Below the pieces are notes generated by a model. That model did not search any database, was not told where the DNA came from, and was given only the letters and a program-made list of their open reading frames with translations. Below are positions 1 through 33,077 of a DNA stretch of 33,077 nucleotides, piece after piece. This DNA is from Candidatus Rokuibacteriota bacterium (GTDB taxonomy: Bacteria; Methylomirabilota; Methylomirabilia; Rokubacteriales; CSP1-6): the NCBI GenBank assembly GCA_046712525.1, contig JBKKCN010000450.1, positions 1-33,077 of the forward strand, given 5' to 3'. A program made the translations under genes and the position numbers. Positions within the stretch are counted from its first letter, which is position 1. Each line of letters starts with the position of its first letter.

Positions 1-541
1 CCTTGGCCTCGTCGATGCCGGCGACGTCGTCGAAGGTCACGCCGGTCTCGTGCTCGACGTACACCTTGGCCTTGCTCTTGCCGATGGCCATGAGCCCTTG
101 TTGCGGGTTGAAGCGGCGCATGAGGACCATCCAGACGCCGACGAAGATGACGGCAGGAAGGACCCAGGAGAGGAGCGCCGAGAGCCAGGTGTTCTCCACG
201 CGCCCGGCGAACTTGACCTTGGCGGCTTCGAGCTCGGCCACCAGCCCGGGATCGTCCACGCGCGCGGTCGTGAACCGGTGCGGCGCGCCCTCCGCGCGCT
301 TCAGCTCCTCGAGCTTCTCCTTGGAGAGCAGCCCTTCGAGGCCGTCGGCCGCGAGCGTGCCGGTGATCGTCTGCTTGTCGAGGACGAGGTTACTGACCTT
401 GCTCTTCTTCACGAGCGCCTTGAACTCGCTGTACGACACGGTCTCCGCGTGCGGCGCGAAGAGCACGGACTGCAGCAGGAAGAGTGCGACCAACGCGACG
501 ATGGAGTAGCCGATCGAGAATTTCCGCTGTTTGGGTTCCAT
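1..541 (-). CDS. ftsH: ATP-dependent zinc metalloprotease FtsH, N-terminal 180 codons (rest lies beyond the window edge)
   Basis: Absent from the ORF track because it is open at position 1. Own reverse-strand translation from ATG 541..539: MEPKQRKFSIGYSIVALVALFLLQSVLFAPHAETVSYSEFKALVKK...WLSALLSWVLPAVIFVGVWMVLMRRFNPQQGLMAIGKSKAKVYVEHETGVTFDDVAGIDEAK. The order TM1, periplasmic domain, TM2, then 'GKSKAK...F.DVAG.DEAK' is the canonical FtsH layout just before the AAA+ module. Confidence 0.85.
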   Translation of the reverse strand, partial: MEPKQRKFSIGYSIVALVALFLLQSVLFAPHAETVSYSEFKALVKKSKVSNLVLDKQTITGTLAADGLEGLLSKEKLEELKRAEGAPHRFTTARVDDPGLVAELEAAKVKFAGRVENTWLSALLSWVLPAVIFVGVWMVLMRRFNPQQGLMAIGKSKAKVYVEHETGVTFDDVAGIDEAK

Positions 542-544
542 TTC

Positions 545-1642
545 TCACGCTCGCCCTTCATCGCCGCGGGCATCCAACCGCTCACGCGCAGCGCGCTCGG
601 TGCACTGGCCTCGATGGCCCTGGAACCGACCGAAATTGGCGTACGGAGGCCACCAGCGAAGCTGGGTTCGCCACGCAATCTCCGCCATACCCCCGAGCCA
701 CCGGCGGGGTACCTGCTGGATCGTCCACTGAGCCCACCGGAGCCGGCGGTACGCCCATCGGTGGGCGAGGACACGCCGGCGGTACTCCGCGAGCCCCTCG
801 CCCAGCGAGAGGCCGCCGTCGATCACCCGCTGGACGCTGAGACCGCACTGCTCCCCGAAGTAGAGGGCCGGGCGGATTCCCTCGGCCGTGAGTGGTAGAC
901 ACTGACCCGCCGCGTCACCGACGATGAAGACAGTGCCGGACGTCGGCGTCCGGAGTCCGGACGGGAAGTAGGCCCCTTGATAGCGGGTGGCCGCGATGCC
1001 GAGCCCATCCATGAACGAGGCCAGAGGCGCCTTGAGCTTGGAGTCGCCGGCGTAACTCCCGACTCCGACGCGACTGGCGGCGCCGGTCGGAAAGATCCAG
1101 CTGATCACGTGCGGGAGAGGGCCCGGGGCCGCCCAGAAGTACAGGGCATCCCCCTGGTAATCCGCAACCGTCTCAAGACCAAAGCTGACTGGACCCGGTG
1201 CTAGATCGCCGGCGTCGCGCAGCCGTGCGCTTCGCCAGCCCGAGCAGTCCACGATGCACGGCGCCTCGAACCGCCCGTTCTCCGTCTCGACTGCGCCGTC
1301 TGTGATCCGGGTGACCGGAGTGCGGAGGACGCGGGCCCCGGTCTGTTCGAGCAACCCACGGCAGAACTCGCGGTAGTCAAAGGTGCAGTAGGGGACGTCC
1401 GAGATATCGTAGAGGACGGTCCGCGTCGGAGTGTGGACCACAGCCGTCCGGTGCACCTGGAGCACGCTCCGTTCAACGCCCAGCGCCTGCGGGACCCACA
1501 AGGGTGTGCCGCAAGCGGACGTCTGCACCTCGCCCACGCCGTGGCGATCCAGTAGAAGAATCCGACCACGAAGTTGGCGGGCAACCGCGAGGCCCGCGAA
1601 GCTCGCGCCCACGATGATGACGTCGTACTGTTTCGTCGTCAT
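545..1642 (-). CDS. FAD-dependent oxidoreductase, geranylgeranyl-reductase-like family
   Basis: 365-aa track ORF. N-terminal dinucleotide fold DVIIVGASFAGLAVA, and later FIVGDAAGQCLPLTAEGIRPA, typical of this flavoprotein family. Stop lies 4 nt before the ftsH ATG. Confidence 0.75.
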   Translation of the reverse strand: MTTKQYDVIIVGASFAGLAVARQLRGRILLLDRHGVGEVQTSACGTPLWVPQALGVERSVLQVHRTAVVHTPTRTVLYDISDVPYCTFDYREFCRGLLEQTGARVLRTPVTRITDGAVETENGRFEAPCIVDCSGWRSARLRDAGDLAPGPVSFGLETVADYQGDALYFWAAPGPLPHVISWIFPTGAASRVGVGSYAGDSKLKAPLASFMDGLGIAATRYQGAYFPSGLRTPTSGTVFIVGDAAGQCLPLTAEGIRPALYFGEQCGLSVQRVIDGGLSLGEGLAEYRRRVLAHRWAYRRLRWAQWTIQQVPRRWLGGMAEIAWRTQLRWWPPYANFGRFQGHRGQCTERAARERLDARGDEGRA

Positions 1643-1666
1643 TGCCCGCTCCCTAAAGTCGCTCTC

Positions 1667-1810
1667 CTACTTCGCGGTGTACTTGCTCGGGGCCTTCTCG
1701 AAGCTGGCCTTGCACCCGGTCGAGCAGAAGTAGTAAGTCTTGCCGTCGTAGGTGACAGTCGTCGCCTTCTTCTCGTCCACGTTCATTCCGCACACGGGAT
1801 CCTTCACCAT
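1667..1810 (-). CDS. YHS (TRASH-type) metal-binding domain protein, 47 aa
   Basis: Below the track size cut-off. Own translation MVKDPVCGMNVDEKKATTVTYDGKTYYFCSTGCKASFEKAPSKYTAK fits the YHS signature DPVCGM...YYFCS..C...F. AAGGAG lies 7 nt upstream of the ATG. Confidence 0.7.
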   Translation of the reverse strand: MVKDPVCGMNVDEKKATTVTYDGKTYYFCSTGCKASFEKAPSKYTAK

Positions 1811-1846
1811 GGTTCGTCTCCTTATCCTTCGTTTTCCGGCCTCCGG

Positions 1847-2107
1847 TCAGTGACACCGCCGGGCTACGAGGTTGTAGATCGGCGTGAAGACCAGGCCCGC
1901 GTAGGCGCCGTACAGGAAGCTCTCGACGAGACCGAGCACGAAGCTCCCCGGGCTCAGCCATCGGAACCCGGGCAGCGTGATCTCCAGGAGCTGCACCATG
2001 TGCAACGTCTTCGGGACCACCAGCCCGTAGAGCACGCACAGCACGAACGAGACCGCGCAGAAGAGTCCCAGGGACCACGTCATGACCTTCCAGTTCAATG
2101 GATGCAT
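1847..2107 (-). CDS. small membrane protein, DUF5676-like (paralog 1)
   Basis: 86-aa track ORF, hydrophobic. The motif LPGFRWLSPGSFVLGLVESFLYGAYAGLVF..YN is shared with 3606..3899 (LPGFKWLGFGSFVLGLIESVLYGAWAGVLY..YN). The family name is from memory. Confidence 0.6.
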   Translation of the reverse strand: MHPLNWKVMTWSLGLFCAVSFVLCVLYGLVVPKTLHMVQLLEITLPGFRWLSPGSFVLGLVESFLYGAYAGLVFTPIYNLVARRCH

Positions 2108-2133
2108 GGGTTTCCTCCCGTTTGCCGCACGGG

Positions 2134-2289
2134 TCAGTGTTGGTGTCCGCCGCCCGGTGAGGAGCCGCCCTTGCCGCGCTCGTCGTCCCGGCGGCCGCGA
2201 CCGCCATGACCACCGTGGCCGAGATGGCAGATCACCATCAAGAGCGCGATCAGAATGAAGAAGCCGTAGTTTCCCAGGAACTCACTCAT
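2134..2289 (-). CDS. DUF2933-like small membrane protein with His/Gly-rich tail, 51 aa
   Basis: Below the track cut-off. Own translation MSEFLGNYGFFILIALLMVICHLGHGGHGGRGRRDDERGKGGSSPGGGHQH: one TM helix followed by C-H-x-G-H-G-G-H-G-G, as in DUF2933 proteins of metal-resistance loci. Confidence 0.5.
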   Translation of the reverse strand: MSEFLGNYGFFILIALLMVICHLGHGGHGGRGRRDDERGKGGSSPGGGHQH

Positions 2290-2301
2290 GGTCGTCCTTC
2301 C

Positions 2302-2664
2302 TCAGCGAAGATCGCGCTGCTTCGCCTCGAATTCGTCCTTGTTGATCTCGCCTCGCGCGTACCTCTCGCGGAGAATGTCGAAGGCCCGATTCGATCGCGA
2401 TTTCTCACCCTGGCCGGCAAGCCAGCGAATGGCGAGCACGATGCCCGTGATCACGACGCCCCAGAACACCAGCATCATCACCATCATCCCGAGCCCCCAG
2501 GCCCCCCACATCCACGACATCGGGTGCATGCCCCCGCCCCACTCCCAGCCGCGCTCCTGGGCCCATGCCAAGCCGGGCGCGCTGGCCCCAGCGACCAGCG
2601 CCGCCAGCACGAGCGCGACATGTCTTCTGACGAAGAAGCCGTAGTTGCCGAAACGCTCGCTCAT
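2302..2664 (-). CDS. SHOCT-domain membrane protein
   Basis: 120-aa track ORF. It has a Trp/Met/Gly-rich TM region (MSWMWGAWGLGMMVMMLVFWGVVITGIVLAI) and the C-terminal SHOCT signature ILRERYARGEINKDEFEAKQRDL. Its ATG overlaps the upstream stop (ATGA). Confidence 0.7.
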   Translation of the reverse strand: MSERFGNYGFFVRRHVALVLAALVAGASAPGLAWAQERGWEWGGGMHPMSWMWGAWGLGMMVMMLVFWGVVITGIVLAIRWLAGQGEKSRSNRAFDILRERYARGEINKDEFEAKQRDLR

Positions 2665-2912
2665 GCCGCGCTCTCTCCTTTCCTGCAGTCTGCGCCGCTG
2701 GTGCGGCCGCCGGCGACGGACCGGAGCGCAGCGAGACGAGCGTGCCCGGCCGCGAGGGCTTCCCCCGGCGTCTCATAGCCCGTCCACTCGCCAGTCCAGC
2801 TGCTGCGTATCAGCGCACCACCTCGATGCCGGTCCACGATCTCCCAGCACCACAGACACGGCTCCGGCAAGAGCCGCACGCGCAAGTCCAGGGCCGCGGC
2901 TGACGCACTCAT
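2661..2912 (-). CDS. hypothetical small protein (83 aa)
   Basis: Track ORF 2661..2924, trimmed to the ATG at 2912 that forms an ATGA overlap with the ICMT stop. Its own stop forms ATGA with the SHOCT start. Sequence: ...CLWCWEIVDRHRGGALIRSSWTGEWTGYETPGEALAAGHARL. No recognised domain. Confidence 0.4.
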   Translation of the reverse strand: MSASAAALDLRVRLLPEPCLWCWEIVDRHRGGALIRSSWTGEWTGYETPGEALAAGHARLAALRSVAGGRTSGADCRKGESAA

Positions 2913-3574
2913 CGCGCGCCCCACCGCGGCTCGGCGGCGCGGCCGGCCCCGAGGCGGGGCACGAACATCGGCACCCGCGCCTCGTACGCGCGATAGGCAT
3001 CACCGAACGCGACCACGGCCTCGCGCTCCTCGCGGCGAGCGAGGCGGTAGTACACCGCGATCAGGATCGGCCAGGTGGCGACCGTGACGAGCGTGGGCCA
3101 CTGCACGAGCATCCCGATGGTGATCAGGAAGAGCCCCGAATACTGGGGATGGCGCACCCACGCGTACGGCCCGTCGGTGACGAGCGCTCCTTGTGCACGG
3201 TGAATCCGGTACCAGCCCGCGCCCATGACGAGGAGCCCGCCGAGCATCAGCCCGTTGGAGACGATGTGGATGACGACCGACATCCCCGCACCCCCGCCGA
3301 GGATCGTGATCCAGAGATGCCCCGACGCGTGCGAGAAGGGATTCAGAGCCGGGTACCGGGTCCCCAGCATTGCCGTCAGGACGTAGATCGTCAGCGGGAA
3401 GCCGTACATCTCGGTGAACAGCGCGATCACGAAGGCCGTGAAGACGCCGAACGACCGCCACTCGCGCCGCTTGACGGGTGTCAGATACGAGAGCGTGAGC
3501 AGCACGAAGATGCCCACGTTGACCAGGACGAGCGACCAGAAGCCGTACCCGAACCCGATGTTCTCACCGTGCAT
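2909..3574 (-). CDS. isoprenylcysteine carboxyl methyltransferase (ICMT/PEMT) family membrane methyltransferase
   Basis: 221-aa polytopic track ORF with the family motif LVTDGPYAWVRHPQYSGLFLITIG and the C-terminal EE..L...FG..Y..Y...VP. Confidence 0.8.
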   Translation of the reverse strand: MHGENIGFGYGFWSLVLVNVGIFVLLTLSYLTPVKRREWRSFGVFTAFVIALFTEMYGFPLTIYVLTAMLGTRYPALNPFSHASGHLWITILGGGAGMSVVIHIVSNGLMLGGLLVMGAGWYRIHRAQGALVTDGPYAWVRHPQYSGLFLITIGMLVQWPTLVTVATWPILIAVYYRLARREEREAVVAFGDAYRAYEARVPMFVPRLGAGRAAEPRWGAR

Positions 3575-3605
3575 GCTGCGCTCCCTTCCTCACCGGCCGG
3601 CCGCT

Positions 3606-3899
3606 TCACGCGGCCCGCACGGTCGTGAGCCGACGCTCGGCCTCGCGGGCGGCGCGCCCCGCGAAGTAGTTGTAGAGCACCGAGTAGAGGACGCCCGCCC
3701 ACGCGCCGTAGAGCACGCTCTCGATCAGGCCCAACACGAAGCTGCCGAAGCCCAGCCACTTGAAGCCGGGCAGGAGCGCTTCCAGCAGCCACGACGGATG
3801 AAAGGCGGCCGGGGCGAGCAACCCATAGCCGACGCAGAGCACGAAGCTGATCGCCCCGAAGCTCGCGAGACTCTTGGTGACGACTTTCCAGTTCAGCAT
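3606..3899 (-). CDS. small membrane protein, DUF5676-like (paralog 2)
   Basis: Track ORF 3606..3962, trimmed to MLNWKV (ATG 3899), which is preceded by GAGGAGGA. Paralogous to 1847..2107. Confidence 0.6.
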   Translation of the reverse strand: MLNWKVVTKSLASFGAISFVLCVGYGLLAPAAFHPSWLLEALLPGFKWLGFGSFVLGLIESVLYGAWAGVLYSVLYNYFAGRAAREAERRLTTVRAA

Positions 3900-4012
3900 G
3901 GCCCGATCCTCCTCTGACTGATCGTCAACAGCGCGACGACAATCACCAAGCTCCAGGTCCACCAGACCTTGCTCAATCGATCGCCTCGTATAGAAAGCAT
4001 CACCCGCATGGA

Positions 4013-4029
4013 ATGCACCCCGAGTGCCA
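4013..4029 (-). promoter_or_regulatory. sigma-54-type -24/-12 promoter candidate (TGGCAC-tcggg-GTGCAT)
   Basis: The reverse complement of 4013..4029 reads TGGCACTCGGGGTGCAT, which has GG-N10-GC spacing and matches 11 of 12 positions of TGGCAC-N5-TTGCA. It lies ~115 nt upstream of the first ATG (3899) of the small-membrane-protein operon. Confidence 0.4.
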
Positions 4030-4186
4030 TGTCGGCGTCATCGGCGCCGTTTCACAAGGTCTTGGATTCCCTTGCTTCCCCGCAGCCCCGCGGGGCGGCG
4101 GCGGAGCGAACGGAGCCTGGGCCCTGGGGCGGGACCGCCACAACAGGGACACGCCCTCCGCACCGCTTGTTCGTCTTCACGCACCC

Positions 4187-4393
4187 TCAGACGAAACCGC
4201 GTCGCCTCAAGTCCCGGAGCACCCGCCAGCCGAAGAGGGCGACAGCCACGACCAGCAGCGGCTGGCCCAGGAACATGAAGGCCGTGAGGGTGTAGGGCGT
4301 CTGTCGAATCAGCAGGGCGAGGCAGGCGAGAATCCCGGCGAGCGTGGTCCCACACCACGACCCAGAGCGCTCGCGGCACCCTTGGTCGTTCAC
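4187..4393 (-). CDS. possible two-TM small membrane protein (68 aa)
   Basis: Track ORF with two hydrophobic helices (TTLAGILACLALLI, GQPLLVVAVALFGW). GTG start with a poorly spaced SD and no homolog recognised. Confidence 0.25.
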   Translation of the reverse strand: MNDQGCRERSGSWCGTTLAGILACLALLIRQTPYTLTAFMFLGQPLLVVAVALFGWRVLRDLRRRGFV

Positions 4394-4608
4394 TCTCCGC
4401 TACGCCAGAGGGTGGGAATGGCACCACGGGTGGCGCTTGAGGCGTAGCGCGCGGTGACGATGTGGCCGGCGGTGGCGCAGGCGAGGGCGCGGCGCCGGCA
4501 GGATGGTGTTTGCTCGTGCCCCTCAGGAGGGGGCTTAAGCGAACACCGTCCCGCCGGCGACGTCATCACCAGTGTGGAGAAGGCGGACCGCAAGAATTTA
4601 GTTTGTGA

Positions 4609-4984
4609 TCACCGTTGCATGAGCTGCATCATCTGGTCGAGCATCTCCTGGTGACGGAGCATCTCCTGCTGGAACATCGCCTGATCCTGCACCGTCTCCA
4701 TGTACGTCGAGTGCTCAGCGATCCGGCGCATCATCTGGTCCATGTCACTCATCTGAGCGCCGGGCGTTCCGGGCGCCGTTGATGGTGAGGCGGAGCCGTT
4801 CATGCCCGGCATGGCGCCACCTTGTGATGCGCCGCCCTGCATCCCACCCTGGGAAGGTGCCGGCGCCTGAGGAGCCTGCGCACCGCTTTTCGGCGCCTGG
4901 GCGTCCATCAACTTTTCGCCGCTCGAGCATGAGGGCAAGAACCTCCTCCGTCATCTGGAAGTGCTTCCTCATCTCCGTATTCAT
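4609..4984 (-). pseudogene. Met/Gln/His-rich low-complexity protein with broken reading frame (needs a 1-nt correction)
   Basis: The N-terminal part is in the frame of 4745..4984 (MNTEMRKHFQMTEEVLALMLE...). The C-terminal part is in the frame of 4609..4938 (...MSDMDQMMRRIAEHSTYMETVQDQAMFQQEMLRHQEMLDQMMQLMQR). Total length is 376 nt, i.e. 125 codons + 1. An A4 run on the coding strand (4913..4916) is the simplest switch point. The ATG at 4984 overlaps the upstream ORF's stop (ATGA). Confidence 0.45.
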
Positions 4985-5178
4985 GACTTGGGACCCTTAA
5001 TCCCTTCCATCTGCTTCCGGTGTGCCTCGGGAGCGGCCTGCTTCTCCGCCAGCTGCTTTTCGACGTGCTGCAGGCGCTCTGAAGACGCTTGGCTCCACAC
5101 CCGCGCTGGCATCAGAACGCCGGTACTCAGCATCGCGGTAATGACGAGGCTTGCGAATACGCCCTTTTAAACTTTCAT
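4981..5178 (-). pseudogene. small putative secreted protein with an in-frame TAA at codon 4 (or an intact 50-aa CDS from ATG 5133)
   Basis: Own translation from ATG 5178: M K V * K G V F A S L V I T A M L S T G V L M P A R V W S Q A S S E R L Q H V E K Q L A E K Q A A P E A H R K Q M E G I K G P K S. It reads as a signal peptide interrupted by TAA (5167..5169). AAGGGA lies upstream of 5178. Confidence 0.3.
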
Positions 5179-5246
5179 CGCTTTCCCTTTCTGGTCCGGT
5201 CGATGTCTTTCGCCACACCACTCCTCACTCGCGATCGGCAGAACGC

Positions 5247-5630
5247 TTATCTCAAGATGGCGATGGCCTCGGTCGCCTTCTCTCTGGCAGTCTTGTGATC
5301 GCGAGCCTCGCACGCAGCTTCCGCTTCGTGTACTAGAAGGGAAGCCCTGCTCATGTTGTCGCCCGCGAGCGCATGCGGGCTCTGAACGTCCTCGCCCCGC
5401 GGGGCCTGCACATCCTGACCACGCGGGGCCTGCACATCCTGATCCCGCGGAGCCTGCACATCCTGGCCGCGCGGAGCCTGAGCGTCCCGAGCGCGGGCGG
5501 CGCTGATCTTCGTGTTCAGCACTTGCTTGGCCTGCGTGACCTCAGGCGGGCAGGTCACCTGTGCCTCGGCAAGCGAACTGAGCGTCATCGTCACCGCGGC
5601 GATCATCACTGCTGAGAGAAGCTTTTGCAT
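5247..5630 (-). CDS. secreted protein with tandem (Q/E)DVQAPRG octapeptide repeats (127 aa)
   Basis: Track ORF 5247..5843, trimmed to MQKLLSAVMIAAVTMTLSSLAEA (signal peptide, ATG 5630). The repeat block is ARDAQAPRGQDVQAPRDQDVQAPRGQDVQAPRGEDVQSP. Two Cys residues flank the repeats. Confidence 0.6.
   Translation of the reverse strand: MQKLLSAVMIAAVTMTLSSLAEAQVTCPPEVTQAKQVLNTKISAARARDAQAPRGQDVQAPRDQDVQAPRGQDVQAPRGEDVQSPHALAGDNMSRASLLVHEAEAACEARDHKTAREKATEAIAILR
5375..5494. repeat. 24-bp tandem repeat, ~5 copies (3 near-identical, 2 degenerate), inside the CDS 5247..5630
   Basis: Units are gcggggcctgcacatcctgaccac (5399..5422), gcggggcctgcacatcctgatccc (5423..5446) and gcggagcctgcacatcctggccgc (5447..5470), with degenerate flanking units at 5375..5398 and 5471..5494. 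Confidence 0.85.
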
Positions 5631-5675
5631 TAGCGCCGTCCCCCCGAGTTGAAATTCAACGACGGTCAATGTGCG

Positions 5676-5691
5676 TGCACAGGGTTTGCCA
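5676..5691 (-). promoter_or_regulatory. sigma-54-type -24/-12 promoter candidate (TGGCAA-accct-GTGCA)
   Basis: The reverse complement of 5676..5691 reads TGGCAAACCCTGTGCA with correct GG-N10-GC spacing. The -12 element is ~45 nt upstream of ATG 5630. Confidence 0.35.
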
Positions 5692-5749
5692 CGTATCTCG
5701 ATTCGGATCGTGCCGCGTAAGGCCCCAAATTGGTTCAGATGGTGGCGAT

Positions 5750-5793
5750 GCCGCAAGCAAAGAAACGAAACGCAAGTGGGGCACCAGCGCCCC
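5750..5793 (-). terminator. intrinsic-terminator-like hairpin plus T-rich tail
   Basis: The minus strand reads GGGGCgctggtGCCCC (5793..5778) followed by acTTGCGTTTCGTTTCTTTGCTTGC. It starts 38 nt downstream of the stop of 5831..6166. Confidence 0.45.
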
Positions 5794-5830
5794 AGCCGAG
5801 GCTCTACGTACCCACGTTTCCAGGTCCGGC

Positions 5831-6166
5831 TCAGTGGTTCCACGTATCCGAATTTTTGATGGCCAGCGGGTGCTCCCGTTCCATCTCCGCGGCCGTCAGC
5901 GTGCCGTGGGTCATCGCACGATTGAGGGGAAAGACGTCGGGGTTGACCACGACGTAGTACAGATGCCAGACCACGATCGCGAGAACGGCCAGCGTCGCCT
6001 CGTAGAAGTGGATCGTCCTGAACAGCTCGAAGGTCCAGTACGGGACGCGGTTCAGCACCGGGACCTCGAACCAGAGCACGAGGCCGGTCGAGATCATCAC
6101 GACCGCGCCCCAGACGGCTGCCCAGTACTCCAGCGTTTTCCGCCGACGCGAACGCCGCGCGGTCAT
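5831..6166 (-). CDS. C-terminal half of a b-type cytochrome (Ni_hydr_CYTB / cytochrome b561-like); probably a truncated remnant
   Basis: The 111-aa track ORF starts at ...RRRKTLEYWAAVWGAVVMISTGLVLWF and continues TIHFYEATLAVLAIVVWHLYYVVVNPDVFP...THGTLTAAEMEREHP. This looks like helices 3-4 with their His ligands. Helices 1-2 are missing, and there is no room for them before the next gene. Confidence 0.55.
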   Translation of the reverse strand: MTARRSRRRKTLEYWAAVWGAVVMISTGLVLWFEVPVLNRVPYWTFELFRTIHFYEATLAVLAIVVWHLYYVVVNPDVFPLNRAMTHGTLTAAEMEREHPLAIKNSDTWNH

Positions 6167-6239
6167 TTGGGCGCCTTCACGATCAGCACGGAACCGTCCG
6201 TCGCCAGCAAGACGCGCATGTCGATGTCCTTTCCCCGTG

Positions 6240-6725
6240 TCACACGCCGTAGTGGTAGGCGAACCCGGCGTTCACCGCAAGATTGCTCTTCACGCCGCGG
6301 CAGCCCTCGATCGACCAGGCCGTGGTCTCGATAGCGGCGCGCTCCGCCTCGCTGCCGACGAGGCCCCACAGCTCGACGACACCGTCGTCGGCGGAGACGA
6401 CCAGCCCGTGATCCGTCATCCACGGCTGCTCGTTCAACCGGCGGCGCAGCTCGTCGGCAAGGGCATTGCCGGTGCGCGCCGGCGCCATCGAGCGCGGCGC
6501 CGCCAAGAGCTTCACGAGATCGCCGCGACTGACGATGCCGACGACCTTGCCCTCCGCGACGACGGGCAGCCGGCGGATGTTGCGCGCATGCAGCAGCTGC
6601 GCCGCCACCGAGACGTCGACCCCGACGCCGATCGAGATCACCGCGCGCGTCATGACGTCGCGGACCATGGTGCCGATCCGCTTGCGGTAATCGCGGGCGA
6701 TCTTTTCGCCATCGTCGAAGAACAT
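6240..6725 (-). CDS. CBS + BON domain protein (only one CBS motif; possibly N-terminally truncated)
   Basis: 161-aa track ORF. It has one CBS unit (VRDVMTRAVISIG...NIRRLPVVAEGKVVGIVSRGDLVKLL) followed by a BON-like C-terminus (VVSADDGVVELWGLVGSEAERAAIETTAWSIEGCRGVKSNLAV). The likely true start is MVRDVM at 6668. Confidence 0.65.
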   Translation of the reverse strand: MFFDDGEKIARDYRKRIGTMVRDVMTRAVISIGVGVDVSVAAQLLHARNIRRLPVVAEGKVVGIVSRGDLVKLLAAPRSMAPARTGNALADELRRRLNEQPWMTDHGLVVSADDGVVELWGLVGSEAERAAIETTAWSIEGCRGVKSNLAVNAGFAYHYGV

Positions 6726-6936
6726 CCGCCACCACGTGAGCCGCTCGGCCGGCGCCGGCGGGCACCCACCCTGTCAGCACACCGACCGTCAAGAGCATCA
6801 CCGCCCGCGGCATCGCGTCTCGACGGCGCTGCCAGCCATCCCGGCCGCCTCACGGCTGGTCGATCCTCTGCAGTGACGTGTGATCGCATCATTCGGATCA
6901 TCGCGTGAGCGAATGGTGTACGCGGCAGACAGCGCG

Positions 6937-7380
6937 TCACCGTGCCGCCTGCACCCGAGGCGACGCGGTCGGCGTGCTCGGGTGCGACCGCAACCAGCCG
7001 TATCCATACGTGCCGACGAGGATGCCGGTGACCGTGAAGATGGCGACGAGCTTGCCCTCGCCGATCTGGACGAGTGAGGTGCCCGGACAGGCGCCGCTCA
7101 ACGCCCAGCCTGTGCCGAGCACCAGCCCGCCCCAGAGGGCACCCAGGCTCCACGGCTTGCGGCCGAGGTCGACCGCGCCGCCGGACACCGTCCGGTTGCC
7201 GGCGCGGCGCAGCAACCACAGGCCCAGAGCGGCCGTCGCGATCGCGGATCCGATGACGCCGAAGAGGTGGAGGTCGGCGAGGCGGAACATGCCGGCGATC
7301 GTGTCGTAGTCCGTCACCCGCCCACGCGACAGCACGAAGCCGAACAGACCGCCGAAGATCGTGAACACGTAGGGCCGCAT
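6937..7380 (-). CDS. YeeE/YedE family sulfur-transport membrane protein (second half-size unit)
   Basis: 147-aa track ORF with the motif GTGWALSGACPGTSLVQIGEG, typical of YeeE/YedE (DUF395). Confidence 0.8.
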   Translation of the reverse strand: MRPYVFTIFGGLFGFVLSRGRVTDYDTIAGMFRLADLHLFGVIGSAIATAALGLWLLRRAGNRTVSGGAVDLGRKPWSLGALWGGLVLGTGWALSGACPGTSLVQIGEGKLVAIFTVTGILVGTYGYGWLRSHPSTPTASPRVQAAR

Positions 7381-7384
7381 GGCG

Positions 7385-7882
7385 TTACCTCCCGAGAAAC
7401 GCGTAGAGCGTGTTGAACACTAAGACGCCGCCCAGCACGAAGCCGATCGTCGCCACCACACTCGATACGGCCCCCTGGGCGATGCCGACGATACTGTGGC
7501 CGCTCGGGCAGCCGCCCGCCCAGCGCGCGCCGGCGCCGATCAGCAGCCCTCCACCGAAGAGCAGGCCGGCCTTAACAGCGAGAGAACCGTGTACCAGCAC
7601 GTCGAGTTGGCCGTAGGCGAGGGTCGGAACGAACGTTCCGGCAAGAACTCCCGCCACCACACCGCCGAGTGGCAGGCCGCATATGAACCACAGGCGCCAG
7701 CGCTCCTGAAACTGTCCGGCCCCGAAGAACGAGAGGCGGGAGGTCGTCGCGCAGATCGCACCATATCCGGTCGAGACGCCGAGGCCTTTGCCGGTGAACC
7801 AGGCGAGCAGGCTCACCACAAGGCCGATGACCGGGCCGGCCACCCACCATGGCCACGCCGTGACGAAGATTGCTTCATACAT
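7385..7882 (-). CDS. YeeE/YedE family sulfur-transport membrane protein (first half-size unit)
   Basis: Track ORF 7385..7999, trimmed to MYEAIFV (ATG 7882), which is preceded by AAGGAG. Motif GAGARWAGGCPSGHSIVGIAQG. Confidence 0.8.
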   Translation of the reverse strand: MYEAIFVTAWPWWVAGPVIGLVVSLLAWFTGKGLGVSTGYGAICATTSRLSFFGAGQFQERWRLWFICGLPLGGVVAGVLAGTFVPTLAYGQLDVLVHGSLAVKAGLLFGGGLLIGAGARWAGGCPSGHSIVGIAQGAVSSVVATIGFVLGGVLVFNTLYAFLGR

Positions 7883-7896
7883 AATCGCTGGCTCCT

Positions 7897-8016
7897 TGGT
7901 TCGGCCGTGGCCTTCCAGGCCACGATGCCGCCGACGAGATCGAGCATCCCGGTCCGGCCCGCCTGCTGGAGCAGGCGCGCGGGTGGCCACGGTGGACATG
8001 CAAGGGCTGCGCGGAC
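7897..8016 (-). pseudogene. possible relic of a rhodanese-domain C-terminus
   Basis: A start-less reading frame, bounded upstream by TGA (8019..8017), translates ...ARLLQQAGRTGMLDLVGGIVAWKATAEP. This resembles the rhodanese C-terminal consensus a..L...Gf..v..L.GGi.aW...g.P. There is no active-site loop and no start codon. Confidence 0.3.
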
Positions 8017-8071
8017 TCAGGTTCGGTGGAGCGTGGGCTGCACGGCGCTGGGCAGCCCGGCCGCCGATGCG

Positions 8072-8394
8072 TTACTTGACCTCGACCGTCCCTGTGTGGC
8101 CGTGCGATTTCACGCCGCCCACGTGCACGGTGTACTCGTATGTACCGGGCTCCGCGAACTTGATCCGGTTGTCGCCCTTGCCGAGGTAGAACTGCGGGCG
8201 TTCTTGCCGAAGGTGATGTGCACGGTGCCGCCGGTGCCATTCACCCAGTACACTTCCTCGCCCGCCTTGATCGAAACCTTGGCCGGCTTGTTCTGCTCGC
8301 GCATCACCGTGACCTTCTCCGCGGCCCACGCACCGCCCACGACCGCGAGTGTGAGCACCCCCGCAACGAGTCCTGTCATCCAACGCTGTCTCAT
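8072..8394 (-). pseudogene. secreted cupredoxin-like small protein with broken reading frame (needs +1 nt)
   Basis: The N-terminal part is in the frame of 8110..8394 (MRQRWMTGLVAGVLTLAVVGGAWA/AEKVTVMREQNKPAKVSIKAGEEVYWVNGTGGTVHITFGKNA). The C-terminal part is in the frame of 8072..8383 (PQFYLGKGDNRIKFAEPGTYEYTVHVGGVKSHGHTGTVEVK). The switch is at a C3 run on the coding strand (8196..8198). Total length is 323 nt, i.e. 108 codons - 1. AAGGAGGGG lies upstream of the ATG. Confidence 0.55.
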
Positions 8395-8437
8395 GACCTG
8401 CCCCTCCTTTTAGAAGTCCCGGGTTATCGGCCCCGGC

Positions 8438-8453
8438 TGCCAGCCCTTAGCCA
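8438..8453 (-). promoter_or_regulatory. sigma-54-type -24/-12 promoter candidate (TGGCTA-agggc-TGGCA)
   Basis: The reverse complement of 8438..8453 reads TGGCTAAGGGCTGGCA with correct GG-N10-GC spacing. The -12 element is ~45 nt upstream of ATG 8394. This is the weakest match of the four candidates. Confidence 0.3.
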
Positions 8454-8481
8454 CAATGACCAGGGCACTGTCTGTGGGCTT

Positions 8482-8889
8482 TCAGCGCTCATAGCAGATG
8501 CCCTCCACGGTGATCCAGCCGCACACCGGTAACCCGTTCCGCGCTGGGTCTTCCGGCACATCCACCACGCCGCGGGCCAGTTCGCGGCCCGTGCCCGCGA
8601 CATGAACGACGAACGGATGGCGGCCGGGGCGATGAAAGACCGCCGAGATCCGTCCCGGGACGTTGACGACGTGGTGCTCTCCTTGGTCGCCGAGGAACTC
8701 GACGTGGATATCGCGGTTCGTCCGGTTCACGAAACGAATCGGCGCGTTGAGACTGACGTGAGCCACCGGCGGTCGCACACCGGTCGCCTCGACAACGATC
8801 TCGGCCACGTCGGCGGCGGATGTCGCGGCGGCAATCGCGAGTAACAACACAAGAGCGGCGCCGCACCAATGTATTGCAAGCCGCCTCAT
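8482..8889 (-). CDS. small secreted beta-rich protein with C-terminal C-x8-C (paralog 1 of 10534..10926)
   Basis: 135-aa track ORF with a signal peptide MRRLAIHWCGAALVLLLAIAAATSA. Shared pattern with the paralog: FVNR....H......G....HHV..V.G.I.A.FHR.GRH......L.G..DV.ED....LP.C...TV.G.C. Its ATG overlaps the protease stop (ATGA). Confidence 0.7.
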   Translation of the reverse strand: MRRLAIHWCGAALVLLLAIAAATSAADVAEIVVEATGVRPPVAHVSLNAPIRFVNRTNRDIHVEFLGDQGEHHVVNVPGRISAVFHRPGRHPFVVHVAGTGRELARGVVDVPEDPARNGLPVCGWITVEGICYER

Positions 8890-10025
8890 CGCTCTTCGCC
8901 CAACACAGCCCGCAGCACGAACGAGCGTCCGGAGCGATGAACCGTGACGTCGACGGTGGCGCCGGTCCGATGCCGCGCGAGCCGCTCATGGAGATCGTGG
9001 AGATTGCGGACGCTTTGTCCCTGAATGGCCGTGACGATATCACCCACGTCCATGCCAGCGATTGCGCCGGGCCCGGCCGCTTCGACCTTTGTCACGAGGG
9101 CCCCGCGCTCGACGGACAGGTTGTTGGCGTAGGCGATCTGGGGCGTGACGCTCACCGCCGACACGGCGAGCGACGGCCGAACGACCCGGCCGTTCGCGAT
9201 GAGCGCAGCAAGCACGGGCTTGACCGTGTCGGCCGCGATCGCGAAGCCGATGCCATGCGCCGACGCAATGATCGCTGTGTTGATGCCAATCACCTCGCCG
9301 GCGCGGTTCAGAAGCGGACCGCCGGAGTTCCCCGGATTGATGGCCGCGTCGGTCTGGATGAGATTGTGGAGAATCGGCAGCCCCGGCTCTTCCATCGAGC
9401 GCCCGAGCGCACTCACGACGCCGGCCGTCACGCTCGGCCCGCCCTCGATCCAGAGCGGACTGCCGATGGCGACGACCGTTTCCCCGACCCGAAGACGTCC
9501 TGAGGCCCCCAGACGCAGCACCGGCAGATCCGCTCCATCCACTTTCAACACGGCGAGATCCGTGAACGGATCCGCACCGACGAGGACGGCCTTGAACACT
9601 CGTTCGTCGGCGAGGGTGACCTTGATGTGCTCGGCGCCCTCCACGACGTGCCAGTTGGTCAGCACGAATCCGCGGCGATCGACGATGAACCCGGACCCGA
9701 GACCACGGGTGGGCACCGGCTGATTGAACTGATCGTGCTCGATCTGGCGGGTGGTGACGCTCACCGTCGCGGCAACGGTCCGCTGCACCATGGCCGGCAC
9801 GTCGTTGCCTGTGACGTGCGAGCGCGCCTGCACTGTCGCCACGCCGCCCATCAGCAGCACGCAGGCCAGAGGGCCGGCGAGTCGCACGCGTGTCACGAGC
9901 GGTGCTCGCCGCAAGCATTGTCGTCCAGTTCGTCGCAAGCCATTCCCACATGTCCTCCATCGCCGCGCGTTCATCGCGCGAGGCGTTGCTGCATCAGAGT
10001 CGTCGTCTCGCCTCGCGCGGTTCAC
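8886..10025 (-). CDS. trypsin-like serine protease, S1C (HtrA/DegP-like) with C-terminal PDZ (copy 1)
   Basis: 379-aa track ORF. Catalytic triad contexts are TNWHVVEG, DLAVLKV and GNSGGPL; the PDZ-like segment is GALVTKVEAAGPGAIAGMDVGDIVTAIQG. The ATG at 10025 overlaps the sigma-factor stop (ATGA). An alternative GTG start at 9896 (VTRVRLAGPLACVLLMGGVATVQA) would give a cleaner signal peptide. Confidence 0.85.
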   Translation of the reverse strand: MNRARRDDDSDAATPRAMNARRWRTCGNGLRRTGRQCLRRAPLVTRVRLAGPLACVLLMGGVATVQARSHVTGNDVPAMVQRTVAATVSVTTRQIEHDQFNQPVPTRGLGSGFIVDRRGFVLTNWHVVEGAEHIKVTLADERVFKAVLVGADPFTDLAVLKVDGADLPVLRLGASGRLRVGETVVAIGSPLWIEGGPSVTAGVVSALGRSMEEPGLPILHNLIQTDAAINPGNSGGPLLNRAGEVIGINTAIIASAHGIGFAIAADTVKPVLAALIANGRVVRPSLAVSAVSVTPQIAYANNLSVERGALVTKVEAAGPGAIAGMDVGDIVTAIQGQSVRNLHDLHERLARHRTGATVDVTVHRSGRSFVLRAVLGEER

Positions 10026-10531
10026 GCTGCACGCCCAGTGCCATAGCCGGCGGGGTACGGAGGACGGGCTAAAAGCGCGATTTGCAGTCTACGGCACCCA
10101 TCGATGCGCTCCGATCTCCAGGTGCTGGGGCGTTGCCGCCCCAGCGGGGGCATCGCTGTCGCACCGGAAAAACTCGTGCTCCCATTCCGCGGCTGTGGCT
10201 TGAGCAATGGAAGGACGTCGTAGAGACAGGCGCACGCGGCGGTGAACAGTTCGTCGTCCGGCGCCTGGTGTGTCGGCTCATCGCGAGTGAATTCCGCGAT
10301 CGTAGTAGCGGCGGTGGTCCTCCGCCGTAGCTGGTCAGTCACCAGATTCCTCAGTACCTGATAGAACCAGGCGACGAGGCTCTCGTCGCTCCTGAGGTCC
10401 TCCATCCGCCGGAGCGCGACGACCAAGCCATGTTGCAAAACGTCCTCCGCGTCGGCGCGGCCGAGCCGGCGCTCCAAGAACACCAGAAACCGTCGACGGC
10501 GCTCGAGCAAGACCTTGAGCCGTTCATCCAT
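10022..10531 (-). CDS. ECF-type sigma-70 family RNA polymerase sigma factor
   Basis: Track ORF 10022..10576, trimmed to MDERLKVLL (ATG 10531, 2 nt after the upstream stop). Region 2 is AEDVLQHGLVVALRR...LVAWFYQVLRNLVTDQLRRR. Region 4 is short and divergent (...LGRQRPSTWRSERIDGCRRLQIALL). Confidence 0.65.
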   Translation of the reverse strand: MDERLKVLLERRRRFLVFLERRLGRADAEDVLQHGLVVALRRMEDLRSDESLVAWFYQVLRNLVTDQLRRRTTAATTIAEFTRDEPTHQAPDDELFTAACACLYDVLPLLKPQPRNGSTSFSGATAMPPLGRQRPSTWRSERIDGCRRLQIALLARPPYPAGYGTGRAA

Positions 10532-10533
10532 GC

Positions 10534-10926
10534 TCACGGCTCGAGGCATGCGCCTATGACGGTGACCGTCGAGCACGTAGGCGGCAACGATCCCGACACC
10601 CTGTCCTCCGTGACGTCAATCACGCCTCGGAGGTGTCCACGGCCTGGATCGTCGAAGTCGACTATGTAGTCATGCCTCCCTAGTCGATGAAAGATCGCCC
10701 AGATTTCGCCCGACACGCGAAAGACGTGGTGTTGCTTGGCATCTCCCACCAGGTCGATGTGCACACTGCGACCCGAACGGTTGACGAAGACCACACGTTG
10801 GTCCGGGAGGACGCGTAGCACGGGCGGATCCACCGTCAGTGCGCTGATCACGACCTCCCTTTCGGCCGCCTCGGCCGCGGCCGAAACGAGGATGACGGAC
10901 AGCAGGATGACCATTGCCTGCGACAT
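10534..10926 (-). CDS. small secreted beta-rich protein with C-terminal C-x8-C (paralog 2)
   Basis: Track ORF 10534..10980, trimmed to MSQAMVILLSVILVSAAAEA (ATG 10926, TGATG overlap with the protease stop). Shares the pattern described for 8482..8889. Confidence 0.7.
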   Translation of the reverse strand: MSQAMVILLSVILVSAAAEAAEREVVISALTVDPPVLRVLPDQRVVFVNRSGRSVHIDLVGDAKQHHVFRVSGEIWAIFHRLGRHDYIVDFDDPGRGHLRGVIDVTEDRVSGSLPPTCSTVTVIGACLEP

Positions 10927-11939
10927 CAGCGAAACTCTGTCAGGGTGACTCGTACGGCAAGAGGCTCTCCGTCTCGCCAAACGGCCAGCGCCACCGTCTG
11001 ACCAACCCTGTGTGTTGAGAGCAGATCGTGGAAGTGGTGGAGATCGGTGACGGGCCGTCCCTCGACGGCGGTGATGACATCGCCGCTCTTGAGGCCGGCG
11101 GACTCCGCAGGCCCATCCGTCTCGGTCCGGATGATCAACGCTCCTCGCTCCATCGGCAGGTCGTTGGCATACGCGACCTGCGGGGTCACGCTTACGGCAT
11201 AGACGCCGATAGATGGCCGGACGACCCGACCGGTTGCGATCAGCGCGCGAAGCACGGGCCGGGCAGTGACCGCCGACACCGCAAAGCCGATGCCGTGGGC
11301 GGACGGGATGAGCGCCGTGTTGACGCCCACCACGCGTCCGTCCAGGTCGAGGAGCGGACCGCCCGAGTTACCCGGGTTGATGGCCGCATCAGTCTGGATG
11401 AGGTTGTGGAGGACGGGCAGGCCTTCCTCCTCCATGGAACGCCCAAGGGCACTCACGATTCCTACCGTGACCGTTGGACCGCCCTCTATCCAGAGTGGGT
11501 TGCCGATCGCGATCACAGTCTCGCCGACCTCGAGCCGGCGCGACTGAGCCAACGCCAGCGTTGGCAAGCGGGCGCCCTGGATCTTGAGCACGGCCAGCTC
11601 CGTGAACCGGTCACTTCCAACGAAGGTCGCCACGAAGCGCCGCCCGTCGGCGAGGGCGACCTTGATCTCGTTGGCGCCCTCGACGACGTGGAGATTCGTG
11701 AGGATGTAGCCGTCCGGGTCGACGATGAATCCAGAACCCAGACCGCGAGTGCGCACGGATTGATTGAACTGGTCTTGCTCGATCCGGCGCGTCGTGATGC
11801 TCACGACCGCGGGCATCGCCTTGCGGACGACGGTCGGGATGACGCGGCGCCCGGTCAAGTCCGAGCGTGCCGCCGCCGGCGGTGGTATCAATGCGACGGC
11901 AACTGCCAGCGCCACAGCCACTTTTCGAAGTGTCGGCAT
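10926..11939 (-). CDS. trypsin-like serine protease, S1C (HtrA/DegP-like) with C-terminal PDZ (copy 2)
   Basis: 337-aa track ORF with a signal peptide MPTLRKVAVALAVAVALIPPPAAA. Triad contexts are TNLHVVEG, ELAVLKI and GNSGGPL. Roughly two-thirds identical by eye to copy 1. Confidence 0.85.
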   Translation of the reverse strand: MPTLRKVAVALAVAVALIPPPAAARSDLTGRRVIPTVVRKAMPAVVSITTRRIEQDQFNQSVRTRGLGSGFIVDPDGYILTNLHVVEGANEIKVALADGRRFVATFVGSDRFTELAVLKIQGARLPTLALAQSRRLEVGETVIAIGNPLWIEGGPTVTVGIVSALGRSMEEEGLPVLHNLIQTDAAINPGNSGGPLLDLDGRVVGVNTALIPSAHGIGFAVSAVTARPVLRALIATGRVVRPSIGVYAVSVTPQVAYANDLPMERGALIIRTETDGPAESAGLKSGDVITAVEGRPVTDLHHFHDLLSTHRVGQTVALAVWRDGEPLAVRVTLTEFR

Positions 11940-11951
11940 GGACCTTTCCCT

Positions 11952-12374
11952 TCACTTGATCCCGTTTGCAGCTTGGACCTCGCGGATGTATCGCGTGATG
12001 GCGGTGACCTCATCTGGTCGCACTTCGGGCTGCGGCGGCATGTCGCCCGCCCGCCAGTGATGAGCCCGGACGCCGCGCTGGACGGCGAGACTGAACGCGA
12101 CGTCGGCGTGATGGGCGGGGCGGTAGATCGGGTGGACAAGCGGCGGCCCGGCGCCGCCGCCTCCTCCGTGCGGGCCGTGGCAGTGTGCGCAACGGCGGTC
12201 ATAGGCCTCGCGACCGGACTGCGCAACCGAAGAGAGGGCGGGAACGGCGACTGGCATGTCGGCAGGCACGCCAGGTCCGCGGCCATCCCACAGCCCCCAG
12301 CCGGCATAGCCCACTATCGTGAAAACGGTAAAGAGGGAGGCTGGAATCATCCATGCCTTCGAACGCCTACTCAC
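11952..12374 (-). CDS. membrane-anchored monoheme c-type cytochrome
   Basis: 140-aa track ORF with an N-terminal TM helix (MIPASLFTVFTIVGYAGWGLW) and one heme motif CAHCH. A distal Met candidate sits in HWRAGDMPP. Confidence 0.75.
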   Translation of the reverse strand: MSRRSKAWMIPASLFTVFTIVGYAGWGLWDGRGPGVPADMPVAVPALSSVAQSGREAYDRRCAHCHGPHGGGGGAGPPLVHPIYRPAHHADVAFSLAVQRGVRAHHWRAGDMPPQPEVRPDEVTAITRYIREVQAANGIK

Positions 12375-13026
12375 TATCCGCCTTCACGGCATCCCGGGGC
12401 GTGCGCGCAAGCTCGACGTACGACGCCGCCAGGTACATTCCAAGAAGCTTGCGGCGGTCTTCGTGCGAAAGCGTGCCCGGCCATTCGTCACGTCCCCATC
12501 GGTCTGCGACGTGGGCGCGCACCGCCGGCCACGATGTGAGCCGGCGGCGGTCGGCCCACGTCGTCCAGGCCCACAGCGCGCGTTTCATGGCCCGGCGATC
12601 AAGCAGGTCGGGACGCCGATTGCGAATCCACGGGGGTAGCCCTTGGAGGAAATCTACGCCGAAACGTCTGCCGTTCCTTCCCATGAATCGCAACAGGAAA
12701 TCTGAGAGCAGCGTTGCGTCCGCCGCCGGCAGCAGGGCCGCCACAGCAACAGGGCCTCGCCGCGGCATGCTGGCGCAGACCAAGCCACCGCTGTCTCCGA
12801 TCCAGAGCATGCCGAGCGCGGCGGCCCCCCCCGGGGGCGACGTCCGTACGCCGAAGTCGAACAGCGGCTCTATCCGCTCGGTGGCCAGGCGCCGGGCGGC
12901 GGCGGCGCCGAGAGCGTCCGGAAGATCGATCGGCGCGTGAGGGCGAAAGATCGCCCCGTCGCTGGCTGTCGGTACCGGCCGCCCGAACGCCGCGACAATG
13001 TGACGAAAGCGAGACTCCAGGCTCAT
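12367..13026 (-). CDS. hypothetical protein, no signal peptide (219 aa)
   Basis: Track ORF, Trp/Arg-rich, with no motif I recognise. The case for it being coding rests on its length, its strand and its ATGA coupling with the upstream small ORF. Confidence 0.5.
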   Translation of the reverse strand: MSLESRFRHIVAAFGRPVPTASDGAIFRPHAPIDLPDALGAAAARRLATERIEPLFDFGVRTSPPGGAAALGMLWIGDSGGLVCASMPRRGPVAVAALLPAADATLLSDFLLRFMGRNGRRFGVDFLQGLPPWIRNRRPDLLDRRAMKRALWAWTTWADRRRLTSWPAVRAHVADRWGRDEWPGTLSHEDRRKLLGMYLAASYVELARTPRDAVKADSE

Positions 13027-13164
13027 CGTTCGCTCCTCGATGACGACTCTTTCTTCGGTTCGTGGTGGGCCCGGGCGCGGTGATACGGGCCCGAGGACGC
13101 GCCGCCTGTGACATCAGCACGCTGGCACCTCGCGACGCGGCGCCAGTCGCCGACGAAGGATCGA

Positions 13165-13518
13165 TCAGCCGCGGGGAGGAGCGCGTGGGGCGTGCGGCCG
13201 AACGGACAGCGGGGCAACGGCGATCACGATAGGCGGCGCATCCGGCGTCCCACAATGCATCACGACCGTCGTATCCGGGATGGACGGCGTCACTGCGGCA
13301 GATATACGGTCGGGAAACGGTAGGCGCTCGGCGCCGGACTTGATGCTGACAGGCTCGACGTCGCAGGGGTCTGTCTGGGCGCCAGCATCAGCCGGGTGCG
13401 CCTCGACGCCGACGCACGACCCGAGCGCAACCGCGAGCAGGCTCAGGCCGACACACAGCAGACTCCCATGTCCGCTGAGGACCCGAAGGGGAAACCAGCC
13501 CGCCCGTTCAAAACCCAA
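13165..13518 (-). CDS. putative lipoprotein (117 aa); may continue into ORF 13023..13217 across a frame break
   Basis: Track ORF with a lipobox-like signal SLLCVGLSLLAVALGSC. The overlapping ORF 13023..13217 ends in an ATGA overlap with the next gene. The two frames would join if the C4 run (13211..13214) lost one nt. Confidence 0.4.
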   Translation of the reverse strand: MGFERAGWFPLRVLSGHGSLLCVGLSLLAVALGSCVGVEAHPADAGAQTDPCDVEPVSIKSGAERLPFPDRISAAVTPSIPDTTVVMHCGTPDAPPIVIAVAPLSVRPHAPRAPPRG

Positions 13519-14281
13519 ACGAGAAACCTGTCGTCAGGAAGAACGTGGCCCGATCGCTGGGGCCCACGAACTCGGTGCCAACGCCGACATCGAACACGAG
13601 ACGGCGGGTCAACTGATGGCGAAAGCCTGCTTCCACCCCGACCACGTTCGACTCGCCCCTACGAGTGGCTTGCTCGATGAAGATGTCACCGATGAGCGTG
13701 GTGCGCGTGTACTGTGGAGCGCCGATGGGATAGCTGGCTCCAAGAACGAACTGATAGCGTCCGTCGCGCTCGCCGCGGTCAGTGCCCGTCAGGAATTCGT
13801 AGGCCGCGTTGAAGTGGAGCGACAGCCGATCGAAAGACTTGGTGACCAGCCCCTTCACCTCGACGTCGACCCCCGCTGAATCGACGCCGGTCGGGACATT
13901 GAGGGTCAGCTTGACGCCAAAGGCCGGCACCGTCAGCGTCTCCTGATTGAAATTGTAGAGGCCGCTCACCTGCAGGTCACCGGACTTTGTCTGGTCCTCT
14001 AACTCGTGCGGCGCCGTGGAGAGCGTGGTTCCGATACCGAGCTGCAGGTTTGGCAAGGCGCCGTAGAGAATCTCGACGGGGAACGTTCCCCGGTCGCTGC
14101 CACGTCGCTGTAGCGTGAATCCGCCGCCCGCCTCGAGAGTCCATTCGCCCGCCGCGATCGGATAGGGGTCCTCCAGGCGAAGGGGACGATTCTCGTCGAG
14201 GTTCTTGTGGTCGATGGCGGCGGCCGGGAGGACGGAACCGGCCAGAAGCGCAAGCACCACGGCGGTGGCTCTCACGGACAT
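13508..14281 (-). CDS. outer-membrane beta-barrel protein (possibly 'transporter'/MetA-pathway-like family)
   Basis: Track ORF trimmed to MSVRATAVVLALLAGSVLPAAA (ATG 14281), which is preceded by GAGGTG. It has alternating hydrophobic beta-strand patterns and a C-terminal ...TTGFSFGF ending in Phe (OMP beta-signal). Confidence 0.7.
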   Translation of the reverse strand: MSVRATAVVLALLAGSVLPAAAIDHKNLDENRPLRLEDPYPIAAGEWTLEAGGGFTLQRRGSDRGTFPVEILYGALPNLQLGIGTTLSTAPHELEDQTKSGDLQVSGLYNFNQETLTVPAFGVKLTLNVPTGVDSAGVDVEVKGLVTKSFDRLSLHFNAAYEFLTGTDRGERDGRYQFVLGASYPIGAPQYTRTTLIGDIFIEQATRRGESNVVGVEAGFRHQLTRRLVFDVGVGTEFVGPSDRATFFLTTGFSFGF

Positions 14282-14289
14282 GACACACC

Positions 14290-15951
14290 TCAATGCTTGT
14301 GCTCGTCAGGCGGTTTGGCTGGATCGCCCGGCGGCTGGCTGCGCGGAGACGGCCGGCCGTCCAACACATCCTTTGCCGACGGCGGTCGCGGTCCCATGTT
14401 CATCATGCCGGCGGCCATGCCCTGTCCCATGCCACCTTGGCCGCCCGACCCGTGGGCCATCGGCATTGCGTGATAGCTCACGTAGAGATCCTCAGCGCCG
14501 TGGTTGCGGTGCAGATAGATCGGCAGGATTCGGAGCACTGCCGCGCGCTTTGCTTCCACGGTCGGATAGAGATCGGGCCGGCTCAGGACGTCGTCGATGT
14601 TGTCATGCGCCATGTGGAGGTTGTCGAAGATGGCCGCCGCCTCCGGGAAGCGCTTCGTGAACTCCGGTGCGCCCTCCGGGAGCATCGGCATGAACTGCCA
14701 CTCGATGGGCGGCCGCCGGAGATAACCGTGATAGTGCTCGATGATCTTCGCCATCAGCTCGCGCTGACGTACGGCCGGGCCCATGAGCTGGACGTCGTAC
14801 GTCGCCGCTTGCAGCCAGTGGTAGGCCCAGATCTGCGTGTTGAACGTGCGGAACGTGTTGCGGAACGCCTTGGACTCGGGGAAGCTCCAGAGCTTGCCAT
14901 GATGGTCGAGCCGGTGCGAGGTGATGGCCTCGGGCTTCTCCAGGTAGTTGGCGAGGAGCTTCCGGTACACCGCCTCCTTGTCCGGGACCTTGTCGGCGGC
15001 GAACAGATCGTAGAGGCTGCGGTGGAAGGTGTGGCCCCAGTTGAACGCCCGGTGCGCTTCCCAGACCATGCGCGTGAAGCGGGGCGCCACCTGCTCTTCA
15101 TCCGGAGGCACCGACGGTGAGCTGAAGATGAAGTCGAGGATCTCGAGCCGCGCCGTCTCGACGCGCTGCAGGTCCTGCGTCCTGAGCAGCGTTTCGGCAA
15201 GATGCGCGTGCCCGAAGTCGATGCCGTTGAATTCGCGGTAAAGCTGAGGCAGCTCCCGCGGGATCGCCCAGTTCCAGCGGCCGCGTGGCTGCCAGCGATG
15301 ATCGCGCGTGACCCACTGGCTCGTCCGGACTTCGGGAAGGACGGTCACCTGCTGCGAAGCGCTGCCCGCCGCGTGTTGCTGGGCGACGTCATGGGCGCCC
15401 GTCGCGGGACCGCGCGGCTGCATTTCCGGGTGCTCGGCGAGGACGTGCGCTCCCGTGTGGCCGGACTGGGTGTGCTGGTAGGCAATGACGGCCCAGCGAT
15501 CTTCCACCGGGAGCTGATCCTTGAACGCCGGCATCACCGAGCCGCGCGCCAGGAACGGCTCGACGACCGCACCGCCCTCGCTGACCCGCCAGAACCAGTA
15601 CGCGTCGGTCATGCCCGCCACCATCCGCTTGTCCGTGAAGTCCGGCGGCTTCAGACGCATCCCCGTTGCGGCCGGTACGTGGCCGTCACCGCTGTCGCCG
15701 TGACAGGCGACACATTTCTCCGCGTAGATCTGCTTCCCGCGCGCGGTCATCCGTGTGTCGGTCCAGAGGCCGGGCGGCGGCTTGACGCCGACGTACTGGG
15801 CTGGCACTGGGATCGATCCATGCTCATGGTGGTCGCTGCCTTGTCGGGGGGTCTGGTGTTGAGCGGCAGCGCCGCGCGAGACAGAAGTCACCTCCGATGC
15901 GATTCCGCCGAGGATGAGGATCGCGAGCGCAATCCGAAGACGCGACTTCAT
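14290..15951 (-). CDS. secreted monoheme cytochrome c fused to a ~400-aa His-rich domain of unknown function and a Met/Gly-rich tail
   Basis: 553-aa track ORF with a signal peptide MKSRLRIALAILILGGIASEV and the heme motif CVACHGDSGDGH. Its cytochrome domain is paralogous to domain 1 of 16989..18242 (shared ...DAYWFWRVSEGG...VEDRWAVIAYQHT). It continues with FGHAHLAETLL, FNWGHTFH, WAYHWLQ, FDNLHMAHDNIDD and a tail HAMPMAHGSGGQGGMGQGMAAGMMNMG. Confidence 0.8.
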   Translation of the reverse strand: MKSRLRIALAILILGGIASEVTSVSRGAAAQHQTPRQGSDHHEHGSIPVPAQYVGVKPPPGLWTDTRMTARGKQIYAEKCVACHGDSGDGHVPAATGMRLKPPDFTDKRMVAGMTDAYWFWRVSEGGAVVEPFLARGSVMPAFKDQLPVEDRWAVIAYQHTQSGHTGAHVLAEHPEMQPRGPATGAHDVAQQHAAGSASQQVTVLPEVRTSQWVTRDHRWQPRGRWNWAIPRELPQLYREFNGIDFGHAHLAETLLRTQDLQRVETARLEILDFIFSSPSVPPDEEQVAPRFTRMVWEAHRAFNWGHTFHRSLYDLFAADKVPDKEAVYRKLLANYLEKPEAITSHRLDHHGKLWSFPESKAFRNTFRTFNTQIWAYHWLQAATYDVQLMGPAVRQRELMAKIIEHYHGYLRRPPIEWQFMPMLPEGAPEFTKRFPEAAAIFDNLHMAHDNIDDVLSRPDLYPTVEAKRAAVLRILPIYLHRNHGAEDLYVSYHAMPMAHGSGGQGGMGQGMAAGMMNMGPRPPSAKDVLDGRPSPRSQPPGDPAKPPDEHKH

Positions 15952-15956
15952 ACGGG

Positions 15957-16076
15957 CTACCGCAAAAGCTCCGCGACAACGACGGTGAGGAGAACATGTA
16001 CAGCGTGACGACTCATGGCGTGGTCCTTCCCGCCAGCCTTCAGGCCGCTTTCGTGAACGTCATGCCCGTGCGACAT
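15957..16076 (-). CDS. possible 39-aa His-rich micro-protein with hydrophobic C-terminus
   Basis: Below the track cut-off. Own translation MSHGHDVHESGLKAGGKDHAMSRHAVHVLLTVVVAELLR. AAGAGGA lies 7 nt upstream of the ATG. It fills the gap between two cytochrome genes, and its stop is 5 nt before ATG 15951. Confidence 0.35.
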   Translation of the reverse strand: MSHGHDVHESGLKAGGKDHAMSRHAVHVLLTVVVAELLR

Positions 16077-16088
16077 ATCCAGATCCTC

Positions 16089-16613
16089 TTAGTGGCCTTT
16101 ATGCTGTCCCGCAGCACCACCCGCCGGCGGCTTCAGCACTGTCAAGAACGCGACGAGGTCGATCAGCTCCTGAACGTTCAAGGAGTCATTGAAAGACGGC
16201 ATCTTGGAGGTGCCGTCGGTGGCTTGGTAGCCCTTGCCCTTCTCGATCACGGCATTGGGGTTGATGATCGCCTCTACGAAGTACTGCGCCTCGTGCAACG
16301 GCCCCATCGTCGACAGTTCCGGTCCGACCTTGCCCTTGTCGGACGGCGCCGGGAACTTCTCTCCCTTCACTTCGTGGCAGCTGTAGCACTCCAGCTTTGC
16401 GAAGACCTGCCTGCCCTTGGCGGCGTCACCTTTTGGCCAGGTGAGCTTCCAGCCCTCGGGCGTCCCGTGGTCGCCGTGCGGCTGAGGCCGCGCCGCGGGT
16501 GCTTGAGCGGGACGGCCGGGCTTGGCCGGCTGCTGCCCCGTGGCAGCGGCGACTGACGAGGCAAGCAACACGCCGGCGAGCGCGAGCGCCCGCCGGCGAA
16601 AGCCCGGCGTCAT
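16089..16613 (-). CDS. periplasmic monoheme c-type cytochrome
   Basis: 174-aa track ORF with a signal peptide MTPGFRRRALALAGVLLASSVAAA and the heme motif CYSCHEV. A distal Met candidate sits in GTSKMPSF. Confidence 0.8.
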   Translation of the reverse strand: MTPGFRRRALALAGVLLASSVAAATGQQPAKPGRPAQAPAARPQPHGDHGTPEGWKLTWPKGDAAKGRQVFAKLECYSCHEVKGEKFPAPSDKGKVGPELSTMGPLHEAQYFVEAIINPNAVIEKGKGYQATDGTSKMPSFNDSLNVQELIDLVAFLTVLKPPAGGAAGQHKGH

Positions 16614-16960
16614 CGTTCCATCACGACCTTCACCAGGTCGGCCACTTCCTTGTCGCCCTCGTGCTTAGTGGCGACGCTGACGATCCATCCCGGCTTCAGA
16701 TCGGTCAGCGCCACGGTCTGCTCCACGAAGCCCGTCTTGCCCGGCTCGGTGGACCGAGTGAACCGGACGACCTTGGCGCCCGGCTTGAGGTGGACGACGA
16801 CCTGACGTGTCTTTCCCTTGGCCGTGGCGTCGATCGTCACCGTCTGCGCCGCCGGGTCCACTGCCTTCACCGTCCCTGAGATCGGTGCTTCATCGGCGAC
16901 GGCGATGCCGCTCACGACGGTCGCCGCCAGGATCATGATCATTGTCATCGCACGAATCAC
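16610..16960 (-). CDS. small periplasmic beta-rich protein (116 aa), unknown function
   Basis: Track ORF 16610..17110, trimmed to GTG 16960 (V)IRAMTMIMILAATVVSGIAVA, which is preceded by GGAGGA at 6 nt. Its stop overlaps the next ATG (ATGA). Confidence 0.6.
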   Translation of the reverse strand: MIRAMTMIMILAATVVSGIAVADEAPISGTVKAVDPAAQTVTIDATAKGKTRQVVVHLKPGAKVVRFTRSTEPGKTGFVEQTVALTDLKPGWIVSVATKHEGDKEVADLVKVVMER

Positions 16961-16988
16961 GTTGAATCCTCCGTTTCTCAGAATCCCT

Positions 16989-18242
16989 CTATCGACCAGT
17001 CTCTGTCGTCCGCGGCCCGTTGCTCGACAGCGACAGCACGTAGAAAACAAGGTCCCATGTCTGGTCCGGCTCAAGCGAGTCGGCATAGGAGGGCATCGGC
17101 GTGCCAGCAAAACCCGTGACTAACGTCCGGTAGACGTCCTCCGGCCGATCGCCATTCTTGAACCGCCGGGGGTTCCTGAGGTCCGGGGCGGCAATCGGCA
17201 GCTCTCGGCTATCCTTCAGGGTCGGCGCTGAAGGCCCATCGCCCTTCCCCGTCGCGCCGTGGCAAGCCAGGCACTCGGCGTCGGCGTAGAGTTGCTTGCC
17301 CCGGGCGATTCGCTCGTCCGTCAGTTGGGGCCGGGGCGGAATCTCGACGACCTTCACCGGGCCCCGCTCCCAGAACTCTTTGTTCAGGCTCTTGACGTAC
17401 TCGAGGAGCTCCAGGCGCTGCTCTTCAGGCATGTGCCGAAAGCTCGGCATGATGCGGTAGCCGCGTAAGCCGATCGTGAGCGGGCCTCCGGTCGCCCGCA
17501 CTCCTTCCGTCAGCGTCCGGAAGAGGTCGGCGGTCGTCGGAAGCTGACCCGAGGGCGTCGACCGGAACTTGAAGTCCTTGGTCGTGAGGTCGCGCGGCTG
17601 TGGAGATCGGCGCGGCGACAGCGTCGCGCCCACGGAGCCATCGCCCTTGCCCGCCGCTCCGTGACAGGCGACGCACGCCATGGCGAAGATGTCGTGCCCC
17701 ACCGCGACGCTTTGCGGATGCTCCCAGGGGACATGCGGGCCGTCGTGCCCGGAGAATGTGTGCTGGTAGGCCATGACGGCCCACCGGTCTTCGACCGACA
17801 GCGAGTTCTTCCAGGGGGGCATCGCCGAACCCTTGGACTTGAAGGGCTCCGTCTGCCCGCCCTCGCTGATGCGCCAGAACCAGTAGTTGTCCCGCATCTC
17901 GGCGACACCGGCCTTGTCGCGGAAGTCCGACGGCTTCAGAGGCAGCGCCACGCCCGCCGGCCCTTTGCCGTCGCCGGTATCACCGTGACAGACGGCGCAA
18001 CTGGTGGTGTAGATCTCCTTACCGCGCGCGATCATCTTTGCGTCGGTCCAGACGCTGGCCGGCACGTGCGCGTCGGCATAGGGCAGCGGCGCCGGGACGT
18101 GCGCATGTCCGCCCTTGTCCTCCTCGTGGGGCTCGCCGTTGCCGGTAGGATCGGCTTCGATGACTGGCGGGTTGCCAACCCAGAACGACACCGTCAGCAT
18201 GACGGCCGTGATACCGAGGATCGACCAGTGCCTGGCTCTCAT
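16989..18242 (-). CDS. triheme c-type cytochrome
   Basis: 417-aa track ORF with an N-terminal signal/anchor (ILGITAVMLTVSFWV) and three heme motifs: CAVCH, CVACH and CLACH. Confidence 0.85.
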   Translation of the reverse strand: MRARHWSILGITAVMLTVSFWVGNPPVIEADPTGNGEPHEEDKGGHAHVPAPLPYADAHVPASVWTDAKMIARGKEIYTTSCAVCHGDTGDGKGPAGVALPLKPSDFRDKAGVAEMRDNYWFWRISEGGQTEPFKSKGSAMPPWKNSLSVEDRWAVMAYQHTFSGHDGPHVPWEHPQSVAVGHDIFAMACVACHGAAGKGDGSVGATLSPRRSPQPRDLTTKDFKFRSTPSGQLPTTADLFRTLTEGVRATGGPLTIGLRGYRIMPSFRHMPEEQRLELLEYVKSLNKEFWERGPVKVVEIPPRPQLTDERIARGKQLYADAECLACHGATGKGDGPSAPTLKDSRELPIAAPDLRNPRRFKNGDRPEDVYRTLVTGFAGTPMPSYADSLEPDQTWDLVFYVLSLSSNGPRTTETGR

Positions 18243-18254
18243 CCCGTTCTCTCC

Positions 18255-19694
18255 TCAGAAGTCCCAGTCAATGCCGACGATGACCTGATTGCGGTAGCTC
18301 CGCAGCGCGTTGTCCTCGTGAAACTTCCTGAGATTCACACTGTCCCGGACGAAGAAGGCGATGTTCTGCCACGGGTAGTACCGAACCTGGGCGGTGAACA
18401 CCGTGCCGTCGAGCTTCTCGTCCTTCAGGCCGCCCGCCCAGAGCTGGTCGAAGCGGCTGGAGACCAGCACCTTCTCGTGCACGAGGTAGTCGGCCTGCAG
18501 CGTCAGGCCCATGGCCGTGCGGTCGAACTCGCCGCGCAGGTCGCCCGGCAACCCGTAGATGCGGTCCCAGATGAGCGCGCCGTACACGTCGAGACCTTTC
18601 CAGCGTGCGTTCGCCGCGATTCCGTAACGTAGGCGGTCGAGGCGTTTGTCCCCGGCCTCCTCATGGTCCTCAGGGTTGGGGCCGCGCACGACGCCGAACC
18701 CCCAGTTGACCAGTGCCGAGACGTTGAACGTCAGCTCCCTGCGGTCGAGGATGTCGTAGCGCAGCATTGCGTACGTATTGAACCCCTCGTTCTCGCGGAG
18801 GAATCCGACCTGGGCAAGGATGACGTCGTTGAACATCGCGTGGAAGTCCGCACCGGGCGTCCCCGTCGTGTTGTACATGACCTGGTCGGTGACGAGCTGC
18901 GGTTCATGCTCTCGCCGATTCTTGAACAAGCCGAAGAACTTGGAGGCGAACGCATAGGGGACGATGGGGAGGCGATGGACCTCGGACTTGTCCTCGCCGG
19001 GCTCCTTCTCGAATTCGAGCTCGGTGTCCAGGATCAGCTGACGATTTGTGGCGTACGAGAAGTTCGTGCTCGGATCGACCTTCCCGGCCATGAGCATGGG
19101 GCCGTGCATGTAGTTTCCGCCGTGCCGGCCGACCATCGTCTGCCCGCCCATCTCCATGGTCGGAGCGCCGACGAGACCGAAGAGCCAGCCCAGATTGGCC
19201 ATGAAGAAGGCCTCTTTGCCGAGACCGAACTTGTGGCCTCGGTTGTAGAACCCGCGGTCGCGATCGAACTCGGTCGCGTTCGGCTCGTACTCGAACTCCA
19301 CGTAGAAGCTGAAGTTGGGCGTGATCGCTCGCGAGACGAAGAACTCGACCTCGTGCGGCGGCTCGAACTTCACCTCGGTCTCCCGCGGAGACTCGCTGTA
19401 TTCGAAGAATCCGCCGACGATACGGAGGGCAAGGCTGTCGATCGCCGTCTTTGCAGGCCCGTCTTCCTTGAGGCTGCCGACGAGGCCGTCCGGCCGGGAG
19501 GAGCCGGGGATCTGAAAGCCCATCATGTGAAACTGTTCGCCGAAGCGGTTCAGGCGAGGCGGCCGGGTGTGGCAAGCGTTGCATTGCATGTCGTATTGCC
19601 GGGCAAACGCAGGAATCGCATGCGAAGGACTGACCTGCACGTACCCGATCAGGACTCCGACAACGGCGATGCCGAAAAGAACGCGTAGGACCAT
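18255..19694 (-). CDS. fused monoheme cytochrome c - outer-membrane beta-barrel (Cyc2-like porin-cytochrome)
   Basis: 479-aa track ORF. A signal peptide MVLRVLFGIAVVGVLIGYVQVSPSHA is followed immediately by IPAFARQYDMQCNACHTRPPRLNRFGEQF (single CxxCH). The rest is ~430 aa of amphipathic beta-strand pattern ending ...VIVGIDWDF (terminal Phe). GAGGGAGAGGG lies upstream of the ATG. Confidence 0.7.
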   Translation of the reverse strand: MVLRVLFGIAVVGVLIGYVQVSPSHAIPAFARQYDMQCNACHTRPPRLNRFGEQFHMMGFQIPGSSRPDGLVGSLKEDGPAKTAIDSLALRIVGGFFEYSESPRETEVKFEPPHEVEFFVSRAITPNFSFYVEFEYEPNATEFDRDRGFYNRGHKFGLGKEAFFMANLGWLFGLVGAPTMEMGGQTMVGRHGGNYMHGPMLMAGKVDPSTNFSYATNRQLILDTELEFEKEPGEDKSEVHRLPIVPYAFASKFFGLFKNRREHEPQLVTDQVMYNTTGTPGADFHAMFNDVILAQVGFLRENEGFNTYAMLRYDILDRRELTFNVSALVNWGFGVVRGPNPEDHEEAGDKRLDRLRYGIAANARWKGLDVYGALIWDRIYGLPGDLRGEFDRTAMGLTLQADYLVHEKVLVSSRFDQLWAGGLKDEKLDGTVFTAQVRYYPWQNIAFFVRDSVNLRKFHEDNALRSYRNQVIVGIDWDF

Positions 19695-19769
19695 GCCCTC
19701 TCCCTCTCGTTGGCGACATAGACCGCTGCCTCGGACCGAAGGAAACGAGACCGGAAGGAGCGGGTCGGC

Positions 19770-20144
19770 TCAGATCAGGAAGGAGGCGTGCAACAAGAAC
19801 AGTGGGGCACCGGTATGGTCCCGGCTCGATCGAGCGGCGGCGGCCAGCGTGGCCATCGGGGTGGAGCACGGCACAAGCGACATGGGCTGCGCCGCGACCG
19901 CAATGGTGGCGGCCGGAGCCGGCACCGTCGGCGCTGTGGGGGCGGTCGTCGCATCGCACGATGCGACGTGCGAGGCTTCAGGACCGCTGCCTGACGGAGC
20001 ATGCGATTCGGTCGACGTGGTAAAGGGACTATGACCCGAGAACGGCAGCGGAACGATATGTCCGAGGAGACCCATGAGCGCGAGCACGAACACCATCGAG
20101 CGCAGCGGACCAAGGGGCATGAAGGATGTCGCTCTCGCGCTCAT
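19770..20144 (-). CDS. small membrane-anchored His/Cys protein (124 aa), paralog A
   Basis: Track ORF trimmed to MSARATS (ATG 20144), the point where similarity to paralog B begins. Shared blocks are LRSM, GHIVPLPFS.H.PF, TESH.PS, ASHVASCDATT, AAQP.SLVPC..PMA and PLFLLHASFLI (C-terminus). Confidence 0.6.
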   Translation of the reverse strand: MSARATSFMPLGPLRSMVFVLALMGLLGHIVPLPFSGHSPFTTSTESHAPSGSGPEASHVASCDATTAPTAPTVPAPAATIAVAAQPMSLVPCSTPMATLAAAARSSRDHTGAPLFLLHASFLI

Positions 20145-20150
20145 GCGGTG

Positions 20151-20180
20151 ACGATACACGCCGTAAATCGCCATTGTCAA
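20151..20180 (-). promoter_or_regulatory. sigma-70-like promoter candidate (TTGACA-18-TATCGT) 6 nt upstream of ATG 20144
   Basis: The minus strand reads TTGACAatggcgatttacggcgtgTATCGTcaccgcATG. There is no SD, and the geometry would give a leaderless mRNA. Confidence 0.3.
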
Positions 20181-20246
20181 TAAGACGTCGGGATTGCTGC
20201 GACCTCGCATACCTCGTAGCGGCCCGCGCACGCCATGAGCACCAAC

Positions 20247-21044
20247 TCACAGGACCCGCGACGTGTACATCCTCCACGCCCGGATGGGACCGGGACGGGT
20301 GGCGTACACGCGCGACGCCCAGAAGCCGCCGCGCGTCCTCCACATGCCGCCGCGGGCGCGCTGGAACAGCATGACGCTCGGCTCGGAGGGATCGTTGGGG
20401 TCCCACATCGTGAACTCGATGCCCTCGGGCGTGTCGCGGTACGCGTAGGCGATCGTAGTGTGGTTCAGCTCCGGCTTCGGCCAGTTCGAGATCAGCAGCT
20501 GCACGAGGCGGCCCTCGCGAATCTCGTGCGCGATCTCGCTCGCGACCTGTTCCTGATGACCGTCGGGCAGCGGCGCCCCTACCCGCCAGTTGGTCCAGTG
20601 GATGAACGACCAGAAGCGCGCGGTCATCCCGCCCAGCCCCACCTTGACGGCCTTCTCCTCGCCTGCCGTGAACTCGCGCAAGGAGCCGTAGCCGGGGATG
20701 ACGACGCGCTGCTCGGCCGGCAGCGCCGGATCGTACGGGCGGCGGGCGGCGACCTCCTCCACCCGCTTGACGTACTCGTCGAAGGTGAGGCGCGGCGCGA
20801 GGGGGTCGAAGCGCGCGAACTGGTGGAACTGCCGCACGGCGCGCGCGAGCACGAAGCAATAGTTGGCGTAGTCGGCATTCGGCGTTCGCACACGGATCTG
20901 ATTCGGGAACGTAAACGTGTCCGTGCTGAACGAGAAGTCGGTGACGGCGGCGGCCGTGTCGAGGACGTCGGGGGACGGGAGCAGGGGAGCGGTGGCGCAC
21001 GCCACGGTCAGCAGCGCGACGCCGACAAGGATCAGACCCTTCAC
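20247..21044 (-). CDS. lipoprotein of unknown function with a Cys...His...Asp arrangement (possible papain/transglutaminase-like hydrolase)
   Basis: 265-aa track ORF with a GTG start and a lipobox MKGLILVGVALLTVAC. Candidate triad contexts are ANYCFVLARAV, ELNHTTIAYAY and TMWDPNDP. Confidence 0.65.
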   Translation of the reverse strand: MKGLILVGVALLTVACATAPLLPSPDVLDTAAAVTDFSFSTDTFTFPNQIRVRTPNADYANYCFVLARAVRQFHQFARFDPLAPRLTFDEYVKRVEEVAARRPYDPALPAEQRVVIPGYGSLREFTAGEEKAVKVGLGGMTARFWSFIHWTNWRVGAPLPDGHQEQVASEIAHEIREGRLVQLLISNWPKPELNHTTIAYAYRDTPEGIEFTMWDPNDPSEPSVMLFQRARGGMWRTRGGFWASRVYATRPGPIRAWRMYTSRVL

Positions 21045-21280
21045 ATCGTTACCCTAAAGGGCGCCTTTGCTATCGTCAAGGCCTGCGCACATGGACGTCG
21101 CGTTTGACAGTTGCCCGCACTGGACGTAGAGTCCGAAAACCTTGAGCCGCTTGCTGTCCATCCTGAGCCACGCGGAAAGGCACTGTCCCTTCTGGATCGG
21201 CGGCGTGCTCGCGGCTCTGGCGATACTCACCCAGAACCTTCCGGTCAACCATCATCACCTCCAGCGAGGACTCCACGCTA

Positions 21281-21758
21281 CCCTCTCCCTCTCGTTGGCG
21301 ACATAGGCTGCGGCCTCGGAGCGAACGGAACGTGACTGAGAAGAGGGGGTCGAATCAGATCAGGAAGGACGCGTGCAGCAAGAACAGCGGGACACCGGTC
21401 TGGTCCCGTATCGATCGAACAGCGAGGGCCAGGGCCGCCATCGGGCGGGCACATGGCACAAGTGATATGGGCTGCGCCGCGAGCGCGGTGGTGACGCCGG
21501 GGAGCGTGAGGCTCGCTGTGCGGGACGTTGTCGCATCACACGATGCGACGTGGGAGGCTGCGGCGCCCCCGTCCGACGGCCCGTGCGATTCGGTCAATGT
21601 GACAAAGGGAGTATGAACGGAGAACGGCAGCGGGACGATATGGCCGAAGAAAACCAGGATGGTGAGCGCCAACAGCATCGAGCGCAGGAGACCTCCACGC
21701 ACGCAGGATGCAGATGTGGCGCTCATGCGGCCGACACTACACGCCGTACATCTGTCAA
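21281..21758. repeat. copy B of the diverged ~480-bp direct repeat (partner 19696..20180)
   Basis: See copy A. The 26-nt left end is identical, while the coding part has diverged (~60% aa identity by eye). Confidence 0.8.
21355..21726 (-). CDS. small membrane-anchored His/Cys protein (123 aa), paralog B
   Basis: Track ORF trimmed to MSATSAS (ATG 21726). Conserved blocks are as in paralog A. It starts 28 nt after the ATPase stop. Confidence 0.6.
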   Translation of the reverse strand: MSATSASCVRGGLLRSMLLALTILVFFGHIVPLPFSVHTPFVTLTESHGPSDGGAAASHVASCDATTSRTASLTLPGVTTALAAQPISLVPCARPMAALALAVRSIRDQTGVPLFLLHASFLI

Positions 21759-24295
21759 CGTGAAGCGCCACGCTCTGACCGCGTCCTCTCGGACTCCCGT
21801 GGCTCCTCGCCGGCGCCGCGTGATCGACGGACCGCGGTGAGGCCGAGCAACAGGAGCGCGGGCAGCGCGCCGGCCATGGCCAGCGCCCAATCCGCGCGGT
21901 GCAACGGCTCGAGGTGAAGGACGCGCGCGAGCGGCGGCGTCTGCACGAGGACGATCGCGGAGGCGATGGTCGCCGCTGACACGAACCAGGCCGCGCGCGT
22001 GCGGAGCCGGCTCAGCGCCGCGGTCAGGCAGCCGCTCGCGATGGCGAGCGTCGCCAGCGCCGCCGCCCGGCCGTGCTCCACCCCGCCCGGCTCGCTCGCG
22101 CTCCGTACGTACGCCAGGACCACGGTCACGGTGATGATCCCACCGATGAGCGCGATGAGGAGCCAGTCGCGCCCGCGAAACAGGATCGCCCGCTGCGGCG
22201 CCGCCACGCGCTGGAGCGGGCCCGCCGGCAGCTCCTGGAACACGAGTAATGCCGAGGGATGGATGATCAGCTCCACCCACACGATGTGCACCGGGAGGTA
22301 AAGCAACGGGTAGCCGAGGAGCGGAATCGCGAGCGCGGAGACGACGAACGGAGCATGGATCATCAAGAGGTACTGGAAGCTCGTCCGGAGGTTCGCGAAG
22401 AGCTGGCGCCCTTCGCCGATGGCCCGGACGATCGTGCGGAAGTTGTCGTCGAGAAGCACGATCGCCGCCACCTCGCGGGCGCTCCGCGTGCCGCGCTCGC
22501 CCATGGCGATCCCGACGTCGGCCGCCTGGAGCGCCGGCACGTCGTTCACCCCGTCGCCCGTCACCGCCACGATCTCGCCGGCCGCCTGGAGTCCTCGCAC
22601 GAGCGTCAGCTTCTGGGACGGCGTGGCCCGGGCGACGACGTCGACGCTCCTGAGCCGCTGCGTCTCGCCGCGTGCCGCCAGCTGTTCCATCTCGTCGCCC
22701 GTCACGACGCGCGGCCCCTGCCCGCCCAGGCCGATCGCTCGGGCCACCGCGCGCGCCGTCAAGGGATGGTCTCCCGTCACCATGATGGCGTGAATCCCGG
22801 CCCCGCGGCACGCGCGGATTGCTTCGCTCACGCCCTCGCGCACCGGATCCCCGAACGCGAGCAGCCCGGCCCACCGAAAGCCCGCCGCGGGCTCGCCTCC
22901 TGTGCCGTCTCCGGTCTCGGTGGGCCGCCAGGCGCACGCGATGACCTTGTGCCCCTCCTCGGCGAGGGCGGCGATGTCCGACAGCGCCTGGGAACGTTCG
23001 CTCTCGCTCGCATCGCACATGCCGAGGATCGTCTCCGCCGCGCCCTTGGTGACGGCGATGACCGCGCCGAGCTTGTCGCGAACGATCGCGGTCTCCCGCT
23101 TGCGGCCCTCCGTGAACGGGAACGTGGCCAGACGCGCGAGGCCGTCCAGGTCGATGTCCATCGTGGCGGCTTCAGCAATGACGGCGAGGTCGAGCGGGTC
23201 GCCGCTCTCGGCGCGGGAGGCAAACGTGGTGAGACGAAGCAGGTCGGCGTCGTCGACACCGCGCACGGGCCGGAGATGCGTGAGGCGAAGCCGGCCTTCG
23301 GTGATCGTGCCGGTCTTGTCGGAGCAGACCGTCGTGACGCGCCCGATGTTCTCCACGGACACCGCTCGCCGCACCAGCGCCTGGCGCCTTGCGAGCCGAA
23401 AGACCCCGACGCCGAGGAAGAACGTGAAGACAACAGGGAACTCTTCCGGCAGCGCGGCGACGGCGAGCGTCACCGCGCTCACCAGAGCGTCGAGCCACCC
23501 GTAGCCCTGACGGAGGCGGACCGCGGCCAGGATCAGGCAAAGAACCGCGGCAACGGCCAGAAGCAGTCCGACGAGGTGCTTGATGGCGGTCTGGAGCGGC
23601 GTGAGCGCGCGCTGTCCTCGCACGGCCGACCGGACGATCTCGCCGTAGAGGGTCTCGCCTCCTGTGAAGACGACGCGCACGAGCGCCTCACCTGTCAGCA
23701 GGCGCGTGCCCGCGAACCCCCAGTGCAGCGTCTCGACCAGGGGTTCGTCTCCCTGGCCGACAGGCTCCTGCAGGGCGCGCTTCGGAGCCGGGTATGCCTC
23801 GCCCGTCAACGTCGACTCGTCGGCCTGGAGCTCGGTACCGGCGACGACGAGGCCGTCGGCCGGAAAGGGCTCGCCCGACCCCACGCGCGCAAGATCCCCC
23901 GGTACGAGCTCCAGTACGTTCACCTCGACGCGGCGGCCGTCACGCACGACCACTGCCCGCTCGGCGAGGCGGGCCCTGAGCCCCTCGGCAGAGGCCTGAC
24001 TCCGCCAGTGCAGGAAGGCGTCCATGCCCACCAGCGGCACGAGGGCGACGAGCAGGATCACAGCCTCGCCGAACTCCCCGACCACGGTGTAGAGCACGCT
24101 CGTGCCCCCCAGGAACCAGAGCATCGGATCCTTGGCGGTGTCGCGAGCGAGCTCTCGCCAGCGGGCGGGTGGCGTCTCGACGATCGTGTTGGCCCCGTAC
24201 CGCTGCCGCCGCTCACTCGCCTCGGTCGTGGTGAGCCCGCGCTCCGACCCGAGCAAGTCGCGTAGCCGTTCGAGCGGGACGGCCCGTCGAGTCAC
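21755..24295 (-). CDS. cation-transporting P-type ATPase (HAD-IC; non-heavy-metal, atypical transport-site motifs)
   Basis: 846-aa track ORF with a GTG start. Motifs present: TGEA, CSDKTGTIT, VTGDGVNDVPALQAADVGIAMG. TM4 reads ALPEEFP (not PEGLP and not CPC) and TM6 reads VWVELIIHPS. Confidence 0.9.
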   Translation of the reverse strand: MTRRAVPLERLRDLLGSERGLTTTEASERRQRYGANTIVETPPARWRELARDTAKDPMLWFLGGTSVLYTVVGEFGEAVILLVALVPLVGMDAFLHWRSQASAEGLRARLAERAVVVRDGRRVEVNVLELVPGDLARVGSGEPFPADGLVVAGTELQADESTLTGEAYPAPKRALQEPVGQGDEPLVETLHWGFAGTRLLTGEALVRVVFTGGETLYGEIVRSAVRGQRALTPLQTAIKHLVGLLLAVAAVLCLILAAVRLRQGYGWLDALVSAVTLAVAALPEEFPVVFTFFLGVGVFRLARRQALVRRAVSVENIGRVTTVCSDKTGTITEGRLRLTHLRPVRGVDDADLLRLTTFASRAESGDPLDLAVIAEAATMDIDLDGLARLATFPFTEGRKRETAIVRDKLGAVIAVTKGAAETILGMCDASESERSQALSDIAALAEEGHKVIACAWRPTETGDGTGGEPAAGFRWAGLLAFGDPVREGVSEAIRACRGAGIHAIMVTGDHPLTARAVARAIGLGGQGPRVVTGDEMEQLAARGETQRLRSVDVVARATPSQKLTLVRGLQAAGEIVAVTGDGVNDVPALQAADVGIAMGERGTRSAREVAAIVLLDDNFRTIVRAIGEGRQLFANLRTSFQYLLMIHAPFVVSALAIPLLGYPLLYLPVHIVWVELIIHPSALLVFQELPAGPLQRVAAPQRAILFRGRDWLLIALIGGIITVTVVLAYVRSASEPGGVEHGRAAALATLAIASGCLTAALSRLRTRAAWFVSAATIASAIVLVQTPPLARVLHLEPLHRADWALAMAGALPALLLLGLTAVRRSRGAGEEPRESERTRSERGASR

Positions 24296-24374
24296 TGTTC
24301 GGCGATGTGGCGAGAAAAGAACATGGCGTCAGACAGATCGGCCGGGCCGGTCGACCTGGCGGACCATCGTCGCG

Positions 24375-25274
24375 TCAGCGCACGACGAGCACGGGCACCG
24401 GCGAGTGGTTCAAGGCGCCCTCCGCCACGCTCCCAAGGAGCGCGCGCTCGACGCCGCCGACGGCGCGCGCGCCGACCATCAAGAGGTGGCCCCCGCATTG
24501 GTCGACGACCTCGAGTAACTCGGCCAGCGGTGCGCCGGCCCGCACCTCCATCCGGACGTTCCACCCGGCGCGCCTGAGCCGGGCGGCGGCCCGTTCCACC
24601 CCGCGTCTCGCGCGGCGCATCCGCTCCGCGTTCAACGCCGCGAGCCCATGGCGGAGGGTCGCGCTCACGGAAGGTGGCAGGAGCGCGGCGGTGGGAATCG
24701 CCACCGGCTCGACCACGCCCACCACCGTGACCCGTGCTCCGCGGTCGGGCTTGAAGCGCGCCGCGAGCTCCGCCGCCCGCCGGGCGTTCGGGGAGCCGTC
24801 GACGCCGATCACGATCCGCCGAATCTCTCTCGGGCGGCGCCGCACGACGAGCACGGCACTGGTGGCGCGCCGTACCACGCCGCGGGACACGCTCCCCATG
24901 AGCAAACGCCGGAACCCGCCGTGGCCTCTCCAGCCAAGCACGATGACGTCCGCAGAGAACCGCTTGGCCTCGCGGAGAATCCCGTCCACCGGAGGCTCGC
25001 TGACGGTGACCACTTCGGCGTCGGGCCACCGTCGCGCGAATTCCCGGCGGGCGCTCGCGGCGAGGCGGTCGAAGCTCCGCACCAACGCGACCCGCACGTA
25101 CTCCGGTTTGCCCCGAAGCCAACTCGGCGCCGACGCCACTGCACCGCGCCCGCGCGTGCCGCGAGGCCACGGGAATGCGAGCGCGGTCATCAATGCTGCC
25201 TGCGCCGGCGCCGATCCGTCCATCGCAATCAGCACGCGAAAGCCCCGTCGTCTGACCGTTGAGCGTCTCTTCAT
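24375..25274 (-). CDS. universal stress protein, tandem UspA domains
   Basis: 299-aa track ORF with two Usp units: VLIAMDGS...VLGWRGHGGFRRLLMGSVSRGVVRRATSAVLVV and IVIGVDGS...MVGARAVGGVERALLGSVAEGALNHSPVPVLVV. Confidence 0.85.
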   Translation of the reverse strand: MKRRSTVRRRGFRVLIAMDGSAPAQAALMTALAFPWPRGTRGRGAVASAPSWLRGKPEYVRVALVRSFDRLAASARREFARRWPDAEVVTVSEPPVDGILREAKRFSADVIVLGWRGHGGFRRLLMGSVSRGVVRRATSAVLVVRRRPREIRRIVIGVDGSPNARRAAELAARFKPDRGARVTVVGVVEPVAIPTAALLPPSVSATLRHGLAALNAERMRRARRGVERAAARLRRAGWNVRMEVRAGAPLAELLEVVDQCGGHLLMVGARAVGGVERALLGSVAEGALNHSPVPVLVVR

Positions 25275-25486
25275 CGTCTCAAGCGCCCCCTCGCCTCATC
25301 TGGTCACCACTGTTGCACCCGACTCCTCGAGAGAGCCCTCAATGTCCCGGTGCGAAGCTGGCGTCCGGATCCAGTCGCACCAGAGAGCGAGCCCGAGCGT
25401 CGTGGCCACGGGCCCCAGGAAGTGTCCAATGGAGCCGAACGCTACCGCTGAGCAGCCACGACCGCAACACGCAACAACGAAGGCCC

Positions 25487-28156
25487 TTACCCACTGCGCC
25501 TCGCAGAACGCCCGCGCCTGGCCTCGACTGCCCTCGCGACCCACTTCTCCGCCTCCACGGCGAAGAAGATGACCGACGAGACCGCGAGTACCAGCACAAG
25601 CTCGGCCACCGTCAGCGGTTCGGTGTTGAAGATGCCGTTGAGGAAGGGCACGTAGATCACCGCCATCTGGAGCCCGATCGTCAGCGCGACGGCACCGGCG
25701 AGCGGGGCATTGGACAGCAGGCCCAGCGTGAACAGCGACTCGCGCTCGGAGCGGATGGCGAGCACGTGGGCGAGCTGGGAAAAGCTCAGGACCGTGAAGA
25801 CCATCGTCTGCCAGTGCGCCGAGCCGGCGTGGAGCGCCTCGGTCCCGAGCGCCAACGCTCCCATGAGCATCCCCACCCAGACGACGTGGAGCCCGAGGCC
25901 GTGCGCGAAGATGCTCTCTTTCGGCGGACGGGGCGGCCGTCGCATGACGCTCCGCTCTGCCGGCTCCGCCGCGAGCGCGAGCCCCGGAAGCCCGTCCGTC
26001 ACCAGGTTGATCCACAGGATATGGATCGGCAGGAGCGGCATCGGAAGGCCGAGGAACGGCGCCAGGAAGATGGTCCACACTTCGCCGGAGTTCGTCGTCA
26101 GGCCGTACCGGACGAAGCGCCGGAGGTTGTCGTAGATCCTCCGGCCCTCGCGCACGGCCCGCACGATCGTAGCGAAGTTATCGTCGAGGAGGATCATGGC
26201 GCTCGCCTCTCTGCTGACGTCGGTGCCGGTGATCCCCATCGCCACGCCGATGTCGGCCTGCTTCAGGGCCGGCGCGTCGTTCACGCCGTCGCCGGTCATG
26301 GCCACGATCTCGCCCCGGGCCTGGAGCGCCCGGACGATGCCGAGCTTCTGCTCGGGCGCAACCCGCGCATAGACCCGGATGTCTCCCACCCGTTGCTCCA
26401 GCTCTGCGGGGGAGAGGCGAGCGAGCTCACGACCGGTCACGACCCCGTCGCCGTTCTCGACAATCCCCAGCCGAGCGGCGATCGCGCGCGCCGTGAGGGA
26501 ATGATCGCCGGTGATCATGACGAGGACGATCCCGGCGCTCTTACAGGCCATGACCGCCTCCCGGGCCTCCTCCCGTGGGGGATCGATAAGACCGACAAGC
26601 CCGAGCAGGACGAGGTCGCGCTCGACGCGATCGGCGATCTCGCCCGGCGTGGTCGGCCACCGGCGCATGGCCAGCGCAAGCACCCTGAGACCGTCCGACG
26701 CCATCCGCTCGCTCAGCTCGAGGAGCGCGGCGCGCGGCAAGGGAACGGGGCCCGCGGACGTGAGCAGCTGCGTCGAGAGGTCGAGCATGACCTCCGCGGC
26801 TCCCTTCGTGTAGGAGACAAAGCCTCCCTCCGCCACGGCGTGGATCGTGGTCATGCGCTTTCGCTCGGAGTCGAACGGCAGCTCCGCGACGCGGGGCAGA
26901 GCCTGCTCGAGCTCGGCCTTCAGCGCGCGGGCGTCCTCGGCGGCGAGATAGAGCGCGACCTCGGTCGGATCCCCGACGGCGCGGCCAGCGTCATCCCGAC
27001 GGGCGTCATTGCTGAGGGCCATCGCCCGCAGCAGCTCTTCCCAGGACCCGCCGCGTCGAGGCGTCCGCTGGAGGGCCCCGTCGCAGTACAGCTCCTCGAC
27101 CCGCATCCGGTTCAGCGTCAGCGTCCCGGTCTTGTCCGAGCAGATGTACGTGACCGAACCGAGCGTTTCTACGGCCGGGAGCCGTCGCACAAGGGCCTGC
27201 TGCTCGGCCATCTTCCGCGCGCCGAGCGCCAGCGTGATCGTCACGATGGCGGGCAGCGCCTCGGGGATCGCAGCCACGGCCAGGCTCACCGCGGTCAGGA
27301 ACATCAGCAACGGGGCCTCGCCGCGGAGGAGGCCGGCGCCGAAGACGATCGCCGAGATCACCAGCGCCACCACCACCAGGACGCGCCCGAAAGCGGCCAG
27401 CCGCCGCTGGAGCGGGGTCCTGACCTCGGCGGCCTGCTGGAGCATGGTGGCGATCTTGCCGAACTCGGTCTGCATGCCGGTCGCCACCACCACGCCGCTG
27501 CCGCGGCCGTAGGTGACCACCGTGCCCTTGTACGCCATGTTCGCCCGGTCACCGATCGGCAGCCCTTCATCGGAGAGCGCCTGCACCGCCTTGTCGACGG
27601 ACACCGACTCCCCGGTGAGAGTGGCCTCGTCGACCTTCAGCGATGCGACCTCGAGGAGCCGCAGGTCCGCGGGGACGATGGCGCCGGCTTCGAGGAGCAC
27701 GATGTCCCCCGGTACGATGTCGGCGGCCCGGACCTGACCCGGGTGTCCCTCTCGCAGCACGTTCGCCGTGGGCGCGGCCATGGCCTTGAGCGCGGCCATC
27801 GCCCGCTCGGCGCGATACTCCTGGACGAAGCCGAGCACCGCGTTCAGCACCACGATGGTGAGGATCACCACAGCATCCTTGGCGCCGCCGATGAGCGCCG
27901 ACACCAGGGCGGCGGCCACGAGCACGAGGATCATGAAGTCGGTGCACTGCGAAAGGAGCATCCCGATCACCGTCCGCCCCGGGGCTTCGGCGAGCGTGTT
28001 CGGGCCGTTCTCGCTCAGACGCCGGCGCGCCTCCTCGGATGCGAGGCCCCGAGGCGACGTGCCGAGCGCCTCGAGCACCGCCTCGCAAGGGAGGCAGTGC
28101 CACGGCAGCGTGATGCGCTCGCGAGCTCGATCCGACGACTCAGCGGAGACGGACAC
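25487..28156 (-). CDS. P2-type (Ca2+-ATPase-like) cation-transporting P-type ATPase
   Basis: 889-aa track ORF. Motifs present: TGESVSV, CSDKTGTLT, MTGDGVNDAPALKQADIGVAMG. TM4 reads AIPEALPAIVT and TM6 reads LWINLVTDGLPGLALAAEP, as in SERCA/PMCA-like pumps. Confidence 0.9.
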   Translation of the reverse strand: MSVSAESSDRARERITLPWHCLPCEAVLEALGTSPRGLASEEARRRLSENGPNTLAEAPGRTVIGMLLSQCTDFMILVLVAAALVSALIGGAKDAVVILTIVVLNAVLGFVQEYRAERAMAALKAMAAPTANVLREGHPGQVRAADIVPGDIVLLEAGAIVPADLRLLEVASLKVDEATLTGESVSVDKAVQALSDEGLPIGDRANMAYKGTVVTYGRGSGVVVATGMQTEFGKIATMLQQAAEVRTPLQRRLAAFGRVLVVVALVISAIVFGAGLLRGEAPLLMFLTAVSLAVAAIPEALPAIVTITLALGARKMAEQQALVRRLPAVETLGSVTYICSDKTGTLTLNRMRVEELYCDGALQRTPRRGGSWEELLRAMALSNDARRDDAGRAVGDPTEVALYLAAEDARALKAELEQALPRVAELPFDSERKRMTTIHAVAEGGFVSYTKGAAEVMLDLSTQLLTSAGPVPLPRAALLELSERMASDGLRVLALAMRRWPTTPGEIADRVERDLVLLGLVGLIDPPREEAREAVMACKSAGIVLVMITGDHSLTARAIAARLGIVENGDGVVTGRELARLSPAELEQRVGDIRVYARVAPEQKLGIVRALQARGEIVAMTGDGVNDAPALKQADIGVAMGITGTDVSREASAMILLDDNFATIVRAVREGRRIYDNLRRFVRYGLTTNSGEVWTIFLAPFLGLPMPLLPIHILWINLVTDGLPGLALAAEPAERSVMRRPPRPPKESIFAHGLGLHVVWVGMLMGALALGTEALHAGSAHWQTMVFTVLSFSQLAHVLAIRSERESLFTLGLLSNAPLAGAVALTIGLQMAVIYVPFLNGIFNTEPLTVAELVLVLAVSSVIFFAVEAEKWVARAVEARRGRSARRSG

Positions 28157-28167
28157 GGCGGCGAGCC

Positions 28168-28425
28168 TCAGCGGCAGGCGCCCAGCGGCGGAGGCGTGGC
28201 CGCCGGCTCAACACGGACACGTGCGTCGACGACGGCGGCACCGCTCTCGAGGACGACGACCGGGTTGCAGTCGAGCTCGACGACCTGGGGACGATCGTCC
28301 GCCGCCTTGCCGGCCGCTTCGGCGTCGGTGACGACGCGCTGATCGATGACTGGATCGCCGGCGCGGAAAGCCTCGGGGACACTACGCGCCGACACGATCT
28401 TCCGTCGCAGATCGCGGTCGGTCAC
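28168..28425 (-). pseudogene. orphan gene fragment (CBS-motif tail plus ATP-grasp/ADP-forming acyl-CoA-synthetase-like C-terminus)
   Basis: The track ORF (85 aa, GTG start) is preceded in frame by TAG-A-G-I, so the CBS-type motif GIVTDRDL is cut by a stop. The C-terminus VVELDCNPVVVLESGAAVVDARVRVEP resembles the end of NDP-forming acyl-CoA synthetase/Pat-type proteins. Confidence 0.35.
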
Positions 28426-28470
28426 GATGCCAGCCTAGCACGGAGGAACCACGATCCTGCCGGGGCCGTC

Positions 28471-28493
28471 CGTGGCGCGGACCCCGCGCCACG
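28471..28493. promoter_or_regulatory. perfect 10-bp inverted repeat (cgtggcgcgg-acc-ccgcgccacg) in the divergent intergenic region
   Basis: Read directly. It abuts the AT-rich promoter-like segment of the regulator gene. It could be an operator or a hairpin. Confidence 0.4.
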
Positions 28494-28512
28494 CGAATAT
28501 AGCGAATATAAT
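28493..28512 (+). promoter_or_regulatory. tandem GCGAATATA x2 containing a perfect TATAAT (28507..28512) 9 nt upstream of ATG 28522
   Basis: This is the only AT-rich patch in the intergenic region. There is no SD before the ATG, so the mRNA would be near-leaderless. Confidence 0.4.
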
Positions 28513-28521
28513 GACGGTCCG

Positions 28522-29922
28522 ATGACCGAGTCGAGTCGCATTCTGATCGTCGACGACGAGCCGGACATGGTGGACAACTGCGCGCGCATCCTTCGGCGCG
28601 CGGGCTACAAGTGCCTCACCGCCACCGATCCGCAGCGCGCACTCGCCTATCTCGAGGCCGACCGACCCGACGTGCTCCTTACCGATCTCAAGATGCCGGA
28701 GATGGACGGCATGGAGCTCCTGCGCCGGGCGCATGCGCTGGACCCCGCCCTGCCCGTCATCTTCATCACCGCCTTCGCCACCATCGAATCCGCGGTGGAC
28801 GCCGTCAAGCACGGCGCCTTCGACTACCTGCCGAAAAACTTCTCCGTCGACCAGCTCTCGGTCACGGTGGAGCGCGCCTTGCGCCAGCGACGGCTGCAGG
28901 TCGAGAACCGCAACCTGCGCGATCAGCTTCAGGAAACACTGGGGCTGGACAACGTCATCGGCAGGAGCCCGGCGATGGCGCAGGTCTTCGAGCTCGTGAA
29001 GAAGGCGGCCCGCTCGGAAGCGAACATTCTCATCCTCGGCGAGTCGGGGACGGGCAAGGAGCTCATTGCGCGCGCCGTGCACGCCAACAGCCCGCGCGCG
29101 GCGCAGGCGTTCGTGCCCGTGGACTGCGCCTCGCTGCCCGAGCCGCTGCTGGAGTCCGAGCTCTTCGGGCACGAGAAGGGCGCCTTCACGGGCGCGGTGA
29201 AGACGAAACCCGGGCTGCTGGAGAGCGCGAGCGGGGGCACCGTCTTCCTCGACGAGATCGGCGAGCTGCCGCTCGCCCTGCAGAGCAAGCTGCTGCGCAC
29301 GCTGCAGGAGCGCCAGGTCCGCCGTGTGGGCGGCACCACGCTCGTGGACGTCGACGTGCGGATCGTCTCGGCGACCAATCGCGACGTGCGCGGGGCGGTG
29401 GCGAAGGGCAACTTCCGCGAGGAGCTGCTGTACCGGATCAACGTGATCGCCATCGTGCTGCCGCCGCTTCGGGAGCGCGCGGGCGACGTGCGCCTCCTCG
29501 CCCACGCCTTTCTCAAGCGCTACGGCGCCGGGCGCGTCACCGCCTACGATGAGGAGGCGATGGAAGCGCTGGAGCGCTACGCATGGCCGGGCAACGTGCG
29601 CGAGCTGCAGAACGTCGTCGAGCGTGCGTGCGCACTCGCCGACGGCGCCACCGTGACCCGACGCGACCTGCCGGAGCACCTCGTGCAGGGCGCTCGCCTC
29701 ACCGAGGCCGCCGGCACGGCACTGCCCGCCGACGCGCGCCTGGCTGACACCACGGACCTCGGCCTCAAGGACGCCAAGGAAAAGTGGATGAGCGTGCTCG
29801 AAGCCGCGTATCTAAAAGATTTGCTCGCCCGCCACGGCGGCAACATCACCGCCGCCGCCAAGACGGCCGGCATCGACCGCAAGACGTTCCACCGCCTGCT
29901 CAACAAGCACGCCATCAAGTAG
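28522..29922 (+). CDS. sigma-54-dependent Fis-family response regulator (NtrC-type bEBP)
   Basis: 466-aa track ORF. It has a receiver domain ([10 protein letters not shown]...[14 protein letters not shown]), an AAA+ sigma-54 interaction module ([34 protein letters not shown]) and a C-terminal Fis-type HTH ([23 protein letters not shown]). Confidence 0.9.
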
Positions 29923-30017
29923 TCGCGCGGGGCCGCCGCGCCCCACCGGGGTAGGCCTGCCCCACCATCGCCCAGGTCCTCCTCCGATAAGTGAGTGTTT
30001 TCGCTGGCCGCAAGACG

Positions 30018-30033
30018 CGGCATCGCTGTTGCT
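30018..30033 (+). promoter_or_regulatory. sigma-54-type -24/-12 promoter candidate (CGGCAT-cgctg-TTGCT)
   Basis: Correct GG-N10-GC spacing. It lies ~65 nt upstream of usp ATG 30096 and directly downstream of the bEBP gene. Confidence 0.45.
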
Positions 30034-30095
30034 CTCCTTCCCCTGCGTGGTGGCGCGGCGTCATCCGGGCGCCGAATCGATCCCAGGAGGATGCG

Positions 30096-30584
30096 ATGCA
30101 GGTCAAGACAGTGCTGGTTCCACTCGATGGCTCGATCCTCGCGGAGGCCGCGCTGACGTGGGCGGCCGACCTCACGTGCCAAGGCGGTAAGGTGGTGCTC
30201 CTGCGCGCCGCGGAAGCGCCCGCCACCCTGAACGCCGATCCCATCGACCTCCAGGTCACCGCCATCCGTGGCGCCGAGACGTACCTCGCCGGCGTGGCGC
30301 TCCGCCTGAAGGAGCTCGGCGTCGGTAACGTCGACACGTCCGTCTGGTACGGACCACCCGTGGAGGCGATCGTGGACGCCGCGCGCTACCGCCATGCCGA
30401 CCTCATCGTCATGAGCACGCACGGCCGCAGCGGTCTCGGCCGGCTCGTCATGGGCAGCGTCGCGGAGTCGGTGCTGCGCTCCACGACGACGCCCATCCTG
30501 CTCGTGCGCTCGCCGCAGGCGCCCGTCGCAAGCGTGAGTGCCGCCGCCGCGCAGCCCGCGATGGCGGGGGAGGCCGTGCGATGA
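30096..30584 (+). CDS. universal stress protein (UspA family)
   Basis: Track ORF 29991..30584, trimmed to MQVKTVLVPLDGS (ATG 30096), which is preceded by AGGAGG. Motif MSTHGRSGLGRLVMGSVAESVLRSTTTPILLV. Confidence 0.85.
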   Translation: MQVKTVLVPLDGSILAEAALTWAADLTCQGGKVVLLRAAEAPATLNADPIDLQVTAIRGAETYLAGVALRLKELGVGNVDTSVWYGPPVEAIVDAARYRHADLIVMSTHGRSGLGRLVMGSVAESVLRSTTTPILLVRSPQAPVASVSAAAAQPAMAGEAVR

Positions 30585-31018
30585 AGCGAATCATGCACGC
30601 CACCGATTTTTCGCCGGCATCGCGCCCGGCGTTCGTCCGCGCCCTGCAGGAGGCGAAGGACCACAACGCCGAGCTCACGGTCGTGCACGTCGTGTCGCCG
30701 GTGCTCGGCTTCGCGGGTGATGGCTACGTGTCGCCGTCAACGTACGAGACACTCGCCCGCTCGAGCAGGGCATGGGCGCAGAAAAAGCTCGACGCGCTGC
30801 TCGCAAAAGCGAAGAGTGCGCGCGTGCGCGCCCGGGGGCTGCTGCTCGACGGCGTGGCGCACGAGCAGATCGCGAAGGCCGCAAAGTCGAAGAAGACCGA
30901 TCTGCTCGTGGTAGGCACCCATGGCCGAACGGGTATGGCGCGCTTTTTCGTGGGCAGCGTCGCCGGACGTGTCGTCGCCACCGCGCCGTGCCCCGTTCTC
31001 ACCGTTCGCGGAACCTAA
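30581..31018 (+). CDS. universal stress protein (UspA family)
   Basis: 145-aa track ORF. Motifs IMHATDFS...VVGTHGRTGMARFFVGSVAGRVVATAPCPVLTV. ATGA overlap with the previous gene. Confidence 0.85.
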   Translation: MKRIMHATDFSPASRPAFVRALQEAKDHNAELTVVHVVSPVLGFAGDGYVSPSTYETLARSSRAWAQKKLDALLAKAKSARVRARGLLLDGVAHEQIAKAAKSKKTDLLVVGTHGRTGMARFFVGSVAGRVVATAPCPVLTVRGT

Positions 31019-31060
31019 GGACGAGCCCATGAGCGCCGAGCTCGTCGCGCACGTCTAGCC

Positions 31061-32182
31061 ATGGTGATGGAAGCGGTACGCATCGGTGTCACTGCCCTCG
31101 CCGAATACCTGACGTCGCTACTCAGCGAGCCGGTGGCCGTGCAGGGCGTGCGGGCGCTCGGCGCCACCGACGGCCTCGCGGATCCCAAAGGGTTCGGCTA
31201 CGGGGCGCCCTTCGAAGTGCTGTGCGAGGTCGCGGGTCGGCCCCGCACCTTCGTCGTCTCGCGCACGCGCCCGGCCGCCGGCTTCGGCCACGACTATCCC
31301 GCCGATCGCGCGTGGCAGGCGCTCTACGGCCACGCCGCGTACAACGCCTTTCCGCGCCACGTGAGGAGTCTCGACGTCGGCATGGTGCGCAGCTCGGGCG
31401 CGCTCGTGTCCGCCGGTGACGCCGCGGAGTTCTTTCAGCTCGTCGAAAAGGCGGACGGACACCTGTACTGGCTCGACCTCGACCGCCTGCTCACGGGCAC
31501 CCTCACCGACCTCGACGTGCTGCGCGCGCAGGCGCTGGCGCGCTACCTGGCGGACGCGCACGCGATGAAGCACGACGATCCCGCCATCTACGCCCGGCGC
31601 ATTCGCGAGCTCGTCGGCCACGGCGAGTGCGTGATGGGCATCCTCGACAGCCTGCCGCATCGCTGGGCGCCGCTGCCGCCCGAGGCGTGCGAGGCGCTCG
31701 AGCACGCGTTGGTGACGTGGCGGTGGAGGCTGCGCGGGCGCGCGCACCGCTGCGCGCGCGTGCACGGCGACTTTCACCCGTGGAACATCCTCTTCCGCGA
31801 AGGCACGGAGTTCTCCGTCCTCGATCGCAGCCGCGGCGAGTGGGGCGAGCCGGCGGACGACGTGGCCGCCCTCGCGGTGAACTACCTGTTCTTCGGCATC
31901 CGGCGCGCGGCGGGCGGCGCCGAGTGCGGGGTGGCCGAACCGTTCCGCACGCTCTTCCAGACGTTCCTCGCCACGTATCTGGAAGCCAGCCACGACGACG
32001 AGCTGCTGGAGACGCTGCCCCCGTTCTTCGCGTTCCGGGCCCTCGTGCTCGCGCACCCGCGCTGGTATCCCAACCTGGCGGGCGACACGCGCGCCGAGCT
32101 GCTGCACTTCGCCCGCTGCATGGCCGACGCCACGCGCTTCGACCCCGCCGACCTCTCGTGGATCTGCGGAGTGGCGCGATGA
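31061..32182 (+). CDS. phosphotransferase / aminoglycoside-phosphotransferase (APH)-like kinase-fold protein
   Basis: 373-aa track ORF with a catalytic loop VHGDFHPWNILF and a downstream VLDRSRGEWGEPADDVA (the Brenner-type HGD.H..N ... D motif of the APH/choline-kinase fold). Confidence 0.75.
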   Translation: MVMEAVRIGVTALAEYLTSLLSEPVAVQGVRALGATDGLADPKGFGYGAPFEVLCEVAGRPRTFVVSRTRPAAGFGHDYPADRAWQALYGHAAYNAFPRHVRSLDVGMVRSSGALVSAGDAAEFFQLVEKADGHLYWLDLDRLLTGTLTDLDVLRAQALARYLADAHAMKHDDPAIYARRIRELVGHGECVMGILDSLPHRWAPLPPEACEALEHALVTWRWRLRGRAHRCARVHGDFHPWNILFREGTEFSVLDRSRGEWGEPADDVAALAVNYLFFGIRRAAGGAECGVAEPFRTLFQTFLATYLEASHDDELLETLPPFFAFRALVLAHPRWYPNLAGDTRAELLHFARCMADATRFDPADLSWICGVAR

Positions 32183-33077
32183 GCTGGGCCATCTGGATCA
32201 CGGGCCTGCCCGGCAGTGGCAAGTCGGTTATCGCACGCGCGGCTGTCGAGCGGCTCGGTGCGGACGGCCGGCCGGTGGCGCTGCTGGAGATGGATGCGAT
32301 GCGCCGCGTGCTCACGCCACATCCGACGTACAGCGACGTGGAGCGGACACGCGTGTACCGCGCCCTCGTGTACGTCGCGGCCAGCCTTGTCGACGCGGGG
32401 GTGCCGGTGATCATCGACGCCACCGCCCACCGGCGAGAGTGGCGCGACCTCGCGCGCGCCACCATCCGCCATTTCGCCGAGGTCCAGCTCGAGTGTCCGA
32501 TGGACGTCTGCCGCGAGCGCGAAGCGACGCGGCCGCAGGGCCACGCCCCCACCGGCATTTACGCGGCGGCCGGCCGCCCGGGCGCCACCGTGCCCGGCGT
32601 GGACGTGGACTACGAGCGCGCGTGTGCCCCGGAGCTCGTCATCGATACCGTGCGCCAATCCGTCGCCGAGGCAGCGGACGCCGTGGCGGGCCTCACGCGC
32701 CGCTTTCCGGTGGAAGCCGCCGCGCTCTACGGCACGCCGACGTGGGTCATGTGGGTGACCGGGCTGCCGGGCAGCGGCAAGACCACGCTGGCCTGGGGCG
32801 TGGCGGAACAGTTGAAGGCGCGCGGCATCGACGTGCGCGTCCTCGACGTGCACGCCGCCCGTGCCGCCGTGGCCGGCGGTGGCCCCGCCACGGCGCGCGA
32901 TGACGAGATCGCGCACCTTGCGCTCGCATACGCCGCCAAGCACCTGAGCGAGGCCGGCGTGCCGGTGCTCGTGGACGCCACCGCGCCGCGGCGCGCCTGG
33001 CGCGAGCGCGCGCGCGCGCTCATCCCGCGCTTCGCCGAAGTCCAGCTTCTCTGCCCGGAACCTGTGTGCAGCACGCG
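32179..33077 (+). CDS. tandem adenylyl-sulfate (APS) kinase-like P-loop protein, 3' end beyond the window
   Basis: Absent from the track because it has no stop in the window. Own translation from ATG 32179 (ATGA overlap with the previous stop): MSWAIWITGLPGSGKSVIARAAVERLGADGRPVALLEMDAMRR...VIIDATAHRREWRDLARATIRHFAEVQLECPMDVCRERE...VDVDYERACAPELVIDT. A second unit follows: TWVMWVTGLPGSGKTTLAWGVAEQLKARGIDVRVLDV...VLVDATAPRRAWRERARALIPRFAEVQLLCPEPVC. Confidence 0.75.
   Translation, partial: MSWAIWITGLPGSGKSVIARAAVERLGADGRPVALLEMDAMRRVLTPHPTYSDVERTRVYRALVYVAASLVDAGVPVIIDATAHRREWRDLARATIRHFAEVQLECPMDVCREREATRPQGHAPTGIYAAAGRPGATVPGVDVDYERACAPELVIDTVRQSVAEAADAVAGLTRRFPVEAAALYGTPTWVMWVTGLPGSGKTTLAWGVAEQLKARGIDVRVLDVHAARAAVAGGGPATARDDEIAHLALAYAAKHLSEAGVPVLVDATAPRRAWRERARALIPRFAEVQLLCPEPVCST

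Follow-up and report, generated by a model that had tools for sequence, protein, structure and literature searches.

The window analysed here, 33,077 nucleotides of DNA from a Candidatus Rokuibacteriota bacterium, contains nine genuine genes between positions 11952 and 19694, all on the minus strand and with a GC3 pattern matching that of real coding sequence (Table 1). Five of the nine encode c-type cytochromes, which together hold seven CxxCH motifs. Six of these motifs are not chance occurrences, because their host proteins match Pfam cytochrome c domains (E 1e-9 to 1e-34), and the seventh, CNACH of the 479-aa protein, is validated by the Cyc2 family motif that surrounds it. Intergenic distances, counted from cyc2 onwards, are about 12, 40, -4, 137, -4, -11, 138 and -8 nt. 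The gene for an HtrA/DegP-type protease starts 12 nt beyond the last cytochrome gene and is probably co-transcribed with the cluster. No terminal oxidase or rusticyanin gene was present in the window; P1B ATPase, HME-RND pump and MerR genes and the PCC_1 dodecahaem complex were likewise absent from it, and both ATPases of the window are of the P2 type.

Table 1. Features of the cytochrome cluster and its flanks, numbered from the first letter of the window
Feature	Position	Strand	Haem motif (residue)	Basis or remark
HtrA/DegP-type periplasmic serine protease	10926..11939	-		Trypsin_2 and PDZ domains; syntenic, as is a small cupredoxin-like gene, in L001 and L055
Monohaem cytochrome c, inner-membrane anchored, 140 aa	11952..12374	-	CAHCH (62)	N-terminal hydrophobic helix and Pfam cytochrome c domain
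Protein without signal peptide, 219 aa	12367..13026	-		No family match
Small putative lipoprotein, 117 aa, ..ALGSC..	13165..13518	-		ORF
Small outer-membrane beta-barrel, Phenol_MetA_deg family, 261 aa	13508..14293	-		Pfam, 33.6 bits against a cut-off of 22; likely start 14281
Monohaem cytochrome c fused to His-rich domain of about 360 aa, 553 aa	14290..15951	-	CVACH (80)	Pfam cytochrome domain
Met-rich tail of the 553-aa protein, YHAMPMAHGSGGQGGMGQGMAAGMMNMG	14392..14475	-		Read from sequence
Soluble monohaem cytochrome c, 174 aa	16089..16613	-	CYSCH (76)	Pfam Cytochrom_C, E 7.6e-12
Small secreted beta-rich protein, 112 aa	16610..16948	-		Syntenic in L001-L012, L055, L085-88
Periplasmic trihaem c-type cytochrome, 417 aa	16989..18242	-	CAVCH (82), CVACH (190), CLACH (324)	Three Pfam cytochrome c domains
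Cyc2-family monohaem cytochrome c fused to predicted 16-strand outer-membrane porin, 479 aa	18255..19694	-	CNACH (38)	Motif and predicted fold
Clade-specific Met/His-rich insertion of Cyc2, residues 168-205, ...PTMEMGGQTMVGRHGGNYMHGPMLMAGK	19080..19193	-		Between strands 4 and 5
Haem-binding signature of Cyc2, residues 26-48	19551..19619	-		Residues in this stretch invariant in 40 relatives
Small His/Cys protein (leader gene)	19770..20174	-		N-terminal hydrophobic segment; conserved C-terminus PLFLLHASFLI

An earlier note on this DNA had described the region as one tightly packed unit. Nine of the genes that it listed were recovered, but a His-rich micro-ORF (15957-16076) is probably not a gene; no conservation was found, the closest of the related loci (numbered with the prefix L), L001, having a 40-nt gap at this position and L085 a small unrelated ORF. 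The seven haem motifs in five cytochromes, the Met/His-rich stretches quoted in that note, its second outer-membrane protein and the lack of a terminal oxidase or rusticyanin were all confirmed, and the gene order does read from the outer membrane through the periplasm to the inner membrane. The spacing of 0-28 nt did not hold, the gaps ranging from about -11 to 138 nt and including 40 and 137. As to the single unit, its Cyc2-cytochrome pair is conserved, but the unit extends to the HtrA gene and the leader gene, and the genes for the 553-aa and 261-aa proteins are separable from it.

The 479-aa protein falls within the published definition of Cyc2, having a signal peptide, a length above 365 aa and, for the motif AXPXFAR[Q/K][T/Y]...CXXCH...PXL, the residues AIPAFARQY-DMQ-CNACH-TRP-PRL. 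The motif was also found in 57 distant full-length relatives, while Pfam and NCBIfam gave no match to the protein. An AF2 model (pLDDT 89.5, pTM 0.87) predicted a 16-strand porin, for which the best Foldseek matches were OmpF, OmpK35 and PhoE (E about 1e-10; target-normalised TM 0.60-0.67). By motif, length and predicted fold the protein is classed as a Cyc2-family fused cytochrome-porin, in agreement with the earlier note, which had named structure prediction of the barrel as a check. It shares with Acidithiobacillus ferrooxidans Cyc2, Mariprofundus Cyc2PV-1 and Leptospirillum Cyt572 the signal peptide, the single N-terminal CXXCH with its flanking residues, the length of about 480 aa, the predicted 16-strand porin and a c-type cytochrome gene directly downstream. 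The copies of Troglogloeales-type Nitrospirota were 37-40% identical over their full length, whereas identity to most other Cyc2 representatives was below 35% and confined to the N-terminus.

All three family members tested biochemically oxidise Fe(II), and a role in Fe(II) oxidation is the main alternative to the copper-linked reading developed below. Cyc2 would take electrons from dissolved Fe2+ at the outer membrane and the cytochromes would deliver them to a terminal oxidase; the benefit would be energy or the exclusion of Fe(II) from the cell. The family signature and fold are fully matched, Rokubacteria had been flagged by FeGenie for cyc2 or sulfocyanin homologues, and a marine relative has the gene of an FTR1 iron permease nearby. 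The low identity to most Cyc2 representatives speaks against it, as does the published view that Cyc2 function outside Cluster 1 is uncertain.

A homologue of domains 2 and 3 of the trihaem cytochrome comes after cyc2 in almost all full-length relatives, and these domains are orthologous to the dihaem gene adjacent to cyc2 in Nitrospirota (38% identity, E 1e-45). Cyc2 and the downstream cytochrome are a conserved pair from Rokubacteria to Nitrospirota. Each of the three haem domains matches the NCBIfam cytochrome 579 model below threshold (73.7 bits for the protein, against an equivalog cut-off of 280). This resemblance counts for Fe(II) oxidation, cytochrome 579 having been proposed to accept electrons from the Cyc2 homologue Cyt572 in Leptospirillum. 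In that chain, which ends at a terminal oxidase, an outer-membrane Cyc2-type cytochrome hands electrons, as is proposed here, to a broadly similar soluble c-type cytochrome of the periplasm, but the partner here has three haem domains, the Rokubacteria host is neutrophilic and soil-dwelling, and no metal-export surroundings are described for Leptospirillum. The rus operon of A. ferrooxidans (cyc2-cyc1-orf-coxBACD-rus) also begins with cyc2 and has a multihaem periplasmic cytochrome second; in place of its cox genes and rusticyanin the window has extra monohaem cytochromes, a second outer-membrane protein and the HtrA protease.

In Rokubacteria loci cyc2 is immediately preceded by the leader gene, and Nitrospirota loci have a diverged version of it (..LYQLHAxxLI) in this place. 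As it comes before cyc2 in almost every related locus, the leader gene was assigned to the module. Its ORF is readable up to 20231, and a paralogue is found at 21355-21771; no Pfam or NCBIfam match was obtained, and all relatives are annotated as hypothetical. The 174-aa cytochrome, with a His-containing N-terminus (PHGDHGTP) and C-terminus, recurs in L001, L002, L005, L011 and L055, and the anchored 140-aa cytochrome in L001, L002 and L055; in L005 the match to it is short and partial. An analogous anchored cytochrome of Nitrospirota, located between the MerR and CopA genes in L016 and L022, is only weakly similar to the latter. Relatives of the 117-aa lipoprotein, which has no family match, occur in L001, L055 and, weakly, L002, and the 219-aa protein was seen again in L001 only (76% identity).

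The 112-aa protein is restricted to modules of the Rokubacteria clade and matches the CusF and ExtJ families below threshold (ExtJ 18.8 bits, against a cut-off of 52.5). Its weak likeness to ExtJ, which belongs to a Geobacter porin-cytochrome cluster, would suit outward electron transfer from the inner membrane to an extracellular or periplasmic acceptor, for instance with Cu(II), Fe(III) or Hg being reduced. Which way electrons run along a haem wire cannot be read from sequence, and MerB and MerR genes are near the module in L002. We nevertheless regard outward transfer as very improbable: the ExtJ match stays below its cut-off, reducing Cu(II) would yield the more toxic Cu(I) beside copper-export genes, and known outward conduits use multihaem cytochromes (at least 5-10 haems) and larger porins. 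In MtrAB, MtoAB and PioAB an outer-membrane barrel and c-type cytochromes likewise serve metal redox across the envelope, but a separate decahaem cytochrome sits within a 26-strand barrel, whereas the present protein joins a single haem to a predicted 16-strand porin.

The C-terminal domain of the 553-aa protein belongs to a large family that is free-standing or fused to a cytochrome; no PDB relative was found by sequence. The domain is conserved and the gene for a MetA-type outer-membrane protein always comes after it, the pairing with the 261-aa protein being kept in L001, L084, L085-87 and the P0336 locus. In other loci the pair occurs without Cyc2, and there it adjoins copper ATPases. The two genes form a separable module inserted in the cytochrome cluster. 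In L003, L007, L009, L012 and L088 the core lacks the extra cytochromes. These observations, and transposase genes near the L001 and L085 modules, would also be expected if independent genes (the Cyc2 pair, spare cytochromes, the unknown-domain/OMP pair and the protease) had been juxtaposed by shuffling of metal islands and shared no function. This explanation is quite unlikely, as gene junctions overlap or measure 12 nt, the order in which the same modules come together again differs among L001, L085-87 and L055, and Met/His-rich features are common to separate proteins.

Compared with most Cyc2 family members the 479-aa protein has a Met/His-rich insertion of about 25 aa. Residues M180, M182, M187, H191, H197 and M202 of this insertion are invariant across 40 relatives. 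The insertion was found in Rokubacteria, Troglogloeales-type Nitrospirota and Binatia clades, whereas the other relatives have at this position a short 26-aa turn with 0-2 Met. The DSSP strand order of the AF2 model suggests that it faces the periplasm. The partner cytochromes of Nitrospirota carry N-terminal QEMDHSxM repeats, with up to 21 Met in the 95 residues preceding the first haem motif, and those of Rokubacteria have His-rich N-termini, conserved in the mature trihaem cytochrome (..GGHAHVPAPLPYADAHVP..). Methionine-rich motifs fit soft Cu(I) or Ag(I) and not Fe(II). The features of Cyc2, of the partner N-termini and of the tail of the 553-aa protein are typical of Cu(I) sites, and these segments may bind Cu(I).

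The gene neighbourhoods of the related loci point in the same direction. Genes for CopA/CopB-type copper ATPases, Cus/Czc RND pumps or MerR regulators adjoin cyc2 in 13 of 24 loci with the insertion, compared with 2 of 34 loci of relatives without it (loci of at least 10 kb; Fisher p = 5e-5, related loci counted without phylogenetic correction). This statistic is inflated by the common descent of related loci and by the tendency of metal-resistance islands to collect unrelated genes. Six Rokubacteria loci have the order CusA/CzcA RND, YtkA, OEP, MFP, MerR, leader gene, cyc2. ATPases of the CPC type (CopA) adjoin the module in L002, L005 and L055, and those of the CPH type with His-rich N-termini (CopB type) in L009 and L085-87; the neighbours in L001 are CzcA, P-II, CzcD and DUF305. 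In the Nitrospirota loci L016, L019 and L022 the leader gene, cyc2 and the dihaem gene are next to MerR and a YHS/HMBD CopA, while L023 has a CopA-type ATPase and no MerR. In the more distant gammaproteobacterial L057, without the insertion, cyc2 is adjoined by genes for a multicopper oxidase, CopB, MerR and a Cu ATPase. Neither the window nor the loci of Rokubacteria and Nitrospirota contained a multicopper oxidase. A Cys encoded by the MerR genes occupies the position characteristic of divalent-metal sensors, and therefore the metal may not be copper.

For related Nitrospirota copies a function in Mn(II) oxidation has been proposed from presence and expression alone, within the manganese lithotrophy of the Troglogloeales/Manganitrophus order, and these are the nearest relatives outside Rokubacteria. 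Transferred to the present protein this role is very unlikely. The MAG loci concerned (L016, L019, L022) have MerR and CopA beside cyc2, the PCC_1 complex missing from the window is regarded as specific to Mn oxidisers, and Mn(II) is ill-suited to Met-rich sites.

Oxidase, bc-type complex, rusticyanin or carbon-fixation genes travelling with the clade were not found in the related loci. Since nothing respiratory or autotrophic accompanies the clade, the dedicated, rus-like Fe(II)-oxidation module that the earlier note had preferred does not stand as the leading reading; its copper-linked alternative is better supported because of this lack, the copper-export neighbours and the Met/His-rich clade features. 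The observation made in the note was thus confirmed and its interpretation partly supported. Fe(II) oxidation could account for nearby copper genes through the toxic Cu(I) that arises when Fe(II) reduces Cu(II), or simply through a shared metal-stress island. With the methionine-rich motifs fitting Cu(I)/Ag(I) and copper-gene neighbours tracking the insertion, we consider it rather unlikely, yet the most serious of the alternatives.

Our tentative reading, given somewhat less than an even chance, is that this Cyc2 branch serves copper or wider metal stress and not iron lithotrophy, as a haem wire most likely oxidising Cu(I). The HtrA gene was counted towards it. Against it stand the window's lack of P1B ATPase, HME-RND pump and MerR genes, the absence of metal genes from the insertion-bearing L003/L004 and several Nitrospirota loci, the Fe(II) oxidation by all tested family members and the Mn(II) proposals. 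No haem-c cuprous oxidase is known to us, and none was found in the literature searched.

We infer that the region encodes an envelope-spanning wire of c-type cytochromes along which electrons would pass. Cu(I) would most likely be bound by the Met/His-rich segments of the Cyc2 branch and be oxidised to less toxic Cu(II) at the haem of the outer-membrane porin, the pore of which may serve as the exit for the oxidised ion. Electrons would then move inward to the conserved periplasmic partner, here the trihaem cytochrome, on to the soluble monohaem cytochrome, and through the inner-membrane-anchored cytochrome to a terminal oxidase or reductase encoded elsewhere; the leader protein and the small secreted beta protein are members of this module. 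CueR-CopA-CueO and Pco/Cop systems keep the same company (a MerR/CueR-type regulator, a P1B copper ATPase, a Cus-type RND pump), have periplasmic or outer-membrane proteins with Met-rich (MDHxxM-like) segments and would share the proposed chemistry, Cu(I) to Cu(II), although this likeness is a functional analogy only. Haems and the respiratory chain would here do the job of the multicopper oxidases CueO and PcoA, which pass electrons to O2 directly. In contrast to the Cyc2 family at large, the neighbours of this branch are copper and heavy-metal export genes instead of oxidase or rusticyanin genes, and not every Cyc2 match should be read as iron oxidation.

The 479-amino-acid product of the first gene of the cluster was compared with the published definition of Cyc2, which asks for an N-terminal signal peptide, 365 or more amino acids, a 16-strand porin and one CXXCH close to the N-terminus, with the sequence AXPXFAR[Q/K][T/Y], said to be unique to Cyc2, just before it and PXL soon after the haem site (Keffer et al. 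2021, PMC8406198). By inspection the protein begins with a signal peptide, MVLRVLFGIAVVGVLIGYVQVSPSHA, followed by IPAF. With 479 amino acids it exceeds the minimum length, and its only CXXCH is CNACH at residue 38. The sequence before this site reads AIPAFARQY-DMQ-CNACH and that after it CNACH-TRP-PRL, in which P46, R47 and L48 do not vary. When 1.84 billion representatives were searched exhaustively, 1,500 relatives were obtained, and the motif occurred at identical spacing in all 57 distant full-length relatives examined. The searches of Pfam, NCBIfam and PDB sequences gave zero matches for this protein, as expected, because those libraries hold no curated Cyc2 family model.

A first AlphaFold model, built on the shallow alignment of close relatives, was poor (pLDDT 54) and was replaced by an AF2 model from a diverse alignment (pLDDT 89.5, pTM 0.87). 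The latter shows about 16 long strands from residue 88 to residue 478, and the best Foldseek matches were the 16-strand general porins OmpK35, OmpF and PhoE, with E values of about 1e-10 and target-normalised TM scores of 0.60-0.67. The structure prediction called for in the earlier note thus gave a fused cytochrome-porin barrel of 16 strands resembling OmpF, and the Cyc2-like porin-cytochrome proposed there agrees with the family definition in motif, length, signal peptide and predicted fold. By every sequence and fold criterion examined, the gene is predicted to encode a Cyc2-family fused cytochrome-porin. The cyc2 gene in itself belongs to a known family, because Rokubacteria had been noted in passing in FeGenie as having cyc2 or sulfocyanin homologues.

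The window is a contig of 33,077 bp with about 66% GC that constitutes the whole NCBI record; among its named relatives, Candidatus Rokuibacteriota MAGs are the closest. The gene list proposed for the minus strand from 19694 to 11952 stood for nine ORFs with a clear coding signal, but the His-rich micro-ORF of 39 amino acids in a 137-nt gap did not find support. It was dropped because it is not conserved at syntenic loci, where the gap is only 40 nt in the closest case, and judging from this comparison it is probably not a gene. All seven CxxCH motifs counted earlier are real. Six of the seven belong to proteins that match Pfam cytochrome c domains significantly, while that of the 479-aa protein, which has no Pfam match, is validated by the surrounding Cyc2 family motif. 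The unit itself had been drawn too short, as a leader gene for a small His/Cys protein lies upstream and an HtrA protease gene downstream, both syntenic elsewhere. The HtrA gene starts 12 nt past the last cytochrome gene and is apparently co-transcribed with the cluster. A scan for promoters and terminators gave a result not above chance.

Features of the window and of related loci in other genomes (L numbers)
Feature	Position	Strand	Remarks
479-aa protein (cyc2)	18255-19694	minus	one CNACH
417-aa trihaem cytochrome		minus	
112-aa secreted protein		minus	
174-aa monohaem cytochrome		minus	recurs in L001, L002, L005, L011 and L055
Micro-ORF	15957-16076	minus	rejected
553-aa protein		minus	monohaem cytochrome plus unknown domain
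C-terminal domain of 553-aa protein (about 360 aa)	14290-15450	minus	also L084 7001-8882 and L085 13665-15547
261-aa outer-membrane protein		minus	Phenol_MetA_deg family
117-aa putative lipoprotein		minus	
219-aa protein		minus	without signal peptide
140-aa monohaem cytochrome		minus	N-terminal membrane anchor; recurs in L001, L002 and L055; short partial match in L005
Five genes downstream of the cytochromes	8482-11939	minus	short or overlapping junctions
YeeE/YedE-type sulfur-transport protein	6937-7999	minus	split across two adjacent ORFs
Short ORF	5831-6166	minus	matches only the C-terminal half of cytochrome b561 (Ni_hydr_CYTB)
Leader gene	19770-20174	minus	directly upstream of cyc2; ORF readable to 20231
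265-aa putative lipoprotein	20247-21044		preceded by leader paralogue
Leader paralogue	21355-21771	minus	
Two P2-type P-type ATPases	21755-24295, 25487-28156	minus	tandem, upstream; Ca/Mg/H-like, not heavy-metal
Sigma-54 activator	28522-29922	plus	after the P2-type ATPases; followed by a universal stress protein gene
Oslofjord-tunnel MAG loci (order SBBL01/Troglogloeales)	L016 3612-9687, L019 5301-11190, L022 8517-16730		
Two cyc2-dihaem pairs, L032 (Nitrospirales chromosome)	8881-10308, 16482-18709	plus, minus	opposite orientation, within 10 kb
Broken cytochrome genes after cyc2, L002	11449-14649		1.5-Mb contig

The five genes downstream of the cytochromes encode, in order, HtrA, a small cupredoxin-like protein without the Cys ligand, an ORF with sigma-70 region 2 only, a second HtrA and a weakly cupredoxin-like ORF. 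Taken together, they resemble an envelope-stress unit that runs on from the cluster.

Scanning a single genome for each GTDB species gave 565 relatives; the scan was seeded with alignment A3, the diverse alignment A2 being too divergent as a seed. In the protein collection 487 relatives were scored, with identities of 70-92% among the 120 matches listed. Relatives of 64-81% identity were Rokubacteria and a few bins with other labels. The next group, at 37-40%, consisted of Candidatus Troglogloeales (the Manganitrophus order) and other Nitrospirota, followed by Binatia, Nitrospira and Gammaproteobacteria. A cytochrome gene follows cyc2 in almost all full-length relatives. The dihaem cytochrome of Nitrospirota is orthologous to domains 2-3 of the trihaem protein (38% identity, E 1e-45); domain 1 is additional and paralogous to the 553-aa protein's haem domain. 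Co-occurrence of the whole gene set was confirmed only in part: the cyc2-cytochrome pair is widely kept, but the pair formed by the 553-aa protein and the outer-membrane protein is separable from it, and the 112-aa secreted protein is confined to Rokubacteria modules.

Family assignments were also tried for single members. The 112-aa protein matched CusF (PF11604) with 19.8 bits against a cut-off of 27 and across 20 residues only, without Met or His at the positions of the CusF metal site, and its match to ExtJ was also under the cut-off; both were rejected. Against the NCBIfam equivalog NF033864 for cytochrome 579, the trihaem protein scored 73.7 and the 553-aa protein 33.5 bits, far under the cut-off of 280, and membership was rejected; the trihaem domains resemble this Leptospirillum protein, which is the proposed acceptor of the Leptospirillum Cyc2 homologue Cyt572. 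At L002, the cytochrome genes that come after cyc2 are fragmented into several short ORFs, probably through assembly frameshift errors and not decay. The two cyc2-dihaem pairs of L032 have sensor kinase genes between them; both copies are without a Met-rich insertion, and copper genes are absent nearby.

A clade-specific Met/His-rich insertion is present in the Cyc2 of Rokubacteria and Troglogloeales-type Nitrospirota. In the window it comprises 25 amino acids between strands 4 and 5, TMEMGGQTMVGRHGGNYMHGPMLMAGK, and its Met and His residues are invariant across 40 relatives, with a mean column identity of 76%. The insertion is expanded in Binatia (10-13 Met and 6-8 His), while the other relatives have a 26-aa turn with 0-2 Met in its place. 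All terminus-side turns of the AF2 model have 2-3 residues except the insertion turn (168-194), and strands 5 and 6 are joined by a long loop (207-278) that resembles the porin constriction loop L3. Given standard porin topology and the strand order, the insertion would lie at the periplasmic face, close to the haem domain at the N-terminus.

Met- and His-rich sequences also occur in the partner cytochromes. Nitrospirota partners of an insertion-bearing Cyc2 mostly begin with QEMDHSxM-type repeats and have up to 21 Met within the 95 residues that precede the first haem motif; the N-termini of the dihaem partners of L016, L019 and L022 are extremely Met-rich. Rokubacteria partners begin with a conserved GGHAHVPAP..DAHVP segment. 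The Met-rich repeats and the GGHAHVPAP segment are both missing from the partners in the insertion-free clade. Such Met/His motifs typify periplasmic proteins that bind Cu(I)/Ag(I), e.g. CopA/PcoA, CopB and CusF. The literature, as far as it was covered, held no description of the Met-rich insertion, of partner cytochromes with MDHSxM tails or of a linkage of Cyc2 to cue, cop or cus genes.

Genes for metal export recur next to cyc2. Six Rokubacteria loci have the order CusA/CzcA-family RND pump, YtkA, OEP, membrane-fusion protein, MerR, leader gene and cyc2, with the pump scoring above the NCBIfam cut-off. A P1B ATPase gene is located at the module in L002, L005 and L055; in the proteins of L002 and L005 the CPC, YN and MxxSS signatures that mark Cu(I) exporters are present, and the gene of L055 is a 77% match at a contig end. 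At L009 and L085-87 the ATPase is of the CPH type and its N-terminus is His-rich (CopB type), and the neighbours in L001 are CzcA, P-II, CzcD and DUF305. In the Nitrospirota loci L016, L019 and L022, the leader gene, cyc2 and the dihaem gene are beside MerR and a YHS/HMBD CopA, with a membrane-anchored cytochrome c between MerR and CopA in L016 and L022. In L023 a CopA-type ATPase is present and MerR is absent. In the more distant, gammaproteobacterial L057, cyc2 adjoins genes for a multicopper oxidase, CopB, MerR and a copper ATPase. When loci of 10 kb or more were counted, metal-export neighbours occurred in 13 of 24 with the insertion versus 2 of 34 without it. The Fisher p value of 5e-5 is uncorrected for shared ancestry and is therefore an upper bound on significance. 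The pattern nevertheless recurs in three phyla and in varied gene orders.

Both leader paralogues of the window have an N-terminal hydrophobic segment, conserved His and Cys and the near-invariant C-terminus PLFLLHASFLI, diverged to ..LYQLHAxxLI in Nitrospirota, where the gene also precedes cyc2. No Pfam or NCBIfam model exists for the leader family, the search with the protein returned only close relatives, all "hypothetical", and the 265-aa putative lipoprotein had no family match. The 553-aa protein and the outer-membrane protein form a module separate from the Cyc2 pair. The C-terminal domain of about 360 amino acids belongs to a large and highly conserved family (60-89% identity), free-standing or fused to cytochrome c, and is always followed by a MetA-type (Phenol_MetA_deg) outer-membrane protein, whether Cyc2 is nearby or not; a copper ATPase is sometimes third. 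In the window this partner is the 261-aa protein, which passes the gathering cut-off of PF13557 (33.6 bits versus 22). Conserved His pairs of the domain include FGHAHL, WxHTFHR and NLHMxHDN, and the 553-aa protein ends in GMGQGMAAGMMNMG. The domain had no Pfam match and no PDB sequence relative even by profile search. Two conserved families of unassigned function, the PLFLLHAxxLI leader and the 360-aa His-rich domain with its MetA-type partner, travel with copper genes.

Outer-membrane Cyc2 together with periplasmic and anchored c-type cytochromes plausibly forms a wire spanning the envelope. The cluster had been described as an Fe(II)-oxidation-like module, and Fe(II) oxidation, for energy or protection and with an indirect link to copper, is the main rival, since it is the activity of tested Cyc2 family members. 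However, a number of related loci keep genes for copper and metal export and none has an oxidase or rusticyanin gene by cyc2, so that this is no longer the leading reading and we rate it as unlikely. As had been stated earlier, neither coxBACD nor rusticyanin, both encoded in the A. ferrooxidans rus operon, gave a Pfam or NCBIfam match among the window ORFs scanned. No oxidase, bc-type complex, rusticyanin or carbon-fixation genes were located beside cyc2 in related loci. Oxidation of Mn(II), a lesser rival, has been proposed for Manganitrophus relatives. FeGenie calls Cyc2 in the Oslofjord Nitrospirota MAGs, with copies 37-40% identical, and these proteins (L016, L019 and L022) have been discussed in print as iron or manganese oxidases. 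An outward flow of electrons and a mosaic of genes without a common function are also lesser rivals.

The copper-linked alternative of the earlier note is favoured, on the Met/His-rich segments and the copper-export neighbours elsewhere, but such export genes are absent from the window. We tentatively regard the system, at slightly less than an even chance, as a defence against copper or wider metal stress, most likely acting via Cu(I) oxidation. Cu(I) would be caught on the Met/His-rich segments and then oxidised, and the electrons would be sent inward to the respiratory chain, making the system a haem-based counterpart of CueO or PcoA. Those cuprous-oxidase systems, Pco/Cop and CueO, have a multicopper oxidase, whereas Cu-oxidase domains were absent among the scanned ORFs of the window and of the Rokubacteria and Nitrospirota loci, and only L057 has one. 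Against a role in copper defence, the window itself has no P1B ATPase, HME-RND pump or MerR gene, its two ATPases are of the P2 type, some insertion-bearing loci have no metal genes, and the MerR genes have the Cys typical of divalent-metal sensors.

A more specific and more doubtful proposal is that the insertion-bearing Cyc2 branch of Rokubacteria, Manganitrophus-order Nitrospirota and Binatia is a haem-based cuprous oxidase in an outer-membrane pore. CopA or CopB would pump Cu(I) into the periplasm, the Met/His-rich segments of Cyc2 and its partner cytochrome would capture it, and after oxidation at haem c the respiratory chain would receive the electrons. Such a route would be independent of multicopper oxidases and therefore workable at little or no O2.

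Cyc2 serves as the main marker gene for iron oxidisers in metagenomes and now also for proposed manganese oxidisers. Soils hold many Rokubacteria, and the 479-aa protein had numerous close relatives in the protein collection searched. If this branch serves copper or metal-stress defence, many environmental calls of "iron oxidation potential" would need a caveat, and a new haem-based means of disarming Cu(I) would be suggested, one that could operate where O2-dependent multicopper oxidases cannot. If it is a cuprous oxidase, FeGenie-type Cyc2 hits in soil and sediment genomes would be misread as iron or manganese oxidation. The practical consequence concerns how Cyc2 hits in metagenomes are interpreted.

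Follow-up and report, generated by a model that had tools for sequence, protein, structure and literature searches.

Cyc2 is the most widely used metagenome marker gene for microbial iron oxidation, and a member of this family that carries an internal segment rich in methionine and histidine raises the question of which metal such a protein handles. A gene of this kind lies in the stretch of DNA analysed here (the window), 33,077 nt of a Candidatus Rokuibacteriota contig (JBKKCN010000450.1, assembly GCA_046712525.1). According to the accessible part of its description, FeGenie flags Rokubacteria as potential iron oxidisers via 'cyc2 or sulfocyanin' homologs (PMC7005843). In the literature on Cyc2 with Rokubacteria, Methylomirabilota or copper resistance, the loop formed by this segment, the partner protein and the copper link were found undescribed, and nothing was found that joins Cyc2 with the term methionine-rich; supplementary files such as the Keffer 2021 figshare Cyc2 tree lay outside this search and may already hold these sequences.

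Membership in the Cyc2 family

The ATG-initiated open reading frame and the N-terminus given in the earlier note are both present on the minus strand (Table 1). The product of 479 aa begins with MVLRVLFGIAVVGVLIGYVQVSPSHA, continues with IPAFARQYDMQCNACHTRPPRLNRFGEQF and ends in GIDWDF, that is, with a terminal Phe. Its first 26 residues, judged by eye, are hydrophobic and end in SHA ahead of IPAF, and they are predicted to be a signal peptide.

Table 1. Features of the Cyc2-like gene and its neighbours (window coordinates)
Feature	Coordinates	Strand	Basis or remark
Small upstream ORF, ~110-150 aa depending on start	19770..20231	-	First module gene; ORF and HMM
Cyc2-family fused monohaem cytochrome-porin	18255..19694	-	ORF, motifs, profile comparisons
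Signal peptide, aa 1-26	19617..19694	-	Predicted cleavage after SHA, read by eye from sequence
Haem domain, aa 27-62 (AIPAFARQY, CNACH, PRL)	19509..19616	-	Most conserved part
Porin barrel, aa ~85-479, 16 strands by hand count, terminal Phe	18258..19442	-	Profile match and hand count
Met/His segment, aa 176-205, two MxM and HGPMxM	19080..19169	-	Clade-specific expansion of the turn between strands 4-5; predicted periplasmic
Periplasmic triheme class I cytochrome c, 417 aa	16989..18242	-	Predicted direct partner
Small secreted OB-like protein, 112 aa	16610..16948	-	Third conserved member; no family
Monohaem cytochrome c, 174 aa	16089..16613	-	Facultative member; 4-nt overlap with the OB-like gene

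In the accessible text of Keffer et al. (2021; PMC8406198), Cyc2 is defined by a signal peptide, one CXXCH motif and a porin barrel, with AXPXFAR[Q/K][T/Y] upstream of the CXXCH and PXL four residues downstream of it. The complete signature, AxPxFARQY-x3-CNACH-x3-PxL, is present in the protein analysed here: the sole CxxCH in its 479 aa (C38-N-A-C41-H42, nt 19569-19583) follows A26-I-P-A-F-A-R-Q-Y34 and the residues DMQ, and the PxL lies four residues past the motif in H42-T-R-P-P46-R-L48. The length also passes the FeGenie filter of at least 365 aa. The CxxCH is invariant in three family alignments, and the dN/dS of the haem domain is 0.035 among 18 orthologs.

A family profile matched 2145 cluster representatives at E ≤ 1e-3, and among the 81 relatives compared, each of at least 365 aa, a single CxxCH occurs in 79 and PxL in 72. 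The protein itself has 487 homologs at E ≤ 0.001, and a metagenome search gave 246 stretches. Searches against Pfam gave 0 families at E ≤ 1, and no Cyc2 model was matched in Pfam or NCBIfam. When the close-family profile was compared by hhalign with an alignment containing 'iron:rusticyanin reductase' proteins, the match had a probability of 99.7% (E 2.7e-25, columns 5-156). This name, that of the Cyc2 enzyme, is the JGI cluster name of one member of the aligned set (P0222), which the family profile matched at E 2.7e-11. The earlier note had called the protein Cyc2-like and had proposed an alignment of the CxxCH context as a check; this context proved homologous to annotated Cyc2, and together with the complete motif set it bears out the assignment. 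A Cyc2-family fused cytochrome-porin is, with high confidence, the identity of the product.

The periodicity previously noted in the remainder of the protein agrees with a porin barrel. C-terminal halves of solved 16-strand porins (OmpU at E 5e-8, OmpK35, OmpF and PhoE; range 5e-8 to 7e-3) match the family profile, and 16 amphipathic blocks with alternating short and long connections, counted by hand, suggest 16 strands. A comparison by hhalign of the family with E. coli OmpF alone was weak (21.6%), with only the last strands aligned. In common with the named members of the family (Acidithiobacillus ferrooxidans Cyc2, Mariprofundus ferrooxydans Cyc2PV-1, Ghiorsea bivora Cyc2TAG1 and Leptospirillum Cyt572), the protein has a single N-terminal CXXCH, AXPXFAR[Q/K][T/Y], PXL and a terminal aromatic residue, and in its predicted signal peptide and predicted porin barrel of ~400 residues it also resembles them. 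However, it is longer than these proteins (479 aa versus ~400-450), and canonical members align with only its first ~150 residues.

The Met/His segment and the modelled complex

The segment reads GAPTMEMGGQTMVGRHGGNYMHGPMLMAGK, as had been quoted, and contains 6 Met, 2 His and 8 Gly in the pattern MxM ... H ... HGPMxM. Eight of the 26 Met and His residues of the mature protein are packed into these 30 positions, a cluster that was equalled in any 30-residue window in 42 of 5000 shuffles of the mature sequence. In a set of 121 proteins of at least 450 aa each (the query plus 120 of the best matches), no substitution occurs at M180, M182, M187, M202, H191 or H197, and M200 is retained in 118 proteins and M196 in 107. 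The earlier note had named a lack of conservation in close homologs as the result that would speak against its reading, and this objection fails because the segment is conserved. By entropy, residues 176-205 rank 18th of 424 thirty-residue windows, all lower ones lying over the haem domain, and the mean pairwise dN/dS among 18 orthologs is 0.094 for the segment versus 0.162 for the mature protein.

The segment corresponds to a 25-residue expansion of a turn, from ~5 to 30 residues, whereas relatives have 1-9 residues at this place, those from the Nitrospirales 5. It had been described as unusual for Cyc2, and the Met/His stretch is indeed absent in every more distant relative examined; the long loop is restricted to proteins that are at least 39-41% identical.

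A model of the Cyc2-like protein in complex with the triheme cytochrome scored 0.84, a value that expresses the model's confidence and is not a measurement, whereas the best of three controls scored 0.00. In a benchmark, 116 of 157 solved complexes and 2 of 215 mismatched pairs attained this score; these counts hold only roughly here because the modelling used purpose-made alignments and included four riding haems. The runs share at least 78% of contacts, and the pLDDT of the triheme partner is at least 81. On the barrel side, the modelled interface is made of the haem domain, every short turn (290, 317-322, 364-367, 404-407 and 442-445), the C-terminus and, from the loop, residues 181-184, 191-193, 195 and 197; the side of the partner includes the CVACH at 190-194, the motif of haem 2, which is touched by the haem domain. 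The model therefore places the Met/His segment on the periplasmic face, within the interface with the triheme cytochrome. Of the loop or plug that had been proposed, an expanded turn on the periplasmic face would stand and an extracellular loop would not. It is probable, from this model, that the two proteins form a complex through a face that includes the Met/His loop.

A conserved gene module and its neighbours

The Cyc2-like gene is part of a conserved four-gene module, together with genes for a mini-protein, the triheme cytochrome and an OB-like protein. The His/Cys-rich mini-protein encoded just upstream contains a single hydrophobic helix that closes with GH(I/V)(C/V)xxP. It also has a stretch rich in His, the pattern H..SC(D/E)A and, at its C-terminus, the invariant sequence PLFLLHAxLLI. 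A search with an HMM of 5 copies detected it immediately 5' of the Cyc2-like gene in 90 of the 92 loci that have 450 nt or more of upstream sequence. It has no family in Pfam, in which the weak matches were DUF2946 (1 of 17 members, E 0.054) and DUF6153 (1 of 17, E 0.025), and a promoter-like site (20180-20151; consensus match only) is found at its open reading frame.

The triheme cytochrome gene starts 12 nt past the stop codon of the Cyc2-like gene, much as in the rus operon cyc2 is directly followed by cyc1, which likewise encodes a class I multihaem cytochrome. The product of the triheme cytochrome gene contains the motifs CAVCH, CVACH and CLACH, and its N-terminal tail, HxHxPxP..YxD, is conserved. 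Among species-representative loci with over 400 nt of downstream sequence, 22 of 23 have a tri- or dihaem homolog 3' of the Cyc2-like gene, and the partner cytochrome is at this position in 56 of 56 metagenome contigs. The loop is found together with a triheme partner; relatives in which the turn has 5 residues pair with a dihaem partner that is without domain 1.

All 37 metagenome loci that continue for at least 1800 nt downstream have the OB-like protein. A CusF assignment was rejected, with CusF_Ec at 21.5 bits versus a cut-off of 27 over no more than the initial 20 positions of the profile. When aligned with E. coli CusF, the protein also showed nothing matching IHH...WPEMTM, which presumably holds the His/Met/Met ligands for Cu(I). 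A PDB sequence search with this protein returned chance-level matches only, and the clusters returned by an Atlas search were all unnamed, with DUF5666 (0.88) as a possible lead. Comparison with ExtJ, from a Geobacter reductive conduit cluster, gave E 0.0016 and 18.8 bits versus a cut-off of 52.5. The monohaem cytochrome c that follows was found in 17 of the 34 metagenome loci whose downstream sequence extends to 2400 nt or more. No RNA data set was listed as containing the stretch. In a run labelled RNA-Seq by guess, short contigs were 88-99% alike over parts of 16213-19717; these were not counted either way for expression. Compared with known Cyc2 loci, the module thus differs in having a triheme partner with a His-rich tail and two further conserved small genes, and in being frequently linked, in relatives, to copper-export genes.

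This linkage was assessed by counting CusA/CusB/OMF-like pumps, CopA-like ATPases (Cu-type P1B) and MerR-type metal regulators. Among 30 metagenome contigs with at least 3 kb upstream, 17 have such a gene near the module (within 3 kb in 14) and 13 have none; the proportion is 14 of 20 when at least 5 kb is available and 7 of 15 among species representatives. By comparison, only one of 21 control Cyc2-type loci outside the clade has a CopA-like gene and one a generic pump, and in the window's genome such metal genes occur on only two contigs in 5.37 Mb. Across the phylum, a CusA-like ortholog (at least 60% identity) is present in 14 of 18 genomes with the Met/His-type gene versus 33 of 233 without it, counts that include the unpublished genomes G076 and G216 and in which related genomes are not independent. 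Cu-type ATPases and CusA-type pumps accompany the module at a rate far above the background and above that of other Cyc2-type loci. Both this linkage and the split between loop and partner types rest on few independent evolutionary events.

The ATPases of relatives score 593-614 bits on TIGR01511 'copper-translocating' (cut-off 397), and one neighbouring pump passes TIGR00914 CusA/CzcA (812 versus a cut-off of 701). Three checked pumps keep all three Met aligned with E. coli CusA M573, M623 and M672, which we take to be the three-Met cluster of the Cu(I)/Ag(I) site. Among NCBIfam models, CueR is the best match of the MerR-type regulators (73 bits versus a cut-off of 147), with ZntR close behind, and these regulators have Cys at the position where Cu(I) sensors presumably have Ser, so that they may sense copper or another metal. 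No copper genes were found within the window's own 33 kb, where the neighbours are two P2-type ATPases, stress proteins, HtrA proteases and an ECF sigma factor; the CopA-CusA-OMF cluster of this genome is on another contig.

Copper as a candidate substrate

Other copper and electron-transfer systems offer points of comparison. At the motif level only, the short MxM and H..MxM elements of the loop are Cus-like, E. coli CusF having MTM and CusB MDM, with methionines that we take to be metal ligands, and CusA-type pumps of the Cus system neighbour the module in relatives. In CueO, the textbook example, a Met-rich insert next to the electron-accepting centre directs an oxidase to Cu(I). The earlier note had likened the segment to the Cu(I)-binding Met motifs of CopB/PcoB. 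Membership in that family was rejected (there is no sequence match to CopB/PcoB, the Pfam search was empty as reported above, and the Met/His stretch is internal instead of N-terminal), whereas the suggestion of copper gained circumstantial support from the gene neighbourhoods of relatives.

A possible functional analogue is nevertheless PcoA/PcoB (CopA/CopB), in which a multicopper cuprous oxidase of the periplasm, bearing Met-rich sites for Cu(I), works with an outer-membrane barrel. In the accessible text of He et al. (2017; PMC5566968), this oxidase and barrel are listed among copper-resistance genes. There is no homology between the two systems; here the redox centre is a haem c instead of copper, the oxidase and barrel would be one polypeptide, and electrons would go to cytochromes instead of straight to O2. 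The arrangement also recalls MtrAB, MtoAB and PioAB, in which an outer-membrane barrel and a periplasmic c-type cytochrome carry electrons across the envelope. There, a barrel of 26 strands encloses a decahaem protein that is a separate polypeptide, whereas here a predicted 16-strand barrel bears its own haem and the partner is predicted to dock from the periplasm. A conduit of that type was rejected, the barrel protein having one haem and the partner only three class I haem domains.

Because a Met/His loop is conserved and copper-export genes are frequent neighbours, this Cyc2 clade may handle copper instead of, or alongside, iron. The best reading is a haem-based Cu(I) oxidase conduit, to which we assign a rough probability of 0.4, a figure that refers to its weakest layer, copper as the working metal. 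Here we infer that copper is bound, that Cu(I) is oxidised and in which direction electrons flow, and take the periplasmic position of the loop and the docking from the complex model. The Cyc2-like protein, in which a short N-terminal domain bearing a single c-type haem is joined to a putative 16-strand porin, would form the outward end of a small conduit for electrons. A metal ion in its reduced state would meet the haem via the barrel or at the barrel mouth and give up one electron, which would pass to haem 2 of the triheme cytochrome c docked on the periplasmic face of the barrel, and from there via soluble cytochromes to the terminal oxidases of the cell. The Met/His/Gly loop at the interface of haem and partner would be a soft-metal site of the Cus type that holds Cu(I) beside the haem, such that Cu(I) would be oxidised to the less toxic Cu(II) in a copper-stress response, with Cu(II) possibly released through the pore, and iron oxidation would not be the main task of the clade. 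A more elaborate proposal, in which a Cus-like loop of an outer-membrane haem cuprous oxidase catches Cu(I) at the periplasmic mouth, the haem oxidises it, the triheme cytochrome feeds the respiratory chain, a MerR-type protein serves as sensor and the mini-protein is a fourth part, is more tentative still. No precedent for a haem-c cuprous oxidase was found. Points against copper are the lack of a copper gene in the window, the 13 of 30 well-flanked contigs that show no metal gene, an OB-like protein without CusF ligands, the Cys pattern of the MerR-type regulators, and the multicopper oxidase of the genome. The idea that the cytochrome module replaces a multicopper oxidase is unsupported, since the genome has one Cu-oxidase_3 match.

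The main rival is that the protein is an ordinary Cyc2, an outer-membrane Fe(II) oxidase for respiration or Fe(II) detoxification, with a loop that serves docking or packing and coevolved with the triheme partner, and with nearby metal genes that reflect a metal-stress island or inherited synteny. Fe(II) oxidation is the activity of all tested family members (Keffer et al., 2021, PMC8406198, in its accessible text; FEBS Open Bio 2026; review). In addition, the genome has four haem-copper oxidase genes over cut-off as electron acceptors, the window's locus has no copper gene of its own, and the loop falls in a modelled protein-protein interface and arises together with the partner's extra haem domain, a co-occurrence that docking fits as well as copper does. 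Met-rich surfaces can also be plain docking surfaces or suppliers of haem ligands. Nevertheless, six invariant Met and His in a Gly-rich loop are better explained by ligation than by docking alone, Met is a poor ligand for Fe(II), and an ordinary Cyc2 leaves unaccounted for a copper linkage so far above that of other Cyc2-type loci. The RuBisCO large subunit was not found in the genome, which is 98% complete, so that classic iron lithoautotrophy via the Calvin cycle is not indicated. On balance, an ordinary iron-oxidising role is somewhat unlikely.

It is also conceivable, if improbable, that a Met or His of the loop is the missing sixth ligand of the Cyc2 haem and tunes its redox potential, with no extra metal involved. 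The haem of purified Cyc2 is low-spin with two axial ligands, His and an unidentified His or Met (FEBS Open Bio 2026), AlphaFold 3 models of three family members show the CXXCH His as the only ligand (review), no Met or His outside the CXXCH is invariant across the wider family, and the loop and haem domain share one face in the complex model. A clade-specific ligand is less parsimonious, however, because relatives without the loop must find their ligand elsewhere; one ligand would not need six invariant Met and His, and the copper neighbourhoods would be left unexplained. Reversed flow, in which electrons of periplasmic cytochromes would exit via the Cyc2-like haem to extracellular or pore-bound Cu(II), Fe(III) or humics, is more doubtful again. 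The direction cannot be read from sequence, and other porin-cytochrome families run both ways (He et al., 2017, PMC5566968, in its accessible text). The weak resemblance of the OB-like protein to ExtJ would suit an outward path, but that match is far under its cut-off, and reduction of Cu(II) to Cu(I) would raise toxicity, a poor fit beside export pumps. To our knowledge, no Cyc2 works outward. Finally, the homology of the barrel half to general porins could suggest a plain diffusion porin, with no conduit, in which the haem peptide at the N-terminus is a relic or sensor. This is scarcely credible when the haem domain is the most conserved part of the protein, a cytochrome partner is invariably co-encoded and both haem motifs are juxtaposed in the complex model.

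Whatever the metal, the module is a tractable case for two questions about Cyc2, the identity of its periplasmic partner with the docking site, and the coordination of its haem, as the partner is invariably co-encoded and the modelled interface gives residues to mutate. If the cuprous-oxidase reading is true, the module would be a new type of copper-resistance enzyme, a respiration-coupled cytochrome counterpart of PcoA/PcoB that uses haem instead of copper, and copper could be detoxified without a multicopper oxidase and, in principle, without oxygen, with the pore as a possible exit for Cu(II). Since this clade is common in soil and subsurface metagenomes, Cyc2-based calls would, if it serves copper, over-count iron oxidisers.

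Cyc2 family membership of the cytochrome-porin

The N-terminus quoted in the earlier note is that of the minus-strand Cyc2-like ORF, whose product begins with a stretch resembling a Sec signal peptide (aa 1-26), continues with the mature N-terminus AIPAFARQYDMQCNACHTRPPRL and ends in GIDWDF. Searches of Pfam and NCBIfam with this protein returned no family, even at E<=1. Keffer et al. 2021 (PMC8406198) define a Cyc2 protein by its signal peptide, a single CXXCH closely preceded by AXPXFAR[Q/K][T/Y] and with PXL four residues further on, and a porin of 16 strands; FeGenie adds a length of at least 365 aa. The 479-aa protein has every sequence feature in these definitions. The stored relatives include 81 that reach 365 aa: a single CxxCH occurs in 79 of them (the remaining two being truncated at the N-terminus), the strict motif in 40 and PxL in 72. 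One cluster of these relatives, P0222, bears the JGI name 'iron:rusticyanin reductase', and hhalign aligned the close family to an alignment built around it with a probability of 99.7% (E 2.7e-25). In addition, a family profile matched solved porins of 16 strands (OmpU, 5e-8; OmpK35, OmpF and PhoE) in their C-terminal halves. The published motif, homology to annotated members and porin likeness thus make membership of the Cyc2 family very probable, in support of the fused cytochrome-porin that the earlier note had proposed.

When 1.84 billion cluster representatives were searched with a profile built from 30 close homologs (A1), 2145 matched at E<=1e-3, of which 110 reached 1e-10 and 41 reached 1e-30. 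The distant matches are 390-450 aa long and align over the first ~140-150 positions only, in keeping with a remark by Keffer et al. (PMC8406198) that conservation in Cyc2 extends to the haem domain but not to the porin. The closest named homolog comes from a Candidatus Rokuibacteriota MAG; species-representative genomes encoding 63-85% identical proteins bear for the most part the labels Rokuibacteriota, Methylomirabilota or NC10, and single contigs were assigned to bins of Betaproteobacteria, Binatia, Gemmatimonadales and Nitrospirae. The G+C content of the window is 62-74%.

Features of the window, its genome and related loci
Feature	Coordinates	Strand	Remarks
Small upstream ORF	19770-20231	-	just upstream of Cyc2-like gene; hydrophobic helix and His/Cys-rich stretch
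Promoter-like TTGACA-18-TATCGT	20151-20180	-	10/12, consensus match only; upstream of the small ORF's conserved part
Cyc2-like gene	18255-19694	-	ATG-initiated ORF, 479 aa
Met/His segment	19080-19169		aa 176-205
Triheme cytochrome	16989-18242	-	417 aa, three class I haem domains; start 12 nt 3' of Cyc2-like gene
His-rich tail of triheme partner	18072-18107	-	aa 46-57
OB-like gene	16610-16948	-	
Monohaem cytochrome	16089-16613	-	
553-aa protein	14290-15951	-	one N-terminal class I haem domain, ~390 residues without family
261-aa MetA/Porin_4-like outer-membrane protein	13508-14293	-	overlaps 553-aa protein gene by 4 nt
ECF-type sigma factor gene between two HtrA-type protease genes	8886-11939 and 10022-10576	-	
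265-aa putative lipoprotein	20247-21044	-	LTVAC lipobox by eye
Block upstream of module	21755-30584		two P2-type (Ca/Mg/H-like) ATPases, two universal-stress-protein genes, sigma-54 response regulator
Heavy-metal cluster, window's genome (G000)	C513:38-5951		CopA-like, CusA-like, OMF-like; contig ends after OMF gene
Two-frame triheme gene (L033/L027, genome G098)	~7453-8600		311 aa with two haem motifs first
Short-turn Cyc2-like/dihaem set (L028, G033:C17)	3651-4865, 9315-10652, 10665-11426, 11949-12737		

A constrained Met/His loop within a conserved module

The Met/His-rich segment noticed earlier proved real and highly conserved. Its 30 residues hold 8 of the 26 Met and His of the mature protein, a clustering reached in 42 of 5000 shuffles, and M180, M182, M187, M202, H191 and H197 are kept in all 121 homologs (the query and 120 of its best homology matches, each at least 450 aa). 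By entropy the segment ranks 18th of 424 thirty-residue stretches, with only haem-domain stretches ahead. Its dN/dS is 0.094, whereas the mature protein has 0.162 (dS ~0.85-1.2). The segment is an insertion: in its place, canonical Cyc2-like proteins and proteins that are 29-36% identical have 1-9 residues. It is restricted to the query's clade, comprising 17 species-representative loci, a 68% cluster representative and variants of 39-41% identity that include a Tectomicrobia MAG; 78 of 80 metagenome contigs carry the strict motif. These alignments mark it as a clade-defining, strongly constrained loop.

The cytochrome-porin belongs to a conserved four-to-five-gene module. A homolog of the triheme partner lies 3' of the barrel gene in 56/56 metagenome contigs and in 22 of the 23 species-representative loci with downstream DNA, the single exception being a canonical gammaproteobacterial-type gene. 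A 112-aa secreted OB-like protein is next in all 37 contigs with room, followed by a monohaem cytochrome in 17/34. At the other end, an HMM detects the small upstream ORF in 90 of 92 related loci; its product has an invariant C-terminal end, PLFLLHAxLLI, and no family in Pfam. Val replaces the first Cys of GHIC in the window's copy. A promoter scan of the region returned 3 sites versus 0.7 expected.

Loop-bearing proteins are accompanied by a triheme partner with a conserved HxHxPxP..YxD tail, and short-turn relatives (three complete Nitrospirales loci and one same-phylum locus) by a dihaem partner equivalent to domains 2-3 only; since this split separates two clades, it represents essentially one evolutionary event. 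The His-rich tail, HAHVPAPLPYAD(AH) at the partner's mature N-terminus, occurs in all loop-associated partners inspected except the Tectomicrobia one, and dihaem forms are without it. The two reading frames of the triheme gene in G098 reflect either a frameshift or an assembly error. Locus L028, from a same-class genome, packs two or more short-turn Cyc2-like genes into 7 kb, the second being followed by two dihaem cytochrome genes.

Further genes surround the module. Those for the 553-aa and 261-aa proteins may form a second cytochrome/outer-membrane pair, and a fragment 81% identical to the former follows the module in L035. A fragmented P2-type ATPase likewise lies upstream of the module in L031, and an HtrA homolog downstream of it in L046 and L049. 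The putative lipoprotein has no family, and no counterpart beside the module in the relatives checked.

In the aligned barrel blocks, short invariant connections alternate with long indel-rich ones. Outer-membrane barrels have both termini in the periplasm; by this rule the short connections would be periplasmic turns, and the insert would replace turn 2, which joins strands 4 and 5. A complex of residues 27-479 with the adjacent triheme cytochrome (its His-rich tail cut off beforehand) and four haems was predicted with a score of 0.84 (runs 0.84, 0.85 and 0.83), the best of three controls scoring 0.00. That mark is reached by 116/157 solved complexes and 2/215 mismatched pairs, figures that hold only roughly here because the calibration was made without riding ligands or custom alignments. 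At least 78% of contacts recur between runs, and the partner's pLDDT is at least 81. On the barrel side, the modelled interface comprises the haem domain (28-68), the C-terminus, residues 290, 317-322, 364-367, 404-407 and 442-445 (coinciding exactly with the short connections), and loop residues 181-184, 191-193, 195 and 197. On the partner side it comprises 180-212 and 250-275, or haem domain 2, whose CVACH lies against the barrel's CNACH region. The model supports binding of the triheme partner and agrees with a periplasmic insert at turn 2, suggesting that the loop is probably periplasmic and at the haem/partner interface.

Heavy-metal genes near the module in relatives, and the metal it may handle

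A scan of the relatives' flanks for further conserved genes turned up heavy-metal genes. In one Rokuibacteriota MAG, for example, genes for a CusA/CzcA-type pump, an outer-membrane factor and a CusB/CzcB-type adaptor come first; after them lie a MerR-type regulator gene and the small ORF, then the barrel, triheme and OB genes, and finally a copper-type P1B ATPase gene. Other relatives carry parts of this arrangement. Three neighbouring ATPases score 593-614 bits against TIGR01511 (cut-off 397), and a full-length pump 812 against TIGR00914 (cut-off 701). Methionines aligned with E. coli CusA M573, M623 and M672, which we take to be its Cu(I)/Ag(I)-binding residues, are all retained in the three pumps checked.

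Among 15 species-representative loci with 1 kb or more of upstream DNA, 7 carry heavy-metal genes, as do 29/80 metagenome contigs overall; the latter figure rises to 17/30 where the upstream flank is 3 kb or longer (in 14 of the 17 the genes lie within 3 kb) and to 14/20 where it is 5 kb or longer. As controls, the same queries match truly on only two contigs of the window's 5.37-Mb genome, and 21 Cyc2-type loci outside the clade gave one CopA-like gene and one generic pump (25-30% identity). Across the phylum, the Met/His-type gene is found in 18/251 genomes (two further weak matches are short-turn relatives), and a CusA-like ortholog (at least 60% identity) in 14 of those 18 versus 33/233 others; these counts include the unpublished genomes G076 and G216 and, since related genomes are not independent, all the linkage counts are descriptions rather than tests. 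The CusA-like pump on C513 is 84% identical to that of locus L037.

This neighbourhood tentatively favours a copper-directed function, and several observations count against it. The 33 kb of the window contain no CusA-like, CopA-like or related heavy-metal genes, the genome's CopA-CusA-OMF cluster being on another contig than the module, and 13 of the 30 well-flanked contigs are without such genes. The module's OB protein has no CusF ligands, MerR-type regulators are ambiguous as to metal, and the genome has a multicopper oxidase. In the sources drawn on, Keffer et al. 2021 (PMC8406198) among them, every tested Cyc2 protein is an Fe(II) oxidase. Ordinary Fe(II) oxidation with the loop as a docking surface ranks second, and we consider it rather unlikely. 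The part of the FeGenie paper drawn on mentions only 'cyc2 or sulfocyanin' homologs for Rokubacteria (PMC7005843), and no description of the loop, partner or copper linkage was found in the literature searched.

The loop could instead supply the second ligand of the Cyc2 haem: EPR of one purified Cyc2 demands such a ligand (FEBS Open Bio 2026) and AlphaFold 3 models of Cyc2 proteins show none, according to a review. We regard this role as improbable, and outward electron flow, ranked last of the four, as more improbable still. Ranked first, at a probability of about 0.4, is a copper-directed function, in which the Met/His loop would hold Cu(I) and the haem would oxidise the bound ion.

What the first reader, a model, noticed from the sequence alone, without database searches (positions are those of the whole stretch)
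19696..21758. Diverged ~480-bp direct repeat: two paralogous small His/Cys membrane proteins plus their conserved downstream SD region
19696..20180 and 21281..21758 align over their whole length. The coding parts give 124- and 123-aa proteins with one N-terminal TM helix. Their conserved blocks are GHIVPLPFS.H.PF, TESH.PS, ASHVASCDATT, SLVPC..PMA and an identical C-terminus PLFLLHASFLI. That amounts to about five conserved His (four of them in these blocks) and two conserved Cys, which suggests metal binding. The most conserved piece is non-coding: 26 identical nt (ctatgtcgccaacgagagggagaggg on the coding strand). In copy A this piece supplies the SD of the Cyc2-like gene. The original duplicated unit was therefore probably [small protein + cyc2-like gene]. 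I cannot assign the small protein to a known family.
Basis: seen in the sequence. Interest (0 to 1): 0.6.

Follow-up and report, generated by a model that had tools for sequence, protein, structure and literature searches.

The report
Duplicated leader-peptide cassette before cytochrome operon
The repeat is two copies of a ~485-bp control cassette (promoter, a small exported His/Cys peptide gene with an invariant tail, and RNA that can hide the next gene's ribosome-binding site). In soil Rokubacteria-type bacteria this cassette heads Cyc2-type cytochrome operons and probably works like the copper-sensing CruR/CutF leader peptides; one copy here is orphaned.

Summary
19696-20180 and 21281-21758 (minus strand) are a diverged direct repeat, 77-81% identical. 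They encode 124- and 123-aa paralogues and end in 26 identical bases that include a Shine-Dalgarno (SD).

The repeat unit is a complete expression cassette:
- a TTGACA-N18-TATCGT promoter with the ATG 6 nt after the -10 box, a leaderless geometry found in 26 of 27 related loci;
- a small ORF with an N-terminal export helix, His/Cys motifs, an unconserved linker of constrained length, and a C-terminus LFLLHA[SA][FL]LI-stop that is invariant as peptide but varies synonymously;
- a 72-125-nt spacer whose first ~20 nt after the stop are complementary to the SD of the next gene.

The family has at least 226 clusters, mainly Rokubacteria/Methylomirabilota. It always heads Cyc2-like or cytochrome c operons, often beside copper-resistance genes. 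It gives in-register but sub-threshold matches to DUF2946, the CruR/CutF copper-sensing arrest-peptide family. AlphaFold predicts no fold beyond the N-terminal helix.

Best reading (about 0.55): a cis-acting, metal-sensing leader peptide that gates translation of the cytochrome operon. This is a new variant of a known kind.

Copy B is orphaned. It has a 5-nt promoter-spacer deletion and no cytochrome gene after its SD, whereas its orthologue elsewhere precedes cyc2 directly.

The parts
20151..20180 (-). Promoter of copy A: -35 TTGACA (20180-20175), 18-nt spacer, -10 TATCGT (20156-20151). The ATG at 20144 lies 6 nt after the -10 box, which implies a leaderless mRNA.
   Evidence: Promoter scan scores 10/12. 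The same geometry, in frame with the ORF, occurs in 26 of 27 related loci; the background rate of the promoter pattern is 0.1 per kb.
19770..20144 (-). Leader ORF A, 124 aa. Export helix about 13-30, GHIVPLPFSGH, TESH, SHVASCDA (H59, C63), Ala/Pro/Thr linker, invariant tail PLFLLHASFLI-stop.
19751..19767 (-). Anti-SD of copy A (CGACCCGCUCCUUCCGG), at +3 to +19 after the stop codon.
   Evidence: The best duplex with the SD is -20.1 kcal/mol, and P(SD paired with the first 25 nt after the stop) = 0.81. Significant only family-wide.
19696..19721 (-). 26-nt block identical in both copies: the 3' arm of the spacer helix plus the SD (GAGAGGGAGAGGG) of the Cyc2-like gene.
   Evidence: The same 26-mer is identical in L006 and L009, whose leaders are only about 70% identical to A and B.
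18255..19694 (-). Cyc2-like gene, 479 aa: signal peptide, AIPAFARQYDMQCNACH (single CxxCH), then about 430 aa with no Pfam or NCBIfam hit. It is the regulated target of cassette A.
   Evidence: It is the conserved downstream neighbour.
16989..18242 (-). Tri-haem cytochrome c, 417 aa, second gene of the operon.
   Evidence: Pfam Cytochrom_C x3. Syntenic in L001, L003, L020, L024 and L029.
14290..16948 (-). Rest of the operon: a CusF-like small protein (16610-16948), a cytochrome c (16089-16613) and a 553-aa cytochrome c fusion protein (14290-15951).
   Evidence: A 60%-identical homologue of the 553-aa protein is the gene directly behind the leader in L016.
21734..21758 (-). Crippled promoter of copy B: TTGACA (21758-21753), a 13-nt spacer only, TAGTGT (21739-21734). 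It overlaps the stop codon of the P-type ATPase gene.
   Evidence: A 5-nt deletion relative to orthologue L030 and to contigs of run X3. It is the only one of 27 loci with a 13-nt spacer.
21355..21726 (-). Leader ORF B, 123 aa, intact, with all family motifs retained.
   Evidence: Orthologue P0012/L030; dN/dS against it is 0.46.
21281..21352 (-). Spacer of copy B with its anti-SD (21352-21336) and the identical 26-mer/SD (21306-21281). Homology to copy A and to L030 ends at 21281.
21045..21280 (-). 236-nt stretch after the orphan SD of copy B. It holds only a 66-codon GTG ORF (21276-21076) and has 60% GC. It is not a detectable cyc2 relic.
   Evidence: The local DNA alignment score and the protein scores in all three frames are no better than for shuffled sequence.
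20247..21044 (-). 265-aa lipoprotein gene lying between the two cassettes. It has no family assignment.
   Evidence: Not similar to the 281-aa gene upstream of the leader in L001.

Best explanation
Each repeat copy is a self-contained regulatory cassette with three parts:
- a sigma-70-type promoter that starts transcription at or next to the ATG, giving a leaderless mRNA;
- a 'leader' ORF of about 124 codons;
- a 75-nt spacer.

Proposed mechanism. The leader peptide is exported co-translationally through its N-terminal hydrophobic segment. Its His/Cys motifs (GH.., ESH, H-x3-C) then reach the periplasmic side while the last residues are still being made. The invariant 10-13-residue tail (LFLLHASFLI-stop) sits in the ribosomal exit tunnel when the ribosome reaches the stop codon. 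Metal binding to the exposed part, most likely copper judging from gene neighbourhoods, changes how long the ribosome dwells there. A ribosome held on the stop codon covers the pyrimidine-rich anti-SD that begins 1-3 nt after the stop. This frees the SD GAGAGGGAGAGGG and allows translation of the Cyc2-like porin-cytochrome gene and the cytochrome operon behind it. This is the logic shown experimentally for CutF/cutO and, with Rho termination as the output, for CruR/bfrG (DUF2946).

Shown here: the repeat, the conserved cassette anatomy, peptide-level selection on the tail, the constrained spacing, the synteny, the sub-threshold DUF2946 similarity, and the anti-SD/SD complementarity.

Inferred: export, metal binding, which metal, stalling, and the direction of regulation.

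Copy A is the working cassette of the cyc2-like operon. Copy B is an orphan: it has a shortened promoter spacer and its SD is no longer followed by a cytochrome gene. It was probably separated from cyc2 when about 1.6 kb (a spacer, a lipoprotein gene and cassette A) came to lie between them.
For: (1) Cassette boundaries. Homology runs from the -35 box to the SD and no further.

(2) Leaderless promoter. The arrangement TTGAC[AG]-N16-18-TAnnnT-N6-9-ATG/GTG, in frame with the ORF, occurs in 26 of 27 loci. The background rate of the promoter pattern is 0.1 per kb.

(3) Family size. There are 24 close homologues and 226 clusters at E<=1e-3. In every listed hit the match runs to the protein's C-terminus.

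(4) Selection on the tail. The tail is invariant as peptide, but its codons and the stop codon vary synonymously. Examples: Leu CTG/CTC/TTG/CTT, Ala GCN, stop TGA/TAG/TAA.

(5) Selection elsewhere. Leader dN/dS is 0.3-0.55, against 0.08-0.11 for cyc2.

(6) Spacing. The linker is unconserved in sequence, but the distance from the Cys to the C-terminus is held to 53-63 residues, with modes at 55-57 and 61-62. In the main mode that leaves 43-45 residues between the Cys and the PP. CruR has 45 between CXXC and RAPP (PMC9426467).

(7) No fold. AlphaFold with a 141-sequence alignment predicts only helix 13-30, with pTM 0.30.

(8) DUF2946 similarity. 21 of 141 members give sub-threshold DUF2946 hits (best E = 2.9e-4). 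All are in the same register: the HMM end (positions 115-116 of 117) falls 10-13 residues before the C-terminus, on RAPD/SPP.

(9) Position in the operon. The ORF is always the first gene, followed by a Cyc2-like gene or a cytochrome c gene. The upstream genes vary: MerR/HMA/P1B-ATPase, an RND efflux system, DUF8321, or a P-type ATPase.

(10) Anti-SD. In all 25 spacers folded, the SD is paired in the MFE/ensemble with the first ~25 nt after the stop (P 0.45-1.0). The duplex is stronger than with random windows of the same locus (median fraction 0.035). It is also stronger than the mean of composition-preserving shuffles in all 21 loci (Fisher p about 2e-7 for 13 distinct spacers). The arms differ in sequence in L021, L025, L027 and L029.

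(11) Precedent. [quoted passage not shown]
Against: - No window copy reaches any Pfam or NCBIfam threshold.
- The defining DUF2946 motifs are absent from the window copies. There is no CxxC/CxxxC (a single H-x3-C instead), and there is no PP (GAPLF / GVPLF).
- The hydrophobic tail does not resemble any proven arrest peptide.
- The spacer helix has no compensatory covariation in the close family.
- For copy A alone the anti-SD duplex is not better than composition-matched shuffles (p = 0.2), and the folding z-scores are about 0.4-0.5.
- There are no transcript or ribosome data. The one RNA run showed no contigs over the leaders.
- The metal and the direction of control rest only on gene context.
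- The organism is uncultured.
Confidence: 0.55

Rival explanations
1. The small proteins are stable, membrane-anchored or periplasmic metal-binding accessory proteins of the Cyc2-like electron-transfer chain, acting as a metallochaperone or a subunit. The spacer merely provides ordinary translational coupling.
For: - His and Cys are conserved.
- Linkage with Cyc2-like and cytochrome c genes is strict.
- Many metallochaperones are small and partly disordered.
- The operon also encodes a CusF-like protein.
Against: - No fold is predicted despite a 141-sequence alignment.
- The linker sequence evolves freely (dN/dS about 0.7 in the linker), yet its length is fixed.
- The conserved tail must be the extreme C-terminus directly ahead of an anti-SD.
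- In the family the leader precedes different first genes: cyc2-like or a cytochrome c fusion.
- CutF, the closest studied relative, is undetectable in vivo and acts only in cis.
Confidence: 0.2
2. The cassette gives constitutive translational coupling, or Rho-dependent attenuation, without any metal sensing. Any ribosome that finishes the leaderless ORF opens the hairpin. The peptide's conserved features then serve another purpose. For example, its invariant hydrophobic free C-terminus (F-L-I-COOH) could be a ligand for PDZ domains of the HtrA-type proteases encoded in the same islands, acting as an envelope-stress signal.
For: - The anti-SD lies directly after the stop in all loci.
- The first half of the spacer is C-rich and G-poor, like a rut site (sequence).
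- A motif that must be the very last residues is typical of PDZ ligands (general knowledge).
Against: - It does not explain the fixed distance between the Cys motif and the C-terminus.
- It does not explain the in-register DUF2946 similarity.
- HtrA co-occurrence was not tested systematically.
Confidence: 0.15
3. The ORFs are not translated. The repeat is a duplicated non-coding regulatory region or RNA, and the open frames are by-products of high GC content.
For: - GC3 of the frame (0.75) is lower than in neighbouring genes (0.84-0.92).
- dN/dS between the copies is only 0.53.
- Long spurious ORFs abound in this 65-70% GC window.
Against: - The tail peptide is invariant under abundant synonymous codon and stop-codon variation in 25 loci.
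- His and Cys columns are invariant at 30-40% overall identity.
- The only in-ORF indel between the copies is 3 nt.
- In the 150 best of 226 clusters listed, the match runs to the protein's C-terminus.
- There is no Rfam match.
Confidence: 0.03

Closest known systems
CutF of Rhodobacter capsulatus (cutFOG; DUF2946 / 'CutF-like' proteins; PMC9973294, bioRxiv 10.1101/2025.02.05.636593)
   Same: - A small (<150 aa) ORF that is the first gene of the operon.
- An N-terminal Sec-type export signal and a Cys/His metal motif in the exported part.
- A conserved extreme C-terminus.
- A short spacer whose anti-SD (CTTC-type) pairs with the SD of the next gene, which encodes a periplasmic/outer-membrane metal-redox protein.
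- No stable fold.
- The main branch of the present family (SPPLFLLHAALLI) would even pass that paper's rule 'PP within the last 15 residues'.
   Different: - The window copies have no CxxxC and no PP/PPP.
- The conserved tail is a hydrophobic decapeptide, LFLLHASFLI, that ends at the stop.
- The target is a Cyc2-like porin-cytochrome operon, not a multicopper oxidase.
- The mRNA appears leaderless.
- The hosts are Rokubacteria/Methylomirabilota, not Pseudomonadota.
- The Pfam DUF2946 model is not reached.
CruR (Bp2923) of Bordetella pertussis, DUF2946/PF11162 (Roy et al. 2022, PMC9426467)
   Same: - An upstream ORF with an export signal and a metal motif.
- Strictly conserved spacing to a C-terminal motif: 45 residues in CruR, 43-45 to the PP in the main branch here, and 50 to the single Pro in copy A.
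- It heads an operon for an outer-membrane protein.
- The spacer is C-rich.
   Different: - CruR uses CXXC and RAPP three residues from the end.
- Its spacer is 162 nt long and its output is Rho-dependent termination.
- Copper represses its operon.
- None of these points is established here.
Classical arrest or leader peptides that unmask a downstream SD (SecM-secA, TnaC, ErmCL)
   Same: A cis-acting nascent peptide whose last ~10-17 residues are the conserved part. A ribosome pausing at or near the end of the ORF remodels a hairpin that hides the next SD.
   Different: There is no sequence similarity, and stalling has not been demonstrated. The proposed sensing is extracytoplasmic.
CzcI of Cupriavidus metallidurans (a CutF-like protein without a proline motif, cited in PMC9973294)
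   Same: A small exported His/Cys protein encoded first in a metal-resistance operon. It lacks the PP motif, like the window copies.
   Different: It lies upstream of an RND efflux system. No relation was tested here, and its mechanism is unknown.

Membership tests
DUF2946 (PF11162; CruR/CutF) | Match to the Pfam HMM at or above the gathering score (23.7 bits) | tested here: not met
   P0001 and P0002 have no hit at E<=0.01. 21 of 141 family members give sub-threshold hits, best E = 2.9e-4. P0025 scores 17.0 bits. All hits are in the same register.
DUF2946 (PF11162; CruR/CutF) | N-terminal export signal (signal peptide or N-in/C-out anchor) | tested here: met
   Arg-containing N-region followed by the hydrophobic stretch MVFVLALMGLLG. 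AlphaFold predicts helix 13-30. Many relatives carry A-H-A after the hydrophobic core. Cleavage and export themselves were not tested.
DUF2946 (PF11162; CruR/CutF) | CXXC (CruR) or CxxxC (CutF) copper-binding motif | tested here: not met
   The window copies have a single conserved Cys in SHVASCDA (H-x3-C). The family-wide second Cys (GH[IV]C) is Val in both copies.
DUF2946 (PF11162; CruR/CutF) | C-terminal proline arrest motif (RAPP / PPP / PP within the last 15 residues) | tested here: not met
   Copy A has GAPLFLLHASFLI and copy B has GVPLFLLHASFLI, each with a single Pro. The main branch of the family has SPP at -13 to -11, and a sub-branch has R[AS]PD.
DUF2946 (PF11162; CruR/CutF) | Conserved spacing between the metal motif and the C-terminal motif | tested here: met
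   The distance from the Cys to the last residue is 53-63 in 139 of the 140 proteins with the motif, although the linker sequence is unconserved. CruR has 45 residues within one or two.
DUF2946 (PF11162; CruR/CutF) | First gene of a metal-related operon, followed by a spacer with a regulatory RNA element (an SD-shielding stem-loop in CutF) | tested here: met
   It is the first gene in all loci. The anti-SD after the stop pairs with the SD. No compensatory covariation was found in the close family.
DUF2946 (PF11162; CruR/CutF) | Metal-dependent, cis-acting control of the downstream gene through ribosome stalling | not testable with these tools
   This needs reporter fusions, toeprinting or ribosome profiling.
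Cyc2 fused cytochrome-porin (the downstream gene) | Signal peptide, a single N-terminal CxxCH, then a porin-like beta-barrel | tested here: inconclusive
   The motif AIPAFARQYDMQCNACH follows directly after the signal peptide. There is no Pfam or NCBIfam model hit. The barrel was not modelled here. An earlier AI note calls it a real Cyc2-type protein.
Leaderless mRNA genes | Transcription start at or within a few nt of the start codon, with no SD | tested here: inconclusive
   The promoter geometry is conserved in 26 of 27 loci and no purine-rich SD lies upstream. The transcription start site was not mapped.

The most novel reading that the evidence does not exclude
LFLLHA[SA][FL]LI-stop is a new proline-independent arrest peptide that acts at termination. 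It is read out by an anti-SD placed directly behind the stop codon and triggered by periplasmic metal binding to a His-rich/H-x3-C sensor on a leaderless, co-translationally exported nascent chain. If so, the Cyc2-type 'iron oxidase' operons of Rokubacteria/Methylomirabilota are switched on post-transcriptionally by envelope metal (copper) stress. These porin-cytochromes would then be metal-detoxification devices, not energy-conserving iron oxidases.
Probability: 0.3. Interest if true: 0.75.

Novelty: new variant of a known kind. Interest (0 to 1): 0.58.

Why it matters
- Nascent-chain metal sensors (CruR, CutF) are a recently discovered mode of regulation, so far studied only in Proteobacteria and defined by CxxC/CxxxC plus a proline motif. 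This branch would extend the principle to an uncultured soil phylum, to a different tail motif, to leaderless transcripts and to a new class of target, Cyc2-type outer-membrane cytochromes.
- It gives a concrete, testable handle on what these Cyc2-like proteins respond to. That bears on whether metagenomic 'cyc2' hits may be read as iron oxidation.
The non-coding 26-mer is the best conserved piece because it is the SD arm of the switch.
- For annotation, it shows that at least 226 protein clusters currently without any family name form one family with a predictable genomic role.

Tried and rejected
- **Representative genomes.** The first genome-contig scan, with the close-family alignment, found nothing. 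The broad alignment A5 was too variable to seed a scan.
- **RNA structure.** RNAalifold on MAFFT alignments gave either a helix between the last codons and the SD with no covariation or no structure at all. Counting pairs for the copy-A helix on the close family gave 75.5% paired, the same as shuffles. Structural support therefore rests on thermodynamic tests across diverse spacers. Single-sequence folds of both copies are not unusually stable (z = 0.4-0.5).
- **Databases.** Rfam: no match. PDB sequence search with the family profile: only noise. tblastn against plasmids: no match. No paper mentions DUF6153. The CutF paper's supplements do not contain the tail motif.
- **Relic of a second cyc2 in 21045-21280.** Rejected: DNA and three-frame protein alignments score no better than shuffles.
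- **Homology of the 265-aa lipoprotein to the 281-aa gene upstream of the leader in L001.** Rejected.
- **Public reads.** One soil RNA run holds contigs of relatives over the cyc2 5' end and the lipoprotein gene, but none over the leaders. This is uninformative.
- **Terminator-like hairpins inside both ORF 3' ends (19812-19800, 21397-21385).** The number of such hits is not above chance.
- **Simple 'insertion' history.** cyc2 similarity gives a mixed picture. The window's cyc2 is closest to the one linked to a B-type leader (94%), but its dS is three times that of the leader. The history is therefore mosaic and not fully resolved.
Full report
**1. Observation**

The repeat is real. The repeat finder reports 19696-19916 vs 21281-21501 at 81% identity and 19932-20148 vs 21514-21730 at 77%. 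In a MAFFT alignment of the minus strands, similarity begins at a TTGACA box (20180 in copy A, 21758 in copy B). It ends abruptly after GAGAGGGAGAGGG (19696 / 21281). The last 26 nt are identical.

The minus-strand ORFs 20144-19770 (124 aa, P0001) and 21726-21355 (123 aa, P0002) are 63% identical. The only indel within the ORF is 3 nt, whereas the indels just upstream of the ATG are 5 nt and 1 nt. GC3 is highest in this frame (0.75) but lower than in neighbouring genes (0.84-0.92). dN/dS between the copies is 0.53. Only these two copies occur in the window.

**2. The ORFs are translated and belong to a large unnamed family**

A word-indexed search found 24 relatives, all from metagenomes. An exhaustive profile search found 226 clusters (at 50% identity) with E<=1e-3. 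In the 150 best that were listed, the match runs to the last residue of the protein.

Family hallmarks:
- an N-terminal hydrophobic segment;
- GH[IV]C.LP, which is GHIVPLP in the window copies;
- a His/acidic stretch;
- H.ASC[DE]A;
- a linker with no sequence conservation;
- the tail [S/A]-P-P-L-F-L-L-H-A-[S/A]-[L/F]-L-I-stop.

Across 25 loci the tail is invariant as peptide while its codons vary synonymously: Leu CTG/CTC/TTG/CTT, Phe TTC/TTT, Ala GCN, Ser TCC/TCG, Ile ATC/ATT, stop TGA/TAG/TAA. That is peptide-level selection and excludes a non-coding reading.

The distance from the conserved Cys to the last residue is confined to 53-63 residues, with modes at 55-57 and 61-62. The window copies have 61. 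AlphaFold2 with a 141-sequence alignment predicts only helix 13-30 and no other structure (mean pLDDT 66, pTM 0.30). Leader dN/dS is 0.3-0.55 in every pair examined, against 0.08-0.11 for the adjacent cyc2-like gene.

**3. Genomic role**

In 11 of 13 distinct close loci the ORF is followed, after 72-80 nt, by a 478-485-aa protein. That protein begins with a signal peptide plus A[VI]PAFARQYD.QCN.CH (Cyc2-like). Next come a ~410-aa tri-haem cytochrome c and a ~120-aa protein.

More distant members come from MAGs labelled Candidatus Rokuibacteriota, Candidatus Methylomirabilota, one Verrucomicrobiia and one Betaproteobacteria. They precede either the same Cyc2-like gene or a ~500-aa cytochrome c protein directly. 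The protein in L016 is 60% identical to the 553-aa last gene of the window's operon.

The genes upstream of the small ORF differ from locus to locus:
- MerR-HMA-P1B-ATPase;
- OEP/CzcB efflux genes;
- DUF8321;
- Crp;
- here, a P-type ATPase and a lipoprotein.

The conserved unit therefore starts at the small ORF's own promoter. Copper or heavy-metal genes are frequent neighbours. An earlier AI note on this genome reached the same view of the cytochrome module. I treat that note as a lead only.

**4. Promoter and leaderless geometry**

The scan tool finds TTGACA-18-TATCGT at 20180-20151 (10/12). The ATG at 20144 follows 6 nt after the -10 box, and no SD precedes it. In 26 of 27 loci the same arrangement (TTGAC[AG], 16-18 nt, TAnnnT, 6-9 nt, ATG/GTG) is present in frame with the ORF. 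The promoter pattern occurs at 0.1 per kb in the same sequences.

This start also gives the peptide a positively charged N-region, which the internal Met chosen by many gene callers would lack. The transcription start is inferred, not mapped.

**5. The spacer**

In all 25 spacers folded alone, the SD of the downstream gene is base-paired. Its partner is the first ~25 nt after the leader's stop codon (probability 0.45-1.0; copy A 0.81).

The best duplex between the stop-proximal 40 nt and the SD region starts at +0 to +8 after the stop in 17 of 23 loci; in the other six it begins within the last codons. It is stronger than with random windows of the same locus (median fraction 0.035). Against composition-preserving shuffles, all 21 loci are below the shuffled mean. 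Individual p values range from 0.002 to 0.44, and the Fisher combination is about 2e-7 for 13 clearly different spacers. The arms differ in sequence in L021, L025, L027 and L029.

Caveats:
- Copy A by itself is not significant (p = 0.2).
- MAFFT/RNAalifold alignments show no compensatory changes in the close family, because the SD arm is nearly invariant there.
- There is no Rfam family.
- The last sense codons (GCC UCC UUC CUG) form a second possible anti-SD.

It is identical even in L006 and L009, whose leaders are only about 70% identical. Function, not recent duplication, explains its conservation.

**6. Relation to known systems**

Pfam and NCBIfam give nothing above threshold for the window copies. 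However, 21 of 141 family members give sub-threshold hits to DUF2946 (best 2.9e-4) and 5 give hits to DUF6153. The DUF2946 alignments are all in one register. HMM positions ~29-116 of 117 cover the stretch from the end of the hydrophobic segment to a point 10-13 residues before the C-terminus. That point is the RAPD/SPP position, which would correspond to RAPP.

DUF2946 contains two studied proteins.
- CruR of Bordetella pertussis has an export signal, CXXC, 45 residues of conserved spacing and RAPP. Copper relieves arrest and allows Rho termination (PMC9426467).
- CutF of Rhodobacter capsulatus is a nascent, co-translationally exported copper sensor. Its stalling melts a stem-loop, whose anti-SD is CTTC, that shields the cutO SD.

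In the main branch of the present family, 43-45 residues lie between the Cys and the PP, the same ruler as in CruR. In the window's sub-branch, 50 residues lie between C63 and the single Pro.

By the defining motifs the window copies are not DUF2946 members, because they lack CxxC, PP and an HMM match. Their anatomy, however, is that of a CutF-type switch.

**7. Mechanism proposed**

The leaderless leader is translated and exported co-translationally. When the ribosome reaches the stop codon, the 13 conserved C-terminal residues fill the upper exit tunnel. About 55-60 residues of nascent chain span the tunnel plus the translocon, which places the H-x3-C motif and the upstream His residues at the periplasmic face.

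Metal binding there alters the pulling force or folding, and hence the dwell time at the stop. The dwelling ribosome covers the anti-SD at +1 to +20 and exposes the SD of the cytochrome operon.

The steps that are shown and those that are inferred are listed under Best explanation. A Rho-dependent output on the C-rich spacer and simple constitutive coupling cannot be excluded.

**8. The two copies**

Copy A has the canonical promoter and drives the cyc2-like operon.

Copy B has a 13-nt promoter spacer. This reflects a 5-nt deletion relative to its 94%-identical orthologue L030 and relative to contigs of a related population in run X3. It is unique among 27 loci. Its -35 box overlaps the stop codon of the P-type ATPase gene.

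In L030 the order is ATPase 3' end, then B-type leader, then a 75-nt spacer, then an intact cyc2-like gene. In the window, homology ends at the SD. What follows is a 236-nt stretch with only a 66-codon ORF, which shows no detectable similarity to cyc2. After that come a 265-aa lipoprotein gene and cassette A.

The window's cyc2 5' end is closest to the cyc2 linked to the B-type leader (94.0%). Leader A is closest to L033 (93.5%), whose cyc2 is only 89.5% identical to the window's. The simplest history is that about 1.6 kb, including a second cassette of another lineage, came to lie between leader B and cyc2.

Synonymous divergences are discordant: leaders 0.10-0.12 against cyc2 0.32-0.47. The history is therefore mosaic, and I leave it open.

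ORF B is intact and its dN/dS against L030 (0.46) is no higher than in the A lineage. It is either a recent orphan or is still used in some way.

**9. Verdict**

This is a new variant of a known kind, a CruR/CutF-like leader peptide cassette. Its distinctive features are a proline-poor hydrophobic tail, a leaderless promoter, a new target class and a new phylum. Similar CruR/CutF-type leaders have been noted repeatedly elsewhere in this scan, which lowers the surprise of the general principle.

Noticed in passing
window 21734-21758 (minus strand): Copy B's promoter spacer is 13 nt because of a 5-nt deletion (GTGCC) relative to orthologue L030 and to contigs of run X3. It is the only one of 27 related loci with this defect. 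The -35 box overlaps the stop codon of the P-type ATPase gene.
   Followed up: yes
window 19770-20144 / 18255-19694, compared with L030 and L033: Synonymous divergence of the leader ORFs (0.10-0.12) is 3-4 times lower than that of the adjacent cyc2-like genes (0.32-0.47) in the closest comparisons. This suggests either nucleotide-level constraint on the leader mRNA or exchange of cassettes between strains.
   Followed up: partly
L038-L040 (contigs carrying P0008): Several assembled contigs of other samples stop about 64 nt after the leader's stop codon. Such breaks would be expected if those genomes also carry more than one cassette copy, which would act as an assembly repeat.
   Followed up: no
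P0020 (ENA contig, 664 nt): One homologue has the leader's first ~72 residues fused to a Cys/Met-metabolism PLP enzyme fragment (PF01053). It is probably an assembly chimera or a rearrangement at the leader.
   Followed up: no
L016 576-2177; L026 and L028 downstream genes: In some relatives the leader directly precedes the cytochrome c fusion protein, which is 60% identical to window 14290-15951. A 256-aa protein starting IDHKNLD..RP.RVEDAY, possibly an outer-membrane protein, follows. The leader is therefore not tied to Cyc2 as such but to this cytochrome gene set.
   Followed up: partly
L027 6855-8333: A leader relative with a 125-nt spacer lies upstream of a 492-aa protein with a twin-arginine-like signal (RRAFLQGG). 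This protein may be a multicopper oxidase, as in cutFOG. It was not scanned.
   Followed up: no
window 21104-21132 (plus strand): A promoter-like site TTGACA-17-TAGAGT (10/12) sits on the opposite strand inside the 236-nt gap after copy B. Its function is unknown.
   Followed up: no
window 19800-19812 and 21385-21397 (minus strand): A weak terminator-like hairpin (5-bp stem followed by a T-rich run) lies inside the codons for TGAPLFLL in both copies. The number of such hits in the region is not above chance.
   Followed up: partly
window 8500-12000 and L003 5696-6703: HtrA-type proteases with PDZ domains are encoded in the same islands as the cassette. The leader's invariant free C-terminus F-L-I would fit a PDZ ligand.
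   Followed up: no
window 19300-19717 and 20255-21080 in run X17: A soil RNA-seq run holds short contigs of close relatives. They cover the cyc2-like 5' end, including 23 nt of the spacer, and the lipoprotein gene. None cover the leader ORFs. Contig data only, so this is not evidence of absence.
   Followed up: partly
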